The notes under the pieces are model-generated. The model saw only the letters and a list, made by a program, of their open reading frames with translations, was not told the DNA's origin and did not search any database. A stretch of 64,000 nucleotides of DNA from Patescibacteria group bacterium UBA5194 (GTDB lineage: Bacteria > Patescibacteriota > Gracilibacteria > BD1-5 > UBA6164). This document shows, in pieces, positions 1-64,000 of this stretch. The stretch covers positions 6,954 through 70,953 of the forward strand of contig DHWA01000013.1 of assembly GCA_002412935.1 (NCBI GenBank). Direction: 5' to 3'. The number at the start of each line of letters is the position of its first letter. Position 1 is the stretch's first letter. The position numbers and the translations under genes are program-made.

Positions 1-1
1 T

Positions 2-658
2 TCTGTGGCTATAGTAATTGTTTGAGCTTATTTATTTTTTAATGTACAAAAAACTAATAGTCCTGGTGAAAATGAATCTACAAAAATAAATACTTGATTT
101 ACTCAAACTGGAAGTGAAAGATTAACTAAAACAGATACAAAAACAGACTCTGAATCTATGAATTTATGGCAAAAATTTAGTGCAGGAGAAAAAGTAAATC
201 TAAAATGTGAAATTGAAACAGAGCAAGAATGATGAAAAATAAAACAAATAGTTTATATATCGTCTCCAAACATAAGAATGGATATGAATGTAGCAAATAA
301 AGCTTGAGATAATGAAAGTCATATGATAATGGATTCGCAATATTCATATATCTGGGGAGCTAATGGACCAGCTATGAAAATGAAAAACGTAAAAGATGAT
401 GCAAATAAAGATGTAGAAAATATTCCTGAAAATAATACAGAAAAAAATCCTGAACAAGATATGAAAAATAATCTTGAAAATATCCCCTACAATAAATGTA
501 GTGAGTGGATAGTTGATGATTCTATGTTTAAACTTCCTGCATGAACAGAATTTATGGATATGGAAACATTACAAGAGGATATGATGAATCAAGCAACAAA
601 ATGAATGACAGAGGAACAAATCAATATGTTAAAAAGTAGTATGCCTACAAATAATTAA
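2..658 (+). CDS. hypothetical membrane-anchored protein, 5' end outside window
   Basis: Frame is open from the window edge to TAA 656-658 once TGA is read as sense. Extends track ORF 323-544 in both directions. Has an N-terminal hydrophobic stretch SVAIVIVGAYLFF. Confidence 0.5.
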
Positions 659-670
659 AATATACTTACA

Positions 671-1378
671 ATGAGATATGAAAAATTAGATATTTTCAGA
701 GGAATTGCAATTTTGCTTATGATTTTATTTCATATCAATTATTCACTATCAGATATTTTTTCAATAGATTTTCTAAATTTTTCTGAACTATTTCGGCTTC
801 TACTATGAAAAATATGAGTATTACTATTTATAAGCATTTCTTGAGTTTCATTTTTTCTAGCTGAAAAAAAGTATTGAGATAAAATCTATAAAAAATATGT
901 AAAATACTCTATTTTTCTTTGAATAATAGCCTCTTTAATAACTTGATTTACATATTTTTTTATTCCCTGACAACTTATTGTTTTTGGTATTCTACATTTT
1001 TTTTCACTCTCTTTTTTACTAATGATTTTTTTTCGTAAATTGAGATACTTAAATTTTCTCCTTGGAATTATTATAATTTTAATTCCAGTATTTTTTACAA
1101 TGGAAACTAATTTTCATTATTTATTTTTCTTATGATTTACCTACCCATCCTTTTATTCTGCAGATTTCTACCCAATAATTCCATATTTTTGAGTATTTCT
1201 TCTAGCTTATTCTAGCTCTATTTTTCTAGATAAAAAACAAGTATTATGAAATATATTTTGATGAAAACACACTTGAATTATAAGTAATTTTTTGAAATTT
1301 ATGTGAAAAAATTCACTTATAATCTATTTAATTCACCAACCAATAATTATTTTTATTATCTATTTATTAACCTACTAA
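671..1378 (+). CDS. DUF1624 / heparan-alpha-glucosaminide N-acetyltransferase-like integral membrane protein
   Basis: Code-25 ORF of 235 aa. Starts MRYEKLDIFRGIAILLMILFH, typical of the family N-terminus. Multiple hydrophobic helices and many in-frame TGA codons. Confidence 0.55.
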
Positions 1379-1381
1379 ATT

Positions 1382-2032
1382 ATGTCTCACCAAGTTAACT
1401 ATGCTAAAATAAAACATTGATATGTTCGTATACTATCAGATTGAACGCTAAAACTTTCTATTCCCCTTAGACTAAAAGATGATAAGGATTTTGAAGAAAA
1501 ACTTTTAGAAAAATGAAAAATCTTGATGGAAAAAATAAAAGAAACAAATCATAGAAAAATAGAAACTATTTGAGATGATTTTATAGTTATTTTTGGTGAA
1601 AAAATTAAGAAAACTGATTTTTTAGAAAATAGTATACAAAATATAGAATATAAAATGCAAAAATGACAAAGTTTAAACAAAAATAAACAATTATCCAATT
1701 TTACAACATTCACTTCTAAATACTTAAAAAATATTTTAGAACAAGAATCAATTTTAATTCTTGATAAATATTCTAAACTTTTATGAGTTCCTTATGATAA
1801 ACTTTATATAAAAGATTTAAAATCAAAACGGTGAAGTTGTTCTAGAATTCAAAAAATAGTTATAAATTTAAAACTTGTCCATCTTCCAAAGGTATTTTTA
1901 GAATATGTAATAATTCACGAGGCTTGTCACCTAAAAGTAAAAAACCACTCTCATATTTTTTGGAAACATGTAGAATCTTTTCATCCAGAATACAAAGAAA
2001 CAAGAAAAGAACTAAAAAAATATGAAATCTAA
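1382..2032 (+). CDS. DUF45 (YgjP-like) zinc-dependent metallohydrolase
   Basis: Code-25 ORF of 216 aa. C-terminal motif YVIIHEACHLKVKNHSHIFW followed by PEYKETRKELK matches the HExxH core of DUF45/M48-like hydrolases. Confidence 0.7.
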
Positions 2033-2109
2033 ATAGTCAATAAAAAACTATTGTATTTTTAAAAAAATAAGTAAAATATTAATTACTTATCATATAACTT
2101 TATAAAAAT

Positions 2110-2565
2110 ATGGATAATAAATGAGATTACTATAGATTTATACAATCTAAATGGGCTCCTTTTTTATTGTGAATTTTATTTATAGGAGTATTTTATGCTA
2201 TTTACTTTATTTGATGAAATAAAATTCTCACTCCTATCATTAGTCCTAGTGTAAATGATTTTATTAAAAAATTCTGAAATTTTATTCCAGCTTTGTACTG
2301 AATAATATTAACTATAATTTTGTACTTATTAATTTTGATAAAATGGGTTATTCGTCTCAATTTTTGGATTGTTAGTTTTTTACTTATATGGTTAGTTTTT
2401 TGATTTAATCTATTTTTCTGAATACAATTATACTTTTTTGAACCAAGATATACAGAAGTTGCAATCTATATAATAGATAGTTTTAGTAAAGCTATGATTT
2501 GAGCAGGTGCTTCTGTTTTACTTGCTAGTATAATCTTAGTTTTTATAAAGATAAAAAAATCTTAA
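2110..2565 (+). CDS. hypothetical small integral membrane protein
   Basis: Code-25 ORF of 151 aa with about 4 hydrophobic segments. No recognisable motif. Confidence 0.45.
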
Positions 2566-2584
2566 TTTTTAATTTTTCGAAATT

Positions 2585-3892
2585 ATGAAACAACATATAA
2601 ATAAAATATTAATCTGAATATTTTTAACATTTTTTTTAAGTTCTTGTGATTCTGTATTAACTTGAATTGGTAATCTTATGTGTACATGGGCTCCTGATAG
2701 TGATCATTGTTTTCAATTTACTGCAGTTCAATCATGATCTCCAGATGCATGTGAAAAAATAAAATGAACAAAATTTAAAGATACTTGAAGTAATCCTCCA
2801 CGTGATAAATGTTATATGACTGTTGCAACAAATAAAGAAGATCCTTCTATTTGTAACAAAATTAAATGATGACTTTTATCATATACTCCTGATGAATGTA
2901 TAAAATGAGTTTGACAAAAAATCCTTGATGAGACTGTAGAAAAAGATGATTTAAATGGGTGTAAAAAATTGTCTACATTCTCTGGTTTATATCAAAGTCA
3001 ATATGATGAATGTAAAGCTAAACTTGCAACAGTAGAAAAAATAAATGATAAAGATTCTAAAATAGATGATTTGATTTCTCAATTAAAATCAGATCCAGGA
3101 AATAAAGATCTAAAAAAACAACTAGATGATTTAAAAAAGCAAAAACAATTGACTTATGAGATGATGCCTGAAGTACAAAAATGACAATATTTTAAAGAAA
3201 AAAGAGAAGCTATAATGTGAGATATTGAAGATGAAGATGTAAAATCAGCTATTTCAAAAGAGTTTACAGCATATAAATCTGGTGAACCAAATATAATAAA
3301 TCAACTTGATAAATTACAAGAAATCACAAAAAAACAAGAAATGATAAAATCAGCTGATGAAAAAGCTAATGAGTTAGTTGATAAAATGAAAGAACAACTA
3401 GATTGAATAGTACAAGAAAAACAAGATGAAATCGTATGAGCTATGTGAGATAAAGCTCAAGAACGGATCGAAAAAAATGGTTGAGCTCAACTAAAATATG
3501 CCCTAAGTGACCTAAAATGGACTATGGATAAGTATGAAAAATGAAGTGCTATGTATGAATCAGCTAAATGAAAATATGACAAAATAAAATGAGTATATGA
3601 TGAAGTTATGTGAGTATACAATAGAGTTGACCAAGTAAATAAGATGCTAGCTGAATGAAAAATAGATGCCTGAAAAGCAAAAGTACTAAAGTGAGCAGTA
3701 TTACTTGATAAATGACTAGAATATGCAACTGGATATGTACCAGTTTTTGGTAGTACAATATCAACAATAAGTAAAGAAACTTTCTGAGTTGTAATAGAAC
3801 TTGCTAAAAAAAGAGCAGAGAGATCAACTGCACTTGATAAATGTTTTGATGATCCTGCTAATTGTGATACTGATAAAATAAGTGCTTATTAA
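2585..3892 (+). CDS. hypothetical lipoprotein with Cys-rich N-domain and long coiled-coil region
   Basis: 435-aa ORF. Signal peptide ends in the lipobox-like FLSSC. Contains track ORF 2969-3184. Charged heptad-like sequence through most of its length. Confidence 0.6.
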
Positions 3893-3965
3893 AATCCTAT
3901 TGACTTTTAAATAAAAGGTGCTATATTACACAATATAACATCTTTTATTTTTTTACTGTTCTATT

Positions 3966-4199
3966 ATGTATTGAACAAAACAAGATATACTTATATGAGA
4001 ATGAACCTATATGAGAATAGGTGATGAAGTATTTCAAGCTAGATGAAATTTTTATGTTGGTTTAGAAAAGAAATCATTAAAAGAAATTATACAAAAAAAA
4101 TGAAATCCTGATATTTTCAAAGTTGAAGAATACGAAACTCTAGATTCAAATATAGGTAGAATAAAAATAAGACTCCAAGATATTTTAGTTGAAAACTAA
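3966..4199 (+). CDS. hypothetical small protein
   Basis: 77-aa code-25 ORF with no motif. Called only from open frame and position. Confidence 0.3.
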
Positions 4200-4270
4200 T
4201 AAAATTAATTTGACAAAATCCTAAAACCAAATACCCTAAATATATAAATTTACTAAATTAAAAAAAGTAT

Positions 4271-4345
4271 ATGACTAATTTATTTACAACATCTTTAAGA
4301 AGAAGACCATTTTCACAAATGAAAATGGTTGCTATTGCTGTGTAA
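4271..4345 (+). CDS. candidate 24-aa leader peptide with three consecutive Arg codons (MTNLFTTSLRRRPFSQMKMVAIAV)
   Basis: ATG 4271 to TAA 4343-4345. AGA AGA AGA at 4298-4306. Lies directly upstream of the terminator hairpin and the arg operon. Confidence 0.35.
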   Translation: MTNLFTTSLRRRPFSQMKMVAIAV

Positions 4346-4400
4346 ATAAATTATACATCATAAAAGAGCTATTTTCATAAATAGCTCTTTTTATTTTTTT
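4307..4400 (+). promoter_or_regulatory. candidate transcription attenuator (1:2 hairpin, 2:3 antiterminator, 3:4 terminator) in front of argG
   Basis: 1:2 pairing is CCATTTTC (4307-4314) with GAAAATGG (4321-4328). 3:4 pairing is the 13-bp stem AAAAGAGCTATTT (4362-4374) with AAATAGCTCTTTT (4379-4391), followed by a T-run. 2:3 alternative is GAAAATGGTT (4321-4330) pairing with AGCTATTTTC (4367-4376). The argG ATG is only about 13 nt after the T-run. Confidence 0.45.
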
Positions 4401-4412
4401 AAATTTTTAAAT

Positions 4413-5663
4413 ATGGAAAATACAACTACTTACAAAAAAGTTGCTTCACATGAAGCAATAAAATGAGAATTTGATAAATGTTTACTTTTGTATTCAGGTG
4501 GACTTGATACATCTATGATGCTAAAATGGATACAAGAAGAATACAATTGTAAAGTAATTGCCCTAACAATTGATATCTGACAAACAGCAGATGACCTAGA
4601 AGCAATTAAACAAAAAGCATTTTATCTATGAGCACTAGATGCTGTTGTCATAGATGCAAAAGATGAATTTGCAGAAGTACTTCTTTCAAAAGCTATAAAA
4701 GCAAATGCAGATTATCAATGATGATATGCACTAAGTACTCCTCTTGGTAGGGTTATTATATCTGAAATTGCTGTAAAAATAGCAGAAAAATATGATTGTA
4801 AAGTCATAGCTCACGGATGTACTTGAAAATGAAATGATCAAGTTCGTTTTGAATGATATATAACAACTTTAAATCCAAAGATGAAAACAATTGCTCCAGT
4901 AAGGGAATGGTCTATGTGAAGGGATGAACAAATAGAATATGCTGAAAAAAATTGAATTCCTGTAAAACAAAAAAAAGATAAACCCTATTCGTATGATGAA
5001 AATATGTGGTGAAATACTTGAGAATGATGAGAAATAGAAAATCCAGAATTTACACCTAAATTTGCAAATATTCTACAATGGTGTAAAACTATAGAAGAAG
5101 CAGTTGATAAAACAGAAGAAATAACAATCTGATTTGAAAAATGAATTCCTACAAGTCTAAATTGAGAAAATAAAAAATTATCAACTTTGATTATGGAATT
5201 GAATAAATTATGAGCAAATCATGGAATATGAGTATTCCCTCTTATAGAAGACAGGCTTGTATGATTAAAAGTTCGTGGAGTCTATGAAAATCCAGCAGCA
5301 ACTATACTTATAAAAGCACACAAAAATCTAGAACAACTAGTTTCTACAAGGGAAGAAAATGAATTAAAAACTCTTATAGATACAAAATGGGCATACCTAA
5401 CTTATGCAGCAAAATGGTATGATCCAGTAATGAAAAATATCATCTCATATATCGATATGCAAAATGAAAAAGTAAGTGGGACAGTTACCATAAAACTATA
5501 CAAATGAAATGTAATTGTAGCAAACTTAACTTCAAAATATTCTCTTTTTGATGCAAATCTTGCTACTTTCAACAAATGTATGAGCTTCAATCAAAACTCT
5601 AGTGCATGATTTATAGAAATCTATAATCTAGCTCAAAAAACAGCTTACAATGTAATGAAGTAA
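4413..5663 (+). CDS. argG: argininosuccinate synthase
   Basis: 416 aa. N-terminal [13 protein letters not shown]-binding motif. TGA falls at conserved Gly positions (for example DIGQ). Followed by argF and argH. Confidence 0.9.
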
Positions 5664-5681
5664 TTCTTAATTATACAGACT

Positions 5682-6605
5682 ATGAAACATTTTTTAACAC
5701 TCAGTGATTTCTCTAAAGAAGAAATTTTGGAGATACTAGAACTAGCTTTCCATATCAAACAAGAAACAAAAGCATGAATTTTTAAAGATTATATGAAGAA
5801 AAAAACTCTCGGAATGATATTTGAAAAATCTTCAACAAGAACAAGAGTAAGTTTTGAAACTTGAATCTATCAACTTGGATGACAATGATTATTTCTATCA
5901 TCAAACGATATCCAATTAGGAAGATGAGAACCATTAAAAGATACTTCAAGAGTTCTCTCAACTATGGTAGATATGGTTATGCTTAGAACTTTTGGTCAAG
6001 AAAGACTAGAAGAATTTGCAAAATATTCAAGTATTCCTGTAATTAATTGACTAAGTGATGAATTTCATCCAGTACAAATAATGGCAGATTATATGACTAT
6101 AATAGAACAAAATAAACAAGATAATTTAGTTATTGCTTATATCTGAGATTGAAATAATATAGCACATTCTTGGTTAAATCTAGCATCAAAAATAGGTTTT
6201 GAACTGAGAATTGCCACACCAAAGTGATATGAAGTAAATCAAAATATTTTAGAAAATGCTCTTTTGAAAGCTGAAAAAAGTTGAGCTAAAATTACAATTA
6301 GTAATAATCCAAAAGAAATAGTAAAATGAGCAACAGTAGTTACAACAGATACTTGGGTGTCTATGTGACAAGAAGATGAAAAAGAAAAAAAAATAGCAGA
6401 CTTTAAATGATTTATAGTTGATGAAAACTTAATGAAATTATCTCATAAAGATTCAATTTTTCTACACTGTTTACCTGCTTACAGAGGTTATGAAGTAAGT
6501 GAAAATGTCTTGGAATGAAGCCAAAGTGTAGTTTGGCAAGAAGCAGAAAATAGACTTCATGTTCAAAAATGAATTATGGTATGGCTTCAAATGAAGCAAA
6601 AATAA
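5682..6605 (+). CDS. argF: ornithine carbamoyltransferase
   Basis: 307 aa. [10 protein letters not shown] carbamoyl-phosphate motif, HPVQ motif and HCLP near the C-terminus. Operon context with argG and argH. Confidence 0.9.
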
Positions 6606-6628
6606 AATATAATTTAACTTTAAATTTT

Positions 6629-7819
6629 ATGAAAAAAATATGGCAAAAAAATAGTACTCAGAGTGTGAATTCCCTTATCGAAGATTATACTGTATGAATT
6701 GATTATTTAATTGATATGCAATTAATCTCGTACGATATAATCTGATCAAAAGCTCATGTTAAAATGCTAAATAAAATCTGAGTTTTAACTGATTCTGAGA
6801 AAGATTCTCTTTTACAATGATTAGATGAAATCTGAGAATTAGTGAAAAAATGAGATTTCACAATATTAAAATCAGAAGAAGATTGTCATACAGCAATTGA
6901 ATCTTATCTAACAAAAAAATACCCTAGTATTTGAACAAAAGTCCATACTTGAAGGTCAAGAAATGATCAAATCCTAGTTACTACAAGGTTATTTACAATG
7001 GATAAAGTTTCTAAAATTATAGAATCTATAGAAACACTAATAAACTCTTTTGAAAACAAAATAAAAGAAATCTGAGAAATAAAAATGCCTGGTTATACAC
7101 ATATGCAAAAAGCTATGCCCTCAAGTGTATGAATGTGGCTTTGATCAATTCACGATTCTATACAAGATGATTTACTCCTAGTAAAAACAGCTCTAGAAAT
7201 CAATAATCAAAACCCTCTTTGAAGTGTTGCTTGATTTTGAGAAAATGTATTTTGATTAGATAAAGAATTTACAGCAAAAGAATTATGATTTAAAAAAGTC
7301 CAATCAAACCCAATGTATGCCAGTTACAGCAGGTGAAAATTTGAGAATATTATTCTACAATCTCTTAGCCAAGTGATGATGGATCTATGAAAATTTGCTT
7401 CTGATATGGTATTATTTTGAACCAAAGAATTTGATTATTTTACTCTACCAAATGAGTTTAAAACTGGGTCAAGTGTAATGCCTCAAAAGAAAAACTTGGA
7501 TGTGATGGAACTTGTTAGGTGAAATTCCAATTTATTTCAAGGTTATGAATACCAAGTAAAAGAAATATTTAAAAACTTAATGAGCTGATACAACAGGGAT
7601 TTTCAACTTACAAAAGAACCATATCTAAAATGAATAAAATTAGCTTTGGATACTATTGATATTTGCAATCTAGTTGTAAATAATCTATGAGTTAATAAAT
7701 CTAAATTAGAACTTGCTTGTTCAGAAGAATTGTATGCTACAGAAGAAGCTTACAAACTTGTAAAAGCCTGAGCAAGTTTTAGGGATGCTTATAAGATTGT
7801 ATGAGAGAAATATCTGTAG
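6629..7819 (+). CDS. argH: argininosuccinate lyase
   Basis: 396 aa. GRSRNDQ and SSVMPQKKN fumarate-lyase signatures. Confidence 0.9.
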
Positions 7820-7844
7820 AAATAATAATAGTATTATTACTTCC

Positions 7845-7938
7845 TGTCATTCTGAGGCTTTTACGAAGAATCCCTTAAGCATTTTTTTATGATATAATCC
7901 TAGTTTAAGGGATTCTTAATTTCATTTAGTATAATACA
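7845..7938. mobile_element. TGTCAT-family MITE-like palindromic element, right arm decayed
   Basis: Left arm is TGTCATTCTGAGGCTTTTACGAAGAATCCCTTAAG. The right arm TTAAGGGATTCTTAATTTCATTTAGTATAATACA is a degraded inverted copy. Confidence 0.6.
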
Positions 7939-7945
7939 ATTTAGT

Positions 7946-8264
7946 CTTACTTTTGAATCCAAAAGTAGCAAAAGATTTAAGGGGACGTCGTTCCCCTTAA
8001 AAACCCCTGAAGCGTTTCCCGGTTTCTGGGTTCATATCACAAATTATGTTTTTATTTAAGTCATAGTTTTACCTTTCAATTGACCACTTAGTGAAAATAA
8101 GGACTTTTATTTATTATAAAATTTAACTTACTATATTGGTAAACTTATAGAAATATGGGGGTTTGGGGGGCGAGACGATAGTGAGTACTTACAGAAAGCA
8201 CAAAACACTAATTCTGAAATTCGAGCCCCCAAATCTTTTGCTTACTTTTGGATTCAAAAGTAAG
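7946..8264. mobile_element. second MITE-like element (about 319 bp) with about 39-bp terminal inverted repeats and a GC-rich core
   Basis: Left TIR is CTTACTTTTGAATCCAAAAGTAGCAAAAGATTTAAGGGG (7946-7984). The right TIR (8226-8264) is its near-perfect reverse complement. Each TIR holds its own 8-bp hairpin. The core contains G/C runs that are unusual for this genome. Confidence 0.6.
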
Positions 8265-8385
8265 AAGTAATTGAATTATCTAAAATAAACTTAAATTTTA
8301 ATTTAAACTAAATTATTTATAATAAGAATTTACAAAAATAATAATATAGATAAAATAAAATCTCAAATACTTAAAAAATCCTCTT

Positions 8386-10113
8386 ATGAAAAAACCAGAA
8401 AAAAACAAAAAATGAAACCTATTAAATCTACTTAAACCATATACCTGGCTTATAATATGAATACTTGTACTTACTATCCTAAGTAATGGTTTAAATCTTA
8501 CGATTCCAAAAATTATATCATCATCTATTGATGCCTATACAAAATGAAATTTAAATCTATATATAACTATTATAGAATTTTTTGTAATATCTGTTTTTAT
8601 ATTTTTGTTCACTTATATGCAAAATATTATGCAGGTTTATACTTCTGAAATAGTAGCAAAAGATCTGAGAGAAAAACTTATAAAAAAAATCTCACTTCAA
8701 GATTATAATTATATCCAGACTGTGAGTCCTTCAAAACTACTTACAAACCTGACTTCTGATGTTGACTCAGTAAAATCATTTGTCTCTCAGGCTATCGCTT
8801 CAATTATATCTTCTATTTTTTTGATAATCTGAGCAAGTGTGCTTCTTATTATGATAGATTGGCAACTTGCTTTAGCTGTCCTTAGTATAGTCCCTATAAT
8901 CTGAGGTACTTTTGCTTTTATCCTTTCTAAAGTTAGTAAACTATTCAAGATGACCCAAGAAACTATTGACTGGTTAAATAGAATTATAAATGAAAGTATC
9001 CTAGGATCAGCTCTGATTAGACTTCTCAACTCTCAAACTTTTGAATATAAAAAATTTATAGAAGCAAATGAAAAATCAAAAGAAATCTGATTTGCAATCT
9101 TGGGATTTTTCGCAACTCTTATTCCGATAATAATGTTTTTCTCAAACCTTGCAATTTTGATAATTTTGGTACTTTGAGGACATTTTGTAATCCTTGGAAC
9201 TATGAGTCTTGGTAATTTTGCAGCATTTAATGCTTACTTATCAATCCTTATCTTCCCTATCATAATAATCTGATTTATGAGTACTGTTATAGCTCAAGCA
9301 TCTGCTTCTTATGGTCGTATTTTGGAAGTACTTAATTCCGAAGAAGAAAAAGACGAATGAACTATAGTAAAAAAACTAAATTGAGATATAAGTATGGAAA
9401 ATATTGGTTTAAATTTCTGAGATAAATGTGTACTAAGAAATATCAATTTTCAAATAAAACCAAAAACAAGAACTGCAATAATAGGACCAACTGCAGCAGG
9501 AAAAACTCAGCTTCTAAATATATTGACTGGTCTAATAAAACCAAGTACTTGATTAATCAAGTATGACTCAAATAATCTAAATCAATATGATAAAAAATCA
9601 TTTTACGAACAAATTGGATTAGTATTTCAAGACAGTAATCTTTTCAATCTATCTCTTAGAGAAAATATAGCATTTAGTGATACTGTAAAAGATATAGACA
9701 TAAAAAAAGCTATAGATACCGCAGAACTTAGAGATTTGATAGACTCTCTACCAAATTGATTAGATACAATAGTTTCAGAAAGATGAACTAGTCTATCAGG
9801 ATGACAAAAACAAAGAATTATGCTAGCTAGAGCACTAGCTGTAAATCCAAAAATACTTCTACTAGATGATTTCACTGCTAGACTTGATGTAAAAACTGAG
9901 AAAAAGATTCTAGATAATGTAAGAGAAAATTACCCTGAAATTACTCTTATATCTGTAACCCAGAAAATAGAACCAATAAAAGATTATGATACTATAATAT
10001 TATTGATGGAATGAGAAATATTAGCAATTTGAAAACACGAAGAACTTATAAAAACATCTCCAGAATATATCCAAATTTTTAATTCACAATTAAGTACAAA
10101 CAATGAATACTAA
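8386..10113 (+). CDS. ABC exporter, fused permease/ATPase (MsbA/MdlB type)
   Basis: 575 aa. Six-helix TMD. Walker A GPTAAGKT, signature LSGGQKQR, Walker B ILLLDD. Joins track ORFs 8605-8832 and 9820-10014. Confidence 0.85.
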
Positions 10114-11872
10114 TTACAAACTTAAAACAGGTAAAGAAAAAAATAAAAAAGGGAAAAAGATGAAGTCTTCACTGAAAAAACTTCTTCCCCTATTAAAAGA
10201 CGAGAAATCAAAACTATGGATAACTTTTGTAACAGTTATTATCAATTCTGTTGCTAGTCTAATCTCGCCTATTATCATCTGAATAACTATTGATACATAT
10301 ATAAAATCAAAAGATTATCATGGTATACTAATCAATTCTATGTGGCTTTTAGCAATCTATATAATCTGAAGTCTTGCTCTTTTTATCCAAACAAAATCTA
10401 TGTGATGAGTTTGAAGAAGACTTTTATTTAGCTTGAGAAATGTCATTTTTAATAAACTTCAAGAATTGCCTATTGAGTTTTTTAATCAAAACAAAGCTGG
10501 AGATCTAATCTCGAGAATTAACAATGATACAGATAAATTAAATCAGTTTATATCACAAGCATTGATGCAGTTTATGAGAAACTTTTTTTTAATCCTTTGA
10601 ACTGGTATTTTTATACTTTTTCTAAATTTTAAACTGGCGATTGCAACTCTAGTACCCGCAATACTGGTTCTCATAATATCTAGGACTTTATCTCCACGGG
10701 TTAAGAGAAAAAATCTAGAAAGTCTACAAGCAACTTGAAATATAAGCTCTGAAATACAAGAAAGTTTGAGTAGCTTCAAAGTTATAATTGCATTTAATCG
10801 TCTGGATTATTTTAAAAAGAAGTTTGAGATATCAAATAAAGAAAACTACAAAGCTTCCCTATGAGCTTGAATTGCCAACAATACCTATACTCCAATATAC
10901 TGATTTGCATCAAATCTAGCTTCTCTAATCACTTTATGTTACTGACTATATCTAATATCTACTTGAAATATCACAATAGGTCTACTTATAAGTTTCCAAA
11001 TTTATGTAACAAATTTCTATTCTCCACTTCTACAAATTGCTTCTATCTGGGCATCATTTCAACAATCTCTAGCCTCTCTTGATAGAATCTGGGAGGTTGT
11101 ATGACTTAATACAAATATAAAGATTATTGAGTCTGAAAAAACTATAAAAAACAATTCTTTACTAGAATTTAAAAATGTATTTTTCCGTTATCCTGAGTGA
11201 GAAAATATCCTAAAAGATATAAATTTCACACTAAAAAAATGAAAAACTTATGCTCTAGTATGACCAACAGGTTGATGAAAAACAACAACAGCTTCTCTTA
11301 TGGCAAGACTTTATGATCCATCTGAATGAACTATACTACTTGATTGAAAAGATATCCGTTCATACAAACATAATGATAGAGCCAAAAAAATAGGGTTTAT
11401 ATTACAAGAACCATTCTTGTTTTCATGAACTATCAAAGACAATATAATCTACTGAAATGACAAATATCAAGATTATACAAACAAAGACCTAAGCGAAGTT
11501 TTGAAAAAAGCAGATTTATACAATCTAGTATCCAAGTTTGACAAATGACTAGACACAGAGATCACCACAAGTTCCGAATCTATAAGTCTATGACAAAAGC
11601 AACTCATAGCATTTGTAAGAGCCTTCCTAAGAAATCCCGAACTACTTATACTAGATGAAGCCACAGCCAATATAGACACAGTCACAGAACAACTACTGGA
11701 CGAAATACTTAGTAAATTACCAAAAACTACAACAAAAGTTATCATCGCACACAGGCTAAATACTATCAAAAATGCCGATGAAATATTCTTTGTAAATTCA
11801 TGAGTTATAACAGTAGCACATTCTATGGAAAATGCAATGGAGATGCTGTTTAGTGGGAGGAGAGAGGGGTAG
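10103..11872 (+). CDS. ABC exporter, fused permease/ATPase, partner of the preceding gene
   Basis: 589 aa. Overlaps the upstream gene by 11 nt. Walker A GPTGGGKTT has three Gly encoded by TGA (11261-11287). Signature LSLGQKQ and Walker B LLILDEA. Confidence 0.85.
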
Positions 11873-11881
11873 GAAATCTTC

Positions 11882-11916
11882 TGTCATACTGAATGAAACG
11901 AAGTATCCCTTTAACA
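11882..11916. repeat. solo left arm of a TGTCAT-family element
   Basis: TGTCATACTGAATGAAACGAAGTATCCCTTTAA sits 10 nt after the ABC stop codon. No matching right arm nearby. Confidence 0.5.
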
Positions 11917-12080
11917 TTAATAAAAAATAGAGAAAATTGCTTAATAGACGATAATAATTATTCTATGTTTTAATTAATAGCAAAAAATTAAAATATAAAA
12001 ATTTGATTTTAGAAAAATATGTATATACTAAGTGTATATTATATATTTTTTGAAAGTAATTTATATTTTAACTTAGGGTT

Positions 12081-12938
12081 ATGATTGATAAAAATATTTC
12101 AATTTTCGAATGAAAAAAAATCAGAAAAATTTATGATGAGAAAAAAGAAAAATGGTATTTTTCAGTTATAGATATAGTTTGAGCTTTGATAGAACAAGAG
12201 GATTATAATAAAAATAGAAAGTATTGGAATAAATTAGCTGAAAGGCTCAGAAATGAATGAAGTGAAGTGGTGACAAATTGTCACCAGTTGAAAATGTTAG
12301 CAAAAGATAATAAAATGAGATTAACAGATGTAGCAGATGTAGAAATTTTATTAAGGATTATTCAAACAGTTCCAAGTAAAAAAGCTGAACCTATCAAGTT
12401 ATGGTTAGCTCGTGTAGGTTATGAAAGAATGCAAGAGATAACTGATCCTGAAAAATCTCTAGACAGAGCAAGAGAAAATTGGTTAAAATGATGAAGAAGT
12501 GAACAATGGATTACAAGGAGAATGGCATGACAAGAAACTAGAAATAAGCTTACTAGTTATTGGGATGAAAACGGAGTAGAAAAGTGAGAAGAATTTGCTA
12601 TTTTAACCAATATTATTCATAGTGAATGGACTTGATTATCAGTTAAAGAACATAAACAACTTAAAAATCTAAAATCACAAAATCTAAGAGATCATATGAC
12701 AGAAGCAGAGCTTATATTTACTGCTTTAGCAGAATTGTCTACTAGAGAGATAGCAGATACTATGAAAACAAAATGACTTAAAGAAAATAAAATCCCTGCA
12801 AAAAAATGATGAGAAATAGCAAAAAATGCTAGAAAAGAATTAGAAAATAAGACTTGAAAAAAGGTAGTAAGTGGAAAGAATTTTTTGGAATATGTAAAAG
12901 AGAAAAAAAAGATTGAAGGTAGGGAAACAAAAAAATAG
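12081..12938 (+). CDS. Bro-N / DinD-like (DNA-damage-inducible protein D family) protein
   Basis: 285 aa. N-terminal Bro-N-like segment FEGKKIRKIYDEKKEKWYFSVIDIVGAL. Contains track ORF 12267-12491. Confidence 0.65.
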
Positions 12939-13115
12939 CTCCCAGTCTACAAGAGATCATTTCGCTGAGGTGAGCGACCTCCAAAAATATCATAATCAAT
13001 ATGGAAATATTGCTTTAATGGGAGGAGAGAAAGTTAGAGATGTATTTTGAAATATATAGTTGATTTTTTTATAAAAATCTTTATTATATACAAAGTATAC
13101 TTTAACTCATAATCA

Positions 13116-15437
13116 ATGCCCTACTCAGAATCAGATACAAGAGCAAAATATATAGACCCTCAACTTAAAAATAGTAACTGGGAAGAAATAAGTATTATAA
13201 GAGAATACTATTTTACTGACTGAAGAAAAGCACTTTGATGAAAAAGATGAAAAAGAAAATTTGCTGATTATATACTGACTTTCAAATGAGTAAAACTTGC
13301 AATCATAGAAGCTAAAAAAGAAGAATTAGACCCAACAGAATGACTAGAACAAGTTAAAGAATACTGTAAAATCCTTAATTTGAGATTTGTTTATTCTACA
13401 AATTGAAAAAAGATTTATGAATTTGATTTAGAAACTTGAAAAGGAGATTTTGTAGATAAGTACCCTGCTCCAGAAGAACTATATAATAAAGTTTACTCAG
13501 AAAGAAATCTTGCAAAAGAAACTCTTCTAAGTGAACCTTTTTTATTGTCTGATAAAAAACCTAGATATTATCAAGAAATAGCTATAAATAAGACTATGGA
13601 AGCTATTTGAAACTGAGAAAATAGGATTTTACTAACTCTAGCTACTTGAACTTGAAAAACTGTTATAGCTTTTCAAACTGTTTATAAACTTTTCAATGCT
13701 AGATGGTCAAAAGATGGTATTTGAGTAAGAAGACCTAGAATATTATTTTTAGCAGATAGAAATATACTTGTAGACCAAGCAATGAATACTTTTAATCCAC
13801 TTGAAAAAGATATATTAAAAATCAATTGAGTTGAAATCAAAAAAAGATGATGAAAAGTCCCTATGAATGCAAATATTTTCTTTGCTATTTATCAAGCTTT
13901 GGTTTGATGAGTAGATGAAGAAAATCCAGATGAAGTAATTGAAGCATACTATAACAGATATCCAAAAGACTTTTTTGATATGATAATTATAGATGAATGT
14001 CATAGAGGCTGAGCTAGAGAAGATTGAAACTGGTCAGAAATATTAAAATACTTTGATAGTGCAATTCATCTATGACTTACAGCAACACCAAAAAGAGATG
14101 ACAATATAGATACATATAGATATTTTTGAAAACCTATTTATGAATACAGTTTAAAAGCTTGAATAGATGATTGATTTTTAACACCTTTTAAAATAAAAAG
14201 AATCAAGTTAAATATAGATGAACTAGTTTTAAATACTTGAGACCAGATAATAGAATGAACAGCTAAAAAAGATGTTTACTATACAAAAGATATGGAAAGA
14301 GAGATTATAATAGATGAAAGGTCTGATTTAATAGCTCAAACTATTTTACAACAAATCAATAAGATGGATAAAACCATAGTATTTTGTGTAGATCAAAGCC
14401 ATGCACTTAGAATAAGAGATAGTATAAATAAATATAAAACAGTTAAAGACTCTGATTATTGTGTAAGAGTTACAAGTAATGAATGAGAGATATGAAGAAC
14501 TTATTTAGAAAGATTTCAAGATAATGATAAAGATATACCAGTTATTCTTACAAGTTCACAAATGTTAACAACTTGAGTAGATGCCTTAAATGTAAGAAAT
14601 ATAGTACTTGTAAGGAATATTTGAAGCATAGTTGAGTATAAACAAATTATTTGAAGATGAACTCGTATATTTGACTGAAAAGATTATTTTACTATTCTTG
14701 ATTTTGTATGAGCTACAAATGATTTCAAAGATGAAGTTTGGGATTGATGACCAGAAGATGATGATAATTGTCATTCTGAACTTGTTTCAGAATCATCAAA
14801 ATGTAAAAATACTAATTATGAATCTGAAATAAATTCGCAGTGACAAGAAAAAGAAAAAAGATTATATGTTAAATTATGAGATAGTAGAGAAGTAAAAGTA
14901 ATAGATATAGAAACTAGATACCTTGACCCAATTACTTGAAAACACTTGAGTTCAGAAGACTTTTTAAAGAAGATAATTTGAGATTTACCAACTTTTTACA
15001 AAGATGAACATCAATTAAGAGAATTATGGAGTAATCCAGAAACTAGAGATGAATTATTGTATAAATTATCTCAAATATGACTTGATACAGAGCAATTAGA
15101 TGACTTAAAGAGAATATTTGAAGCTGAGGACTCAGATATATTTGATGTACTTGCTCACTTGTCTTTTGATAGTGATATAAAGTACAGGTCTGAAAGGTCT
15201 ATTTATTGAGAAGAAATAGTTGATAATTACGAAAGTATTAAAGCTCGTGAATTTTTAGAATTTTTACTTACTTTGTATGTGAAAAATTGAATTTTAGAGT
15301 TTAGAAAGGATAAATTAGCAAGTAAAATAGCTTTGTTTAATAAATGACAATCAAGAGAGATAGCAAGTGAATTTGGTTGAATTGAAGAGCTTAAAAATGC
15401 TTATTATGAATTGCAAAGGAGTTTATATGTTAAGTAA
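13116..15437 (+). CDS. hsdR: type I restriction enzyme R subunit
   Basis: 773 aa. N-terminal nuclease region, helicase motif I LATGTGKT, motif II DECHRG, TATP, QMLTTGVD, and an EcoEI-type C-terminal region. Confidence 0.9.
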
Positions 15438-15441
15438 ATAA
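15343..15441 (+). repeat. 99-bp direct repeat, copy 1 (authentic 3' end of hsdR)
   Basis: 98/99 identical to 16260-16358. Confidence 0.85.
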
Positions 15442-15442
15442 T

Positions 15443-16072
15443 ATGCTTGTATTTATTGATGAAAGTTGAGATAGTTGATTTAAATTTAATAAATGAAGTA
15501 GTGAAATATTTACTATTATTTTAGTTGTATTTAATGAAAATGATGAGGCAAAAGCTTGTGATACAAGAATTGAATTATTAAAAAGAGAAATATTTGGAGA
15601 TATAAATGAAGAATTTCATTTTAAAAGAAATTCAGATAATGTAAGAAAACAATTTTTTGAAGCAATGATTCCATATAGCTTTTTCTATTATTGATTTGTT
15701 TTAAATAAAAAAAAGTTATATTGAGAATGATTTAGAAGTAAAGAATCATTTTATAAAATATTAAGTTGATATATATTTGAAAATGCAAAGGAAAAATTGG
15801 ATAATGCAAAAATAATTATTGATAAAAATTGAAATAACGAATTTAGAAATAGTTTAGCAAAATACCTAAAAACAAAGATGAATAATAGTAATATAAAAAG
15901 AATAAAAGAAGTAAAAATGCAGGATTCACATAAAAATAATTTATTACAATTAGCTGATTATGTTGCATCTTGATTAAATCGTCTATATAATACTTGAAAA
16001 AATAGGAGTGAATATGATTACATAAAAAAAATCTCTTCAAAAGAGATTTATGTTCAAATTTGGCCTAAATAA
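15443..16072 (+). CDS. DUF3800 family protein (paralog A)
   Basis: 209 aa. Starts MLVFIDESGDSG (DUF3800 DESG motif). C-terminal LLQLADYVA motif. Confidence 0.7.
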
Positions 16073-16079
16073 TTGGAGA

Positions 16080-16157
16080 ATCCTACTCTATCCAAATTAT
16101 ACCAGAAAGGTAAGGTGTGGAACGCACAAGCGATAAACGCTACAGTTCGAGTAGGAT
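16080..16157. other. GC-enriched structured element of unknown function
   Basis: 9-bp closing stem ATCCTACTC / GAGTAGGAT encloses sub-hairpins such as AGCGATAAACGCT. Lies in the 3' flank of the DUF3800-A cassette. Does not fold as a tRNA. Confidence 0.35.
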
Positions 16158-16259
16158 ACAATTCCACTAGAATTATAATTTAAAATGTAATAAAAGTCAA
16201 ATTATTATTTTACACTATAAAAATAATAATTATGAAGAAATAGAAAAAAATATTTAATG

Positions 16260-16358
16260 AATGACAATCAAGAGAGATAGCAAGTGAATTTGGTTGAATT
16301 GAAGAGCTTAAAAATGCTTATTATGAGTTGCAAAGGAGTTTATATGTTAAGTAAATAA
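16260..16358 (+). repeat. 99-bp direct repeat, copy 2 (orphan duplicate of the hsdR 3' end)
   Basis: One mismatch against 15343-15441. Not preceded by an hsdR reading frame. Confidence 0.85.
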
Positions 16359-16366
16359 GATAAAGT

Positions 16367-17074
16367 ATGATTGAAAATAAAAATATTTATAACATTTATC
16401 TTGATGAAAGCAGTATTGATAATCCTAAAAATCATTTTATGGTAATAGGATGAATTTTTATGCAAAGAAATTTAAGAGATGAAATAAAAAATAAAATAAA
16501 AGATTTAAGAAAAAAACATGATTTTTATCCAGAATTAAAATGGACAAAATTAAACAAAAAAAATATCCCCTTTGCTAAAGACATAATAGATTTATTTTTT
16601 AGTTATTCAAAAGATGATTTACAATTTCATTGTATAGTTGTTGATAAGACATTAGTTGCTTACGATGTTTATCATTCTGAAGATAAAGAATTAGCATTTT
16701 ACAAGTTTATTTATCAATTACTACAAAATAAATTTAAAAATGACGGCATATATTACTTATTTTTAGATTACAAGCAAAATAGTGATAAAAATAGACTAAA
16801 AGAATTAGAAAAATTTTTATCAATTATAGCTGAAAAAAAATATCATAATACAGAAATAAAACATATTCAATCATATTGTTCAAAAGAAGTACAACTTATA
16901 CAATTAGCAGATTTTTTTACATGAGCAGTATGATACATAAAAAATTGATTATGAGTTTCTGAAGCTAAAAAAGAAATTGTTAATTATATTGCAGAAAAAT
17001 TAAACAAACAAAATTTAGATTTTAAATCTAAGAGAGAAGAAAAAAAATTTAATATCTTTCAAATTAATTTATAA
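16367..17074 (+). CDS. DUF3800 family protein (paralog B)
   Basis: 235 aa. IYLDESS motif near the N-terminus and LIQLADFFTGAV near the C-terminus. Contains the longest track ORF, 16460-16924. Confidence 0.7.
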
Positions 17075-17083
17075 AATGAAAAT

Positions 17084-17545
17084 ATGCTAGAAACTACTCC
17101 GTGATTACTTATAAAATGAGAAGAAATTCATTATCTAGAAAAGTTTAAAGATATTTTTAAGGATGATAATAAAATTATACTTCCAGAGAAGAACAATAAG
17201 CCTGTATTAATTTTTACTAATAAAGAAACTTCAATTTATCATATATGGAGATGATGATGATATGCCTGACTGAAAGAAGATGAATTTAATTTTAATGATC
17301 CACAATTTTATAGAAGAGCCCAAAGAATATTATGGATTAAATACTTATTAGAAAATCCTCAAATAAGACATATTTATAGAGATAAAAATAATTGATACTT
17401 ATGTTTTGTTTCGAATGAACTTGAATATAGTGTTGTTATAAAAGAAGTTAAAACTAGTTTTATGCTTATTACTGCATACCATACATATAATACATATTGA
17501 TACATGAGTAATGAAAAAAGATTTGAAAGAGTTTATTCAATATAA
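17084..17545 (+). CDS. hypothetical protein (153 aa), defense-island context
   Basis: Code-25 ORF starting 10 nt after DUF3800-B. I recognise no motif. Confidence 0.45.
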
Positions 17546-17577
17546 AAGAGGTTGATGAATGTCCTTCACAACCTCTT
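17546..17577 (+). terminator. stem-loop after the 17084-17545 gene
   Basis: 9-bp stem AAGAGGTTG / CAACCTCTT begins right after the stop. No clear T-run, so termination is uncertain. Confidence 0.35.
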
Positions 17578-17737
17578 AAAACAGAGTACTGGGAGAATAT
17601 CTTGCGATATATACTATGAAGTATACTCCCTTATGTAATTAACAGTATACTCTAATTATCCATTATTACAAATATGCCTTCATTAGGGCACTTAAGTAAG
17701 TAAAAATATAAACAAAATAAATATAAAAAGAGCTTAA

Positions 17738-17762
17738 TTGTACAAAAAATTTGTACAAAAAA
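17738..17762 (+). promoter_or_regulatory. tandem TTGTACAAAAAA x2 (palindromic TGTACA cores), possible operator
   Basis: Two exact 12-mers with 13-nt spacing, about 48 nt upstream of the HEPN gene ATG. Confidence 0.3.
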
Positions 17763-17809
17763 TAGATATTTTGGCTTTAAATAAGCAATACTAGTATTAA
17801 TTAATTGAT

Positions 17810-18601
17810 ATGGATAAACAAACTCAAATGAAAGTTTGATATAGAAAAGAAATTTGCGATAAACATGATTGGAGAATCAAACATATATGAAATTTGGAAT
17901 CAGAGCTCGAAAAAGTACCTGGAAATGATAAAACATTTGATTGGGAAGTATGAAGTATTTTTGTTGCATCAGAACAATTTATTTTCGATAGAAAAAGGAT
18001 TGGTTTAACAAAACCAGAGATGACAGCAGTTTATATCAATATATCAAATAATCATTTTCAAGAATCAAGAAAAATGTTATTTTGAATCAAAAAAGATAAT
18101 ACTTGATTCTATTATTTTGAATGAAATTGATTTGATTTATTAGAAAATATAATAGTTTCAACAGTTTTTGCAGTTTCTGCATTAGAAGTATTTTTTAACC
18201 AATTTTTAATTAATAGTAATGATAATGATATACTAGTAACTACACTTAATAAGGAATGAAAAAAAATATGATTATTAAAAAAAGATTTAGAATGGTTATG
18301 AATTGAAGAAAAAATATTAGTCATTTTGCCTTTAATCTTTAAAACACAAAATAGTGATATGCAAAAAATATCATCAAAATTAAAACAACTTAATAAATTA
18401 AGAAACAGAATAATTCATCTTAAAAGTATAGATATAAAAAATACTACAGATATAAAAACCCCATCAACAATTCGGAAACAATTATTTGACCAAACTAAAG
18501 ATAATCCTGCTTTTATATCTAAAGAAATCATAAAATTTTTTTATGATCAATCTAAAAATGAATATCCTAGATGGCTTAGATTATTACCTTTTAAAAAATA
18601 A
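17810..18601 (+). CDS. HEPN-motif protein (263 aa)
   Basis: Code-25 ORF. R-x4-H motif RNRIIH at 18401-18418 sits in the context LNKLRNRIIHLK. The stop overlaps the ATG of the RT gene (TAATG). Confidence 0.55.
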
Positions 18602-20787
18602 TGAATATAAACACTGAAATAACTCTAAATGATATAAGAGAAATATTATTAAAATATAGTTTTGAGAATAATGAAAAATATTATTATTATTCAAGAAAAA
18701 ACAATATCTGAAACTTAATGTATGATCATTTCTTTAAGAGATTATACCACATTTTTTCTGATGTTTCATTAACAGATGATGATGAATGAGTCAAAGAGTT
18801 CATAAAAGCTATTAAATATTGTAATACTGATTATTTGTATGATATATTTGATGTAAAAGCTAATTTAAACTTCTCTGAAAGAAATTATAGGATTACAAAT
18901 TTTTATAATGTAATTCTATATGAAATCTATGTAAATAAAATTTTTAAACAATTAGCATATCTATCACATAAAAATAATTTAACAAATTATTTGATATTAG
19001 ATAAATATTTCTGATATTTTTCTAGTGTAAACTATTCTATAGATTCAGAAAATAATATATCATCATTAGATTACCAACATTATGATGTAAATTGGATATT
19101 ATTTGAAGAGAAAAAGAAAGAACTTTTGAAAGGTAATAACGAATATATTGAAACTGATATAAAATGATTTTATGATAATATAAATCATGAAATTTTGATT
19201 GAAAAATTAAAATATATTTTTCATAAGTATTGAAATGAAAATATTGATAATTTTTTATATATATTTTCTAACATATTATACAAAGTAAACTGATATAAAA
19301 AATCTTGAATTCCTCAGTGAGTTATTGCATCAGATATAATTGCTAATCTTTTTATTTGGTTAATATTATTTAATGATAAAGATTTATATGATTTTAAACA
19401 AGAAAATTGATTTTATAGTTTATATTGATTAAAATGTATAAATTATAATGATGATTTTATTTTTTGTGGTAATAATTTAGATACTATTTTTAATAAAGAA
19501 ATTAAAAAAATATTTAAAAACAATAGTTTAACTTTGAGCTTAGAAAAAACCACTTGAATATTAGATTCTTTTAGTTATAAATTTTATGATGAAATAGATT
19601 ATAATAAAATTATTAGTAATGATAAGATTGAAATTACAAAATTAAAAAATTTATTTATAACTGAATTAGAAAAAAATATAGATAAAATAGATATAAAATT
19701 ATTGAAAAGAAATTTTAAATGGATTCATAATATTAAAAGTGCAAAACCAACTGTAAAAAAATCATTTGTGAAATGAATATTTAAAATATTATTTGAAGAT
19801 ATTGATTGAAAAAAGAAATATGAAAAAATAAAAAAAATTTATCTTTTACTTGTTATATCACCAAGCAATTTTGTATATTTAATAATTATATTAGAGGAAT
19901 TTTTTCAAGAGAAGTATAATAAATCTTTTGAAAAATTATTGCTTCAAAAAATATTTATTCATTATAATTACTATGTTACAGATTCATTATTAGTTAAATT
20001 TTATAGTGACTTAAACAACTCTTACCATAATCTAGGCTACAAAGAACTAAAATCATTTTTATTTAATTTAATAAATAAAAATAATAATAAAGCTATTAAA
20101 TCTTTTTTAGATAATGATAAGAAACCTTTAGATTTAATAATTAAAGATAACGGTTTGATATGATTACATAACCTAATATATGGAAATAATGATATTAAAC
20201 GATTTAAAGAAAATATATTGTGAATAAAACTATATTCATTATTCTGAATAAACATTAACTATGATAACATTAACTCATTTTTTGAGAGAAATTGAAATGA
20301 CAAAATTATAAAAAATGTTAAATTAAAACTAAATCATATCATTGATGATTTGATAATAATAAAAAACATATCTCCAAATTTTTACTTAAAAAATCCTTCT
20401 TTTATTGCTGACCTATATTCGGTTTTAAACATATTATTAACTTTATTATTTTTTATTATTGATAATAAAATTATTGAAGTAAAGATAGATTGAGGAAATG
20501 AGGAAGGTTTTATTCAAACAAAAAAAGATAAGATTGAAAACAAATTTATTAAAGTTTGATTAAGAAAATATATAAATGACTTTGATACTAATCATATAAG
20601 TATGTTATATTATATTGCTAAAAAAAGAGCAATTTATAACCATAAAGAGATAGATATTGATAAAGATATAAATTTTTTAGTTTATAAAAAAAACAATGAT
20701 TTAAATACTTTTTATAATTGAATTTCAAGTCTGATAATCTATATTTTAAATTTAATAGATAAAGAAGTATTAAGTAATAAAATTTAA
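18601..20787 (+). CDS. AbiA-like reverse transcriptase with C-terminal HEPN motif
   Basis: 728 aa. RT motifs TDIKGFYDNINHE and GIPQGVIASDIIANLFI. Catalytic YNDD at 19444-19455. C-terminal R-x4-H (KRAIYNH) at 20626-20643. Confidence 0.75.
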
Positions 20788-20848
20788 AATAATCTTTACT
20801 TTAAGCCAAAAATCAATATACTACTAAAGATAAATAATAATATAAAAT

Positions 20849-22048
20849 ATGCCCTACCCAATAAAAAAGCTTTGAGAAATAACAATATTAATTACAAAAT
20901 GATCTACTCCAACTTCTTATTGATTTAAATATTTGAATAGTTGAGTAAGTTTTATTAAAATTGAAAATATCTCAAATTGAAAAATTATAAAAGATTCAAT
21001 TCATTGTTTTATTTCGGAAGAAGCAAATATATTTCAAAAAAGAAGTATTTTAAATGAGTGAGATTTATTAATATCAATAGCTTGAACAATATGAACTGTA
21101 GCAGTTGTTAATAATAATATTCTTCCAGCAAATACAAATCAAGCCTTAGCAATTGTAAGATGATATAATCAGTATACAACTTCAAATTATTTACAATTTG
21201 TATTATCATCAAATCTTTCTAAAGATTTTAAAGATAAAGCAAGATGAGGAGCTTTACAGAATATATCATTAGAAGATATAAAAAACATTCCAATCCCCCT
21301 ACCCCCACTCCCAACCCAAAAACTCATAGTTCAAAAACTAGATGAATCATTTGAAAAAATAGATAAAAGTATAGAAATCACAAAAAAAAATTTAGAAAAT
21401 CTAGAACAACTAAATAAAAGTGTTTTAGAAGAAGTTTTTAAAAAGTGAGAATATGATATTAAAACTATTGATGATATTTCTCATAATGTTCAATATTGAT
21501 ATACTTGAAAAACAATTGAAAAGTGAAATTATAAGTATTTAAGAATTACAGATATACAAGATAACAACATAATTTGGGCTAATGTTCCTTATGTTGATAT
21601 CACTGAAAAAGAATCTAATAAATATAAATTAAACAAGTGAGATATTGTTTTTGCAAGAACATGAGCAACTGTTTGAAAGTCTTGTTTAATAGATGAAGTT
21701 TGAGTTGGTAATGTATTTGCTTCCTATTTGATAAGAATTATTTGAAAACAAAATCTAGTGAATCCAAATTTTATGCAATATTTCTTTTATAGTAAAAATT
21801 ATTGGGAGCAAATATGACTTGATGTTGTTTGAGCTGCTCAACCAAATTTTAATTGAACAAAACTAAAGCAAGTAAAAATCCCACTTCCACCACTTCCAAA
21901 ACAAAAAGAAATAGTTACATATTTAGATCAAATATTTGAAAAAAATAAATCTCTAAAAAGTGAGTATGAAAGAAAATTAAAAGATTTAGAAGAACTAAAA
22001 CAGAGCTTGTTGAAAGAAGCCTTTGAATGAAAATTGGTAAAAGAATAA
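20849..22048 (+). CDS. hsdS: type I restriction-modification specificity subunit
   Basis: 399 aa. Two target-recognition halves, each followed by conserved IP(I/L)PLPPLP(T/K)Q and coiled-coil spacers. Confidence 0.85.
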
Positions 22049-22105
22049 TTTGTAGAAATATATATTTTGTATATAATACGAATATATTATAATTTATAAA
22101 ACAAT

Positions 22106-23116
22106 ATGAAAGAATTAAATATAAAAGAAAATATTACTGAATTTTTACTTTATAAAACTTCAAATGGAGATATAAAAGTAGAAGTTTTTTTAAAAGATGA
22201 AAATATTTGGTTATCTCAAAAGAAAATTTGAGAATTATTTAATATAGATAGAAGTGTAATAACAAAACATATTAAAAATATTTTTGAAACAGAAGAATTA
22301 GAGAAAAATTCAGTATGTGCAAATTTTGCACATACTGCTGAAGATTGAAAAATTTATAACACAAATTTTTATAATCTTGATGCTATTATTGCAATTTGAT
22401 ATAGAGTAAACAGTAAGAGAGCAACTGATTTTCGTATTTGGTCAAATAAAATCTTAAAAGAATATATAATAAAATGATACTCAATGGATGTGGAAAAATT
22501 AAAAAATCCAAATAATCCATTTTGAAAAGATTACTTTGAAGAACAATTAGAAATAATCAGAGATATCAGAAGTAGTGAAAGAAGATTTTATCAAAAAATT
22601 ACTGATATTTATTCTAGTTGTTCTATTGATTATGATAAAAACTCAGAAATTACAAAAACATTTTTTGCAACGGTACAAAATAAATTGCATTGGGCAATAG
22701 TCTGAAAAACTGCTGCTGAAATAGTTTATTCAAGAGCTAATCATAAAGAAAATAAAATGTGATTAACATCTTGGAAAAATTCTCCAAATTGAAAAATAAG
22801 AAAAATAGATGTAAGTATTGCAAAAAATTATTTAGATGAAAAAGAATTAAAACCATTAAATAGAATTGTAACAATGTATCTTGATTATGCTGAACTACAA
22901 GCTGAAAATCATAAAGCAATGACAATGTTAGATTGGGTATGAAAATTAGATAGTTTTTTAAAATTTAATGAAAAAAATATTTTAGAAAATTCTTGAAAAG
23001 TTACAACTGAAATAGCTAAAAGTTTTGCTGAAAATGAATTTGAAAAATATAAACTAATTCAAGATAAAACATATTTATCAGACTTTGATAATGAAATTAA
23101 AAAACTAAATTTATAA
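22106..23116 (+). CDS. RhuM-family protein
   Basis: 336 aa. Segments NLDAIIAIGYRVNSKRATDFRIW and ERRFYQKITDIY are typical of RhuM proteins, which commonly sit inside type I R-M operons. Confidence 0.7.
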
Positions 23117-23132
23117 ACTTATTTAAACACTT

Positions 23133-24557
23133 ATGAAACAAAAAATAGCAAGAATAAAAGATGTACTTCGTACTGATTCATGAATTTCTTGAGCAATGTG
23201 ATATACTGAACAAGTTTCGTGGATACTTTTTTTGAAGTTCCTTGACGATTATGAACAAAGAGAGTCTGATAATGCTTTGCTTGATTGAAAAGAATATAAG
23301 TATTTACTAGAAGAAAAATACAGATGGAGTATTTGGATAAAACAACAAAAATGATATATTGCATGAGATGATTTAAAAGACTTTGTTAATAACAACCTTT
23401 TTCCTTATTTGAAGTCTTTTAGAAATATAACTGATGATTATCATTCTATAAAGTATAAAATTTGAGAAATTTTCTTTTTTATCAATAACAAAATAGAAGA
23501 TTGAAACAATATTAAAGAAGTAGTTGATTTAGTTGATTGACTAAGCTTTCAAAAACAAGAAGATTTATTTGACCTTTCAAATGTCTATGAAGATTTATTG
23601 AAAGATATGTGAAATGCTTGATGAAATAATTGAGAATTTTATACTCCTAGAAGTATCATAAAAATAATGGTAGATAGTGTAGATCCAAAAATATGACAAA
23701 CTATATATGACCCTGCAGCTTGAAGTTGTTGATTTTTGATTGAAGCATTTAATCATATAAATACACAAGAAAAAACAGATAAACAATTAGAGTTTTTACA
23801 TAATCAAACTTTATTCTGAAATGAAAAAACCCCTCTAGCTTATGTAATGTGAGTTATGAATATGATACTTCACAGTATCAGTAATCCAAATATTAAAAAA
23901 ACAGATACATTAGCTCAAAATATTAAATCATTTCAAGAGAAAGATAGATATGATGTTATTCTTGCAAATCCTCCTTTTGGTTGAAAAATAAAATCTCAAG
24001 TACAAATAAACTTTCCAATTAGAACAAATGCAACAGAAATGCTTTTTTTACAACATATATTGAAGAGTGTAAAATTATGAGGTAAAGTATGAATCATTGT
24101 ACCTGAATGAGTTTTATTTAATTCTTGAAGTGCTTTTTGAGAAGTTAAGAAATGGCTTTTAGAAGATTTTAATCTTCATAGCATAGTAAGTCTTCCTGCT
24201 TGAGTATTCCTACCTTATGCCTGAGTTAAAACAAATGTAATTTTCTTTAATAGAGAATGAAAAACAAGTGATATATGGTATTATGAAATAGATTTAGGAA
24301 GAACTCTTACAAAAAATAAGCCTATAACTTATGATGATATAAAACATATTCCAGCGATGCTCCACAAAAGAGAAGTTTGACCAAATTCTTGGATTGTAAA
24401 AATAGAAGACATAAAAGATTATGACCTATCAGCAAAAAATCCAAACAAAGCAAAAGAAAAAGCACTCAGAACACCAAAAGAGATATTTGAAGAATTAAAA
24501 GAAAACGATAAAGTTATAAATAGTTTACTTGGAGAATTAAATGAGATTTTGAAATAA
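23133..24557 (+). CDS. hsdM: type I restriction-modification DNA methyltransferase subunit
   Basis: 474 aa. HsdM N-terminal domain, AdoMet motif DPAAGSCGF, and catalytic NPPFG with the Gly encoded by TGA. Confidence 0.9.
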
Positions 24558-24564
24558 TAGATTT

Positions 24565-24592
24565 AAAGAAGTATGTAAAAATACTTCTTTTT
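24565..24592 (+). terminator. rho-independent terminator after hsdM
   Basis: 10-bp stem AAAGAAGTAT / ATACTTCTTT, 6-nt loop, then TT. Confidence 0.6.
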
Positions 24593-24671
24593 ACTCCCCT
24601 CAAAAATCCATAATTAAATTTGCAAAATTTTATTATTGTATATAATAAGTATATGAAAATATAATTTATTT

Positions 24672-24700
24672 TTGACTTTATACCTAATTTGGAATATACT
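24672..24700 (+). promoter_or_regulatory. sigma70-like promoter candidate, possibly giving a leaderless transcript
   Basis: TTGACT, 17 nt, TATACT. The -10 ends 5 nt before ATG 24705. Confidence 0.3.
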
Positions 24701-24704
24701 GTAT

Positions 24705-25127
24705 ATGAAAATTAAATATTATGATGACGAAGATATAGAAAATAGGTTACTTAGTTTGTTTGAAGAAATAAAAAAAGAAGAAAAACAATTTTCTATTATG
24801 CAAATATTGGAACATATAAAAAATAATAATTAATCCCCAAATCCACCATATGCAAGACCATTAAAATGACATGAAAATGAATTATTTGAAATAAAAATCA
24901 AATTTTGAGACGATTTATATAGAATTAACTACTTTCTAGATAAAGATAATTGATTTATAATTATTTTAAATTGGTATTATAAACCTGATGGGAGAAATAG
25001 TTCAGATAATTATAACAAATCTAAGAAAAATAAATTAGATAAAATTATTTCTGAAAAGATAGAGGAGGCTTTAAAAATGAAAGAAAATTACTTTTTAAAT
25101 ATATGAAAATATGAGCTTTACAAGTAA
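24705..25127 (+). pseudogene. HigB/Gp49-like toxin gene interrupted by an in-frame TAA
   Basis: A single frame encodes MKIKYYDDEDIENRLL...HIKNNN, then TAA (24831-24833), then SPNPPYARPLKGHENELFEIKIKFGDDLYRINYFLDKDNGFIIILNWYYKP. The stop falls inside the conserved core. Confidence 0.55.
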
Positions 25128-25803
25128 AGACTTATCAAAATTGATAAACTCAAAAGAATTTGCAGACTATAAAGAAAAAAATTATAGATATATAATTTTA
25201 TGAGAAAAAATCTATGCTAGAAGAAAAGATTTATGATTGACTCAAAGCAAACTTTGAGAACTTTCACAAATCCCACAAAATAAAATAAGTGAATTAGAAT
25301 CATGAACTTATTGAGAACCATGAATTGAAATTATCGAAAAACTTTCAAAAGCTTTAAATATTTGATTAGAATATTTATTTTATGATAGTATTACAAGAAA
25401 AACAGTTGAATTATATAATTATATATTATCAAAACTTGAAAATGTTCCTGATATAATGCAATTTATGAAATTACCATACTTTATAGATTTAAATCTAATA
25501 AAAAATAATTTTAAACAAGCTACAAATTTTGAATATATTAGATGGAATTACTGACCATTTGATAAAAAAGTCTATGTTTATCAGACATTATTTTCTTTTA
25601 ATAATGAGAAATGAATAAAGAATCTAAAGTTTATTTATTTATCTAATGAAGAAATAAAAATCATTGATGAAACACTTTCTGCCTTACCAAAAGAAAATTG
25701 AGAAGAATTAAAAAAACTTTCTTATGAAACAAAACCAATGAAAAATTTATGAGTTTGTTTGTGAGATAATAAATGTATGTGAAAAGTTTTAGAATTGAAA
25801 TAA
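25111..25803 (+). CDS. XRE-HTH plus DUF4065 (Panacea/SocA-like) antitoxin-type protein
   Basis: 230 aa. HTH segment LGLTQSKLGELSQIPQNKISELESG, then a DUF4065-like C-domain. Overlaps the toxin relic by 17 nt. Confidence 0.65.
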
Positions 25804-26071
25804 TATTTTATAGAATCAATTTTCTTAGTTTATCCTAATTTATTAACTACTATTTATGAATTCAAAAGAACAATCATACAAAGAAATAGTTATTTCTTGA
25901 ATATTTGAAGATTTGAAAGATGAACAAGATTTGTATGATGAATATAAATAAACTAAAATATTAAATCATAGTTATTTCCATTTTAAAATATGTAGAAGTA
26001 TTTGAATGAAGATTGGTTAAAGAATAATATAAAATTTTACTTTGACTTTATTTTAAAAAATATTAAACTAT

Positions 26072-26107
26072 TCGTGAAAAATATACATATTACTATGTTT
26101 TTCACGA
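26072..26107. repeat. inverted repeat TCGTGAAAAA-N16-TTTTTCACGA, 30 nt upstream of fic
   Basis: Perfect 10-bp arms. Nearly the same palindrome recurs at 26977-27016. Confidence 0.6.
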
Positions 26108-26136
26108 TAAAATTTTAAATATTTATTTTTAAAATT

Positions 26137-27018
26137 ATGATAAATCAAACTACAAAAGATAAAATTATTAAACTTTTTGAACAATATGAAATTATTAGTG
26201 AGTGAAAAGAAAAAGCTTTAAAAGAGATAACTTTGGCTGAAATTCCAGAAATGATTTATAATTCAAATGCAATAGAAAATTCCACTTTAAGTTTAAAAGA
26301 TACAGAAGATATTTTGATTTATAATACTATAAAAAAAGATTATAATATAAGAGAAGTATATGAAGCAAAAAATTTGGCTGAAATCACTAAAGAGCTTTTA
26401 GAAACAGATACAGAAAAACTTTCTATTTCTTTAATTTTATCTTTACATAAAACGTTACTAACTCATATCAACAATAGTTATGCTTGAAGGTTTAGAAGAA
26501 ATGATGAATGGGTAAGGATATGAACTCACTTGTGAGCAAATCCTGATTTTGTAGATAATTTAATGAACAAATTAATAAAAGATTACAATAATAAAAAACA
26601 AGAATATTTTTTAGATAATATAGCTTATTTTCATGCAGAATTTGAAACAATTCATCCATTTTGTGATTGAAATGGTAGAATTTGAAGAGTACTTATAAAC
26701 TTTCAACTTATGCAACTTTGATATCCACCAATTATAGTACAAAATAAAAGTAAAAGACAAGATTATTATCCAAATTTTCAAAAATACCAAGATAAAGATA
26801 AATTTGATTCTTTTACAGAGGTTTTTTCTTTACTTTTAATAGAATCATTAAATAAGAGAATAACTATATTAACCTCAAAAAAAATAGTTACTTTAAGTGA
26901 ATGGTGTAAGAAAAATAATAAAAATGCTCCAAGTTATTTAAATAAGGCCAAAAGACAAACTATCCCAGCATTTAGAATTCGTGAAAAATGGTCTATTTCC
27001 GAAGATTTTCACGAATAA
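26137..27018 (+). CDS. fic: Fic-domain protein (class II: own inhibitory helix)
   Basis: 293 aa. Active-site HPFCDGNGRIGR at 26653-26688. N-terminal inhibitory motif SNAIEN at 26263-26280. Confidence 0.85.
26977..27016. repeat. inverted repeat ATTCGTGAAAA-N18-TTTTCACGAAT at the 3' end of fic
   Basis: Perfect 11-bp arms sharing the core of the 26072-26107 palindrome. Overlaps the last codons of fic. Confidence 0.6.
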
Positions 27019-27050
27019 ATCTAAACTTTAGTAATAATTAAAACTAACAA

Positions 27051-27188
27051 AATAACCTATAACTTATTTGGATAGTAAAAGTAGAAGAAAACAAAGAGAA
27101 TGATAAATTTATAAATGGTTTACTAGGAGAATTAAATATGATTTTGAAATAATAGATTTAAAGAAGTATGTAAAAATACTTCTTTTTT
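27051..27188 (+). pseudogene. internally deleted relic of the hsdM 3' end plus a copy of its terminator
   Basis: AATAACCTATAACTTAT..TTGGATAGTAAAAGTAGAAGA..GATAAATTTATAAATGGTTTACTAGGAGAATTAAATATGATTTTGAAATAATAGATTTAAAGAAGTATGTAAAAATACTTCTTT parallels the last roughly 270 bp of hsdM (24300-24592), with two internal deletions. Confidence 0.65.
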
Positions 27189-27326
27189 TATACAATATCA
27201 TACATTAAATGTATAATTAATTATCTATTTTATACCTATATAGCATACTTTTGTAATAAAAAGTTGCTTTTTTGTTATTTTTGTATACATTACTAATACA
27301 ATTATATACCTTATTAAAATATTATT

Positions 27327-28100
27327 ATGACTACAAATTCTATAAATCTAGGTGATAAACTTAAAGATTTGAGAAATAAAACTTGAGTTTCTCAAGAAGA
27401 TGTTGCCAATTATATTTGAGTTAGTAGATTAACCTATATAAATATAGAAAATTGAAAAAGAGAAGTGAAAGACTTAGAGATTAAGAAAATCGCTGAATTT
27501 TTTGAGAAATCAATAAGTGATTTTATAGAGAAAAAACAAGAAATAAATAGTACCAGTGATAAAAATTATAAATTGAAACAATTAATATTGTATATATCAA
27601 AAAAAACTCAAAATATAGATAGTTTTTGAAAAACAGTTTTAAATAAATTGCTGTATTTTAGTGATTTTAATTATTACGAATGGACTTATGAAACTATTAC
27701 ATGAGTTAATTATAAGAAATTACCTTTTTGACCAGTTCCTGAAAATATATCTGATATTCTTGATGAGATGGTAAGTGAATCATTGATAGCTATTACAGAA
27801 ACTACATATCATAATTACACTCAACAAAAAATTATTCCTTTAGTTGAAGCAAATTTAGATTTTTTAAATGATATTGATGAAAAATCTGCTAAAAAAACTA
27901 AATACGATAATTTACCTAAATCAATTCAGATTATTAATGATGTCTTAAATAAGTTTAAACATCATAAAGCAAGTGAAATTAGCGAATGGTCTCATATGGA
28001 TACACCATATAAGTCTAGCAAAAATATATGAGATATTATTAGACCCTGACTTGTTTTTTATAGAAGTGAGCCTTTTATAGTTAATCCTAATAATTTATAA
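27327..28100 (+). CDS. XRE-HTH plus DUF4065 (Panacea/SocA-like) antitoxin-type protein, second copy
   Basis: 257 aa. HTH segment VSQEDVANYIGVSRLTYINIENG, then KLLYFSDFNYYEW, typical of DUF4065. Contains track ORF 27768-28031. Confidence 0.65.
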
Positions 28101-28163
28101 ACTATGATATTTAAAGAATTACAAGAATTTGAAAAAGAATTAAAAAATATTATTCTAAACCAA

Positions 28164-28195
28164 AAAAGAAGTAACTACCGTTACTTCTTTTTTAC
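28164..28195 (+). terminator. rho-independent terminator
   Basis: 12-bp stem AAAAGAAGTAAC / GTTACTTCTTTT, 4-nt loop, then a T-run. Confidence 0.6.
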
Positions 28196-28273
28196 CTCTT
28201 CCCCCCCTTCATTTATTGTAATTTAAAAACATATATGATAAAATATTTACAGTAATTTGTTCAAATATTTTAT

Positions 28274-30037
28274 ATGTGAAATTCAAGAAAATTAAATGAG
28301 TTAGCAGCTACGGCAATTTGTTGAAATGATATAAGTTCTTCGGTCTTGTATGTTTCTGCTTTGTCTATTTATTTTGCTGGACAATATGCTTGGATAACTC
28401 TTTTAATTGTGGTCTGAGTATTGTATCTGTATCGTAAAATCTATGGAGAAGTTGTAGGAGCTTTACCTCTAAATGGTTGAGCTTACAATGCCCTACTCAA
28501 TACTACAAGTAAGGCAACTGCATCTTTTGCTGCAGCTTTAACTATATTGTCATATATAGCGACTGCTGTAATTTGAGCCAATGAAGCAATTCATTATCTG
28601 CATTATAGCTTTTCATTTCTTCCCTTAATTATCTCAACCATTATCTTACTCGTATTCTTTGCTCTTTTAGCAATGTCATGAATGAAAGAATCCTCTTTTG
28701 TTGCGATATTTTTATTTCTATTTCATTTATTGTCTTTGATAATTTTATCACTTTTTATCATATATTATCTATACCAAACCGGATTATGACAATTTTTCAG
28801 TAATTATAATTTACCACTAACAAATAATTGAAGTATCATTTCTGCTATATTTTTTGGTTTTGCTGCTTCAATGCTTGGAGTCTCAGGGTTTGAAAGTTCT
28901 GCCAATTTTGTAGAACAACAACAAGAATGAGTATTTCCAAAAACTCTGAGAAATATGTGGATTATAGTAAGTATTATAAATCCTCTTATAGCTATATTTG
29001 CATTATCTTTGTTTACTCTTCCGGTTCTAACTTCTGATGCCTATCAAAATACTCTACTCATTCAAATGTGAAAATTAGTTTGAAATAATAGTCTAGCTTT
29101 TCTAATTTCTATCGATGCATTTTTGGTATTGAGTGGTTCTGTTTTGACAAGTTTTATATGAGTATCATGACTATTTGAAAGAATAACTCTTGATAGAATC
29201 CTACCTCAATACTTTATCAAAAAAAATAAAAGATGAAGTTCTTATAGAATTATCACGATGTTTTTACTTCTTTGTATCTCAATCTTATTAATCACAAAAT
29301 GAAATGTTAAATTATTAGCTTGAGTGTATTCTATCTCATTTTTAGCAGTTATGAGTCTTTTTTGAATTGGTAACATATTATTAAAAGTATTTAGATCTAA
29401 AATCCCAAGACCTGAAATTGCTTCTTGGTTTTCCGTATTTATTGCAATAACATTAACTATCACAGCTCTAATTGGTAATATCTTGATAAAACCAGCTGAC
29501 TCTTTGCCTAGCAATTTATCTATCTTTTTAATATATTTCATCCCTACAATAATACTTATTAGCATAATGTTGAATAGGATTTTCTTACTTAAATTAATAA
29601 TACATTTCTTACAATTTATATTTGAGCCAATAAAAACATTTGTTTATAAATCAAATCTAATAATTTTAAATACCATAAATAAAATCAATAAACAAGAATT
29701 TGTATTTTTTACAAAAGGTGATAGTTTATCAAATCTAAACAAAGTAATGCTTTATATCCTAGAAAATGAAAATACAAAAAGAATAAAATTTGTTACAGTT
29801 TTACCCCCTTGAGAAATAGTATCAAATGAACTTAAACAAAAAATCAAATTTTTAGATGAGGAATATACAGAAATCACTGTAGATTTCAGAGTACTTCACT
29901 GAGAATTTTGACCAAAATTGATTCACGAATTATCACAAAAACGGAAAATCCCAGTAAATTTTATGTTTATATGATCTCCAAGTTACAAATTTCCATATAG
30001 AATTGAAGAATTGGGTTGAGTAAGGTTGATAATATAA
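28274..30037 (+). CDS. APC-superfamily amino acid/polyamine permease with C-terminal cytoplasmic domain
   Basis: 587 aa. About 12 TM helices. N-terminal NELAATAICGNDISSS motif. Includes track ORF 29483-29812. Confidence 0.75.
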
Positions 30038-30124
30038 TAACTTGCATTATTTAAATAATAACTTGCATTTAAAAATTAAAATAATATAATAATCATTAAT
30101 CTAAGAGATTATATAACTTGCATT
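30037..30124 (+). promoter_or_regulatory. three direct copies of ATAACTTGCATT upstream of the HTH-Fic-like gene
   Basis: Exact 12-mers at 30037-30048, 30058-30069 and 30113-30124. The last ends 23 nt before the ATG. Confidence 0.4.
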
Positions 30125-30146
30125 TTTATTATTTATGTTGCATAAT

Positions 30147-31169
30147 ATGAAAACTAATACTACTCTAAATCAAATATTTGATTTAATATTATCAAAAGAA
30201 GAAACTCCTTATAATTTAATCATTTCTAAATTCCCTAATATTGCTGAATCAACTATTACGAGAAATCTAAATAAACTTATTACTGAATGAAAAATCATAA
30301 AGAATAAAATTTGAAAAAATACTTTTTATAAAGCTATTTGAAGTGATTTTATCTTGAATTATCTAAATAAACCGTTTTTTGAAAGAGAAAAAAAATCTTA
30401 CAATTTCGATTTTCTCATGAATTATAAACCAAACCAAACAAGTTTTTTATGAGAAAAATATAAGGTAATACAAGAAAAATATTTAAATCAAAACATACTT
30501 TCAACTTATGATTATAAACAAAATTTAAGAGCAATAGAAAATTTACTTATAGATTTAAGTTTTTCTTCTTCAAAACTTGAATGAAATACTTATAGTTACT
30601 TAGATACTGAAATACTTATAAAATATAATAGTGTCGCAGAATGAAAAAGCCAAGTAGAAACTCAAATGATTCTAAATCATAAAAATGCTATAAAATATAT
30701 TATAGATAACAGAAAAGAAATAAATTATACAAAACAAGAATTTCAAAATATTCACTACTTACTTTGAAAATGACTTTTAATAGAAGATTATTTATGAAAA
30801 ATCAGAACTTCTGAAGTAAGTATTTGAGGTTCAGCATATACTCCGCTTGATAATAAATTTCAACTTGAAGAACAATTTGAGATATTTTTAGATAAGTTAA
30901 ATCAGATTAAAAATCCTTTTGAACAAACTCTTTTTATACTTGTTTTTATTCCATATTTTCAAATATTTATGGATATAAACAAAAGGACTTCCAGAATAAG
31001 TGCAAATTTACCTCTTATAAAAAACTGATTAAATCCTTTTAGTTTTCTTCAGATAAAAGACAGAGATTATATAAATGCTATCTTAGCAATTTATGAACTA
31101 AATGATGTAAATTTAATGAAAGATTTATTTGTAGATAATTATATATTGAATTTAAAGAGGTATATTTAA
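30147..31169 (+). CDS. winged-HTH plus Fic-fold protein with degenerate active-site motif
   Basis: 340 aa. N-terminal HTH-like ISKFPNIAESTITRNLNKL. QIFMDINKRTSR (30960-30995) stands in place of HPFxxGNGRxxR. Confidence 0.6.
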
Positions 31170-31208
31170 GCAATTTTATTCTCCTTGCAATTCCTACTCT
31201 CATAACTT

Positions 31209-31258
31209 AAAAATCTACTACAGATAAATATTTTTATATTTACCCATAGTAGATTTTT
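31209..31258. terminator. 12-bp inverted repeat hairpin between the Fic-like gene and the tRNA
   Basis: AAAAATCTACTA-N26-TAGTAGATTTTT. A/T runs on both sides would allow bidirectional termination. Confidence 0.45.
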
Positions 31259-31261
31259 AGT

Positions 31262-31338
31262 TGGCAAGGACCGTAGGAATTGCACCTACGCCTACTGGCT
31301 TCGGAGGCCGGTCACTCTTCTAATTAAGCTAGGTCCTT
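31262..31338 (-). tRNA. tRNA-Arg(CCG)-like gene with atypical features
   Basis: The reverse complement folds with a 7-bp acceptor AAGGACC/GGTCCTT, a D-arm GCTT..GAGT, anticodon loop CTCCGAA (anticodon CCG), a 5-nt variable loop, T-stem GTAGG/CCTAC, discriminator G and encoded CCA. Atypical points: T-loop TGCAATT (G at position 55), a C-A mismatch, and an extra pair in the anticodon stem. Confidence 0.5.
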
Positions 31339-31450
31339 ATATTTGCAAGACTATTATATAAAAAATCTAATATTTTCAAAATAAACTTTCAAAAATTGTA
31401 TTTATTTCTATAATTATTATAGATGACAAAAATACTCTTAACCCCTACCC

Positions 31451-33274
31451 ATGCAAAAACAACAAATAATCGACGAAATAATAAACTTATCTTTAGAAAG
31501 AAACATCACCACTAAAGATGAATTTCATAAAACCCAAAATGAAGTCTACAAAAAATACAAACTTCCAGAGTGAATTACTGGAATTGATATCCTTGAAAGA
31601 TACAACGAACATGTAAAAAATAAAACAGTTAGAGATAGTAATGATTTCAGAAAAGTTTTGAGAAAGAGATGAGTAAGAAGCCTTTCTGGAGTAACTGTTA
31701 TTTCCCTACTTACAGAGTTTTTTGGTTGTCCTGGAAAATGTATCTATTGTCCAACATTTGAATGATTACCAAAATCATATATCCCAAATGAGCCTGCAGT
31801 TCAAAGAGCAAAACTAAATAAATTTGATCCAATTATGCAGATTCATAATAGACTTAGATCACTTGAAATCACAGGACATAAAATAGAAAAAAATGATGTG
31901 AGAATCATAGGTGGGACTTGGAGTTGTTATCCGAAAAAATATCAAGAAGATTTTATAAAAGGTATCTATGATGCTTTCAATACTTTTGATGAGATGAAAG
32001 AACAAATAGATGAAAATGTAATTTCAGGTGATAAGTTTTCAAGCTTTACAATGAAAGAATGATACAATTTAAAATTATCAAAAGACTTAGAAGAAGCAAA
32101 GAAAATCAATGAAACAACAAAATATAGAGTCATCTGAATTGCAATTGAAACTCGCCCAGATTGGGTAAATATAGAAGAAATTGCTAGACTAAGAAGATAT
32201 GGAGTTACAAGAGTTGAAATAGGTTATCAGACAACTATTGATGAAATAAATATATTAAATAAAAGATGACATACAAACAAAGAAAGTATTCTTGCTACTA
32301 AATTACTCAAGGATGCATGATTTAAAGTTGTTGCTCATATAATGCCCAATTTACTTTGAAGTACTCCTGAGCTTGATAAAAAAGCATTTAAAGAAGTATT
32401 TGAGAACCCCGACTTTAGACCAGATGAGTTAAAAATCTATCCTATGGTCGTTACAGATAAATCAGAATTAACAGAAATATGGAAAAAATGATGATTTAAA
32501 GCATACGATGATGAGACACTTATAAATTTGATGTGTGATTTAGAAGAAATGGTTCCAGAATATGTAAGGATAAATAGAACTTACAGAGACATCCCAGCTT
32601 CACAAATACTTCACGGTTCAACTCTCAGTAATCTAAGACAAATAGTTGAAAATAGAATGAAAGATAAATGAATAAAATTACAAGACATAAGAAATAGAGA
32701 AATAAAAGACAAAATCAATGACCCATCTAGAGCAGTTTTACACACTATAAAATATGAAGCAAGTGGTTGAACAGAATATTTTATGACTTTTGAAGATAGT
32801 GAAGATAGAACTATTTTTAGTTTACTTAGGTTGAGATTGCCAGGAAAAAGTTTTTCTGTCATCCTCGGGCTTGACCCGGGGATCTCTAGCAAGGAAAAAC
32901 TAGAAAAAGAAAGTAATGGCACAGATATTTTAAAAAGCACTTTATCAAAAGATGAATTTATAAATTCTAGTGAGTTCATAGATTCCGGATCAAGTCCGGA
33001 ATGACAAAACTGCGAATCTATTCTCCCAGAACTATCTTGAGCAGCACTAATCAGAGAAATCCACACATTTTGAGATCAATTAAGTATCTGAGAAGTTGGA
33101 AGTACTTTTTGACAACATATAGGTTTTGGAAAACGCCTTATTGCTGAATCTGAAAAAATAGCAATAGAAAATTGATTCAAAAAAATGGCTGTTATAGCCT
33201 GAGTTTGAGTAAGAGAATATTATAAAAAGAGATGATATGAGCTAGAATGAGAGTATATGGTAAAAAGTTTGTAA
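31451..33274 (+). CDS. Elp3-like radical-SAM / GNAT acetyltransferase-domain protein, carrying a 50-codon repeat-derived insertion
   Basis: 607 aa. CPGKCIYCP radical-SAM cluster motif. C-terminal GNAT region (HIGFGKRLI). Joins track ORFs 31835-32062 and 32783-33004. Confidence 0.85.
32857..33006. mobile_element. TGTCAT-family element inserted in frame in the elp3-like CDS (150 bp = 50 codons)
   Basis: Left arm is TGTCATCCTCGGGCTTGACCCGGGGATCT. Right arm is AGATTCCGGATCAAGTCCGGAATGACA. Translated as VILGLDPGISS...DSGSSPEGQ. Confidence 0.75.
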
Positions 33275-33325
33275 TTTTTTAAAAAAGTCTATAATTAAAT
33301 TACTTTAGTTTTTAACTTTTTGTAT

Positions 33326-33757
33326 ATGAAAATTAAATCTAACTTAGTTAAAAGAATAGCTATTTGAAAAGCTATTTGATTAGTGTTCTGATGAATTGCG
33401 TTCCTTCTTATTCCAAGTATTTTTGGTGATGCTGATTTGTTTTTAAGATTCTGAGTTTGGCTTTGGTATATAACACTATGAGCTTTAATCTGAATTTTTT
33501 GAGTTATGAATTATAACCCTCTTCTTAAAATATCTATGCCTTATTGGGGTAGATGAATTTTGTTATGATGATGGATGAATTTTGTTTTAGTATTATTTAT
33601 ACATGATAAATTAATTTCTCTTATGCAAAATTCAATACTACAATGATATTCACCTTTTTGGTTAATTATAGAATGAATGATATTTTGATTAATTACTGAT
33701 TATTTTGCAACTAAATATATTTGAGAATGAAAAGACTTACTTAAAGAGAAAAAATAA
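33326..33757 (+). CDS. hypothetical integral membrane protein
   Basis: 143-aa code-25 ORF with four hydrophobic segments. Confidence 0.45.
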
Positions 33758-33782
33758 ATTTTTATTTTGATAAACCAGTAAA

Positions 33783-33816
33783 AAAAAAGTAAAACTTAAA
33801 TAGTTTTACTTTTTTT
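33783..33816. terminator. bidirectional terminator between convergent genes
   Basis: Stem AAAAAGTAAAAC / GTTTTACTTTTT flanked by A- and T-runs. Confidence 0.55.
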
Positions 33817-34792
33817 ATGAATAAATTCACGTGGTATCAATAAGTACATTGCTTATTCAAAGTTCACCCACTTTTTCATGTAATTCTTTCACATAAAAAA
33901 GTGGCATTCTTACGCAACCATGAGAAGCAGGATTTCAATTTATTGGTCAATCACTTCAGTGAATCCATTCTTTTCAATCAATATGCACTGCATAAGGCAT
34001 AACTGCTCATCATTTTTCAAAAATCTTTTTCTTTATATCTACTTTAGGATATTCTGTTGAATAATGATGTTTATCAGGAGTTTTTTTTCAAGTAGTTTTT
34101 AATCTAGAAGTTTTATGATCAGGTAAGCCTGGTGAAACATAAGTAGCAAGAAATAATTCACCATCAACATAAAAACTCAAAACATTTTTACCATCTATTT
34201 TCGAAACAATAATTTTATTGATTTTTTCATCAATAGAGTCAGGTACTTTTCAAAAAAGATTTTCGTTTATAAGAGTATTTTCTTTATTTAATCAGACATC
34301 TTTTCCATAATAAGTATTTGTACTAAATACATTCAAATTTCTATATAAAGCTTTAGGATATTTTGAATATCATAACATCTCGTTATATATTGAAAGTCTT
34401 TTTTTTGATATTTCATCTAATTTATCCTGATTTTTCGAATAATAATCAAGGTAGATTTGTTTTAAAGTAGCAGATCATAAAACTCAATCTTGAGATTTTA
34501 TAGGAAAACCAAACTCTTTTTGTAGGCTCTTTATCTTATTTGTAAAATCGTCACTATTATCAGAAATACTAAAGAATTTTGTAAAAAAATCTATTTCTAT
34601 TTTTCAAACAGATGAAATAGATTTTTCATATTTTTCATTATTTTTAACATCTAATACATCTTCAACTTTAACTTTAGTAGTATCAATACCAAATTTGGTA
34701 TCGTCATCAATTTCTCAAGCCTTAGTTAAATCTGGTAATAAAAATAAAAATCAAACTCATCAAATTCATTTTAAAAAATCCCTTCTATCCAT
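33815..34792 (-). CDS. L,D-transpeptidase (YkuD domain) with Tat-type signal
   Basis: 325 aa. N-terminus MDRRDFLKGIGGVGFL (twin-arginine motif). Catalytic HGS...ASHGCVRM near the C-terminus. Confidence 0.8.
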
Positions 34793-34896
34793 ATTGTAAA
34801 AACTATAATAGTTTAAAAATTAAAACTTAAACAAAAAAAAAGATATGATGAAAAACATCATATCTTTTTAATCTATTTTGCAACTTTTTTTGATGC

Positions 34897-37800
34897 TATA
34901 TATTCTCAGATAAAATCTCAAATTAGAGGAGCTTGTTTTCTAAATAAATTAGAACCAAAACTTACAATTGTTCAGACATTTATCAAATCATTTTTATTTT
35001 GTATATAAGTTCTATTATTAACAAGATTTTCTATATCACCATACAGACTTCAATTTATTACCAATTTATTATCAGTAGGTTCTGACATAATTTTTCATCA
35101 AATTACTATAAATGTTCAATTTATTTTTGTTACATTTGATGCAATAATTATATTTCATCATTTTACTACAAAAGCTATATTATCAGTATAAGTTATATTA
35201 TGATTAATATATAGATTTCATCATTCTACAATATATGTTTTTTCTCAAGTTCATGGAATATTTGGATTTATAGTTAAACTTCAATTTTTAACGATAAATA
35301 CATTACTTAAACCATTATATTTAGTAAGTGTATCTGATGTAGTTTTATTTCAAGTTGTTTGACTTGTTGTAACTTTTGTTAAATTTGATTCTGTCTTAGA
35401 TGTCTGTCAAGAAGATATCTTTGTTACAGATGTATTATCACTTACATTTTTTGTATAACTTGAAGTACTTCATGTTGAAACTCAAACTCAAACAAAGTTT
35501 TTATTTTTATCTTGATCACTATATCAATCTGATGCAACTTTATTTATATCAGCTGTTACTTTACTATTTTTGATAAGAGAAGTTCATCCTCATACTGTTG
35601 CAATTGCTGGTTTAGATACTCTTACTTTCAAAGGTGTAGAGAAAAATGCATTAGGAAATCATTGTAGAGTAGTTTTTAAAATAGTATCTTTATAACTTGT
35701 ACTATCTGTTATTTTTAATCATTTTATATTTATAGTGTTTCAACCATTTAATGATTCAAAAGTTTTTGAAATTCAAGGACGTAACCATCATATTTTTTGA
35801 GCTGAACAAATTCCTGTAAATCAAGTATTATCAGAATTTAATAAAACAGAACTATCAGTATTATATACACATAAAGGATAATCTAAATACAATTCTTCTC
35901 CAGAATCATTTCATATATAAGGATTAGATCCAAATACTGTAAAAGGATTACTTCAAGCTCAAATAATTACTTGTCAATAAGGTCTAAAAAAGATATTTCA
36001 TTCTCATGGATATGTCAAAATCATTCATAATGCTCATGGATAAGTAAAATTTAAAGTTTTACAATCAACACACCAAAATGGAAATTTTAATATTCAACCA
36101 ACAAGAGATGCTTCACAAACTTCATTTACTCATTGATCATTTGGTCTTTGAATAACTCAATCTCAACAAAATCATTTTCAACCTCCGCCACCGCCTCCTC
36201 CGCCACCTCCTCATGAAGAAAGTTTTATATTACAAGTAGGGCTAGTTACATTTGGTATTCATGATGTTGCTCCATTTCAAACATAACATTTAGGGTTAAA
36301 AGTTGCAATAGAATTAAATACACAAGTAAAGTTTCAAATTCTTGTATTATTTTGTGTAGCAGTTGTTCAATCTCAACATTCTACTTTAACAATTTCAGTA
36401 TTTGCACTTCATATACAAGTTACTCATACATTTGTTCAAATCGGATAAGTATTATTTGCTGTAGCTCAAGATTGTGATAATTCAATTCTTATACAATCAG
36501 GTTGACTTCATCCTGATGATGGAGAACCTCTACTTGCATTACAAGTTACGGTACTAGAATTTTCATTACAAGTCCAACTTGTAGATCATCATTGTAATGG
36601 AAAAACTGGTGGGTTTGGACTTACTATTGCTCAAGTACTACAAAAAGTTAGAGCTCACCAACTAGTAGTAGTATAAGGAAATACATATCATCCTGCTGTT
36701 CAACAAGTAGGTCAACTTGGTATCAAAACAACAGTTGTATCTGTGTCAGTTACAGGTAAATTACTTGTTACTCATACTCAATTTACTGTTGCACTATTTG
36801 TATATCATACTGTTGTATTGTTTCTACTACATATATATTCAAAATATTCGCCTGGTTCCAATATATTATTTGTATGGTTTCCTAATCATCACATTGTAAA
36901 ACTAGACCAAGTTGAAGGATATGTTCCTGGAAGTGTGACACTTCATGCACAATTTGGAGCTACAGCATCTGTTAACACTATATTTTTTAAACTTTCTGTA
37001 AAATTATTTGTTACTCTAATCCTAAATATTGCTCAACTAGATATTCTTACAGTTTGAGTATCATTTCATACAACTCAATCCAAATCAGCTGGATTTGCAT
37101 CTCTTTTATCTATTTGTATCGATGGAGTTGGAGTTGTTCATCATACTATTATTGGTTTTTGACAAGCTACACTCGTAATACTTCAGTTTATTGTACATCT
37201 AGCCGTATATGATCAAGTATTTGTAAATGTATATGTACCAGTATTACTATTTATTGTATTTATAATTATTGCTCCACTATATACATCTATTCTATAACTT
37301 GTTGCATTTGTAGCATTACAAGTAAATGCACTCGTTAATGGAGTATTTCAAGTATTAGGAATTGCTGTTAAATTATTACAAGTTGCTACTGTTTCTCTTT
37401 GACAAGTTGCACTACAACCATCTCAATTTATATTGTTTCAGTCATCACAGATTTCTCAATGAGATAAGTCTAAAACTGAATCTCAACAAAAAGCAGGATA
37501 ATTTAATACACATTCTTTATGTATTTTTTTTGTCCAACTTCAAATATTATAATAATTTATATTGTACTGAGTTTCCCATAATGGATAACTTCTTCAATTA
37601 GTCCTAACTGCCTGTGATAAATTTGCAAATTTTATGAAAAAAATTGGTTGTGATTGTAGTATCAATCAAGAAGTATTTGGTAAAAATTTTATAAATGTGT
37701 CTCAGGCTCAATCAAGGAAAAATTCTCAATTATTATTATTTCAATCACTTAAATTTGAAGACCAAACAAATCATCCTGGTCATTTTTCAATTTCTCAGTT

Positions 37801-38055
37801 AGTGTAAAAAGCTCTTATATTTACAGGATTTGTATTTTCATCAGGATAAATATAATTACCTACACTTCAAGCATTCCAAACATCTGATAGATTTCTTACT
37901 CAATTTCATAAATAGATATTAGTTGTTTCTTTAAAACATTGATTACAGTCTGAACTAAAGTTAGAACTAGTTCAACAACTAACTGGTATTACAGCTCAAA
38001 AAGTTATTTTTGGAACTATAACAATCAAAATTATGAATAAGATTTTTTTATACAT
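34897..38055 (-). CDS. large secreted surface protein with Cys-rich repeats, DUF11-like region and a 12-Gly run
   Basis: 1052 aa. I checked every codon of the frame for TAA/TAG. Signal peptide MYKKILFIILIVIVP. FCGDSVLDLSHGEICDDGNNINGDGCSATCQ repeat. Gly12 encoded at 36178-36213. Confidence 0.7.
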
Positions 38056-38080
38056 ATATAAGTATTAAAAAAATTAAAAT

Positions 38081-38302
38081 TTATTTTCTTTTTACATCAT
38101 TTAAAATCTCTAAATTATCTTTATTTACTTCTATTTCTTTAACTTCAATTACATTATCTAAGTCATTAATTCAAATTCATTTTTCTTGAATATTTTCGAT
38201 TTTATTAAAATTATCAGATTTTTTATTATATATAAAAAATAAAATAAATAGTAATAATATTATAGAAATTATAGTTAAAGAAATGATTAATTTTTTTTTC
38301 AT
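38081..38302 (-). CDS. hypothetical small membrane-anchored protein
   Basis: 73 aa. N-terminal TM segment MKKKLIISLTIISIILLLFILFFIY. Confidence 0.4.
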
Positions 38303-38353
38303 ATTTTTTATATTATATATAGTAAATATATTATGTCAAATGTTTTATTATAT

Positions 38354-41152
38354 TTATCTTCATGGATTATTCGGATCAGTAGAAGGTGGAATAGATGGAG
38401 TAGGTGGTTCTACTGGAATTGGAGTAATTGGTTCAACAATAGGCGTTCATGGTTCTGTAATTGGTTCTGTTGTTGGTTCTTGGCCAGGAGTAGTTGTAGG
38501 TGAAGTTGGTTCAGTTGGTTTTTCTGGTGGTGGTGTTGGTTTTTCTGGTGGTGGTGTTGGTTTTTCTGATTCTGTAGGCTTTTCTTCTTTCTTCTCTTCT
38601 TCTCTATTTCATACATAAGCACCTACTAAATTTACAGTACTATGAATAGGATTATATACATTTATGTGTGAAGCTTCTCAACCTCCAGGTACTTCAGTAA
38701 CAGTAGTCTCTTTTGTTTTAACAATAGGTAATATTCTATCATCAAAACCTTGAGGATCTTTATAATAATTTAATTCTATTGTTCAAGCATCTATTCAAGT
38801 TATTAAATCATTTTTTACTTGTTCTGATATATTTTTTAATCAAGAAATTGTTTTTTTAAATGCTTCGATTTTAGATTTATCTGTTATAGGAACTAAAACA
38901 GGTTTTCAATTAACTGTTAATATACTTAGATTTGTATATAAAGTATCTATTCATTTCACAGTTTTTCATTCAACATTTTTACTAGAAACAGCATCAAATC
39001 AAATTCATTGTATTTTAGTTTCTCAAATTTGTCATTTTCATTTACTTAATTCATTATAATATTTATCTGATTCTTCTTGTAAACTAAAACCAAACATACC
39101 ATCAAAACTTTTTCTTCTATCTTTATCATTATTTATAAATTTGTTCAAGTTTGTATTCCAAGATTTGATATCTCAACCATTAAAATCACTTGCTTTTTTC
39201 ATATATTGAGACAAAGTTGATATAACAACCATTTTTTCATTCTCAGTTTTTACTGTTTCTAAAAATCATTTTAAATCTACTTTTTTAAGAGCTTTAACTC
39301 ATCAAGCCAATTGTTCTAATCATTCCCATCTTGTATTTAAATCATTCTTTGGATCCATAAATTTTAAAGCTCCTTTGTTATAACGAGTTTTTGGTGAAAA
39401 TGCTTTTTCAAGTAATTCCAATTTTGTATTTAAATCTAATTTTCATTCAAAACCTGGTTTCATATAATCAGTTTTTTCACTTGTTGTAGTTGATGTTTTT
39501 TTAATTATAGTTTTTTGTTTCTTATTTCCTTTTAAACCATAAGTATCCTTTTCTTCCCATTTAGTACTATGTTTTTCTCAATGAACCAATACTAAAGGTA
39601 TTGGTAAAAATCCTGCTACAAATAATAATCAAGCTCATCCTCAAGTAAATTGAAATCATTCTGCATTTTGATATAAAGCTCTCTTATAATTTACTAATGC
39701 TCATTCTATTAATGGTTTCATATGTCATCAATTTGCTTTATACATAGAAGCAAGTCTTTCATAGATTATTTTATTTGCTGGTTCATCTTTAAAACTACTT
39801 TGATCAAAAGATTTTCAATCTATAATCTCTTTAGAAACTTTATCAAGTATTTCTGACATTTTCTTTTCTGATTCTTTAATTCATTTTTCTGTTTTTTCAC
39901 TTACTTTTGTAAAATCTATAGCAATAGATTGTCATACTGGAGTTAATCATCCTATCAAAGTAACTTTTGCTGATTTATCAATCTCATTTGGAAATAATTT
40001 TTTAAATTCTCCTATATCTCATTCTTTCAATACTCAAGAAGCTGAAATTATAGGTATAAAATTCACAGCTCATACATCTACTCTCAATCTTTCATTATCA
40101 GATTTATATATATTCTTAGCTATTCAAACTCAAGGAACTCAATCAATTATACCAAAAGACAATGAATCTATAAGTTTTGCTGTTGCTTCTTTTATATCAA
40201 AAGTAACTCAAACTCAAAAACTTGAACCAACCAAAACTCACACAGCTTGTAATTTAATTAGTTTTTTTGTTTCAGGAGGTAATTTTTTAAATCCCTCATT
40301 TTCTTCAAATATTTTATCTACTTCTCTTTCTGCTTCTGTTTCTACTTTTAATGTTTTTGATCTTTCTGTTTCAAATTTTTTCAATGCTTCTGGATCTCTT
40401 ATCATCTCTCAAGGATTTAATGTATCTTTTGATAAAAGCAATGTTCATAATCTATCTTTAAATTCTGATCTTGCATTAAAATAATTATTTTGAAAAGATG
40501 TATTAAATTCTTGAAGTGAAGAATAACCTAAATTTTTTAATAGATTTTCTAATTCTTCTGGTGTTTTTATAGCATCAAAAATTTGTTTTTCTTGAGTTAC
40601 AAAATGAACATTATCATCAAGTAATCAATCTTGATTATAATCAAAGATAATACCCAAGCTATCTTTGAAATCTTTTGATTGTTTTAAATTTAATTGAGTA
40701 TTATACACATTTTCTATTAATTGAATTAATGATGCCATTTCTTCTCATCAAAAAGCTCAATCTGCTTCATATCAATTTTTAATAAACTCATCTTTTAATT
40801 CTCCTATATTAAAGGGAGTAAAAGAATATCATTTACCATCTGAATTTAAATTATTAGCTTTTTGAATTCTATCTATATTATCATAAAAGACTTTTAACTG
40901 TTCAAATGACATCCCCTTAACAAGTGATTCATAAGAAGAATAATTAACTTCTTTTTTTAATCAAGCATAATCAATTTTTCAACCAAAAGTTCAAGTAACA
41001 TATGAATTAGTTTCTTCTTTAGTTTTTAAAGATGCTTCAACTTTTCCTTTATGTTCTAATAAATCATTTTTTGTTTTTTTAATTATTTCAAATGATTTAG
41101 TTGATTTACCTTCTAAACTATCATAATCTCACCCATATACTTCATTACTCAT
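38354..41152 (-). CDS. hypothetical 932-aa protein with internal hydrophobic segments and a Pro/Thr/Glu-rich C-terminus
   Basis: Frame checked codon by codon. No N-terminal signal peptide (MSNEVYGGDYDS). C-terminal repeats EKPTPPP. Confidence 0.65.
38517..38570. repeat. 21-bp tandem repeat x about 2.5 inside the CDS
   Basis: GGTTTTTCTGGTGGTGGTGTT repeated. Encodes EKPTPPP on the minus strand. Confidence 0.8.
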
Positions 41153-41283
41153 AATTCTATAATTAAAATATAAATTTGTTTTTATTTTTATTATTTACTC
41201 TATTATAATATCATATTAAAAAATATTAGTCTATAATTTTAGCTTGACAAATATTATAATATATTTTATATATATTTTTAAAA

Positions 41284-41314
41284 CAAAAAAATCTACCTTG
41301 TTAACAAGGTAGAT
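41284..41314 (-). terminator. rho-independent terminator after the LPXTG gene
   Basis: Perfect 24-nt palindrome ATCTACCTTGTTAACAAGGTAGAT, followed on the minus strand by a T-run. Confidence 0.6.
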
Positions 41315-41339
41315 TTCTGATATATCTAATTACTAAAAA

Positions 41340-42038
41340 TTAACTATTTTTTCTTTTTAACCCAAATAATCCAAGACCTAGAAGTAATGCAATAAGCACT
41401 AGAAGTATATGTTCTGGTCCAGTTTGAGGAAGTTTTTTAACTGGTGCATTTTCTACAACTATAGGAGCAGGTGTAGTACTTGGAACTCCTGATTTGAAAA
41501 GTACACATTCTCTATGTTCAATTTGATCTATAGCAACTTCATTATTTACTATATCATGAGACATAACAGAAAATAAAAGTAAACCTATATTTTGTCATCT
41601 TGCTACAGTATTTTTATCCAATTTATATGCATATCAAGTTTTTGATTCAATCCGACTAACTTGCCCTGAAGGATTTATAACATAAGCTTCTTGTCCAGAA
41701 GAAAATGTAGTTTCAAAATCTTTTGTATATTGCCAAAAGTTGTCAGCAGAAGGAGTTTGAGACCAAGTAACTTTATCTCATCCTAAATTAATCATAGAAG
41801 GCATAGTTTGTTCTTCTTTATATAAAAGTTTAGGATTAGTTGTTTTATTTATAAATATATCATTTATAAATCCAAAAGCTTCTCCTTGTCCTTTTTCTCA
41901 TCCATTAAAACATTGATTACAAGTATTTTGTGCAAATACTGGATCACTATTACATTCTACTTCAGTATATGCAGCTCCAACTGATTGAAGAGTTAATCAA
42001 AATATAATTGCTCCAGTTAATAATTTGTTAGTTTTCAT
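41340..42038 (-). CDS. LPXTG-anchored (sortase substrate) surface protein
   Basis: 232 aa. Signal peptide. C-terminal LPQTG (41418-41432), then a hydrophobic helix and KRKNS tail. Extends track ORF 41340-41564. Confidence 0.75.
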
Positions 42039-42132
42039 AAAAAAATTAAATTAATAATAAATTACTTTGTCATATTAACATCAAATTTACTTATAGTCAA
42101 AATTTTATACTATTTTTTACTATATTTCGACT

Positions 42133-43296
42133 TTACTTTTTCACTATTTTATTCACTATTAATTGTTGGAAGATTGTAAATATAGTAGATATCCCCCAAT
42201 ATATTCAAACTCAAGCCAATAATGAATATGTAAAAACTCAAACCATAGCAGGTAATCAATAAAGCATAAACTTATTTAATAAATCTGGATCTGGCATAAA
42301 ACTACTATAATTTGAAGCATCTTTTTTCTTTTCTAAAACAACTCATTTAGCATTTGATTTATTATTTGCTAGAGATAATTTAACTTGTATAAACTGAATC
42401 ACTGCAATAAATATTCATAAAGATATTCAAGTAACTCATCAAACGCCCAACAAATCCATACCAAAAAAATTATGCCCTATACTATCTAAATTAAAATTTC
42501 ATAATTTATCATATATATAATATACGTTTGAATAATCTTTTATATTTATAAATATACGGTAAATAACTAAAAGTATAGGCATTTGAATAATCAGTAATCA
42601 ACAAGATCAAAATGGATTTACACTTTCTTCCTTATATAATTTCATCATTTCAACTCAAAGTGCTTGTGAATTTCATTTATGTTTTTCTTGAATTGCTTTT
42701 ATTTTTGGTTGTATTGCTTGAAGCTTTCTTTGAGAAAGCATCATCTTATGTTGTGGGTAAAGCAAGAATAACCTAATAATTATTGTTATAGTAATTATAG
42801 CCCATCATAGAGAGTTATTAAAAAGGATAATAAAAAATATCGTCAGATTATACAAAGGCGCATAAATTAGTCATACAAAAATCTTTGAAATAATTCATTT
42901 ATTTTTTATTTCTGTTTGTGTTATATACTCTTTTTTATCTAGTTTTATAAGATAGTTGTATGTTCATTCATTCAAGAATTGATTATAATATTTGTTATAT
43001 TCTATAGTTTCTTTTGTATTAGGTTTTATATCTAAATCTTTACAAAATTCTTTTGGGAAAACCAATTTTTCTCAAGAGTAATTTATAGCTATATCATTAC
43101 AAGTATTTAATTTAACTGATTTATCAGTATTATTTGTTATAAGTAAGCTAGGTGAAGCTGGAATAGTATATGATGTTTTTGAAGATTTAAATGTCAAAAC
43201 TCATGTTGTTGTATTTTCTTTATCCTTAAAAAATACATTTACTACTAAAATAGTAAGTAAAAAAATTATCAGGAAATTTAAAATTTTGTCTTTCAT
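42133..43296 (-). CDS. yidC: membrane protein insertase YidC
   Basis: 387 aa. Conserved core QRKLQAIQPKIKAIQEKHK...MMKLYKEESVNPFGSC..LIIQMPIL. Positioned downstream of rnpA. Confidence 0.85.
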
Positions 43297-43354
43297 TATT
43301 GTATTTAATTAATAAATATTTGTTTTTGAATTTTTTTATCCCATTTATTATTAT

Positions 43355-43459
43355 TGTCATTCCCTAGAAATAGGGAATCTTCCTTATATTGCATCTAATA
43401 TTATAATCATAGACATTTTTAATACAAGGTAGATTATCGGGTCAAGCCCGATAATGACA
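43355..43459. mobile_element. TGTCAT-family element with non-identical (hybrid) arms
   Basis: Left arm is TGTCATTCCCTAGAAATAGGGAATCTTCC. Right arm is TAGATTATCGGGTCAAGCCCGATAATGACA. Intergenic, between yidC and rnpA. Confidence 0.7.
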
Positions 43460-43465
43460 AACTTT

Positions 43466-43915
43466 TTATCATTTTATGTTCATCATTTTTTTCAATAAAA
43501 ATTTCACATCATTATCAAATCAATTTATACTCTCTAAATTATTTTTTTCAAGTTTAGTTTGTTTTTTTAGAACAAAAATTAGGTCATAGTGAATTGATAG
43601 TTTAGAGTTGTCAGTTTGGAATTGTCATTGCGAGGTACGAAGCAATCCATTCTCTATATTGTTTCAAGTTTCCTGGATTGCTTTGCTATCGCTCGCAATG
43701 ACATATGATGTTACCATATCATAAAATCTTCTTCTAAAAAAGTTTCTTTTTACGCTTGAATCTACATTTTTTCATGAAATTATAATTGCAAATCTATTAT
43801 GTTTCAATTTATTTTTATTATAATTCAAAACTAATCAATATGAAAAAAAAGGTTTTCAATATTTCAAAACCTTTTTTACTTCATTTTCCTTCAATCTATA
43901 ATCTTTAGAAATCAT
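43466..43915 (-). CDS. rnpA: RNase P protein component, carrying a 27-codon repeat-derived insertion
   Basis: 149 aa. KNVDSSVKRNFFRRRFYD matches the RNR-motif region. Lies 14 nt downstream of rpmH. Confidence 0.75.
43623..43703. mobile_element. TGTCAT-family element inserted in frame in rnpA (81 bp = 27 codons)
   Basis: TGTCATTGCGAGGTACGAAGCAATCC...GGATTGCTTTGCTATCGCTCGCAATGACA. Read on the minus strand as VIASDSKAIQETGNNIENGLLRTSQGQ. Confidence 0.75.
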
Positions 43916-43929
43916 AAAAGCACTAAATA

Positions 43930-44160
43930 TTATTTTATGTAATTTCCTTTACCATCAAATCTAGCTTTTCTAGGACTTCCTCAAGCTATAATATGCATTT
44001 TAGCTTTTCAGTTAACTTCTTGAAATCTTTTTGGATAAGATACTGTTAATTCATATCTTCATTTTCTTCTTCTATTTCTCAAAACTTTTCAACCGTCTAT
44101 AGTTCTTTGTAAAAAACCATGAACTCTAAGTCTCTTTCTTTTTTTAAATTTTCCTAACAT
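43930..44160 (-). CDS. rpmH: ribosomal protein L34 with an unusual roughly 30-aa C-terminal extension
   Basis: MLGKFKKRKRLRVHGFLQRTIDGGKVLRNRRRKGRYELTV is a normal L34, with the conserved KGR Gly encoded by TGA. The frame then continues for a total of 76 aa. Confidence 0.8.
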
Positions 44161-44317
44161 AAATACTGTAATTAACAATTAATAGTTATACCGCTCCCTG
44201 GTACAGGACAATTAATAATCTAAACTGAAAAATCAGATTTAATATAATTATTAAATTCAGAGCAAATTTTATATATATTTAACAAAAAGTCAAAATAAAA
44301 ATTTTATTTTAGTGAAA

Positions 44318-45538
44318 TTATAATTTTCTTCTTAAAAAAGCAGGAACAGAATCTATTTCTTCTTGCATTTGATTTTTTACTGTAGAAGGTGTAGATGGTG
44401 TATTATATGTATTTGTTTGAGTCATAGGTCTAGCTTCATTTATAGGTTTTCTACCAAAACTTCAACTTCTAAGTAATTCTCATTTTTTTTCTAAGAATTT
44501 TTTATTTGTTTCTTCATTAAATCAAGTAGCCACAACAGTTATTTTGATTTGTCCATCATAATCAGGAACTATACTTGTTCCAAATATTATATTTGCATCT
44601 GGATCTACTGATTCAGTAATAATTTTAGCTGCTTCATCAACCTCAAACATTGATAAATCATTTCATCAAGTTATATTTAGAAGTAATCATTTTGCTCAAG
44701 CTATAGATAAATCAAGAAGTGGACTATCCATTGCAGCACGTGCTGCTTCTACTGCTCTATTTTCTCCAGAACCATAACCTATTCACATCAAAGCTGATCA
44801 TGCATTTCTCATTACTGATTTTATATCTGCAAAATCAAGATTTATAATTCAAGGATTAGTTATTAAATCAGAAATTCATTGAACTCATTGACTAAGTACT
44901 TCATCAACAATTGAGAAAGCATCAAGCATAGGAGTTTTTTTGTCAATTATAGAAAGGATTCTATCATTTGGAATAGTTATAAGAGTATCTACTTTTTCTT
45001 TCAATTCTTCAAATCAATCAATTGCTTTTGCAGCTCTGTTTTGTCATTCAAAAGAAAATGGTTTAGTAACAACTCATACAGTCAATGCTCATAATTCTTT
45101 TGCAATTTCAGCAATAACTGGGGCAGCTCAAGTTCAAGTTCATCAACCAAGACCACAAGTTATAAATACCATATGTGCTCATTCAAGCATCGCCCTAATT
45201 TCATCTCTTGATTCTTCTGCTGCTTTTTTACCTATTTGAGGATCAGCTCAAGCTCACAATCATAAAGTCACCATTTTTCCAAGATTTAGCTTTTGATTTG
45301 CATAAGATGAAAACAATGCTTGTGAATCAGTATTCATAGCAATAAATTCTACTCTTTCAAAACCTCATTGAATCATTCTATTTACAGTATTTGTTCATCC
45401 TCCACCTACTCAAACTACTATTATTTTTGCAATTGGTGAAATTGATTTAGAAATCAAAATTTCTTCTGGTCAGTTATGTTCTATTTTACTTCAATTATTC
45501 ATAAGTAAATTTTTTAATCTATCTTCTCTCTTTATCAT
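44318..45538 (-). CDS. ftsZ: cell division protein FtsZ
   Basis: 406 aa. Tubulin signature GGGTGTG at 45128-45148 has four of its Gly encoded by TGA. NTDSQAL and C-terminal [10 protein letters not shown] peptide. Confidence 0.92.
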
Positions 45539-45674
45539 ATTATGTGTTATTAAAAATTAAATGTTTATTATTAATAGCTGAAAATTTCCAGAGCTCAGTT
45601 TTTTTTTTATTTTTATTCTTTTTTTTCTTCTATTTTTTCTTTCTTCTTTAATCTTTAGTCTTTATCTTATTTTT

Positions 45675-45700
45675 CCTACATTCTATATTCTGCATTCTGC
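45675..45700. repeat. NNATTCT heptamer run (TCCTACATTCTATATTCTGCATTCT)
   Basis: Abuts the ftsA stop codon. Related runs occur at 54391, 55061 and 57811. Confidence 0.5.
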
Positions 45701-46936
45701 CTACGGTATTATTTTCTTAAATATCTTCATTATAGAATGAAACATTCAAGAAAAGTTTATAGAAACCCCTGAAGGTCAAGCCGAATATTTATTTGCTAAA
45801 ATCAACGTTCCTATAACTGAAGCAAAAATTGGATCACTTATAGTAGTATCTGTTACACTATTTTTTTCTACTGGAAGTCATATAAAAGCAGGTAATCTCA
45901 ACACTTCTTTTGTTAATTCAATCAATCATCTTGCTTTAACTCATCATCCAACAAGTATTGCTCATTCTGGTAACAATCAATCTTTTCAAGCTTTTCTTAA
46001 TTCATCTCTTACAAAATATAATATCTCTTCATATCTTGCTGTTGCAATTTGTGATAAATAAATTTTAGAAACTTTTCAATCTTCATTTTGATTAAATCTA
46101 TATAAATCAACTTCTTCATCAGATACTGATTGTTTTTTATCTAATGCCAACTCCATATATTCTACTTTCATTTTTTCAGCAGTATCAATTGATGTTCTAA
46201 CTCATAAAGCTATATCATTTGTAACATTTGTTGATCAAAATGGAATTACAGAAGCATATTTTAAAACTCATTCTTCATAAACAGTAACTCAAGTTGTTGA
46301 TGATCATATATCTATACAAACAACTCAAAGTTCTTTTTGTCTTTTAGTTAAAACTCATTCAGCAGAAGCTATTATATTTGGATAAATATCAAAAATCTCT
46401 ATTCCTACATCAGCAATTGCTTTTTTTATATTATTTAACATATTAACATTTATAGAAAATATGTTAGCAACTACTTCCAATTTTCTAGCTGACATTCATA
46501 TAGGATTTTTTACTCAAGCCTCTAAATCAACTACAAAATATTCAGGAAGTACTTTTAAAATCTCTCTATTAGGTAATTCTACTCAATTTTTAGCCATTTC
46601 CATAGCTCTATCTAAATCATCATGTGTAATTTCACTTCAAGCAATAGCTATAACTCATTTACTTTTAATAACTTCAAAAGATGATGAATTAAAAGATATA
46701 TAAACTCATGACACTTGTTCTCCAGCCATTCTCTCAGCTTCTTCAAGAGACTTATCTAAATTATTTTTGAATTCTTCCATATCTAAAATATTTCATTTTT
46801 TTATGGCATTGGATACAGAAATTCAAACTCACAAAACATGGAAATCATTTGTATTTTCTGTATCAAATCTTCAGATAACTGTTTTAATATTAGCACTTCA
46901 AATATCTATTGATGTAATTGTTCATTCGTAACTCAT
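45701..46936 (-). CDS. ftsA: cell division protein FtsA
   Basis: 411 aa. Actin-fold motifs SIDIGSANIK, CIDIGSSTTG, ILVGGG. Immediately upstream of ftsZ. Confidence 0.88.
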
Positions 46937-47246
46937 AATTTTAATTAGTAATTAAAAATTAATAATTTTAGTTTTTGTAACTCTATATATCTATATATAT
47001 TAACTTTATGTTATATTTTTTTATACAATTATTTTCCCTTAAAATAAAGAAAAGTTATATATATACCATTAATTTAACTTGGTAAATTATATTGACTTGT
47101 TTTCTTTTTTCAAAAGTACTTTTAAAGTTGTGTTAAAAAACCTTTAGAAACACAGTATATCACTACATTTAAAATTTAGAATATTAAAAGAATAAAAATT
47201 TTGATTAAATTTAATTTTTTATATAATAAAGAAAAATAAAATTAAT

Positions 47247-47349
47247 TGTCATACTCGTGCTCACGTGCCCCTTGTGGGTATGACACGAGTATCCAGTGAA
47301 CTAAATATTGCTTGTACACTAGATTATCGGGTCAAGCCCGATAATGACA
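47247..47349. mobile_element. TGTCAT-family element with hybrid arms
   Basis: Left arm is TGTCATACTCGTG...CACGAGTATCC. Right arm is TAGATTATCGGGTCAAGCCCGATAATGACA. Lies in the ftsA/ftsE divergent intergenic region. Confidence 0.7.
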
Positions 47350-47419
47350 GGATGATAATTTTCTATTTATTTAGTTATTCCTTAAATTTTTATTAACTTA
47401 CTCTCTTAATCCTTATATT

Positions 47420-48100
47420 ATGAAAATTGAAAATCTAACATTGGCTTTTTCTAATAAAACTGTAGTAAAAAATGTAAACATAGAAATAAATCCTAGTGAA
47501 TTTATATTTTTAATATGACTTAGTTGATCAGGAAAAACAAGTATAATTAGATCTATTATATGAGATTTTAAACCAGTCTCATGAGATATAATCTTGGATG
47601 GTTGAGAACCATTATACAAAAACTTAAATGATAAACTTCTTTCTGTTTACAGAAGAAATATATGAGTTATATTTCAAGATTATAAATTGATGGAATCAAA
47701 AAGTGTCTATGAAAATGTAGCTTTTGCTATGGAAGTTTGTTGATATAATGATAAATACATACAAAAAAAAGTTCCAGAAACTCTAGAACAAGTAAAAATA
47801 TTGTCAAAAAAAGATAAGTTTGTATCAGAATTATCATGAGGAGAAAAACAAAGAGTATCTATTGCTAGAGCATTAGTTCACAATCCAAGTATAATTATAT
47901 GAGATGAACCTACTTGAAATCTAGACCCAATCACAGCCATGGATGTAATGAATATATTTGTAGATTTAAATAAAGAATGAAAAACTATAATTATAGCTAC
48001 TCACGATAAAAACATAGTAGACAAACTCAAAAAAAGAGTAGTAGTTTTCAAAGACAAAGAAATGGTTTCAGATAAAAAGAATGGAGTTTATGAATTGTAA
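47420..48100 (+). CDS. ftsE: cell division ABC ATPase FtsE
   Basis: 226 aa. Walker A GLSGSGKTS, signature LSGGEKQR, Walker B IIIGDEPTGNLD. Confidence 0.85.
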
Positions 48101-48547
48101 TTAATCTTTATTAATCAAATATTGTAATCTCTTATAATGAGTTTTTACAACAAATGAAGTATCTCTTATTTTTGAATCTATATAAGGATCTTTAGATCAT
48201 TTTTCTTTAAAACTATATAATTCAAATAATCTATTTACATTATAAATAAAGCTTCAATATGCTTTTATAACATCAAATCAAGTATAATAGCTAAATTCAT
48301 CATTTTCTATTTTTATTAAGATTTCTTTTTTTACCACATTGTTTACTGTTTTCATATAATTATACATATTATTGTATTTTGTCGTTTTTAAATTTACATA
48401 CTTTATAGATATAGCATCTAAATCTGTTTTTTGTATACCATATTCTAAATCAAGCATATCAGAAATTTCTCATTCTGACGCATTTACAAAATTAGCTATT
48501 GAAAAAATCGAAACAAAGATTATAATGAGACTTACAACTTTTTTCAT
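48101..48547 (-). CDS. hypothetical secreted protein
   Basis: 148 aa with signal peptide MKKVVSLIIIFVSIFSIANFVNA. Its stop codon abuts the ftsE stop. Confidence 0.45.
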
Positions 48548-48610
48548 AATTTATATTTTAAAAAGTAAATTAATTACCTTATACTTATTTTTTAATTATT
48601 GTCAAGTAAA

Positions 48611-49339
48611 ATGAATAAAAATTATTATGAAACTCTTTGAGTTACAAAAACAGCAAGTGAAGATGAGATAAAAAAAGCTTTTAGAAAACTCGCTATGAAA
48701 TATCACCCAGATAGAAACAAATGAGATAAAGCTACTGAAAGCAAATTTAAAGAAATAAATGAAGCATACAGTGTACTTTCTGATAAAGAAAAGAAAAAAC
48801 AGTATGATACTTTTTGATCAGATTTTTCTTGATTTAATGGTGCATCTTGAAATCCATTCGCAGGATGATGAAATCGTTCTTATACTACTTCTGATTTTTC
48901 ATGATTTGAAGATATATTTGGATGATTTGCTTGAAATAATTCAAGAAGTAAAAAAGCTAGTTCTTTTGATTTTTCAGATATATTTTGATGATTTAATTCT
49001 AGTAATCAAAGACAACAAGATGATTATTCTTCAAATTATCAAAAACAACCTCCAAAAAAAGAAGAATCTCTTGATGTGGAAAAAACCTATGAAGTACCTA
49101 TTTTTGACTTAATTTTAGGTTGTAGTATAGAAGTAGAATGAACAAACAAGAAAAAAGTAAAATTAAAAATCCCAGCAAACACAAAACCTTGAATTAAATT
49201 TAGAGTCAAAGATTTAGGAATTTCAAAAAATTGAAAAATATGAAATCTAATTGTGAAAATAGAAGCAAGAATGCCAAAACATATATCAGATGTTGATAAA
49301 AGCTTACTTGAAAGAATAAGAGAAAATATTGGGTATTAA
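48611..49339 (+). CDS. J-domain co-chaperone (CbpA/DnaJ-like, no zinc finger)
   Basis: 242 aa. J-domain with KYHPDRNKG, a G/F-rich linker with most Gly as TGA, and a single C-terminal substrate-binding-like domain. Confidence 0.8.
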
Positions 49340-49558
49340 GACTCTTGTTTAGAATCTCACAATATAAAATTAATAAAATTTTTAATATATTCAATTGTAA
49401 ATCATTGTTCTCATAGTGTTCAAGACATCTTTACTCTTCACTTTTCTAATCAGTGAGGAAATACACTTATTTCAAGAAAATTATCTTGGTAAGTATCACA
49501 TTTAACAACTTCTCAAAATTTTTTTAATCAATGCATTTTGTAAATTTATATAATTATA

Positions 49559-49585
49559 AGAACCTCCAAAAAAGGTTCTATTTTT
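49559..49585 (+). terminator. stem-loop AGAACCT-N7-AGGTTCT followed by a T-run
   Basis: 7-bp perfect stem, then ATTTTT. Lies about 220 nt downstream of the J-domain gene. Confidence 0.4.
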
Positions 49586-49661
49586 CTAAAACAATTATTG
49601 TTATAATTATTTTTAGATTAAAGTCAAAAAAGATTTAGAATTTATTTATGGAATACTCCCT

Positions 49662-49769
49662 TGTCATCCTGAGAGTAACGAAGGATCCCTTGAATACGGT
49701 ATTTTCTAAGTTTCATTATAAATATAGTAAACCGTGTCTAAGGGATTCTTCATTTCATTCAGAATGACA
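49662..49769. mobile_element. complete TGTCAT-family element (intergenic)
   Basis: TGTCATCCTGAGAGTAACGAAGGATCCCTTGAA...CTAAGGGATTCTTCATTTCATTCAGAATGACA, with about 32-nt inverted arms. Confidence 0.8.
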
Positions 49770-49793
49770 GAACTCTCAAGTTCTACCCCCTAA

Positions 49794-50354
49794 TTATTCT
49801 ATTCTCATCAACTTTTCCTTAATTATTTGATCAAATCAACTCAATTTAAAAATATCTTTTAGTTTATTTTTATTTATAAACTTCAATACTTTTTGAACTA
49901 ATTCATCTGGGTGCTTCAAATCTAATTCTCAGAGTAGATTAATTACTTTTAATCTGGATAAAATCAATTTCATTTCATCTATATTTTTTGTTTCATTTAC
50001 TTCCTCAACTATTTCAAATACATCTTTGAATACAAGTCATTCTGGAAGTTTATGATAAACTATTCAAATTATTATTATATATTCATTTATAGTAGCATAA
50101 TCCCTTCATTCATATCTAAACTCTGATTTTATTTTTATATTTTTGATTTTGTGAATATCTCTTTGTTCTTTTGTTTCTATTTCACAATTTATTATATATC
50201 CTAGATCCATTGTTTTCTCTTTTTTATGCTCTTTTTTTTGTACTTTTATTCTACCATAATCAAAAGTAAAGATATCGTAGATAAAATCCTTGTCTTTTAC
50301 CTTAGATATTTTTAAAATTATTGCTTTTGTTTTAAAAAGAGTCATAAATAACAT
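49794..50354 (-). CDS. recO: DNA repair protein RecO (short form)
   Basis: 186 aa. N-terminal OB-fold-like TKAIILKISKVKDKDFIYDIFTFDYGRIKV. Extends track ORF 50106-50354 through a TGA. Confidence 0.65.
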
Positions 50355-50596
50355 TTAATTACTAATAATTAAAATGATATTTTTTTATTTTCATTTAGCA
50401 AATAATTTTCATATAAGTGCTTTAATAAAAGCTCCTTATGTGTATCGAAATACCCAATATTTTATATATAAAATACTTTTATAAAAAAGTCCAAGCAAAA
50501 ATATACAAAAAATTGGATTTTTTTAAACTTTTTCTATACAATACTCTAGCTTTAATTTTAAAAGCTTATATTTTAATTTATAACTTTATATTTAAT

Positions 50597-51334
50597 ATGA
50601 TAAATATTAAGAAACAATGATTTACATTGGTGGAACTGATAGTTGTTATCACAATCCTTGCTATCCTTTGAAGTATAGCTTTTATATCTTTACAAGGTTA
50701 TAGTTCAGATGCTAGAAACTCTAAAAGAACTAGTGATCTAAGTTCTATACAAAGTTCTCTAACTGTTAAACAAACTTCTGGAACTGATCTAAATGCATTT
50801 GTAGATTCAAATGCTAGAAATCTCCTTACTACTGTTCCTATAGCATGAGTTACTAATGCACCTGCTGGTACTTATAAAGCTTGAACTATTAATTACAATG
50901 CCTTGGATATGAAACAAGCTGATTTCCAAGATCCTCAATCTAATGTTTCATATGCAATATGAATAACTACTTGAGCTGGTTGAGCATATCAAATAGCTGC
51001 ATCTATGGAACAATCAGGATGATCAAAAGTTGCAAGAGTAGTTTGAAATTGGATGAATAGAAGTGCTACAACTTATAACACTGTTGCTACTTGAAGTACT
51101 GTTGTATTAAATTCACCTGGTGATGTAAACAGATTTAAACTTGGTGATACTTTAAATTTATGAGGAGCTATTACATGAACTGTAAATAGAGTTTCTGCTG
51201 ATGGTATGACTTTAACTTTATCAACAGGTTCAACTAGTACTGCTATAAGACTTAATTTTGCTGAATCTGAAGGACTTATAGGTAGTGGTAGTACAATTTT
51301 AGTTAAAGATAATTTATCTGTTCTTCCTTACTAA
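50597..51334 (+). CDS. type IV pilin / pseudopilin
   Basis: 245 aa. Prepilin motif KKQG-FTLVELIVVITILAIL, with the invariant cleavage-site Gly encoded by TGA 50618-50620. Confidence 0.8.
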
Positions 51335-51360
51335 TCTTTAGTAAATTAAACTTAAATTTA

Positions 51361-51398
51361 AAAAAGAACTTTCCGATGGAAAGTTCTTTTTTTTATGG
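51361..51398. terminator. bidirectional rho-independent terminator
   Basis: 13-bp stem AAAAGAACTTTCC / GGAAAGTTCTTTT flanked by A- and T-runs. Sits between convergent genes. Confidence 0.65.
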
Positions 51399-51406
51399 AT
51401 ATTTTT

Positions 51407-52327
51407 TTACAACTCCACTTTTTCCTTATACTCTTTCATAAATCTCTTTTCAAAATCTTTTTTTGTGAAAGTATGATTTTGAGTACCATACTTTTCTATA
51501 CAATAACTCGCTGTTAGACATCACAATTTTGCTGAGACTTCCCAAGTATAGGAATTATGTAATCAAGTTATTAATCAAGCTCTAAATGCATCTCAAGCTC
51601 AAGTTGGGTCAGCTACATTTATATTTTTTAGAGCATTTACTTTTTGTTCTTTTTTCTTGTCTATTATTTTTACTCCATCTTTTCACATAGTTACTATTAT
51701 CTTATCGAGTTTTTTCTTTAAATCTTCTTCACTCATAGAAGTCTTATCTAAAAATAAACTGTATTCATAATCATTTAATATAAGATAATTACTATATTCC
51801 AGACAATCTATCAATTCTTCTTTTGTAAAACTTGTAATCATCTGCCCTGGATCAAAAAAAGTTTTTATTTTTAATTCATAACTTTGTTTTAGATGTTTCA
51901 TCATAACTATTTTATCATTTGGTGAAACAATACTATAAGATATATCTATTGCTGGTACATTTTGAGTATTTTCAGCACTTAAAGCACCAGGATAAAATGC
52001 ATTGATTTGATTATTATCTTTGTCATTAATTATATAACAAGAAGCAGTTTGCATATCTTTGATTTTATACAAGTTAGAATAATCTATCAATTTACTTTTT
52101 TCTTTAAAATCATCTCAGACTACTCAAAGCAGTATAGATTTTTCTCATAAAAGTCCTATATTGTAAGCTATATTGTGTCCTGTTCATCATTTTTGTTTTG
52201 TAAGACTTGGTGTGAAAAAGCTCACATTGAGCATATGTATCTTATCAGGTAATATATGGTTTTTAAAACTATCTCAAAAATCCATTATATAATCATAAGC
52301 CATCGATCCAGAAACAAGTATTTTCAT
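51407..52327 (-). CDS. PfkB-family carbohydrate/nucleoside kinase
   Basis: 306 aa. GGTGHNIAYN N-motif and DPTGAGDAF catalytic motif. Extends track ORF 51683-52090. Confidence 0.8.
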
Positions 52328-52369
52328 AAAAAAAATTGGTAAAATTATAAAGTTTTAAAAGTAAATGTA

Positions 52370-52509
52370 TGTCATTCCCGAGAAGTCGGGAATCTTCATT
52401 ATATTGTAGCTAAGAAATAGTGGATTAAATATTTTTTAATATTTTTAGTTCAGTTTTATTGATTGACTATTTTTATACAAAGTAGATTCCCGCCTTCGCG
52501 GGAATGACA
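52370..52509. mobile_element. complete TGTCAT-family element, CCCG-hairpin arm type
   Basis: TGTCATTCCCGAGAAGTCGGGAATCTTC...GTAGATTCCCGCCTTCGCGGGAATGACA. The left half is about 90 percent identical to 53999-54132. Confidence 0.8.
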
Positions 52510-52643
52510 ATAAAGAAAAAAATTAAATTTTTAACTATCACTTTTTATTTTAAAGCTTTTTAAATATAAACAAAAATATATTATTTCAAAGTTTATTTTG
52601 CTTTTTTTATATTTGATTTATACTTAAGAAATATTTACTATCT

Positions 52644-52733
52644 TGTCATCCTGAATATAATGAAGGATCCCTTAAACTTGGTATTTTCACAAAACAATGT
52701 AAATGGATTCTTCGCAAAAGCTCTACAATGACA
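52644..52733. mobile_element. complete TGTCAT-family element (90 bp)
   Basis: TGTCATCCTGAATATAATGAAGGATCCCTTAA...GGATTCTTCGCAAAAGCTCTACAATGACA. Confidence 0.75.
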
Positions 52734-52762
52734 ACCGAATATTAATCTCTAACACAAATTAA

Positions 52763-53989
52763 ATGAAAATCGCAATACTTCACGAAATGCTTATAAAACT
52801 TGGTTGAGCTGAAAAAGTTGTAGAAAAAATTGCTTCTATTTTTCCTGATGCTCCGATTTTTACTCTGATTTACGATGAAGAAAAAGTATGAAAAATATTT
52901 CCAAAAGATAAAGTAAAAGTAGCTTCATCTACTCAGAGAATTTATAATATTACAAAAAATCAAAGATTTTGTCTTCCTTTTATGCCTAGAGCTGTTGAAA
53001 GTCTTGATTTTTCAGATTATGATGTAGTTATTTGTTCTTCTTCTGGATTTGCACATTGAGCAATTACCAAACCAGAAACTAAATTTATCGTTTACTATCA
53101 TTCTCCTGCAAGATATCTATGGGATTGGACCAATGAATACAAAAAAGATATTGGTTTTGATAAGTGATTAAAATGATATATATTAAATAAATTATTTTTG
53201 AGTCTTAGAATGTGGGATGTAATTGCATCATCTAGAGTGGATATAAATCTAGCAAATAGTAAAAATTCTGCTTCTAGAGTACAAAAATATTACAGAAAAA
53301 CTTGTGAAATACTTTATCCTCCTATCGAAACAAAGAGATTTAAGAAAGAAATCAATAAAGTATGAGTTTTGGAAACTATACTGTCATCCTGAACGAATGT
53401 GAAGGATCCCTTAAGCAAGGTAATCACTAAAAAATCAAGTTCAAGGGATTCTTCGTTACTCTCAGAATGACAAACAGTAAATAATATAACATATTACATA
53501 ATTATATCAGCACTAACCGAATTTAAAAAAATAGAAATAGCAATAGAATGATTCAACAAAATGCCTGACAAAAATCTGGTTATAATTTGAGATTGAAATT
53601 ATAGAGAAACTTTGAAAAATAAAGTAAATTGAAATAATATAATTTTTACATGAGCTAGATACTCTGATGAACTTGTAGAGTTAGTTCAATGAAGTCTAGG
53701 GCTCATATTTCCATGAGAAGAAGATTTCTGAATAGTTCCAATTGAAGCAATGGCAGCAGGAAAACCTATCTTTGCATATGCTTGAGGATGATTACTTGAA
53801 ACTGTAATTGATAACAAAACTTGAAGCTTTTTCCAAGATAAGACTTGATATGATTTTGTCCCAAAATTTGCAGAATTTGATCAAAAAGTTAACTCATGAT
53901 TTTTTGACAAAAAATTTATAACAAAACATGCCCTAAAATTTGATGAATCTTTATTTGAGAAAAGGATTAAAGAGATTGTAAATTGATAA
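52763..53989 (+). CDS. GT4-family glycosyltransferase carrying a roughly 30-codon repeat-derived insertion
   Basis: 408 aa. EEDFGIVPIEAMAAGKPIFAY is the GT-B C-domain motif. The frame is uninterrupted through the inserted element. Confidence 0.8.
53382..53472. mobile_element. TGTCAT-family element inserted in frame in the glycosyltransferase CDS
   Basis: TGTCATCCTGAACGAATGTGAAGGATCCCTTAAGC...CAAGGGATTCTTCGTTACTCTCAGAATGACA. Translated as LSSGTNVKDPLSKVITKKSSSRDSSLLSEGQ. Confidence 0.75.
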
Positions 53990-53998
53990 ACTAATATA

Positions 53999-54132
53999 TG
54001 TCATTCCCGAGAAATCGGGAATCTTCATTATATTGTAGCTAAGAAATAGTGAATTAATATTATTTTTAGATACTACTATTTATCTATTATTGTTATTATA
54101 CAAGGTAGATTCCCTTCTTCAAGGGAATGACA
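53999..54132. mobile_element. complete TGTCAT-family element, CCCG-hairpin arm type
   Basis: TGTCATTCCCGAGAAATCGGGAATCTTC...GGTAGATTCCCTTCTTCAAGGGAATGACA. Confidence 0.8.
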
Positions 54133-54181
54133 TACTTTTCTATTTTTATAATGCATTTCACGATGTGTATCATAGAGATTT

Positions 54182-54288
54182 TTAAGGGGGTAACTTCGCC
54201 GTAATACGAAGCACAATAAAAATAGTCTCATCAGCGAAGATTTACCCTCTTAAATTCTTTTTGCTACTTTTTGGAATCAAAAAGTAAG
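54182..54288. mobile_element. short relative of the 7946-8264 element
   Basis: TTAAGGGGGTAACTTCGCC...GCGAAGATTTACCCTCTTAA palindrome, followed by ATTCTTTTTGCTACTTTTTGGAATCAAAAAGTAAG, which resembles the right TIR of the 7946-8264 element. Confidence 0.5.
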
Positions 54289-54310
54289 AGATAAGTAAAT
54301 ACAATATAGT

Positions 54311-54386
54311 AAATGGATTGCTTCGAAAAAACTCGCAATGACAAAAAGTAAATACAAGGAAGATTCCCGCCTTCGCGGGAATGACA
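54311..54386. repeat. two solo right arms of TGTCAT-family elements
   Basis: AAATGGATTGCTTCGAAAAAACTCGCAATGACA (54311-54343) and GGAAGATTCCCGCCTTCGCGGGAATGACA (54358-54386). Confidence 0.65.
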
Positions 54387-54390
54387 TTAA

Positions 54391-54422
54391 TTCCTAAATT
54401 CTATATTCTACATTCTTTATTC
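54391..54422. repeat. NNATTCT heptamer run (TTCCTAAATTCTATATTCTACATTCTTTATTC)
   Basis: Ends at the recR stop codon. Shares TTCCTA-ATTCTATATTCT-CATTCT with 45675-45700. Confidence 0.5.
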
Positions 54423-54424
54423 AT

Positions 54425-55033
54425 CTAAATCTCCTTCCTCTCCTTTATAGCATTCAATATAGTAATATTATCCGCATATTCAATATATCCTGAGCTTAAT
54501 CATCTACTCAAACGAGTTATTTTAACCTTGTAACTTAATCAAATTTTACTGATTTCTTCCTTTATGTAAGCTGTTGTAGCTTCTCATTCTATGTTTGGAT
54601 TTGTAGCTATCAAAAGCTCTATTTTATTTTCACTATTTTCTATCCTTGCAAACAATTTTTTGAAGTTTAAATCAGCAGCAAAAACTCAATTAATCGGAGA
54701 AATTGATCACCCAAGTATATGATAAACTCAATTGTATCATCCTGTTTGTTCTATCGTAAGTAAATCTAAATATTCTTCAACTACACAAATCATATTTTTT
54801 TCACGAATTACAGAAGCGCAAATCTTGCAAGATTCTTGACCTGCATTCATAAGAGATCCACATATAGGGCACTTAGATATTTTTGATTTTAAATCATCCA
54901 AACTACTTTTAAAATTTTCTATATAATCTGATTTTGCGTTTAACAAAAAAAAAGCCAATTTTGTAGCAGTCTTTTCTCATATTCAAGGCAATAAACTTAT
55001 GTTATTTATCAATCTTTTTAGAACTTCGGGCAT
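54425..55033 (-). CDS. recR: recombination protein RecR
   Basis: 202 aa. HhH LPGIGEKTA, C4 zinc finger CPICGS...CKICAS, Toprim region. Extends track ORF 54737-54958. Confidence 0.85.
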
Positions 55034-55060
55034 TTTTTTAAATTAGATTATAGTATTTTT

Positions 55061-55082
55061 TGCATTCTACATTCTTTATTCT
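55061..55082. repeat. NNATTCT heptamer run (TGCATTCTACATTCTTTATTCT)
   Basis: Lies 28-50 nt upstream of the recR start on the minus strand, next to a TATAAT box. Confidence 0.45.
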
Positions 55083-55176
55083 AAAAATCAAAATTTTTAA
55101 TTAAAAATTAGACACAAAAAAAAGTTTATATATAATGAAAAAATATAATTTATTTTAATTCATAATAAATATAAAA

Positions 55177-55608
55177 ATGAAAGAAGTTACAAGATGTATA
55201 ATAAAAAATAAAGAGTGAAATATACTTTTAATAAGACATAAATGATCTGAATCATGGACTTTGCCCGGATGACATGTAGAAAATAAAGAAAACATATATA
55301 ATGCAATAAAAAGAGAAATAAAGGAAGAACTCGGTGTAAGTCTAAAAATACTTTGATATAAAATATGATTTGAAGTAAAAAAAATAAAAGAAAAACCACT
55401 ACCACTATGTGTATACAAAGTAGATTATACAAATAGAAAATGAAAAAAAGTAACAAAACTTGAATACATATTTCTAGGTAAAATAAAAGATGAAATAATA
55501 AAAACTCAAATAGATGAAGTTGATGAATTTAAATGGTTTTCTGTAGATGAAATAGAAAATCTAGAAAATACTTTTGATCAAATTAAAGAAATTATAAAAA
55601 TTGTATAG
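55177..55608 (+). CDS. NUDIX hydrolase
   Basis: 143 aa. Nudix box GGHVENKENIYNAIKREIKEELG, with the second Gly encoded by TGA. Confidence 0.8.
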
Positions 55609-55613
55609 ATTTT

Positions 55614-55707
55614 TGTCATTGCGAGTTTTTACGAAGCAATTCAGAAATCATTGATTTAACAATAAAACACTATTTAAGGGATTCTTCGCTAATCGCTCAG
55701 AATGACA
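55614..55707. mobile_element. TGTCAT-family element with arms from two different subtypes
   Basis: Left arm TGTCATTGCGAGTTTTTACGAAGCAAT (GCAA type). Right arm TTAAGGGATTCTTCGCTAATCGCTCAGAATGACA (GGATCCC type). Confidence 0.7.
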
Positions 55708-55736
55708 GTTTTTCAGTGTTTACTTAATTAAAAAAT

Positions 55737-57404
55737 ATGTCCAACTTACTTTTATATGTTTTATTTTTCTTTATTTCATTAATTCATTCTAGTTTTCTAA
55801 ACTATTTTTGATTTGATTTTAATTCATTAGTTAATTGAAATTTTGAATTTACAAAAGTTATATTTTTTGATATTATTTCATCATTAATTATAATTTCATT
55901 TTTAATTGAAAAATCCTTCAAAAAAGAAAAAATCAAGATATACTACCCTATAATCTTGATTTTTATAATTGCCCTATCATTTATATCTACTTTTTTTTCT
56001 ATATCTTCTTTTATATCACTTTTTTGAAATACAAATAAAGCACATTGACTTATATTTATATGAAATTTAATTTGAATTTTTATAGTTTTATCAAACAAAA
56101 ATAAAGAAGAATTAAATAAGTTTTTAAGAGTTTTTTTGTTATCTTTATTTATAGTTTTCATTTTAGGAATAAAAGAATTATATTTGCCCTCTTTAAACTA
56201 TCAAGAAACTGTCAATAAAGCTGTTTCCAGCTTTTGAAATAATCAATTTTTAGCTTTAAGTACCATACTTATCATTCCTCTATTCTTCAAAAAATATAAA
56301 TCAAAATACAATTTTTTAGTGATATTTTTCTTATTATTTGTGCTAATACTTACAAAATCACTTATTTGAATTAGTATTTTTTTATCATATCTTTGTTTTA
56401 AATTTTTATGAAAAAAGAAATGATTTTTATTCTCATTCTTAGGTTTTATTATTTGATCTCTTGTTGTATTTTTTTATTTTCCTGAAAAACTGCATTCTCT
56501 TTTTTCTAGATTTTATATTTGGCAAAATGTATTAAATTTATACATATCTTCATTTAAAAATATATTATTTTGATATGGTTTTGAAACTCTGGATTTGATT
56601 TTTCCAAAAGAAAAAAATCCTTATCTTTATATCTTTGAAAATTACTGATTTATAGCTGATAGAAGTCATAATTTATGGCTTGATATACTTTATTCTACTT
56701 GAATTTTATGATTTTCTCTGACTTTATATATCACTTTTAAGATTTTAAAAATTTCTAAAAATACATATTATTATGATATATTTTTGTTGTTTTTTATTTT
56801 TGTGTTTTTCAATTTTGCATCAGTAGTACATTATTTGTTTTTACTAATTATCTTAGCTTTGTTTTTGAAAAAAGATGATTTAAAAATAGATACAAGCAAA
56901 TTTAAGATAAACATTTTTTATTTTATTTTCATAATTTTCTCTATATTTTCAATCATTTACAGTACTAAATTTTTTATAGCAGAAGTATATTACAAAAAAT
57001 GAAATCTAAGCAAGTCTATCGAAAGTTTTAATTATCCTGAATATTATTTTGAAGTATGAAGCTATAATAAATGACTAAAATATTATAATAATTTTATCCC
57101 TCTAGATTATTACAAAAATCTGATACCAAAAGATTTAAATAATCTAATTACTAATTGTGAAAGCTTTGTAAACAGTTATCCAATTGCTGAAAATTATTTA
57201 TGGTGTGGGGAAATTTTAGAAAGAGAAAACTATAAAAAAGAAAGTCTTGTTTTTTATAAAAACTGACTTTCTAAACTACCAGATTTGCGGAATAAGGAAT
57301 CTACATATTATTATAATTTCTTTGTAAAATATACAATTTCTTGAAATAGATTTTTCAATGAAAAATACTGAAATTTGAGAGAAATAATAAATCTAAGGAA
57401 GTAA
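55737..57404 (+). CDS. O-antigen ligase (Wzy_C)-like polytopic membrane protein with C-terminal soluble domain
   Basis: 555 aa. More than 10 TM helices. ADRSHNLWLDILYSTG motif. Contains track ORF 56784-57002. Confidence 0.65.
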
Positions 57405-57779
57405 TTTTAAATTTTCTTCTATTCTTCTTATTATTTGTTTATTGATTATATTATCATCATTATTTATCATCTCAATTAAATCAGAAAGTGTTAAAACTAT
57501 TAATTCTAAATTAGTAATAGCTTTTACTGTTGCAGTTCTAGCTTCTTCATTTAATAAAGCTATCTCTCAAAACATTTCTCAATCTGATAACTCAGCTATT
57601 TTATTTCAATTTATTTCAACTTCTACTATTCAAGATTTTATTATATATGATTTTCAATTAGACAATTCTCATTCATTAAAAACTACATCTCAACTATTAA
57701 AAGTCTCTACCTGAGCATAAGATAATATTTTTTCAACTACTTCATTATCAATTCAATCAAATATTTTTAAGTTAGCCAT
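57393..57779 (-). CDS. cyclic-nucleotide-binding domain protein
   Basis: 128 aa. GEMFGEIALLNEEARTATVKA is the cNMP phosphate-binding cassette. Its 3' end overlaps the convergent gene by 12 nt. Confidence 0.7.
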
Positions 57780-57810
57780 AAATTATAAATTAGGAGTTAA
57801 TGGTGGGTTT

Positions 57811-57831
57811 TCTGATTCTGCATTCTATTCT
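57811..57831. repeat. NNATTCT heptamer run (TCTGATTCTGCATTCTATTCT)
   Basis: Lies between the mutL stop and the cNMP-binding gene start. Confidence 0.4.
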
Positions 57832-57865
57832 AATATATTTCTCAAAAAAAAACAAGTAATTTATA

Positions 57866-59812
57866 TTATCTATCGTATTTTTTCTTCAAATCTTGTAGAG
57901 TTAATTCAGAAACAGAAGGTCTTCAATGTGGACAAGTTGAACTATATGACAAGACACTGTCATTAAGTAATTTATTCATCTCAAATAGATTTAATTTATT
58001 ACCGAATTTGATTGCTGATCTACAAGCTGTATAAGCACATATTTTATTTCTTACTTCCTCTAAATTCATAGATTTTCAAGTATTAAATTCTCATATATCA
58101 CTAATTATTCACAAAAAAATGTTTTTTATATCTTCTTTTTTAATAAAATTTGGAATAGCACTTAAAAGTACACTTGAAGTAGACAATATTTCAAAATCAA
58201 ATCCCATATCCAAAAAGATTTGTCTATATTGTGTCAATATCGAAATTTCTTTTCCAGTAAGATTTAAATTTTCTTGAATTAAAAGTTGTTGAGATTGTGT
58301 ATCTAGATCTTTTTTTATAAGTTTTTCATAAATTATTCTTTCTGCTAGTGCATGCTGATCAAGGATTATCAATTTATCATCTTTTTCAACAATTATATAA
58401 CTATTAAAAACTTGCCCTACTATTTTTCATAGAGATGTATAATGTAAATCAGAATTTACACCTAAATCACTTCAAGTAAAATCTTTTAAAAAATGTTTTG
58501 TAAACTCAATGGAATCTTTTATTGTATTTTGTGCTGGATTTGTAGATACATCTTTATATGGAGAATATGATTTGAATTTTGTTCCGGAACCTGTGTAATA
58601 TATATTATGTCATTCCCTTGAAGAAGGGAATCTTCATTGTATTGTTTCCTTTTGTCATTCACTATGTTGTCATTGCGATACTGCCAGAGTACAGGGAGTA
58701 CGAAGCAATCCATTCACTATATTGTTTCATGTTTTCTGGATTGCTTCGTTACTCTCGCAATGACAGTTTTCTTCTCAATTATCACTTTCATCTATATTAA
58801 CCAAACTACTATTTTCCAACTTACTCAAAATAGCATTATAAAAAGCTCTGTATATTTCTTGTTCTCTTGCAAACCTGATTTCTTGTTTTCTTGGATGTAC
58901 ATTTACATCGATTTCTTCGGGATTTATTTCTAAATTTAATATATATCCTGGAAAATTATTGTGTGGGATGAACCTACGATATGCTTCATTTATTGCTCTA
59001 TAAATAAGAGGTGAACTTATAATTCTCCCATTTACAAATATTGCTTGTCTATTTTTATTTAGAAAATGAATCTTTGGAGTTGAGATAAATCAATTTATAT
59101 TAAGTCATGAAAAAGAAAAATCTATACCTAACAAATTATTATAAAATTCTTCTCAATATATATTATAGATTCTTGTTTTTAAATCTTCATTTTCTTTGTA
59201 CTTAAAAATTATTTTTCAATTATTTACAAATTCAAATCAGATTTGTGGATGAGCAAGTGCAATATTATTTAGAAAATCACTTATGTGACTATATTCTGTT
59301 TTTTCTTTTTTAAGGTAGTTAATTCTTGCTGGAGTATTAAAAAATAATTCTTTAACAATTATTTTAGTTCATATGTTTATACTTTCTTCTTTTATATCTA
59401 ACTTTTCTCATCATATAACTTCTAAAGAGTATCATCCTTGTCATCCTGAACTTGATTCAGGATCTCTTGTTTTTGAAATTATCTTAAATTTTGAAACAGA
59501 TGATATAGACGCCAAAGCTTCTCACCTAAATCAAAAAGTCATAACTTTATGTAAATCTTCTAGATTTTTTATTTTTGAAGTAGTATGTTTTTCTGTAAGT
59601 ATAATTAAATCTTCTTTTTCTATTCCTACTCAATTATCACTTATAATTATCTCATCTATTCAACCTGAAGTGATTTCAACCTTTATACTAGTGCTTCAAG
59701 CATCTATACTATTTTCTACAAGTTCTTTAACTACTGAAACTGGTCTTTCAACTACTTCTCAAGCTGATATCTGATTTATAAGTATTTTATCTAGTTTAAT
59801 AATTTTTGACAT
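57866..59812 (-). CDS. mutL: DNA mismatch repair protein MutL with repeat-derived insertions
   Basis: 648 aa. Frame checked codon by codon. GHKL motifs VVKELVENSIDAG, DNGVGI, GFRGEAL. C-terminal domain ILDQHALAERIIYE and CPHGRP. Confidence 0.85.
58608..58765. mobile_element. composite of one solo arm, one arm fragment and one complete TGTCAT-family element inside the mutL linker
   Basis: TGTCAT starts at 58608, 58653 and 58668. The complete element 58668-58765 has arms TGTCATTGCGATACTGCC...ACGAAGCAATCC and GGATTGCTTCGTTACTCTCGCAATGACA. The whole stretch is translated in frame. Confidence 0.75.
59439..59466. repeat. solo TGTCAT-family arm inside the mutL N-terminal domain
   Basis: TGTCATCCTGAACTTGATTCAGGATCTC, read on the minus strand as RDPESSSGGQ. 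Confidence 0.5.
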
Positions 59813-59843
59813 AAAAAAATCTTTAATAGTATTATTAAAGATT
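59811..59843 (-). terminator. stem-loop with T-run between the small membrane gene and mutL
   Basis: 10-bp stem AATCTTTAAT / ATTAAAGATT, followed on the minus strand by a T-run. Confidence 0.45.
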
Positions 59844-59872
59844 ATATTAAAATTTCTGTTTTAATAAAGAAA

Positions 59873-60100
59873 TTATTTTTGATTTTTTTTGAATTTTGAT
59901 TTTATAGCTTCTTTTACACTATTTGGTATACTTTCATAACTTTTTAATATTTGTTTTATTTTTGTATAATAAGAAGTTATCTCATCAACTACTGATAAGA
60001 TTCTAACAACTTTTACAAGTGCAATAACAAGAAGAGTACCAATTACAGACGTAAAAACAATAAGTACTATGTAAAGAGCTTCTAAAATTGTAATTGTCAT
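59873..60100 (-). CDS. hypothetical small membrane protein
   Basis: Track ORF of 75 aa with no TGA needed. One TM helix followed by an amphipathic tail. Confidence 0.5.
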   Translation of the reverse strand: MTITILEALYIVLIVFTSVIGTLLVIALVKVVRILSVVDEITSYYTKIKQILKSYESIPNSVKEAIKSKFKKNQK

Positions 60101-60158
60101 AAATTATAAATTTAGGAAATATATATTAGTAATATTTTAAAATATCTTAGAACATTAT

Positions 60159-60830
60159 TTATTTAGATATCTCTGAAATTATGTCAGAATCATTTATTAT
60201 ATTATTTGTATTATTTTGAGAACTGCTAGAAACCGGAACTTCAACTTTTTCTTCTGTTTTTGTGATATTTTCACCACTTCATACTTCACTTGTTACAACA
60301 ATATTAGATTGATTAGTAGAAACTGGTGAAACTTCTTTTTTTGTATCATCAATATCTTTTATAGATTTTTCTATATCAAGTGATAGACTTTTTACTATTT
60401 TATTTATTTTTTCTTCTGTTGCAACTACTTTTACAACTTTCTCATTTTCAAATAAAACTAAACTAGGTATAGAAACAATTTGGTACTTTGATAAATCAAG
60501 TCATTCTAAAGATGATTCAACTAATTTTATTCATATATTTCTAGTCCATGCTTTTGTATAAATAACTGGTAATTCATATAAAAATTTCTTGAAAAAATCA
60601 CTTTCTTTAGAAGCAAATATACAAATTATCTTTTTTGTTTCTTCTTTATTCGAACTTTCACTAAAATAATTTTTTGATTTTCATATAAAATCTTCTAACT
60701 CAAACAATGTCTTAATAGTAAAATTTGATTCAATCAATTTTTTTGCAGTTTTTTCAACTGTTTCATTATATAACTTTAAACTATCTGATTTTATAGAAGA
60801 AAATTTTTCTTTAAGTTTTGAGAAATCCAT
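60159..60830 (-). CDS. hypothetical protein with thioredoxin-fold-like segment lacking CxxC
   Basis: 223 aa. IVSIPSLVLFENEKVVKVV resembles the cis-Pro/beta region of thioredoxins. No redox cysteines. Confidence 0.4.
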
Positions 60831-61021
60831 TTTAAATAAATTAAAATATAAAAATGTCTATTATTATTGTACTATAAAATTATTGTTTTGTAAAATTTTT
60901 GTGTTTTATAATACTATATTTTTAATGTTTTTTGATTAAATTATTTGACTTTTTAAATATTTTTCTTTTAATAACAAAGAATAGTTAATTTATAATATTT
61001 TAATTAGTAATAAATAAATTT

Positions 61022-62578
61022 ATGGCATGAAAAATGGAGGATAAACAGTTTAAACATTATGAATGAAATGTACTTTGAGGTTGAGACTGAAATTCACATG
61101 CAACAAAATGAGGTGTTGATGAAGCAAATATAAGAACATCAGACTTTGTAAGATGATTATTAACTTGAAAGGATTGAGAAATTAGATTATGAAATTATAT
61201 CTTATCAATGTGAACAGACTGAGTATGAACGAAAATCCAGATTTATATGAGACAATTTGAAAATTATTTCCAAGAATATAATAAATCAGAGAAATCAGAA
61301 GAAAATTATAATATTGCATTAACAAGTACAATTGAATTATGTGATAGAATGTTAGCAGATTTAACTGCAATGCTATTTGATGATTGAATAAAATGAGAAA
61401 GATCAATAGCTTTTACTGATATAATTGATACAAACAATACAGATAATACACATGGAACAAGACCTGAAATATTTTTTAAAGCATTTAAAATATCTTTATG
61501 AAAAAGTATAATTGGTAAAGATTCTTTAAATTTAAATTGAGAAACTGCAAATTTATGAGAAAATTGAAAATTTGTAAGAGCCTTAGAAAGATATAGAAAA
61601 TCATGAGAACTTGCAAAAAAAGAAGTAACTAGATTAACAAATGAAATAAATAATCAAAGAAATCAATTAGCATTATTATATCCATCTTCTTCACCTGAAG
61701 TTAGATTAGCGACATCAAAGATAGAGAAAGGTATGCAGTCAAACAAAGATTGAAGAAGAAATATAATTGAAGAATTTAAATCAGCTAGAAAAGATATGAT
61801 AGATTTATGGAATGAATTAGAATTAAACCTTGCATGAACTTTTCTTTGAGTAAAAAAAGCTGAAAAAGTAACTAACAAATTGGTTAAAATGGAAGAATGA
61901 GATAAAATAATAGTTTTATCAGAAACAGAAACTAAAAACTGAATTATTTCCCCAAGATCAAATGGATTAACTTTAATTAGACAAAAATGTAAAGAATTAT
62001 TATGAGATAATTGGGAAAATAAAACATTTGAAGATTATTTATTAACTATAGGAAGTAAAGCATCTAAACTACCTAAAAAATTAAAACAAAAACTTGCATG
62101 ATTAAAAATGTGGGATATTGCGACTTGAGAAACTACTGTATTTAATAAATTTATTGCTGATGATTTATTAGGATGAATAAAATGAAAACCAATTGCAAAA
62201 ATATCAGGACTTAGACATTGAACATGAAATCCTCAATATAAATTACATTCAGGATTGGAATGAAGAGAAGATCTTATGATAGATATAGATATAAGTGAAT
62301 TAGAAAAAGCAGATATATTTACTTTATTACAAGTTGCTTTTGATTTAGATGATAAAACAGTTGCAAAGCCATGGAATATGTGAATTCCATATACAATATT
62401 TTGTAAACCATGAGAAGAAGATAAGATATTAGAACAAGCTAGAGAATCATGAATTACAGCAAATTTAGTATGAGAAATAAAGAAAAGATGAGAAGATGAT
62501 CCTTCTGTAAGAATAAAATGAGTGTGAATTTGAAAATCAGAAATTACATATTCTAAAGATAGAGAAAAAACTGTTTAA
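61022..62578 (+). CDS. AIR-synthase-related (PurM-like) protein with large insertions
   Basis: 518 aa. LSMGTDGVGTKIQI and DRMLADLTAMLFDDG resemble PurM N-domain motifs. The assignment is tentative. Confidence 0.5.
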
Positions 62579-62674
62579 TTAAAAAAAATTATAGTGCTTA
62601 TTTATTGATTTCTTACAAAATATAAAGTATACTTATTTATAGTTATATTTAATTTATATTTTAAATAAAATTAT

Positions 62675-62995
62675 ATGGAAAAATTTGATAAATCAGAAAC
62701 AACTAATTCTGTTGATAATATAAAACCTGAATCTGAAATAAAACCTATTAGTACTGAAAATTATAGAAAAAAGTTAGTTGAAATAAAAGAACAAGAACAA
62801 ATTGAAGATCCTGATAAAAATACTGCTGATGCTGATTTAGAAGCAGCGTTAGAATGAGTTGAAATGAATGATACTAAAAAACTAGAACATACTTTAGATA
62901 ATTCTGTTGTAATGAATGACATATGAAATACTCATATTATTAGTCCTGCTCAAAGAATCCTTCATAAACATGAAAACATGGAAATTCCTCAATAA
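62675..62995 (+). CDS. hypothetical acidic protein
   Basis: 106 aa. Extends track ORF 62675-62857 through TGA. Confidence 0.4.
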
Positions 62996-63020
62996 ATCAT
63001 AAAACATCTAATTAACAAAT

Positions 63021-63284
63021 ATGAGTAAAAAAGAAAATAAAAAAGTTGATTCTTTATCAATCAATAGAACAAATTTAGCAAATGAAAGAACTTTATTAGC
63101 TTATTGGAGAACATCTCTGACTTTTTTTGTACTATGAGGATTTCTTATAAAAACAATATATTGAACATTTTCCTTATTTTTTGGAATTATCTCAATAATA
63201 TTTTGAATATCTTTATTTATCTATTGAACTATAAGATATTTACAAGACAAAAAAACTATAAAGAAAAATGGAAATATATTGTAA
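63021..63284 (+). CDS. DUF202 (YidH-like) membrane protein
   Basis: 87 aa. NLANERTLLAYWRTSL motif followed by two TM helices. Confidence 0.65.
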
Positions 63285-63285
63285 A

Positions 63286-64000
63286 TTACAATATATTTTT
63301 TATTATCTTATAATAAGCATTTATCCCTACCATTGCAGCATTATCCATACTATAGATTTTTTTTATTGGATAGATAAATTTTATATTTTTTCAAATTATC
63401 AATTTTTCGATATATTCTTTTAGTCTATCATTTGCACTTACTCATCAGGCAAGCATCACAGTTTTTGTATTATATTTTTCTGTTGCATTTACAAGTTTTG
63501 TAGCTAATACTTCTGTAACTGCTTCCTGAAATTCATAAGCTATTTCTTGTTTATCTTCTAAAGTTAATTCTCCAGATTTCTCAATTCTTTTGTCTACTTC
63601 TCTTTTTACACTTGATTTCACTCCTGAAAAACTAAAATTTAACTCATCTTTTTGTAGCCAACTACGAGGAAAGAGATTTGAACTAAGTTCTTGCCCCCTT
63701 GACAAGGTGAATCCAGCAGTATGCTGGAGAGAAGGTACTCTGGAGTATAAAGGGGGTGTAGGGGGTTTTTCTTTATATTTCTCTGCCAACTCAGAAATAA
63801 TCGGACCACCGGGATATCAAAGTCACATCATCTTGGCTACTTTATCAAATGCTTCTCCAGCACTATCATCTTGAGTTCATCATACTTTATTGAAATCAAA
63901 CATATTTTTCATATAATAAATCTCATTGTGTCCACCTGAAACAGTTAGACAAACTAGAGGATAAGTTATATCCTTTTCTTTTCTCTCAATATAATTTGAA
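63286..64000 (-). CDS. tsaD: tRNA N6-adenosine threonylcarbamoyltransferase TsaD, 5' end outside window, with a GC-rich in-frame insertion
   Basis: [46 protein letters not shown] motifs. Extends track ORF 63445-63789 through TGA TGA. Confidence 0.85.
63694..63765. repeat. GC-rich palindromic segment inside tsaD
   Basis: CCCCCTT...AAGGGGG flanks, an internal CCAGCAGTATGCTGG hairpin, and trailing GTAGGGGG. Encodes extra residues between [15 protein letters not shown] and NLFPRS. Confidence 0.5.

What the first reader, a model, noticed from the sequence alone, without database searches (positions are those of the whole stretch)
58608..59466. mutL contains repeat-derived sequence at two sites yet stays a single intact 648-codon ORF
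Seen in sequence:
- The inter-domain linker holds a solo arm, an arm fragment and a complete element (58608-58765). They are translated as ...NCHCESNEAIQKTGNNIVNGLLRTPCTLAVSQGQHSEGQKETIQGRFPSSREGHNIYY...
- A further solo arm lies in the N-terminal ATPase domain (59439-59466, RDPESSSGGQ).
- I verified that no TAA or TAG occurs in frame from 59812 to 57866.
- The three TGTCAT starts in the linker are spaced by 45 and 15 nt, both multiples of three.

Inference: there were repeated insertions into a tolerant linker. If MutL activity is affected, this could feed back on genome stability and repeat spread.
Basis: partly seen in the sequence, partly recalled or inferred. Interest (0 to 1): 0.65.

Follow-up and report, generated by a model that had tools for sequence, protein, structure and literature searches.

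The report
Palindromic repeats translated inside mutL
An intact, conserved DNA mismatch-repair gene (mutL) of a Gracilibacteria genome carries four small mobile hairpin repeats of a known, very widespread family that are read through as extra protein loops, much as in Rickettsia.

Summary
With genetic code 25 (TGA = Gly), mutL (59812..57866, minus strand) is one 648-codon ORF. All MutL motifs are present and dN/dS against close relatives is 0.05-0.10.

It holds four in-frame repeat pieces:
- a head-to-head hairpin dimer (58668-58765)
- a hairpin-deleted remnant (58653-58667)
- a 45-nt unit (58608-58652) in the disordered inter-domain linker
- a solo 8-bp-stem hairpin (59439-59466) in a beta-hairpin turn just after ATPase motif III, not in the ATP lid

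The "arms" fit the published CGTC/TGTC-tagged REP superfamily. This includes Neisseria dRS3/NTS, the Ssn-related motifs and Rickettsia RPE-4/6. In-frame copies of it are already known, often in DNA-repair genes.

A 93%-identical syntenic relative lacks the 45-nt unit and the N-terminal hairpin, so turnover is recent. Two other lineages carry such a hairpin at exactly the same N-terminal codon position.

Nothing suggests impaired MutL or a feedback on genome stability.

The new points are modest: mutL as a host, CPR bacteria as carriers, and an unexplained rule. All 14 gene-antisense arms are read in the frame that makes the tag's TGA a glycine codon.

The parts
57866..59812 (-). mutL coding sequence: 648 codons + TAA, genetic code 25. 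Pfam domains are HATPase_c_3 at aa 26-120, DNA_mis_repair at 215-332 and MutL_C at 465-606.
   Evidence: dN/dS against L001 is 0.047 (N-terminal domain) and 0.105 (C-terminal domain).
59439..59466 (+). Solo TGTC-tagged REP hairpin: tag TGTC, 8-bp stem ATCCTGAA/TTCAGGAT, loop CTTGA, tail CTC. It lies antisense to mutL and encodes about aa 116-126 (RDPESSSGGQG). It replaces the ancestral 5-residue turn (IESLS), a net gain of 18 nt.
   Evidence: The site lies in a beta-hairpin turn. The same site is hit in P0008 and P0085.
58740..58765 (-). Left arm of the head-to-head REP dimer (TGTCATTGCGAGAGTAACGAAGCAATCCA). It is sense to mutL and encodes NCHCESNEAIQ (aa ~349-358).
   Evidence: (inverted repeats I11, I20). 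It is shared with L001.
58710..58739 (-). Spacer of the dimer (GAAAACATGAAACAATATAGTGAA), encoding ~KTGNNIVN. It is similar to the spacers of other dimers, e.g. 43647-43676.
   Evidence: (direct repeats D3, D11).
58668..58709 (+). Right arm of the dimer: TGTCATTGCGA...ACGAAGCAATCCA with an enlarged 28-nt loop. It is antisense to mutL and encodes GLLRTPCTLAVSQGQ (aa ~368-382).
   Evidence: The whole dimer folds at -26.4 kcal/mol, z -8.3.
58653..58667 (+). 'Arm fragment' TGTCATTCACTATGT. It consists of a tag plus the end of a spacer with the hairpin missing. I read it as the remnant of a spacer-plus-arm unit after deletion across the AAT microhomology. It encodes HSEGQ and is also present in L001 and L002.
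   Evidence: The deletion origin is inferred from comparison with the dimer's own spacer/arm junction.
58608..58652 (+). 45-nt (15-codon) unit: tag + 8-bp-stem hairpin ATTCCCTT/AAGGGAAT (58608-58631) + conserved tail (58632-58652). It is antisense to mutL and encodes KETIQGRFPSSREGH. It lies directly next to the previous tag. It is absent from L001 and present, with compensatory stem changes, in L002.
   Evidence: Word depth at this arm is 4000-6700 against 65-100 for unique sequence.

Best explanation
What it is. mutL here is a functional gene of a Gracilibacteria genome that reads TGA as glycine. It has been colonised at two structurally permissive places by small palindromic mobile repeats of the CGTC/TGTC-tagged REP superfamily. 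Each arm has an unpaired TGTC tag, a stem that starts with AT, a short loop and a short tail. Arms are often paired head-to-head. This is the kind of element known as Neisseria dRS3/NTS, as 'Ssn-related motifs' and as Rickettsia RPE-4/RPE-6.

What is shown.
- The inserts are recent and recurrent gains and losses.
- They are multiples of three in length and lack TAA/TAG.
- They lie in the intrinsically disordered inter-domain linker and in the tip of a beta-hairpin of the ATPase domain.
- The rest of the gene is under strong purifying selection.

What is inferred.
- Insertions occur all over the genome. Selection keeps only those that preserve the frame and fall in linkers or surface turns.
- TGA = Gly makes the conserved tag complement (..ATGACA) translatable.
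- Once one arm is present, new units are added directly next to its tag. This builds same-orientation arrays bounded by 8-11 nt direct repeats, which are just as easily lost again.
- The mobilising activity is most likely a hairpin-specific single-strand DNA enzyme such as the GIY-YIG nuclease Ssn, which is genetically linked to these motifs in other phyla. No such gene was found in the DNA available here.
- The translated segments are passenger peptides with no demonstrated function.
For: Intact gene.
- Intact ORF and motifs under code 25.
- 120 Gracilibacteria orthologues. The closest is 92-95% identical and syntenic.
- dN/dS is 0.047-0.105 in the two domains and 0.34 or more in the linker.

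Repeat family in the window.
- 22 arms against 0.44 in shuffles.
- Hairpin energies.

Gain and loss against L001.
- 45 nt at 58604-58648.
- Net 18 nt at the N-terminal site.
- Clean REP indels in intergenic DNA at 55610-55722, 52628-52671 and 52375-52508.

N-terminal site.
- 98 of 104 orthologues have a fixed length there.
- The window, P0008 and P0085 carry TGTC arms of different stem sequence at the same codon, in the same orientation and frame.

Structure. AF2 models put the site in a hairpin turn and show a disordered linker.

Linker. REP-type peptides are 30-50 times enriched in the linker across orthologues.

Other genes. The same elements are in-frame in rnpA, hsdR, a glycosyltransferase, a radical-SAM gene and, in L001, tsaD. 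Most lie between Pfam domains; the rnpA insert splits its domain.

Family identity.
- Features match Di Nocera et al. 2013, PMC3733652.
- Window arms at 52482 and 54359 match the Neisseria NTS with 2-3 mismatches and match the published SRM pattern (PMC11893778).
- The ATTGCGAG arm is found, mostly as head-to-head dimers, in at least 120 loci across many phyla.
- In 5 of these loci it brackets an Ssn-like GIY-YIG gene.

Assembly. Independent contigs confirm the sequence.
Against: - No ssn homologue, and no other candidate transposase, was found in the 64-kb window or in about 133 kb of related Gracilibacteria loci. The rest of the genome could not be searched.
- The four mutL arms themselves do not match the published SRM search pattern. 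Their stems are AT-richer compensated variants.
- The ATTGC-type arms have only a 5-bp perfect stem and long loops, outside the 8-9 bp stem and 4-5 nt loop of the CGTC family definition.
- The N-terminal event is not a clean insertion. 14 nt were replaced by 32 nt, and no target-site duplication is seen. The insertion chemistry is therefore unknown.
- The exclusive use of the TGA frame by antisense arms (14 of 14) is not explained by a simple 'random insertion plus purifying selection' model.
- No expression or protein data exist. No RNA runs were found.
Confidence: 0.85

Rival explanations
1. The intragenic repeats have been co-opted. They could act as DNA sites for an Ssn-type single-strand nuclease that modulates recombination or transformation of mutL alleles. 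They could act as mRNA hairpins that tune translation or stability. The extra peptides could tune linker length or partner binding.
For: - In Neisseria, NTS/SsnA modulates integration of transforming DNA, and NTS clusters around particular genes (PMC11893778).
- Di Nocera et al. noted that intragenic REPs are often in replication and repair genes.
- The N-terminal site is hit in three lineages.
- The frame choice of antisense arms is strict (14 of 14).
- dprA lies in the neighbourhood (L001, L127, L128 and L130) and a Competence (PF03772) gene lies in L129.
Against: - The inserts differ between very close relatives and are absent from most orthologues. They are therefore not conserved features.
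- Linker dN/dS is relaxed.
- The same elements occur in unrelated genes and mostly in intergenic DNA.
- No ssn gene was seen locally.
Confidence: 0.1
2. This mutL copy is decaying (a pseudogene in the making), and the repeats mark loss of constraint.
For: Four repeat pieces in one gene. The protein is longer than typical (648 aa against about 600-615).
Against: - No stops or frameshifts under code 25.
- All ATPase and endonuclease motifs are intact.
- dN/dS is 0.05-0.10 in both domains.
- Synteny is conserved.
- No second mutL lies in the window.
Confidence: 0.03
3. Assembly artefact or chance resemblance: repeats were mis-joined into the gene, or the matches are fortuitous in AT-rich DNA.
For: Contigs of the source metagenome break at each repeat. 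One 'joint' (58633 to 59440) appears in all four runs.
Against: - Overlapping contigs of four runs tile the region with zero differences. They include a 124-nt piece across 58609-58732 and a 726-nt piece across 58739-59464.
- The 'joint' has only 26 nt on a side and 16 foreign letters between. It is therefore another REP locus cross-matching.
- Independent assemblies of relatives share the dimer and the remnant.
- Shuffles give 0.44 arms against 22 observed.
Confidence: 0.02

Closest known systems
CGTC-tagged REPs (Di Nocera, De Gregorio & Rocco 2013, BMC Genomics 14:522; PMC3733652). They include Neisseria dRS3 and Rickettsia conorii RPE-4 and RPE-6.
   Same: - Unpaired tag CGTC, 'changed to TGTC' in many copies.
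- Stem starting with A-T in the first and second positions.
- 8-bp stems with 4-5 nt loops (the N-terminal arm and the ATTCCC arm).
- Short unpaired tail (CCA on the ATTGC arms).
- Head-to-head dimers predominate.
- Several stem sub-classes coexist in one genome.
[quoted passage not shown]
- No dedicated transposase was identified.
   Different: - Host phylum: Gracilibacteria/CPR is not among the 5 phyla listed.
- mutL is not among the listed host genes.
- The genome is AT-rich (25% GC) with AT-richer compensated stems.
- ATTGC-type arms have a 5-bp stem and 10-28 nt loops.
- Tails are often CTT/CTA/CTC instead of CCA.
- TGA is a sense codon here, so a reading frame that is closed in all organisms studied so far is open, and it is preferred.
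NTS / Ssn-related motifs (SRM) and the GIY-YIG single-strand nuclease Ssn (Chenal et al. 2025, Nat Commun 16:2388; PMC11893778)
   Same: - Window arms at 52482-52509 and 54359-54386 equal the 28-nt NTS (CGTCATTCCCGCGMAVGCGGGAATCYRG) with 2 and 3 mismatches, and match the SRM pattern.
- The arm at 47247 resembles NTSvar.
- The mutL arm at 58608 is the same hairpin with two compensated stem pairs.
- In my cross-phylum sample the ATTGCGAG arm brackets Ssn-like genes in the published NTS-ssn-NTS layout.
   Different: - No ssn gene was found in the DNA at hand.
- The four mutL arms fail the published SRM pattern.
- The paper's main text, searched by keyword, does not discuss intragenic, translated copies.
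- A role in transformation is untested here.
Rickettsia palindromic elements (RPE; Ogata et al. 2000, Science 290:347; reviewed in PMC10969869)
   Same: Palindromic repeats are inserted in-frame into many unrelated housekeeping genes. They add peptide segments at positions compatible with fold and function. Both cases concern a small-genome, host-dependent bacterium.
   Different: RPE-1 is about 100-150 bp, whereas these units are 25-100 nt. Sequence relatedness to RPE consensus sequences was not tested here.
REPINs mobilised by RAYT transposases (Bertels & Rainey 2011; PMC3116915)
   Same: Two inverted hairpin repeats separated by a spacer act as the apparent mobile unit. The whole doublet can fold into one long hairpin.
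   Different: - The tag is TGTC/CGTC, not GTAG.
- Dimers can combine arms of different stem class (for example 55614-55706).
- No RAYT is known for this superfamily, and none was looked for beyond ORF inspection.

Membership tests
CGTC-tagged REP superfamily | Unpaired 5' tetranucleotide tag CGTC (TGTC/CCTC variants allowed) | tested here: met
   All four mutL pieces and all 22 strict arms of the window start with TGTC. CGTC variants occur in L005.
CGTC-tagged REP superfamily | Stem of 8-9 bp whose first two pairs are A-T, T-A; loop of 4-5 nt | tested here: inconclusive
   Met by the N-terminal arm (8 bp, loop 5) and the 58608 arm (8 bp, loop 4). The two ATTGC arms of the dimer start with AT but have only a 5-bp perfect stem and 12- and 28-nt loops. 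The paper allows unusual loops in some families.
CGTC-tagged REP superfamily | Short unpaired 3' tail, consensus CCA | tested here: inconclusive
   CCA on the ATTGC arms. CTT on the 58608 arm and CTC on the N-terminal arm.
CGTC-tagged REP superfamily | High copy number, mostly head-to-head dimers | tested here: met
   - 22 arms in 64 kb.
- Dimers at 32857-33006, 43355-43459, 43623-43703, 47247-47349, 49662-49768, 52370-52509, 53382-53471, 53999-54132, 55614-55706 and 58668-58765.
- Word depth is about 60 times the unique depth at the 58608 arm.
NTS / Ssn-related motif (SRM) | Match to the published degenerate SRM pattern HGTCWYN(0-2)YYVSBRHN(0-5)WNVSBRGN(0-2)RNCYNB, or to NTS with few mismatches | tested here: not met
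   None of the four mutL arms matches. Three other arms of the window do (32857, 52482, 54359), against 0.05 in shuffles. Two are within 2-3 mismatches of NTS. The mutL arms are therefore relatives of SRM-type arms, not formal matches.
NTS / Ssn-related motif (SRM) | An ssn (cd10448 GIY-YIG) gene in the same genome, typically flanked by the motif | not testable with these tools
   An HMM built from 5 Ssn-like ORFs finds 7 hits in 120 cross-phylum loci. It finds none in the window or in L001-L005 and L126-L130. The remainder of the genome is not available.
Rickettsia palindromic elements (RPE) | Palindromic repeat inserted in-frame within functional ORFs, at sites compatible with the protein fold | tested here: met
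Rickettsia palindromic elements (RPE) | Sequence similarity to an RPE family consensus | not tested
   No RPE sequences were at hand. The link rests on Di Nocera et al. equating RPE-6 and RPE-4 with CGTC-1 and CGTC-4.
REPIN / RAYT system | GTAG tag and an associated RAYT (IS200/IS605-type Y1 transposase) | tested here: not met
   The tag is TGTC. None of the six ORFs scanned has a transposase domain. No systematic RAYT search was done.
MutL (endonuclease-type, MutH-independent) | GHKL ATPase motifs I-IV, DNA_mis_repair domain, and a MutL_C domain with DQHA(X)2E(X)4E, ACR and CPHGRP | tested here: met
   - ELVENSIDA, DNGVGI, GFRGEAL, DQHALAERIIYE, ACRSAIK and CPHGRP are all present and invariant in the alignment.
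- Pfam domains lie above their cut-offs.
- PDB hits to MutL N- and C-terminal domains.

The most novel reading that the evidence does not exclude
Reassigning TGA to glycine opened a reading frame across the one invariant part of these repeats, the tag complement ..ATGACA. In Gracilibacteria, gene-antisense copies are fixed only in that frame (14 of 14). This would mean the genetic-code change reshaped how a pan-bacterial selfish or regulatory hairpin family coexists with host proteins. It may add a mechanistic bias, for example integration coupled to in-frame TGA/Gly sites or to Ssn-type cleavage next to existing tags. The recurrent hit at one beta-hairpin of MutL would then reflect targeting rather than mere tolerance.
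Probability: 0.2. Interest if true: 0.65.

Novelty: new member of a known kind. Interest (0 to 1): 0.4.

Why it matters
- It extends a described phenomenon to candidate-phyla-radiation bacteria with an alternative genetic code. The phenomenon is REP/RPE-type hairpins translated inside essential genes, notably DNA-repair genes. mutL is added to the list of hosts.
- For annotation, it explains odd low-complexity peptides (CHCE.., VIAS.., ..SQGQ, ..REGH) and length variation in Gracilibacteria proteins. It also explains why assemblies fragment inside genes.
- The closely related genomes give clean before/after pairs of insertion sites for a repeat superfamily whose mobilisation mechanism is still unknown.
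- The strict TGA-frame rule is a small, testable link between codon reassignment and the tolerance of selfish DNA.
- It does not indicate a mutator phenotype.

Tried and rejected
- Rfam at gathering thresholds over the whole window found only a tRNA.
- Literature searches by repeat sequence and by typical encoded peptides found only primers or nothing. 'Gracilibacteria + palindromic + repeat' found nothing relevant.
- The Gracilibacterium paper from an oil-degrading community (PMC6851277) mentions neither these repeats nor mutL.
I used the orthologues P0008 and P0001 instead.
- A regular expression for GIY-YIG was too strict. An unbiased all-against-all clustering of ORFs near the motif then recovered the Ssn-like family. 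That association turned out to be already published.
- Looked for target-site duplications at five clean insertion events. None was convincing.
- Tested whether stop codons or hydropathy explain the TGA-frame rule. They do not.
- Considered that the shared AAGTT between the ancestral N-terminal site and the arm means local origin. Rejected, because the CTTG(A/T) loop is intrinsic to that arm sub-class elsewhere (14769, 32982).
- Considered P0002 and P0010, which come from one MAG, as evidence of mutL paralogues. Rejected, because both sit in the same synteny, so the bin is mixed.
- No RNA-seq runs hold the region.
Full report
**1. The observation**

The window has 25% GC. The minus-strand ORF 59812..57866 has 648 sense codons and ends in TAA. 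It has no in-frame TAA/TAG and 28 in-frame TGA.

Read with table 25 (TGA = Gly), every TGA that falls in a conserved MutL motif restores the canonical glycine: ISAGEVVERP, DAGST, DNGVGI, GFRGEALASI, CPHGRP. The organism therefore uses the Gracilibacteria/SR1 code.

Pfam gives HATPase_c_3 (aa 26-120), DNA_mis_repair (215-332) and MutL_C (465-606). The PDB search aligns the N-terminal domain to E. coli MutL LN40 and the C-terminal domain to the Neisseria and Bacillus MutL C-terminal domains.

- On the + strand, TGTCAT begins at 58608, 58653 and 58668. The spacings are 45 and 15 nt.
- An inverted partner ends at 58765.
- A further arm lies at 59439-59466.

**2. More than chance, and not an artefact**

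I used a strict arm definition: [TC]GTCA[TC], a stem of at least 5 bp starting at the A of the tag, and at least 2 G/C in the stem. It finds 22 arms in the window against 0.44 in shuffles.

As single-stranded DNA:
- the N-terminal arm folds at -6.4 kcal/mol (z -3.3)
- the 58608 arm folds at -6.3 kcal/mol (z -2.4)
- the whole dimer folds at -26.4 kcal/mol (z -8.3)

Logan contigs of four runs of one 2014 hydrocarbon metagenome tile 57800-59900 without a single difference and break only at the repeats. Word depth is 65-100 over unique sequence and 4000-6700 over the 58608 arm, which implies some 60 copies. The one recurrent 'joint' (58633 to 59440) has 26 nt on a side and 16 foreign letters between. 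It is therefore another repeat locus cross-matching, not a deletion allele.

**3. They are insertions, and the gene is under selection**

The protein search returned 120 Gracilibacteria MutL orthologues, mostly 597-620 aa. The best is 92-95% identical (P0001), then 85-87% (P0002), 80-84% (P0003) and 74-77% (P0004).

*N-terminal site.* The distance from motif III to NTPAR is exactly 52 residues in 98 of 104 orthologues. The window has 58. At the DNA level the syntenic relative L001 (93% nt identity) has ACA ATA GAA AGT TTA TCG TGA TAC. The window has ACA AGA GAT CCT GAA TCA AGT TCA GGA TGA CAA GGA TGA TAC. So 14 nt are replaced by 32 nt, a net gain of 18.

*Linker.* L001 shares the dimer and the 15-nt remnant but lacks the 45-nt unit. 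L002 (89% identical) has the 45-nt unit with two compensated stem pairs, next to a different dimer (SHPEFIS type).

*Selection.* Nei-Gojobori dN/dS under code 25 against L001 is 0.047 in the N-terminal domain, 0.105 in the C-terminal domain and 0.34 in the linker. Against L002 it is 0.045, 0.055 and 0.50. The gene is therefore functional, and the linker is relaxed.

**4. Where the inserts sit in the protein**

The window's own protein could not be submitted.

*P0001 model* (95% identical, no N-terminal insert):
- It has a tight beta-hairpin: strand 108-114, turn 115-120, strand 121-127, with pLDDT about 87.
- The window's arm replaces that turn.
- Residues 331-432 have pLDDT below 50, and 330-409 have no secondary structure. 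This stretch contains the REP-dimer peptide.

*P0008 model* (carries a longer arm at the same site):
- Its 21 extra residues form a low-confidence loop between strands 108-114 and 135-143.
- The low-confidence ATP-lid region is at 78-94, before motif III.

By alignment the site corresponds to about residues 115-120 of E. coli MutL. The insert is thus outside the ATP lid. Distances to the nucleotide pocket could not be computed, because model coordinates are not exposed.

**5. Anatomy of the linker array**

On the coding strand the order is:
- left arm, TGTCATTGCGAGAGTAACGAAGCAATCCA
- spacer
- right arm, ending ..TCGCAATGACA
- ACATAGTGAATGACA
- AAAGGAAACAATACAATGAAGATTCCCTTCTTCAAGGGAATGACA

The 15-nt piece equals the end of a spacer (ATAGTGAAT) joined directly to GACA. 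This is what remains if a hairpin is deleted across the AAT microhomology (inference).

Comparing L001, L002 and the window places the 45-nt unit exactly between an existing ..TGACA tag and AAAATC.., and it ends with its own TGACA. There is no target duplication. It is flanked by the 8-11 nt direct repeat GAATGACA(A/T)AA, which makes precise loss as easy as gain.

The same tandem order (an ATTGC unit followed by an ATTCCC unit) occurs in intergenic DNA at 54317-54386.

Published work shows that Ssn nucleases cut single-stranded DNA a few nucleotides 5' of the tag (PMC11893778). That insertion next to an existing tag reflects such cleavage is my inference only.

**6. A genome-wide habit, with rapid turnover**

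*Turnover.* Aligning window 47300-64000 with L001 shows further clean repeat indels at 55610-55722 (a 113-nt dimer), 52628-52671 (44 nt), 52375-52508 (a 134-nt dimer) and within 49340-49797.

*Location.* Nine of the 22 strict arms lie inside ORFs, although 86% of the window is coding. Insertions in genes are therefore depleted but far from absent.

*In-frame hosts*:
- rnpA (43623-43703): +28 aa against L002, splitting the Ribonuclease_P match after residue 67.
- A type I restriction R subunit (14769-14845): between Helicase_C and EcoEI_R_C.
- A radical-SAM protein (32857-33006).
- A glycosyltransferase (53382-53471): between its two Pfam domains.
- tsaD, in L001 and L130.

*MutL linker across orthologues.* REP-type peptides (CH[CSP]E, VIAS....[QE][GW][QH]) are 30-50 times more frequent per residue in the linker than in the rest of the protein. 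They are recognisable in at least 16 of 112 orthologues.

**7. The N-terminal hot spot**

Besides the window, two other lineages carry an arm at precisely the same codon position, antisense to the gene and in the same frame:
- P0008 (74% identical): GATCCTGAATCA...CCAGGATGACAGGGA, a long-loop arm.
- P0085 (54% identical): GATTCTGAATCTAGTTCAGAATGACAA, a different stem class.

Their nearest relatives lack the arm. P0019 and P0044 carry unrelated inserts there.

The events are independent, or else alleles were exchanged. Whether the cause is targeting or the narrowness of the tolerated turn (5 residues) cannot be decided from these data.

**8. What the repeats are**

Each arm has an unpaired TGTC tag, a stem beginning with AT, a loop and a short tail. 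Arms are mostly paired head-to-head, and several stem classes are related by compensatory changes (ATTGC, ATTCT, ATCCT, ATTCCCG, ATTATCGGG).

This is the definition of the CGTC-tagged REP superfamily of Di Nocera et al. 2013: tag 'changed to TGTC' in many repeats, stems starting with AT, tails about CCA, head-to-head dimers, no dedicated transposase. That paper equates its members with Neisseria dRS3 and with Rickettsia RPE-4 and RPE-6. It reports that intragenic copies encode 20-80 aa and often lie in replication and repair genes (uvrA, uvrB, uvrD, polA, recBCD, dnaE). mutL is not mentioned.

Two window arms (52482, 54359) equal the Neisseria NTS within 2-3 mismatches and match the published SRM pattern. 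The mutL arms do not match that pattern, because their stems are AT-richer.

Hits come from Alpha-, Delta-, Gamma- and Epsilonproteobacteria, Bacteroidota, Chloroflexi, Cyanobacteria, Planctomycetes, Spirochaetes, Firmicutes, Parcubacteria and Peregrinibacteria. Most are head-to-head dimers.

Unbiased clustering of ORFs near these hits recovered a small GIY-YIG protein bracketed by the arms in 5 loci, and an HMM finds 7 in all. That association is already published as the Ssn family of site-specific single-strand nucleases with an 'NTS-ssnA-NTS' layout (Chenal et al. 2025). No Ssn homologue is present in the window or in about 133 kb of related Gracilibacteria loci.

**9. An unexplained regularity**

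I pooled 197 kb of Gracilibacteria DNA: the window plus nine related loci. All 14 intragenic arms lying antisense to their host gene are read so that the tag complement ..ATGACA gives an in-frame TGA: SQGQ, REGH, PEGQ, SGGQ. Sense arms use all three frames (8, 3 and 3).

- The other two antisense frames are free of TAA/TAG in 24 and 28 of 32 distinct arms.
- Hydropathy favours the TGA frame only weakly.
- In the tsaD event the tag's last CA coincides with the ancestral CAA codon.

Under the standard code this frame is closed in every arm. So the code change opened it, but why it is used exclusively is unknown.

**10. Verdict**

The interpretation 'repeated insertions into a tolerant linker' is supported and can be sharpened. 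These are CGTC/TGTC-tagged REPs (NTS/SRM-like, RPE-like) fixed in-frame in a disordered linker and a surface turn of a selectively maintained MutL.

The suggested feedback on genome stability has no support in the sequence data.

This is a new member of a known kind. The modest novelty lies in the host gene, the host phylum and genetic code, the recurrent N-terminal site and the TGA-frame rule.

Noticed in passing
window, whole (e.g. 57866-59812: 28 in-frame TGA): The genome uses genetic code 25 (TGA = Gly). The table-11 tools break every gene into fragments, so all ORF work had to be redone in Python.
   Followed up: yes
window 32982-33006, 43623-43646, 58608-58631, 58668-58709, 59439-59463; L001:7417-7441; L002:6097-6181; L005:1668-1722, 2475-2499; L126:1156-1180; L128:11068-11091; L130:8145-8170, 11062-11085: All 14 of 14 arms antisense to their host gene are read with the tag complement ATGACA giving an in-frame TGA (Gly). 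Sense arms use all three frames. Neither stop codons nor hydropathy explains this.
   Followed up: partly
window 43623-43703 (rnpA), 14769-14845 (type I restriction R subunit), 32857-33006 (radical-SAM protein), 53382-53471 (glycosyltransferase): Further head-to-head repeat dimers translated in-frame in unrelated genes. Most lie between Pfam domains. RnpA is 28 aa longer than its orthologue in L002, and the insert splits the Ribonuclease_P domain.
   Followed up: partly
window 63681-63758 (tsaD); L001:16293-16367: A different palindromic element (CCCCCTT...AAGGGGG type, 78 nt = 26 codons) is inserted in-frame in the window's tsaD and is absent from L001. L001 has a related element in its glycosyltransferase, at the spot where the window has a TGTC dimer.
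   Followed up: no
L001:11939-12059 and within L001:6001-7588: A 121-nt MITE-like element with inverted ends (CACAGTACCGGTTCCT ... AGGAACCGGTACT) is present in the relative downstream of mutL, and again upstream, but absent from the window.
   Followed up: no
window 60899-62590: A 1.7-kb segment with a 518-aa ORF (61022-62578) that has no Pfam hit. It is present in the window but absent from the syntenic relative L001.
   Followed up: no
L006-L125 (genome scan), e.g. L044:1825-2031: The ATTGCGAG arm is nearly identical in sequence across at least 10 bacterial phyla, including CPR groups. One Anaerolineae contig has five tandem copies plus one more about 800 nt away. Seven of the 120 loci carry an Ssn-like GIY-YIG gene, and five of these genes are bracketed by the arms.
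   Followed up: partly
L002 and L128 (both from GCA_017973835.1): One MAG contains two mutL loci (87% and 74% identical to the window), each in the same gene neighbourhood. The bin most likely mixes two related Gracilibacteria rather than holding paralogues.
   Followed up: no
L004:3001-4956 (P0019) and P0044: Two more distant orthologues carry unrelated 11-33 aa inserts at the same N-terminal hairpin turn (for example ..SPHSVS..PKGREEAT..).
   Followed up: no
window 13116-24557: A restriction-modification neighbourhood: a type I R subunit, with ORFs of uncertain function downstream. One REP dimer sits inside the R subunit.
   Followed up: no
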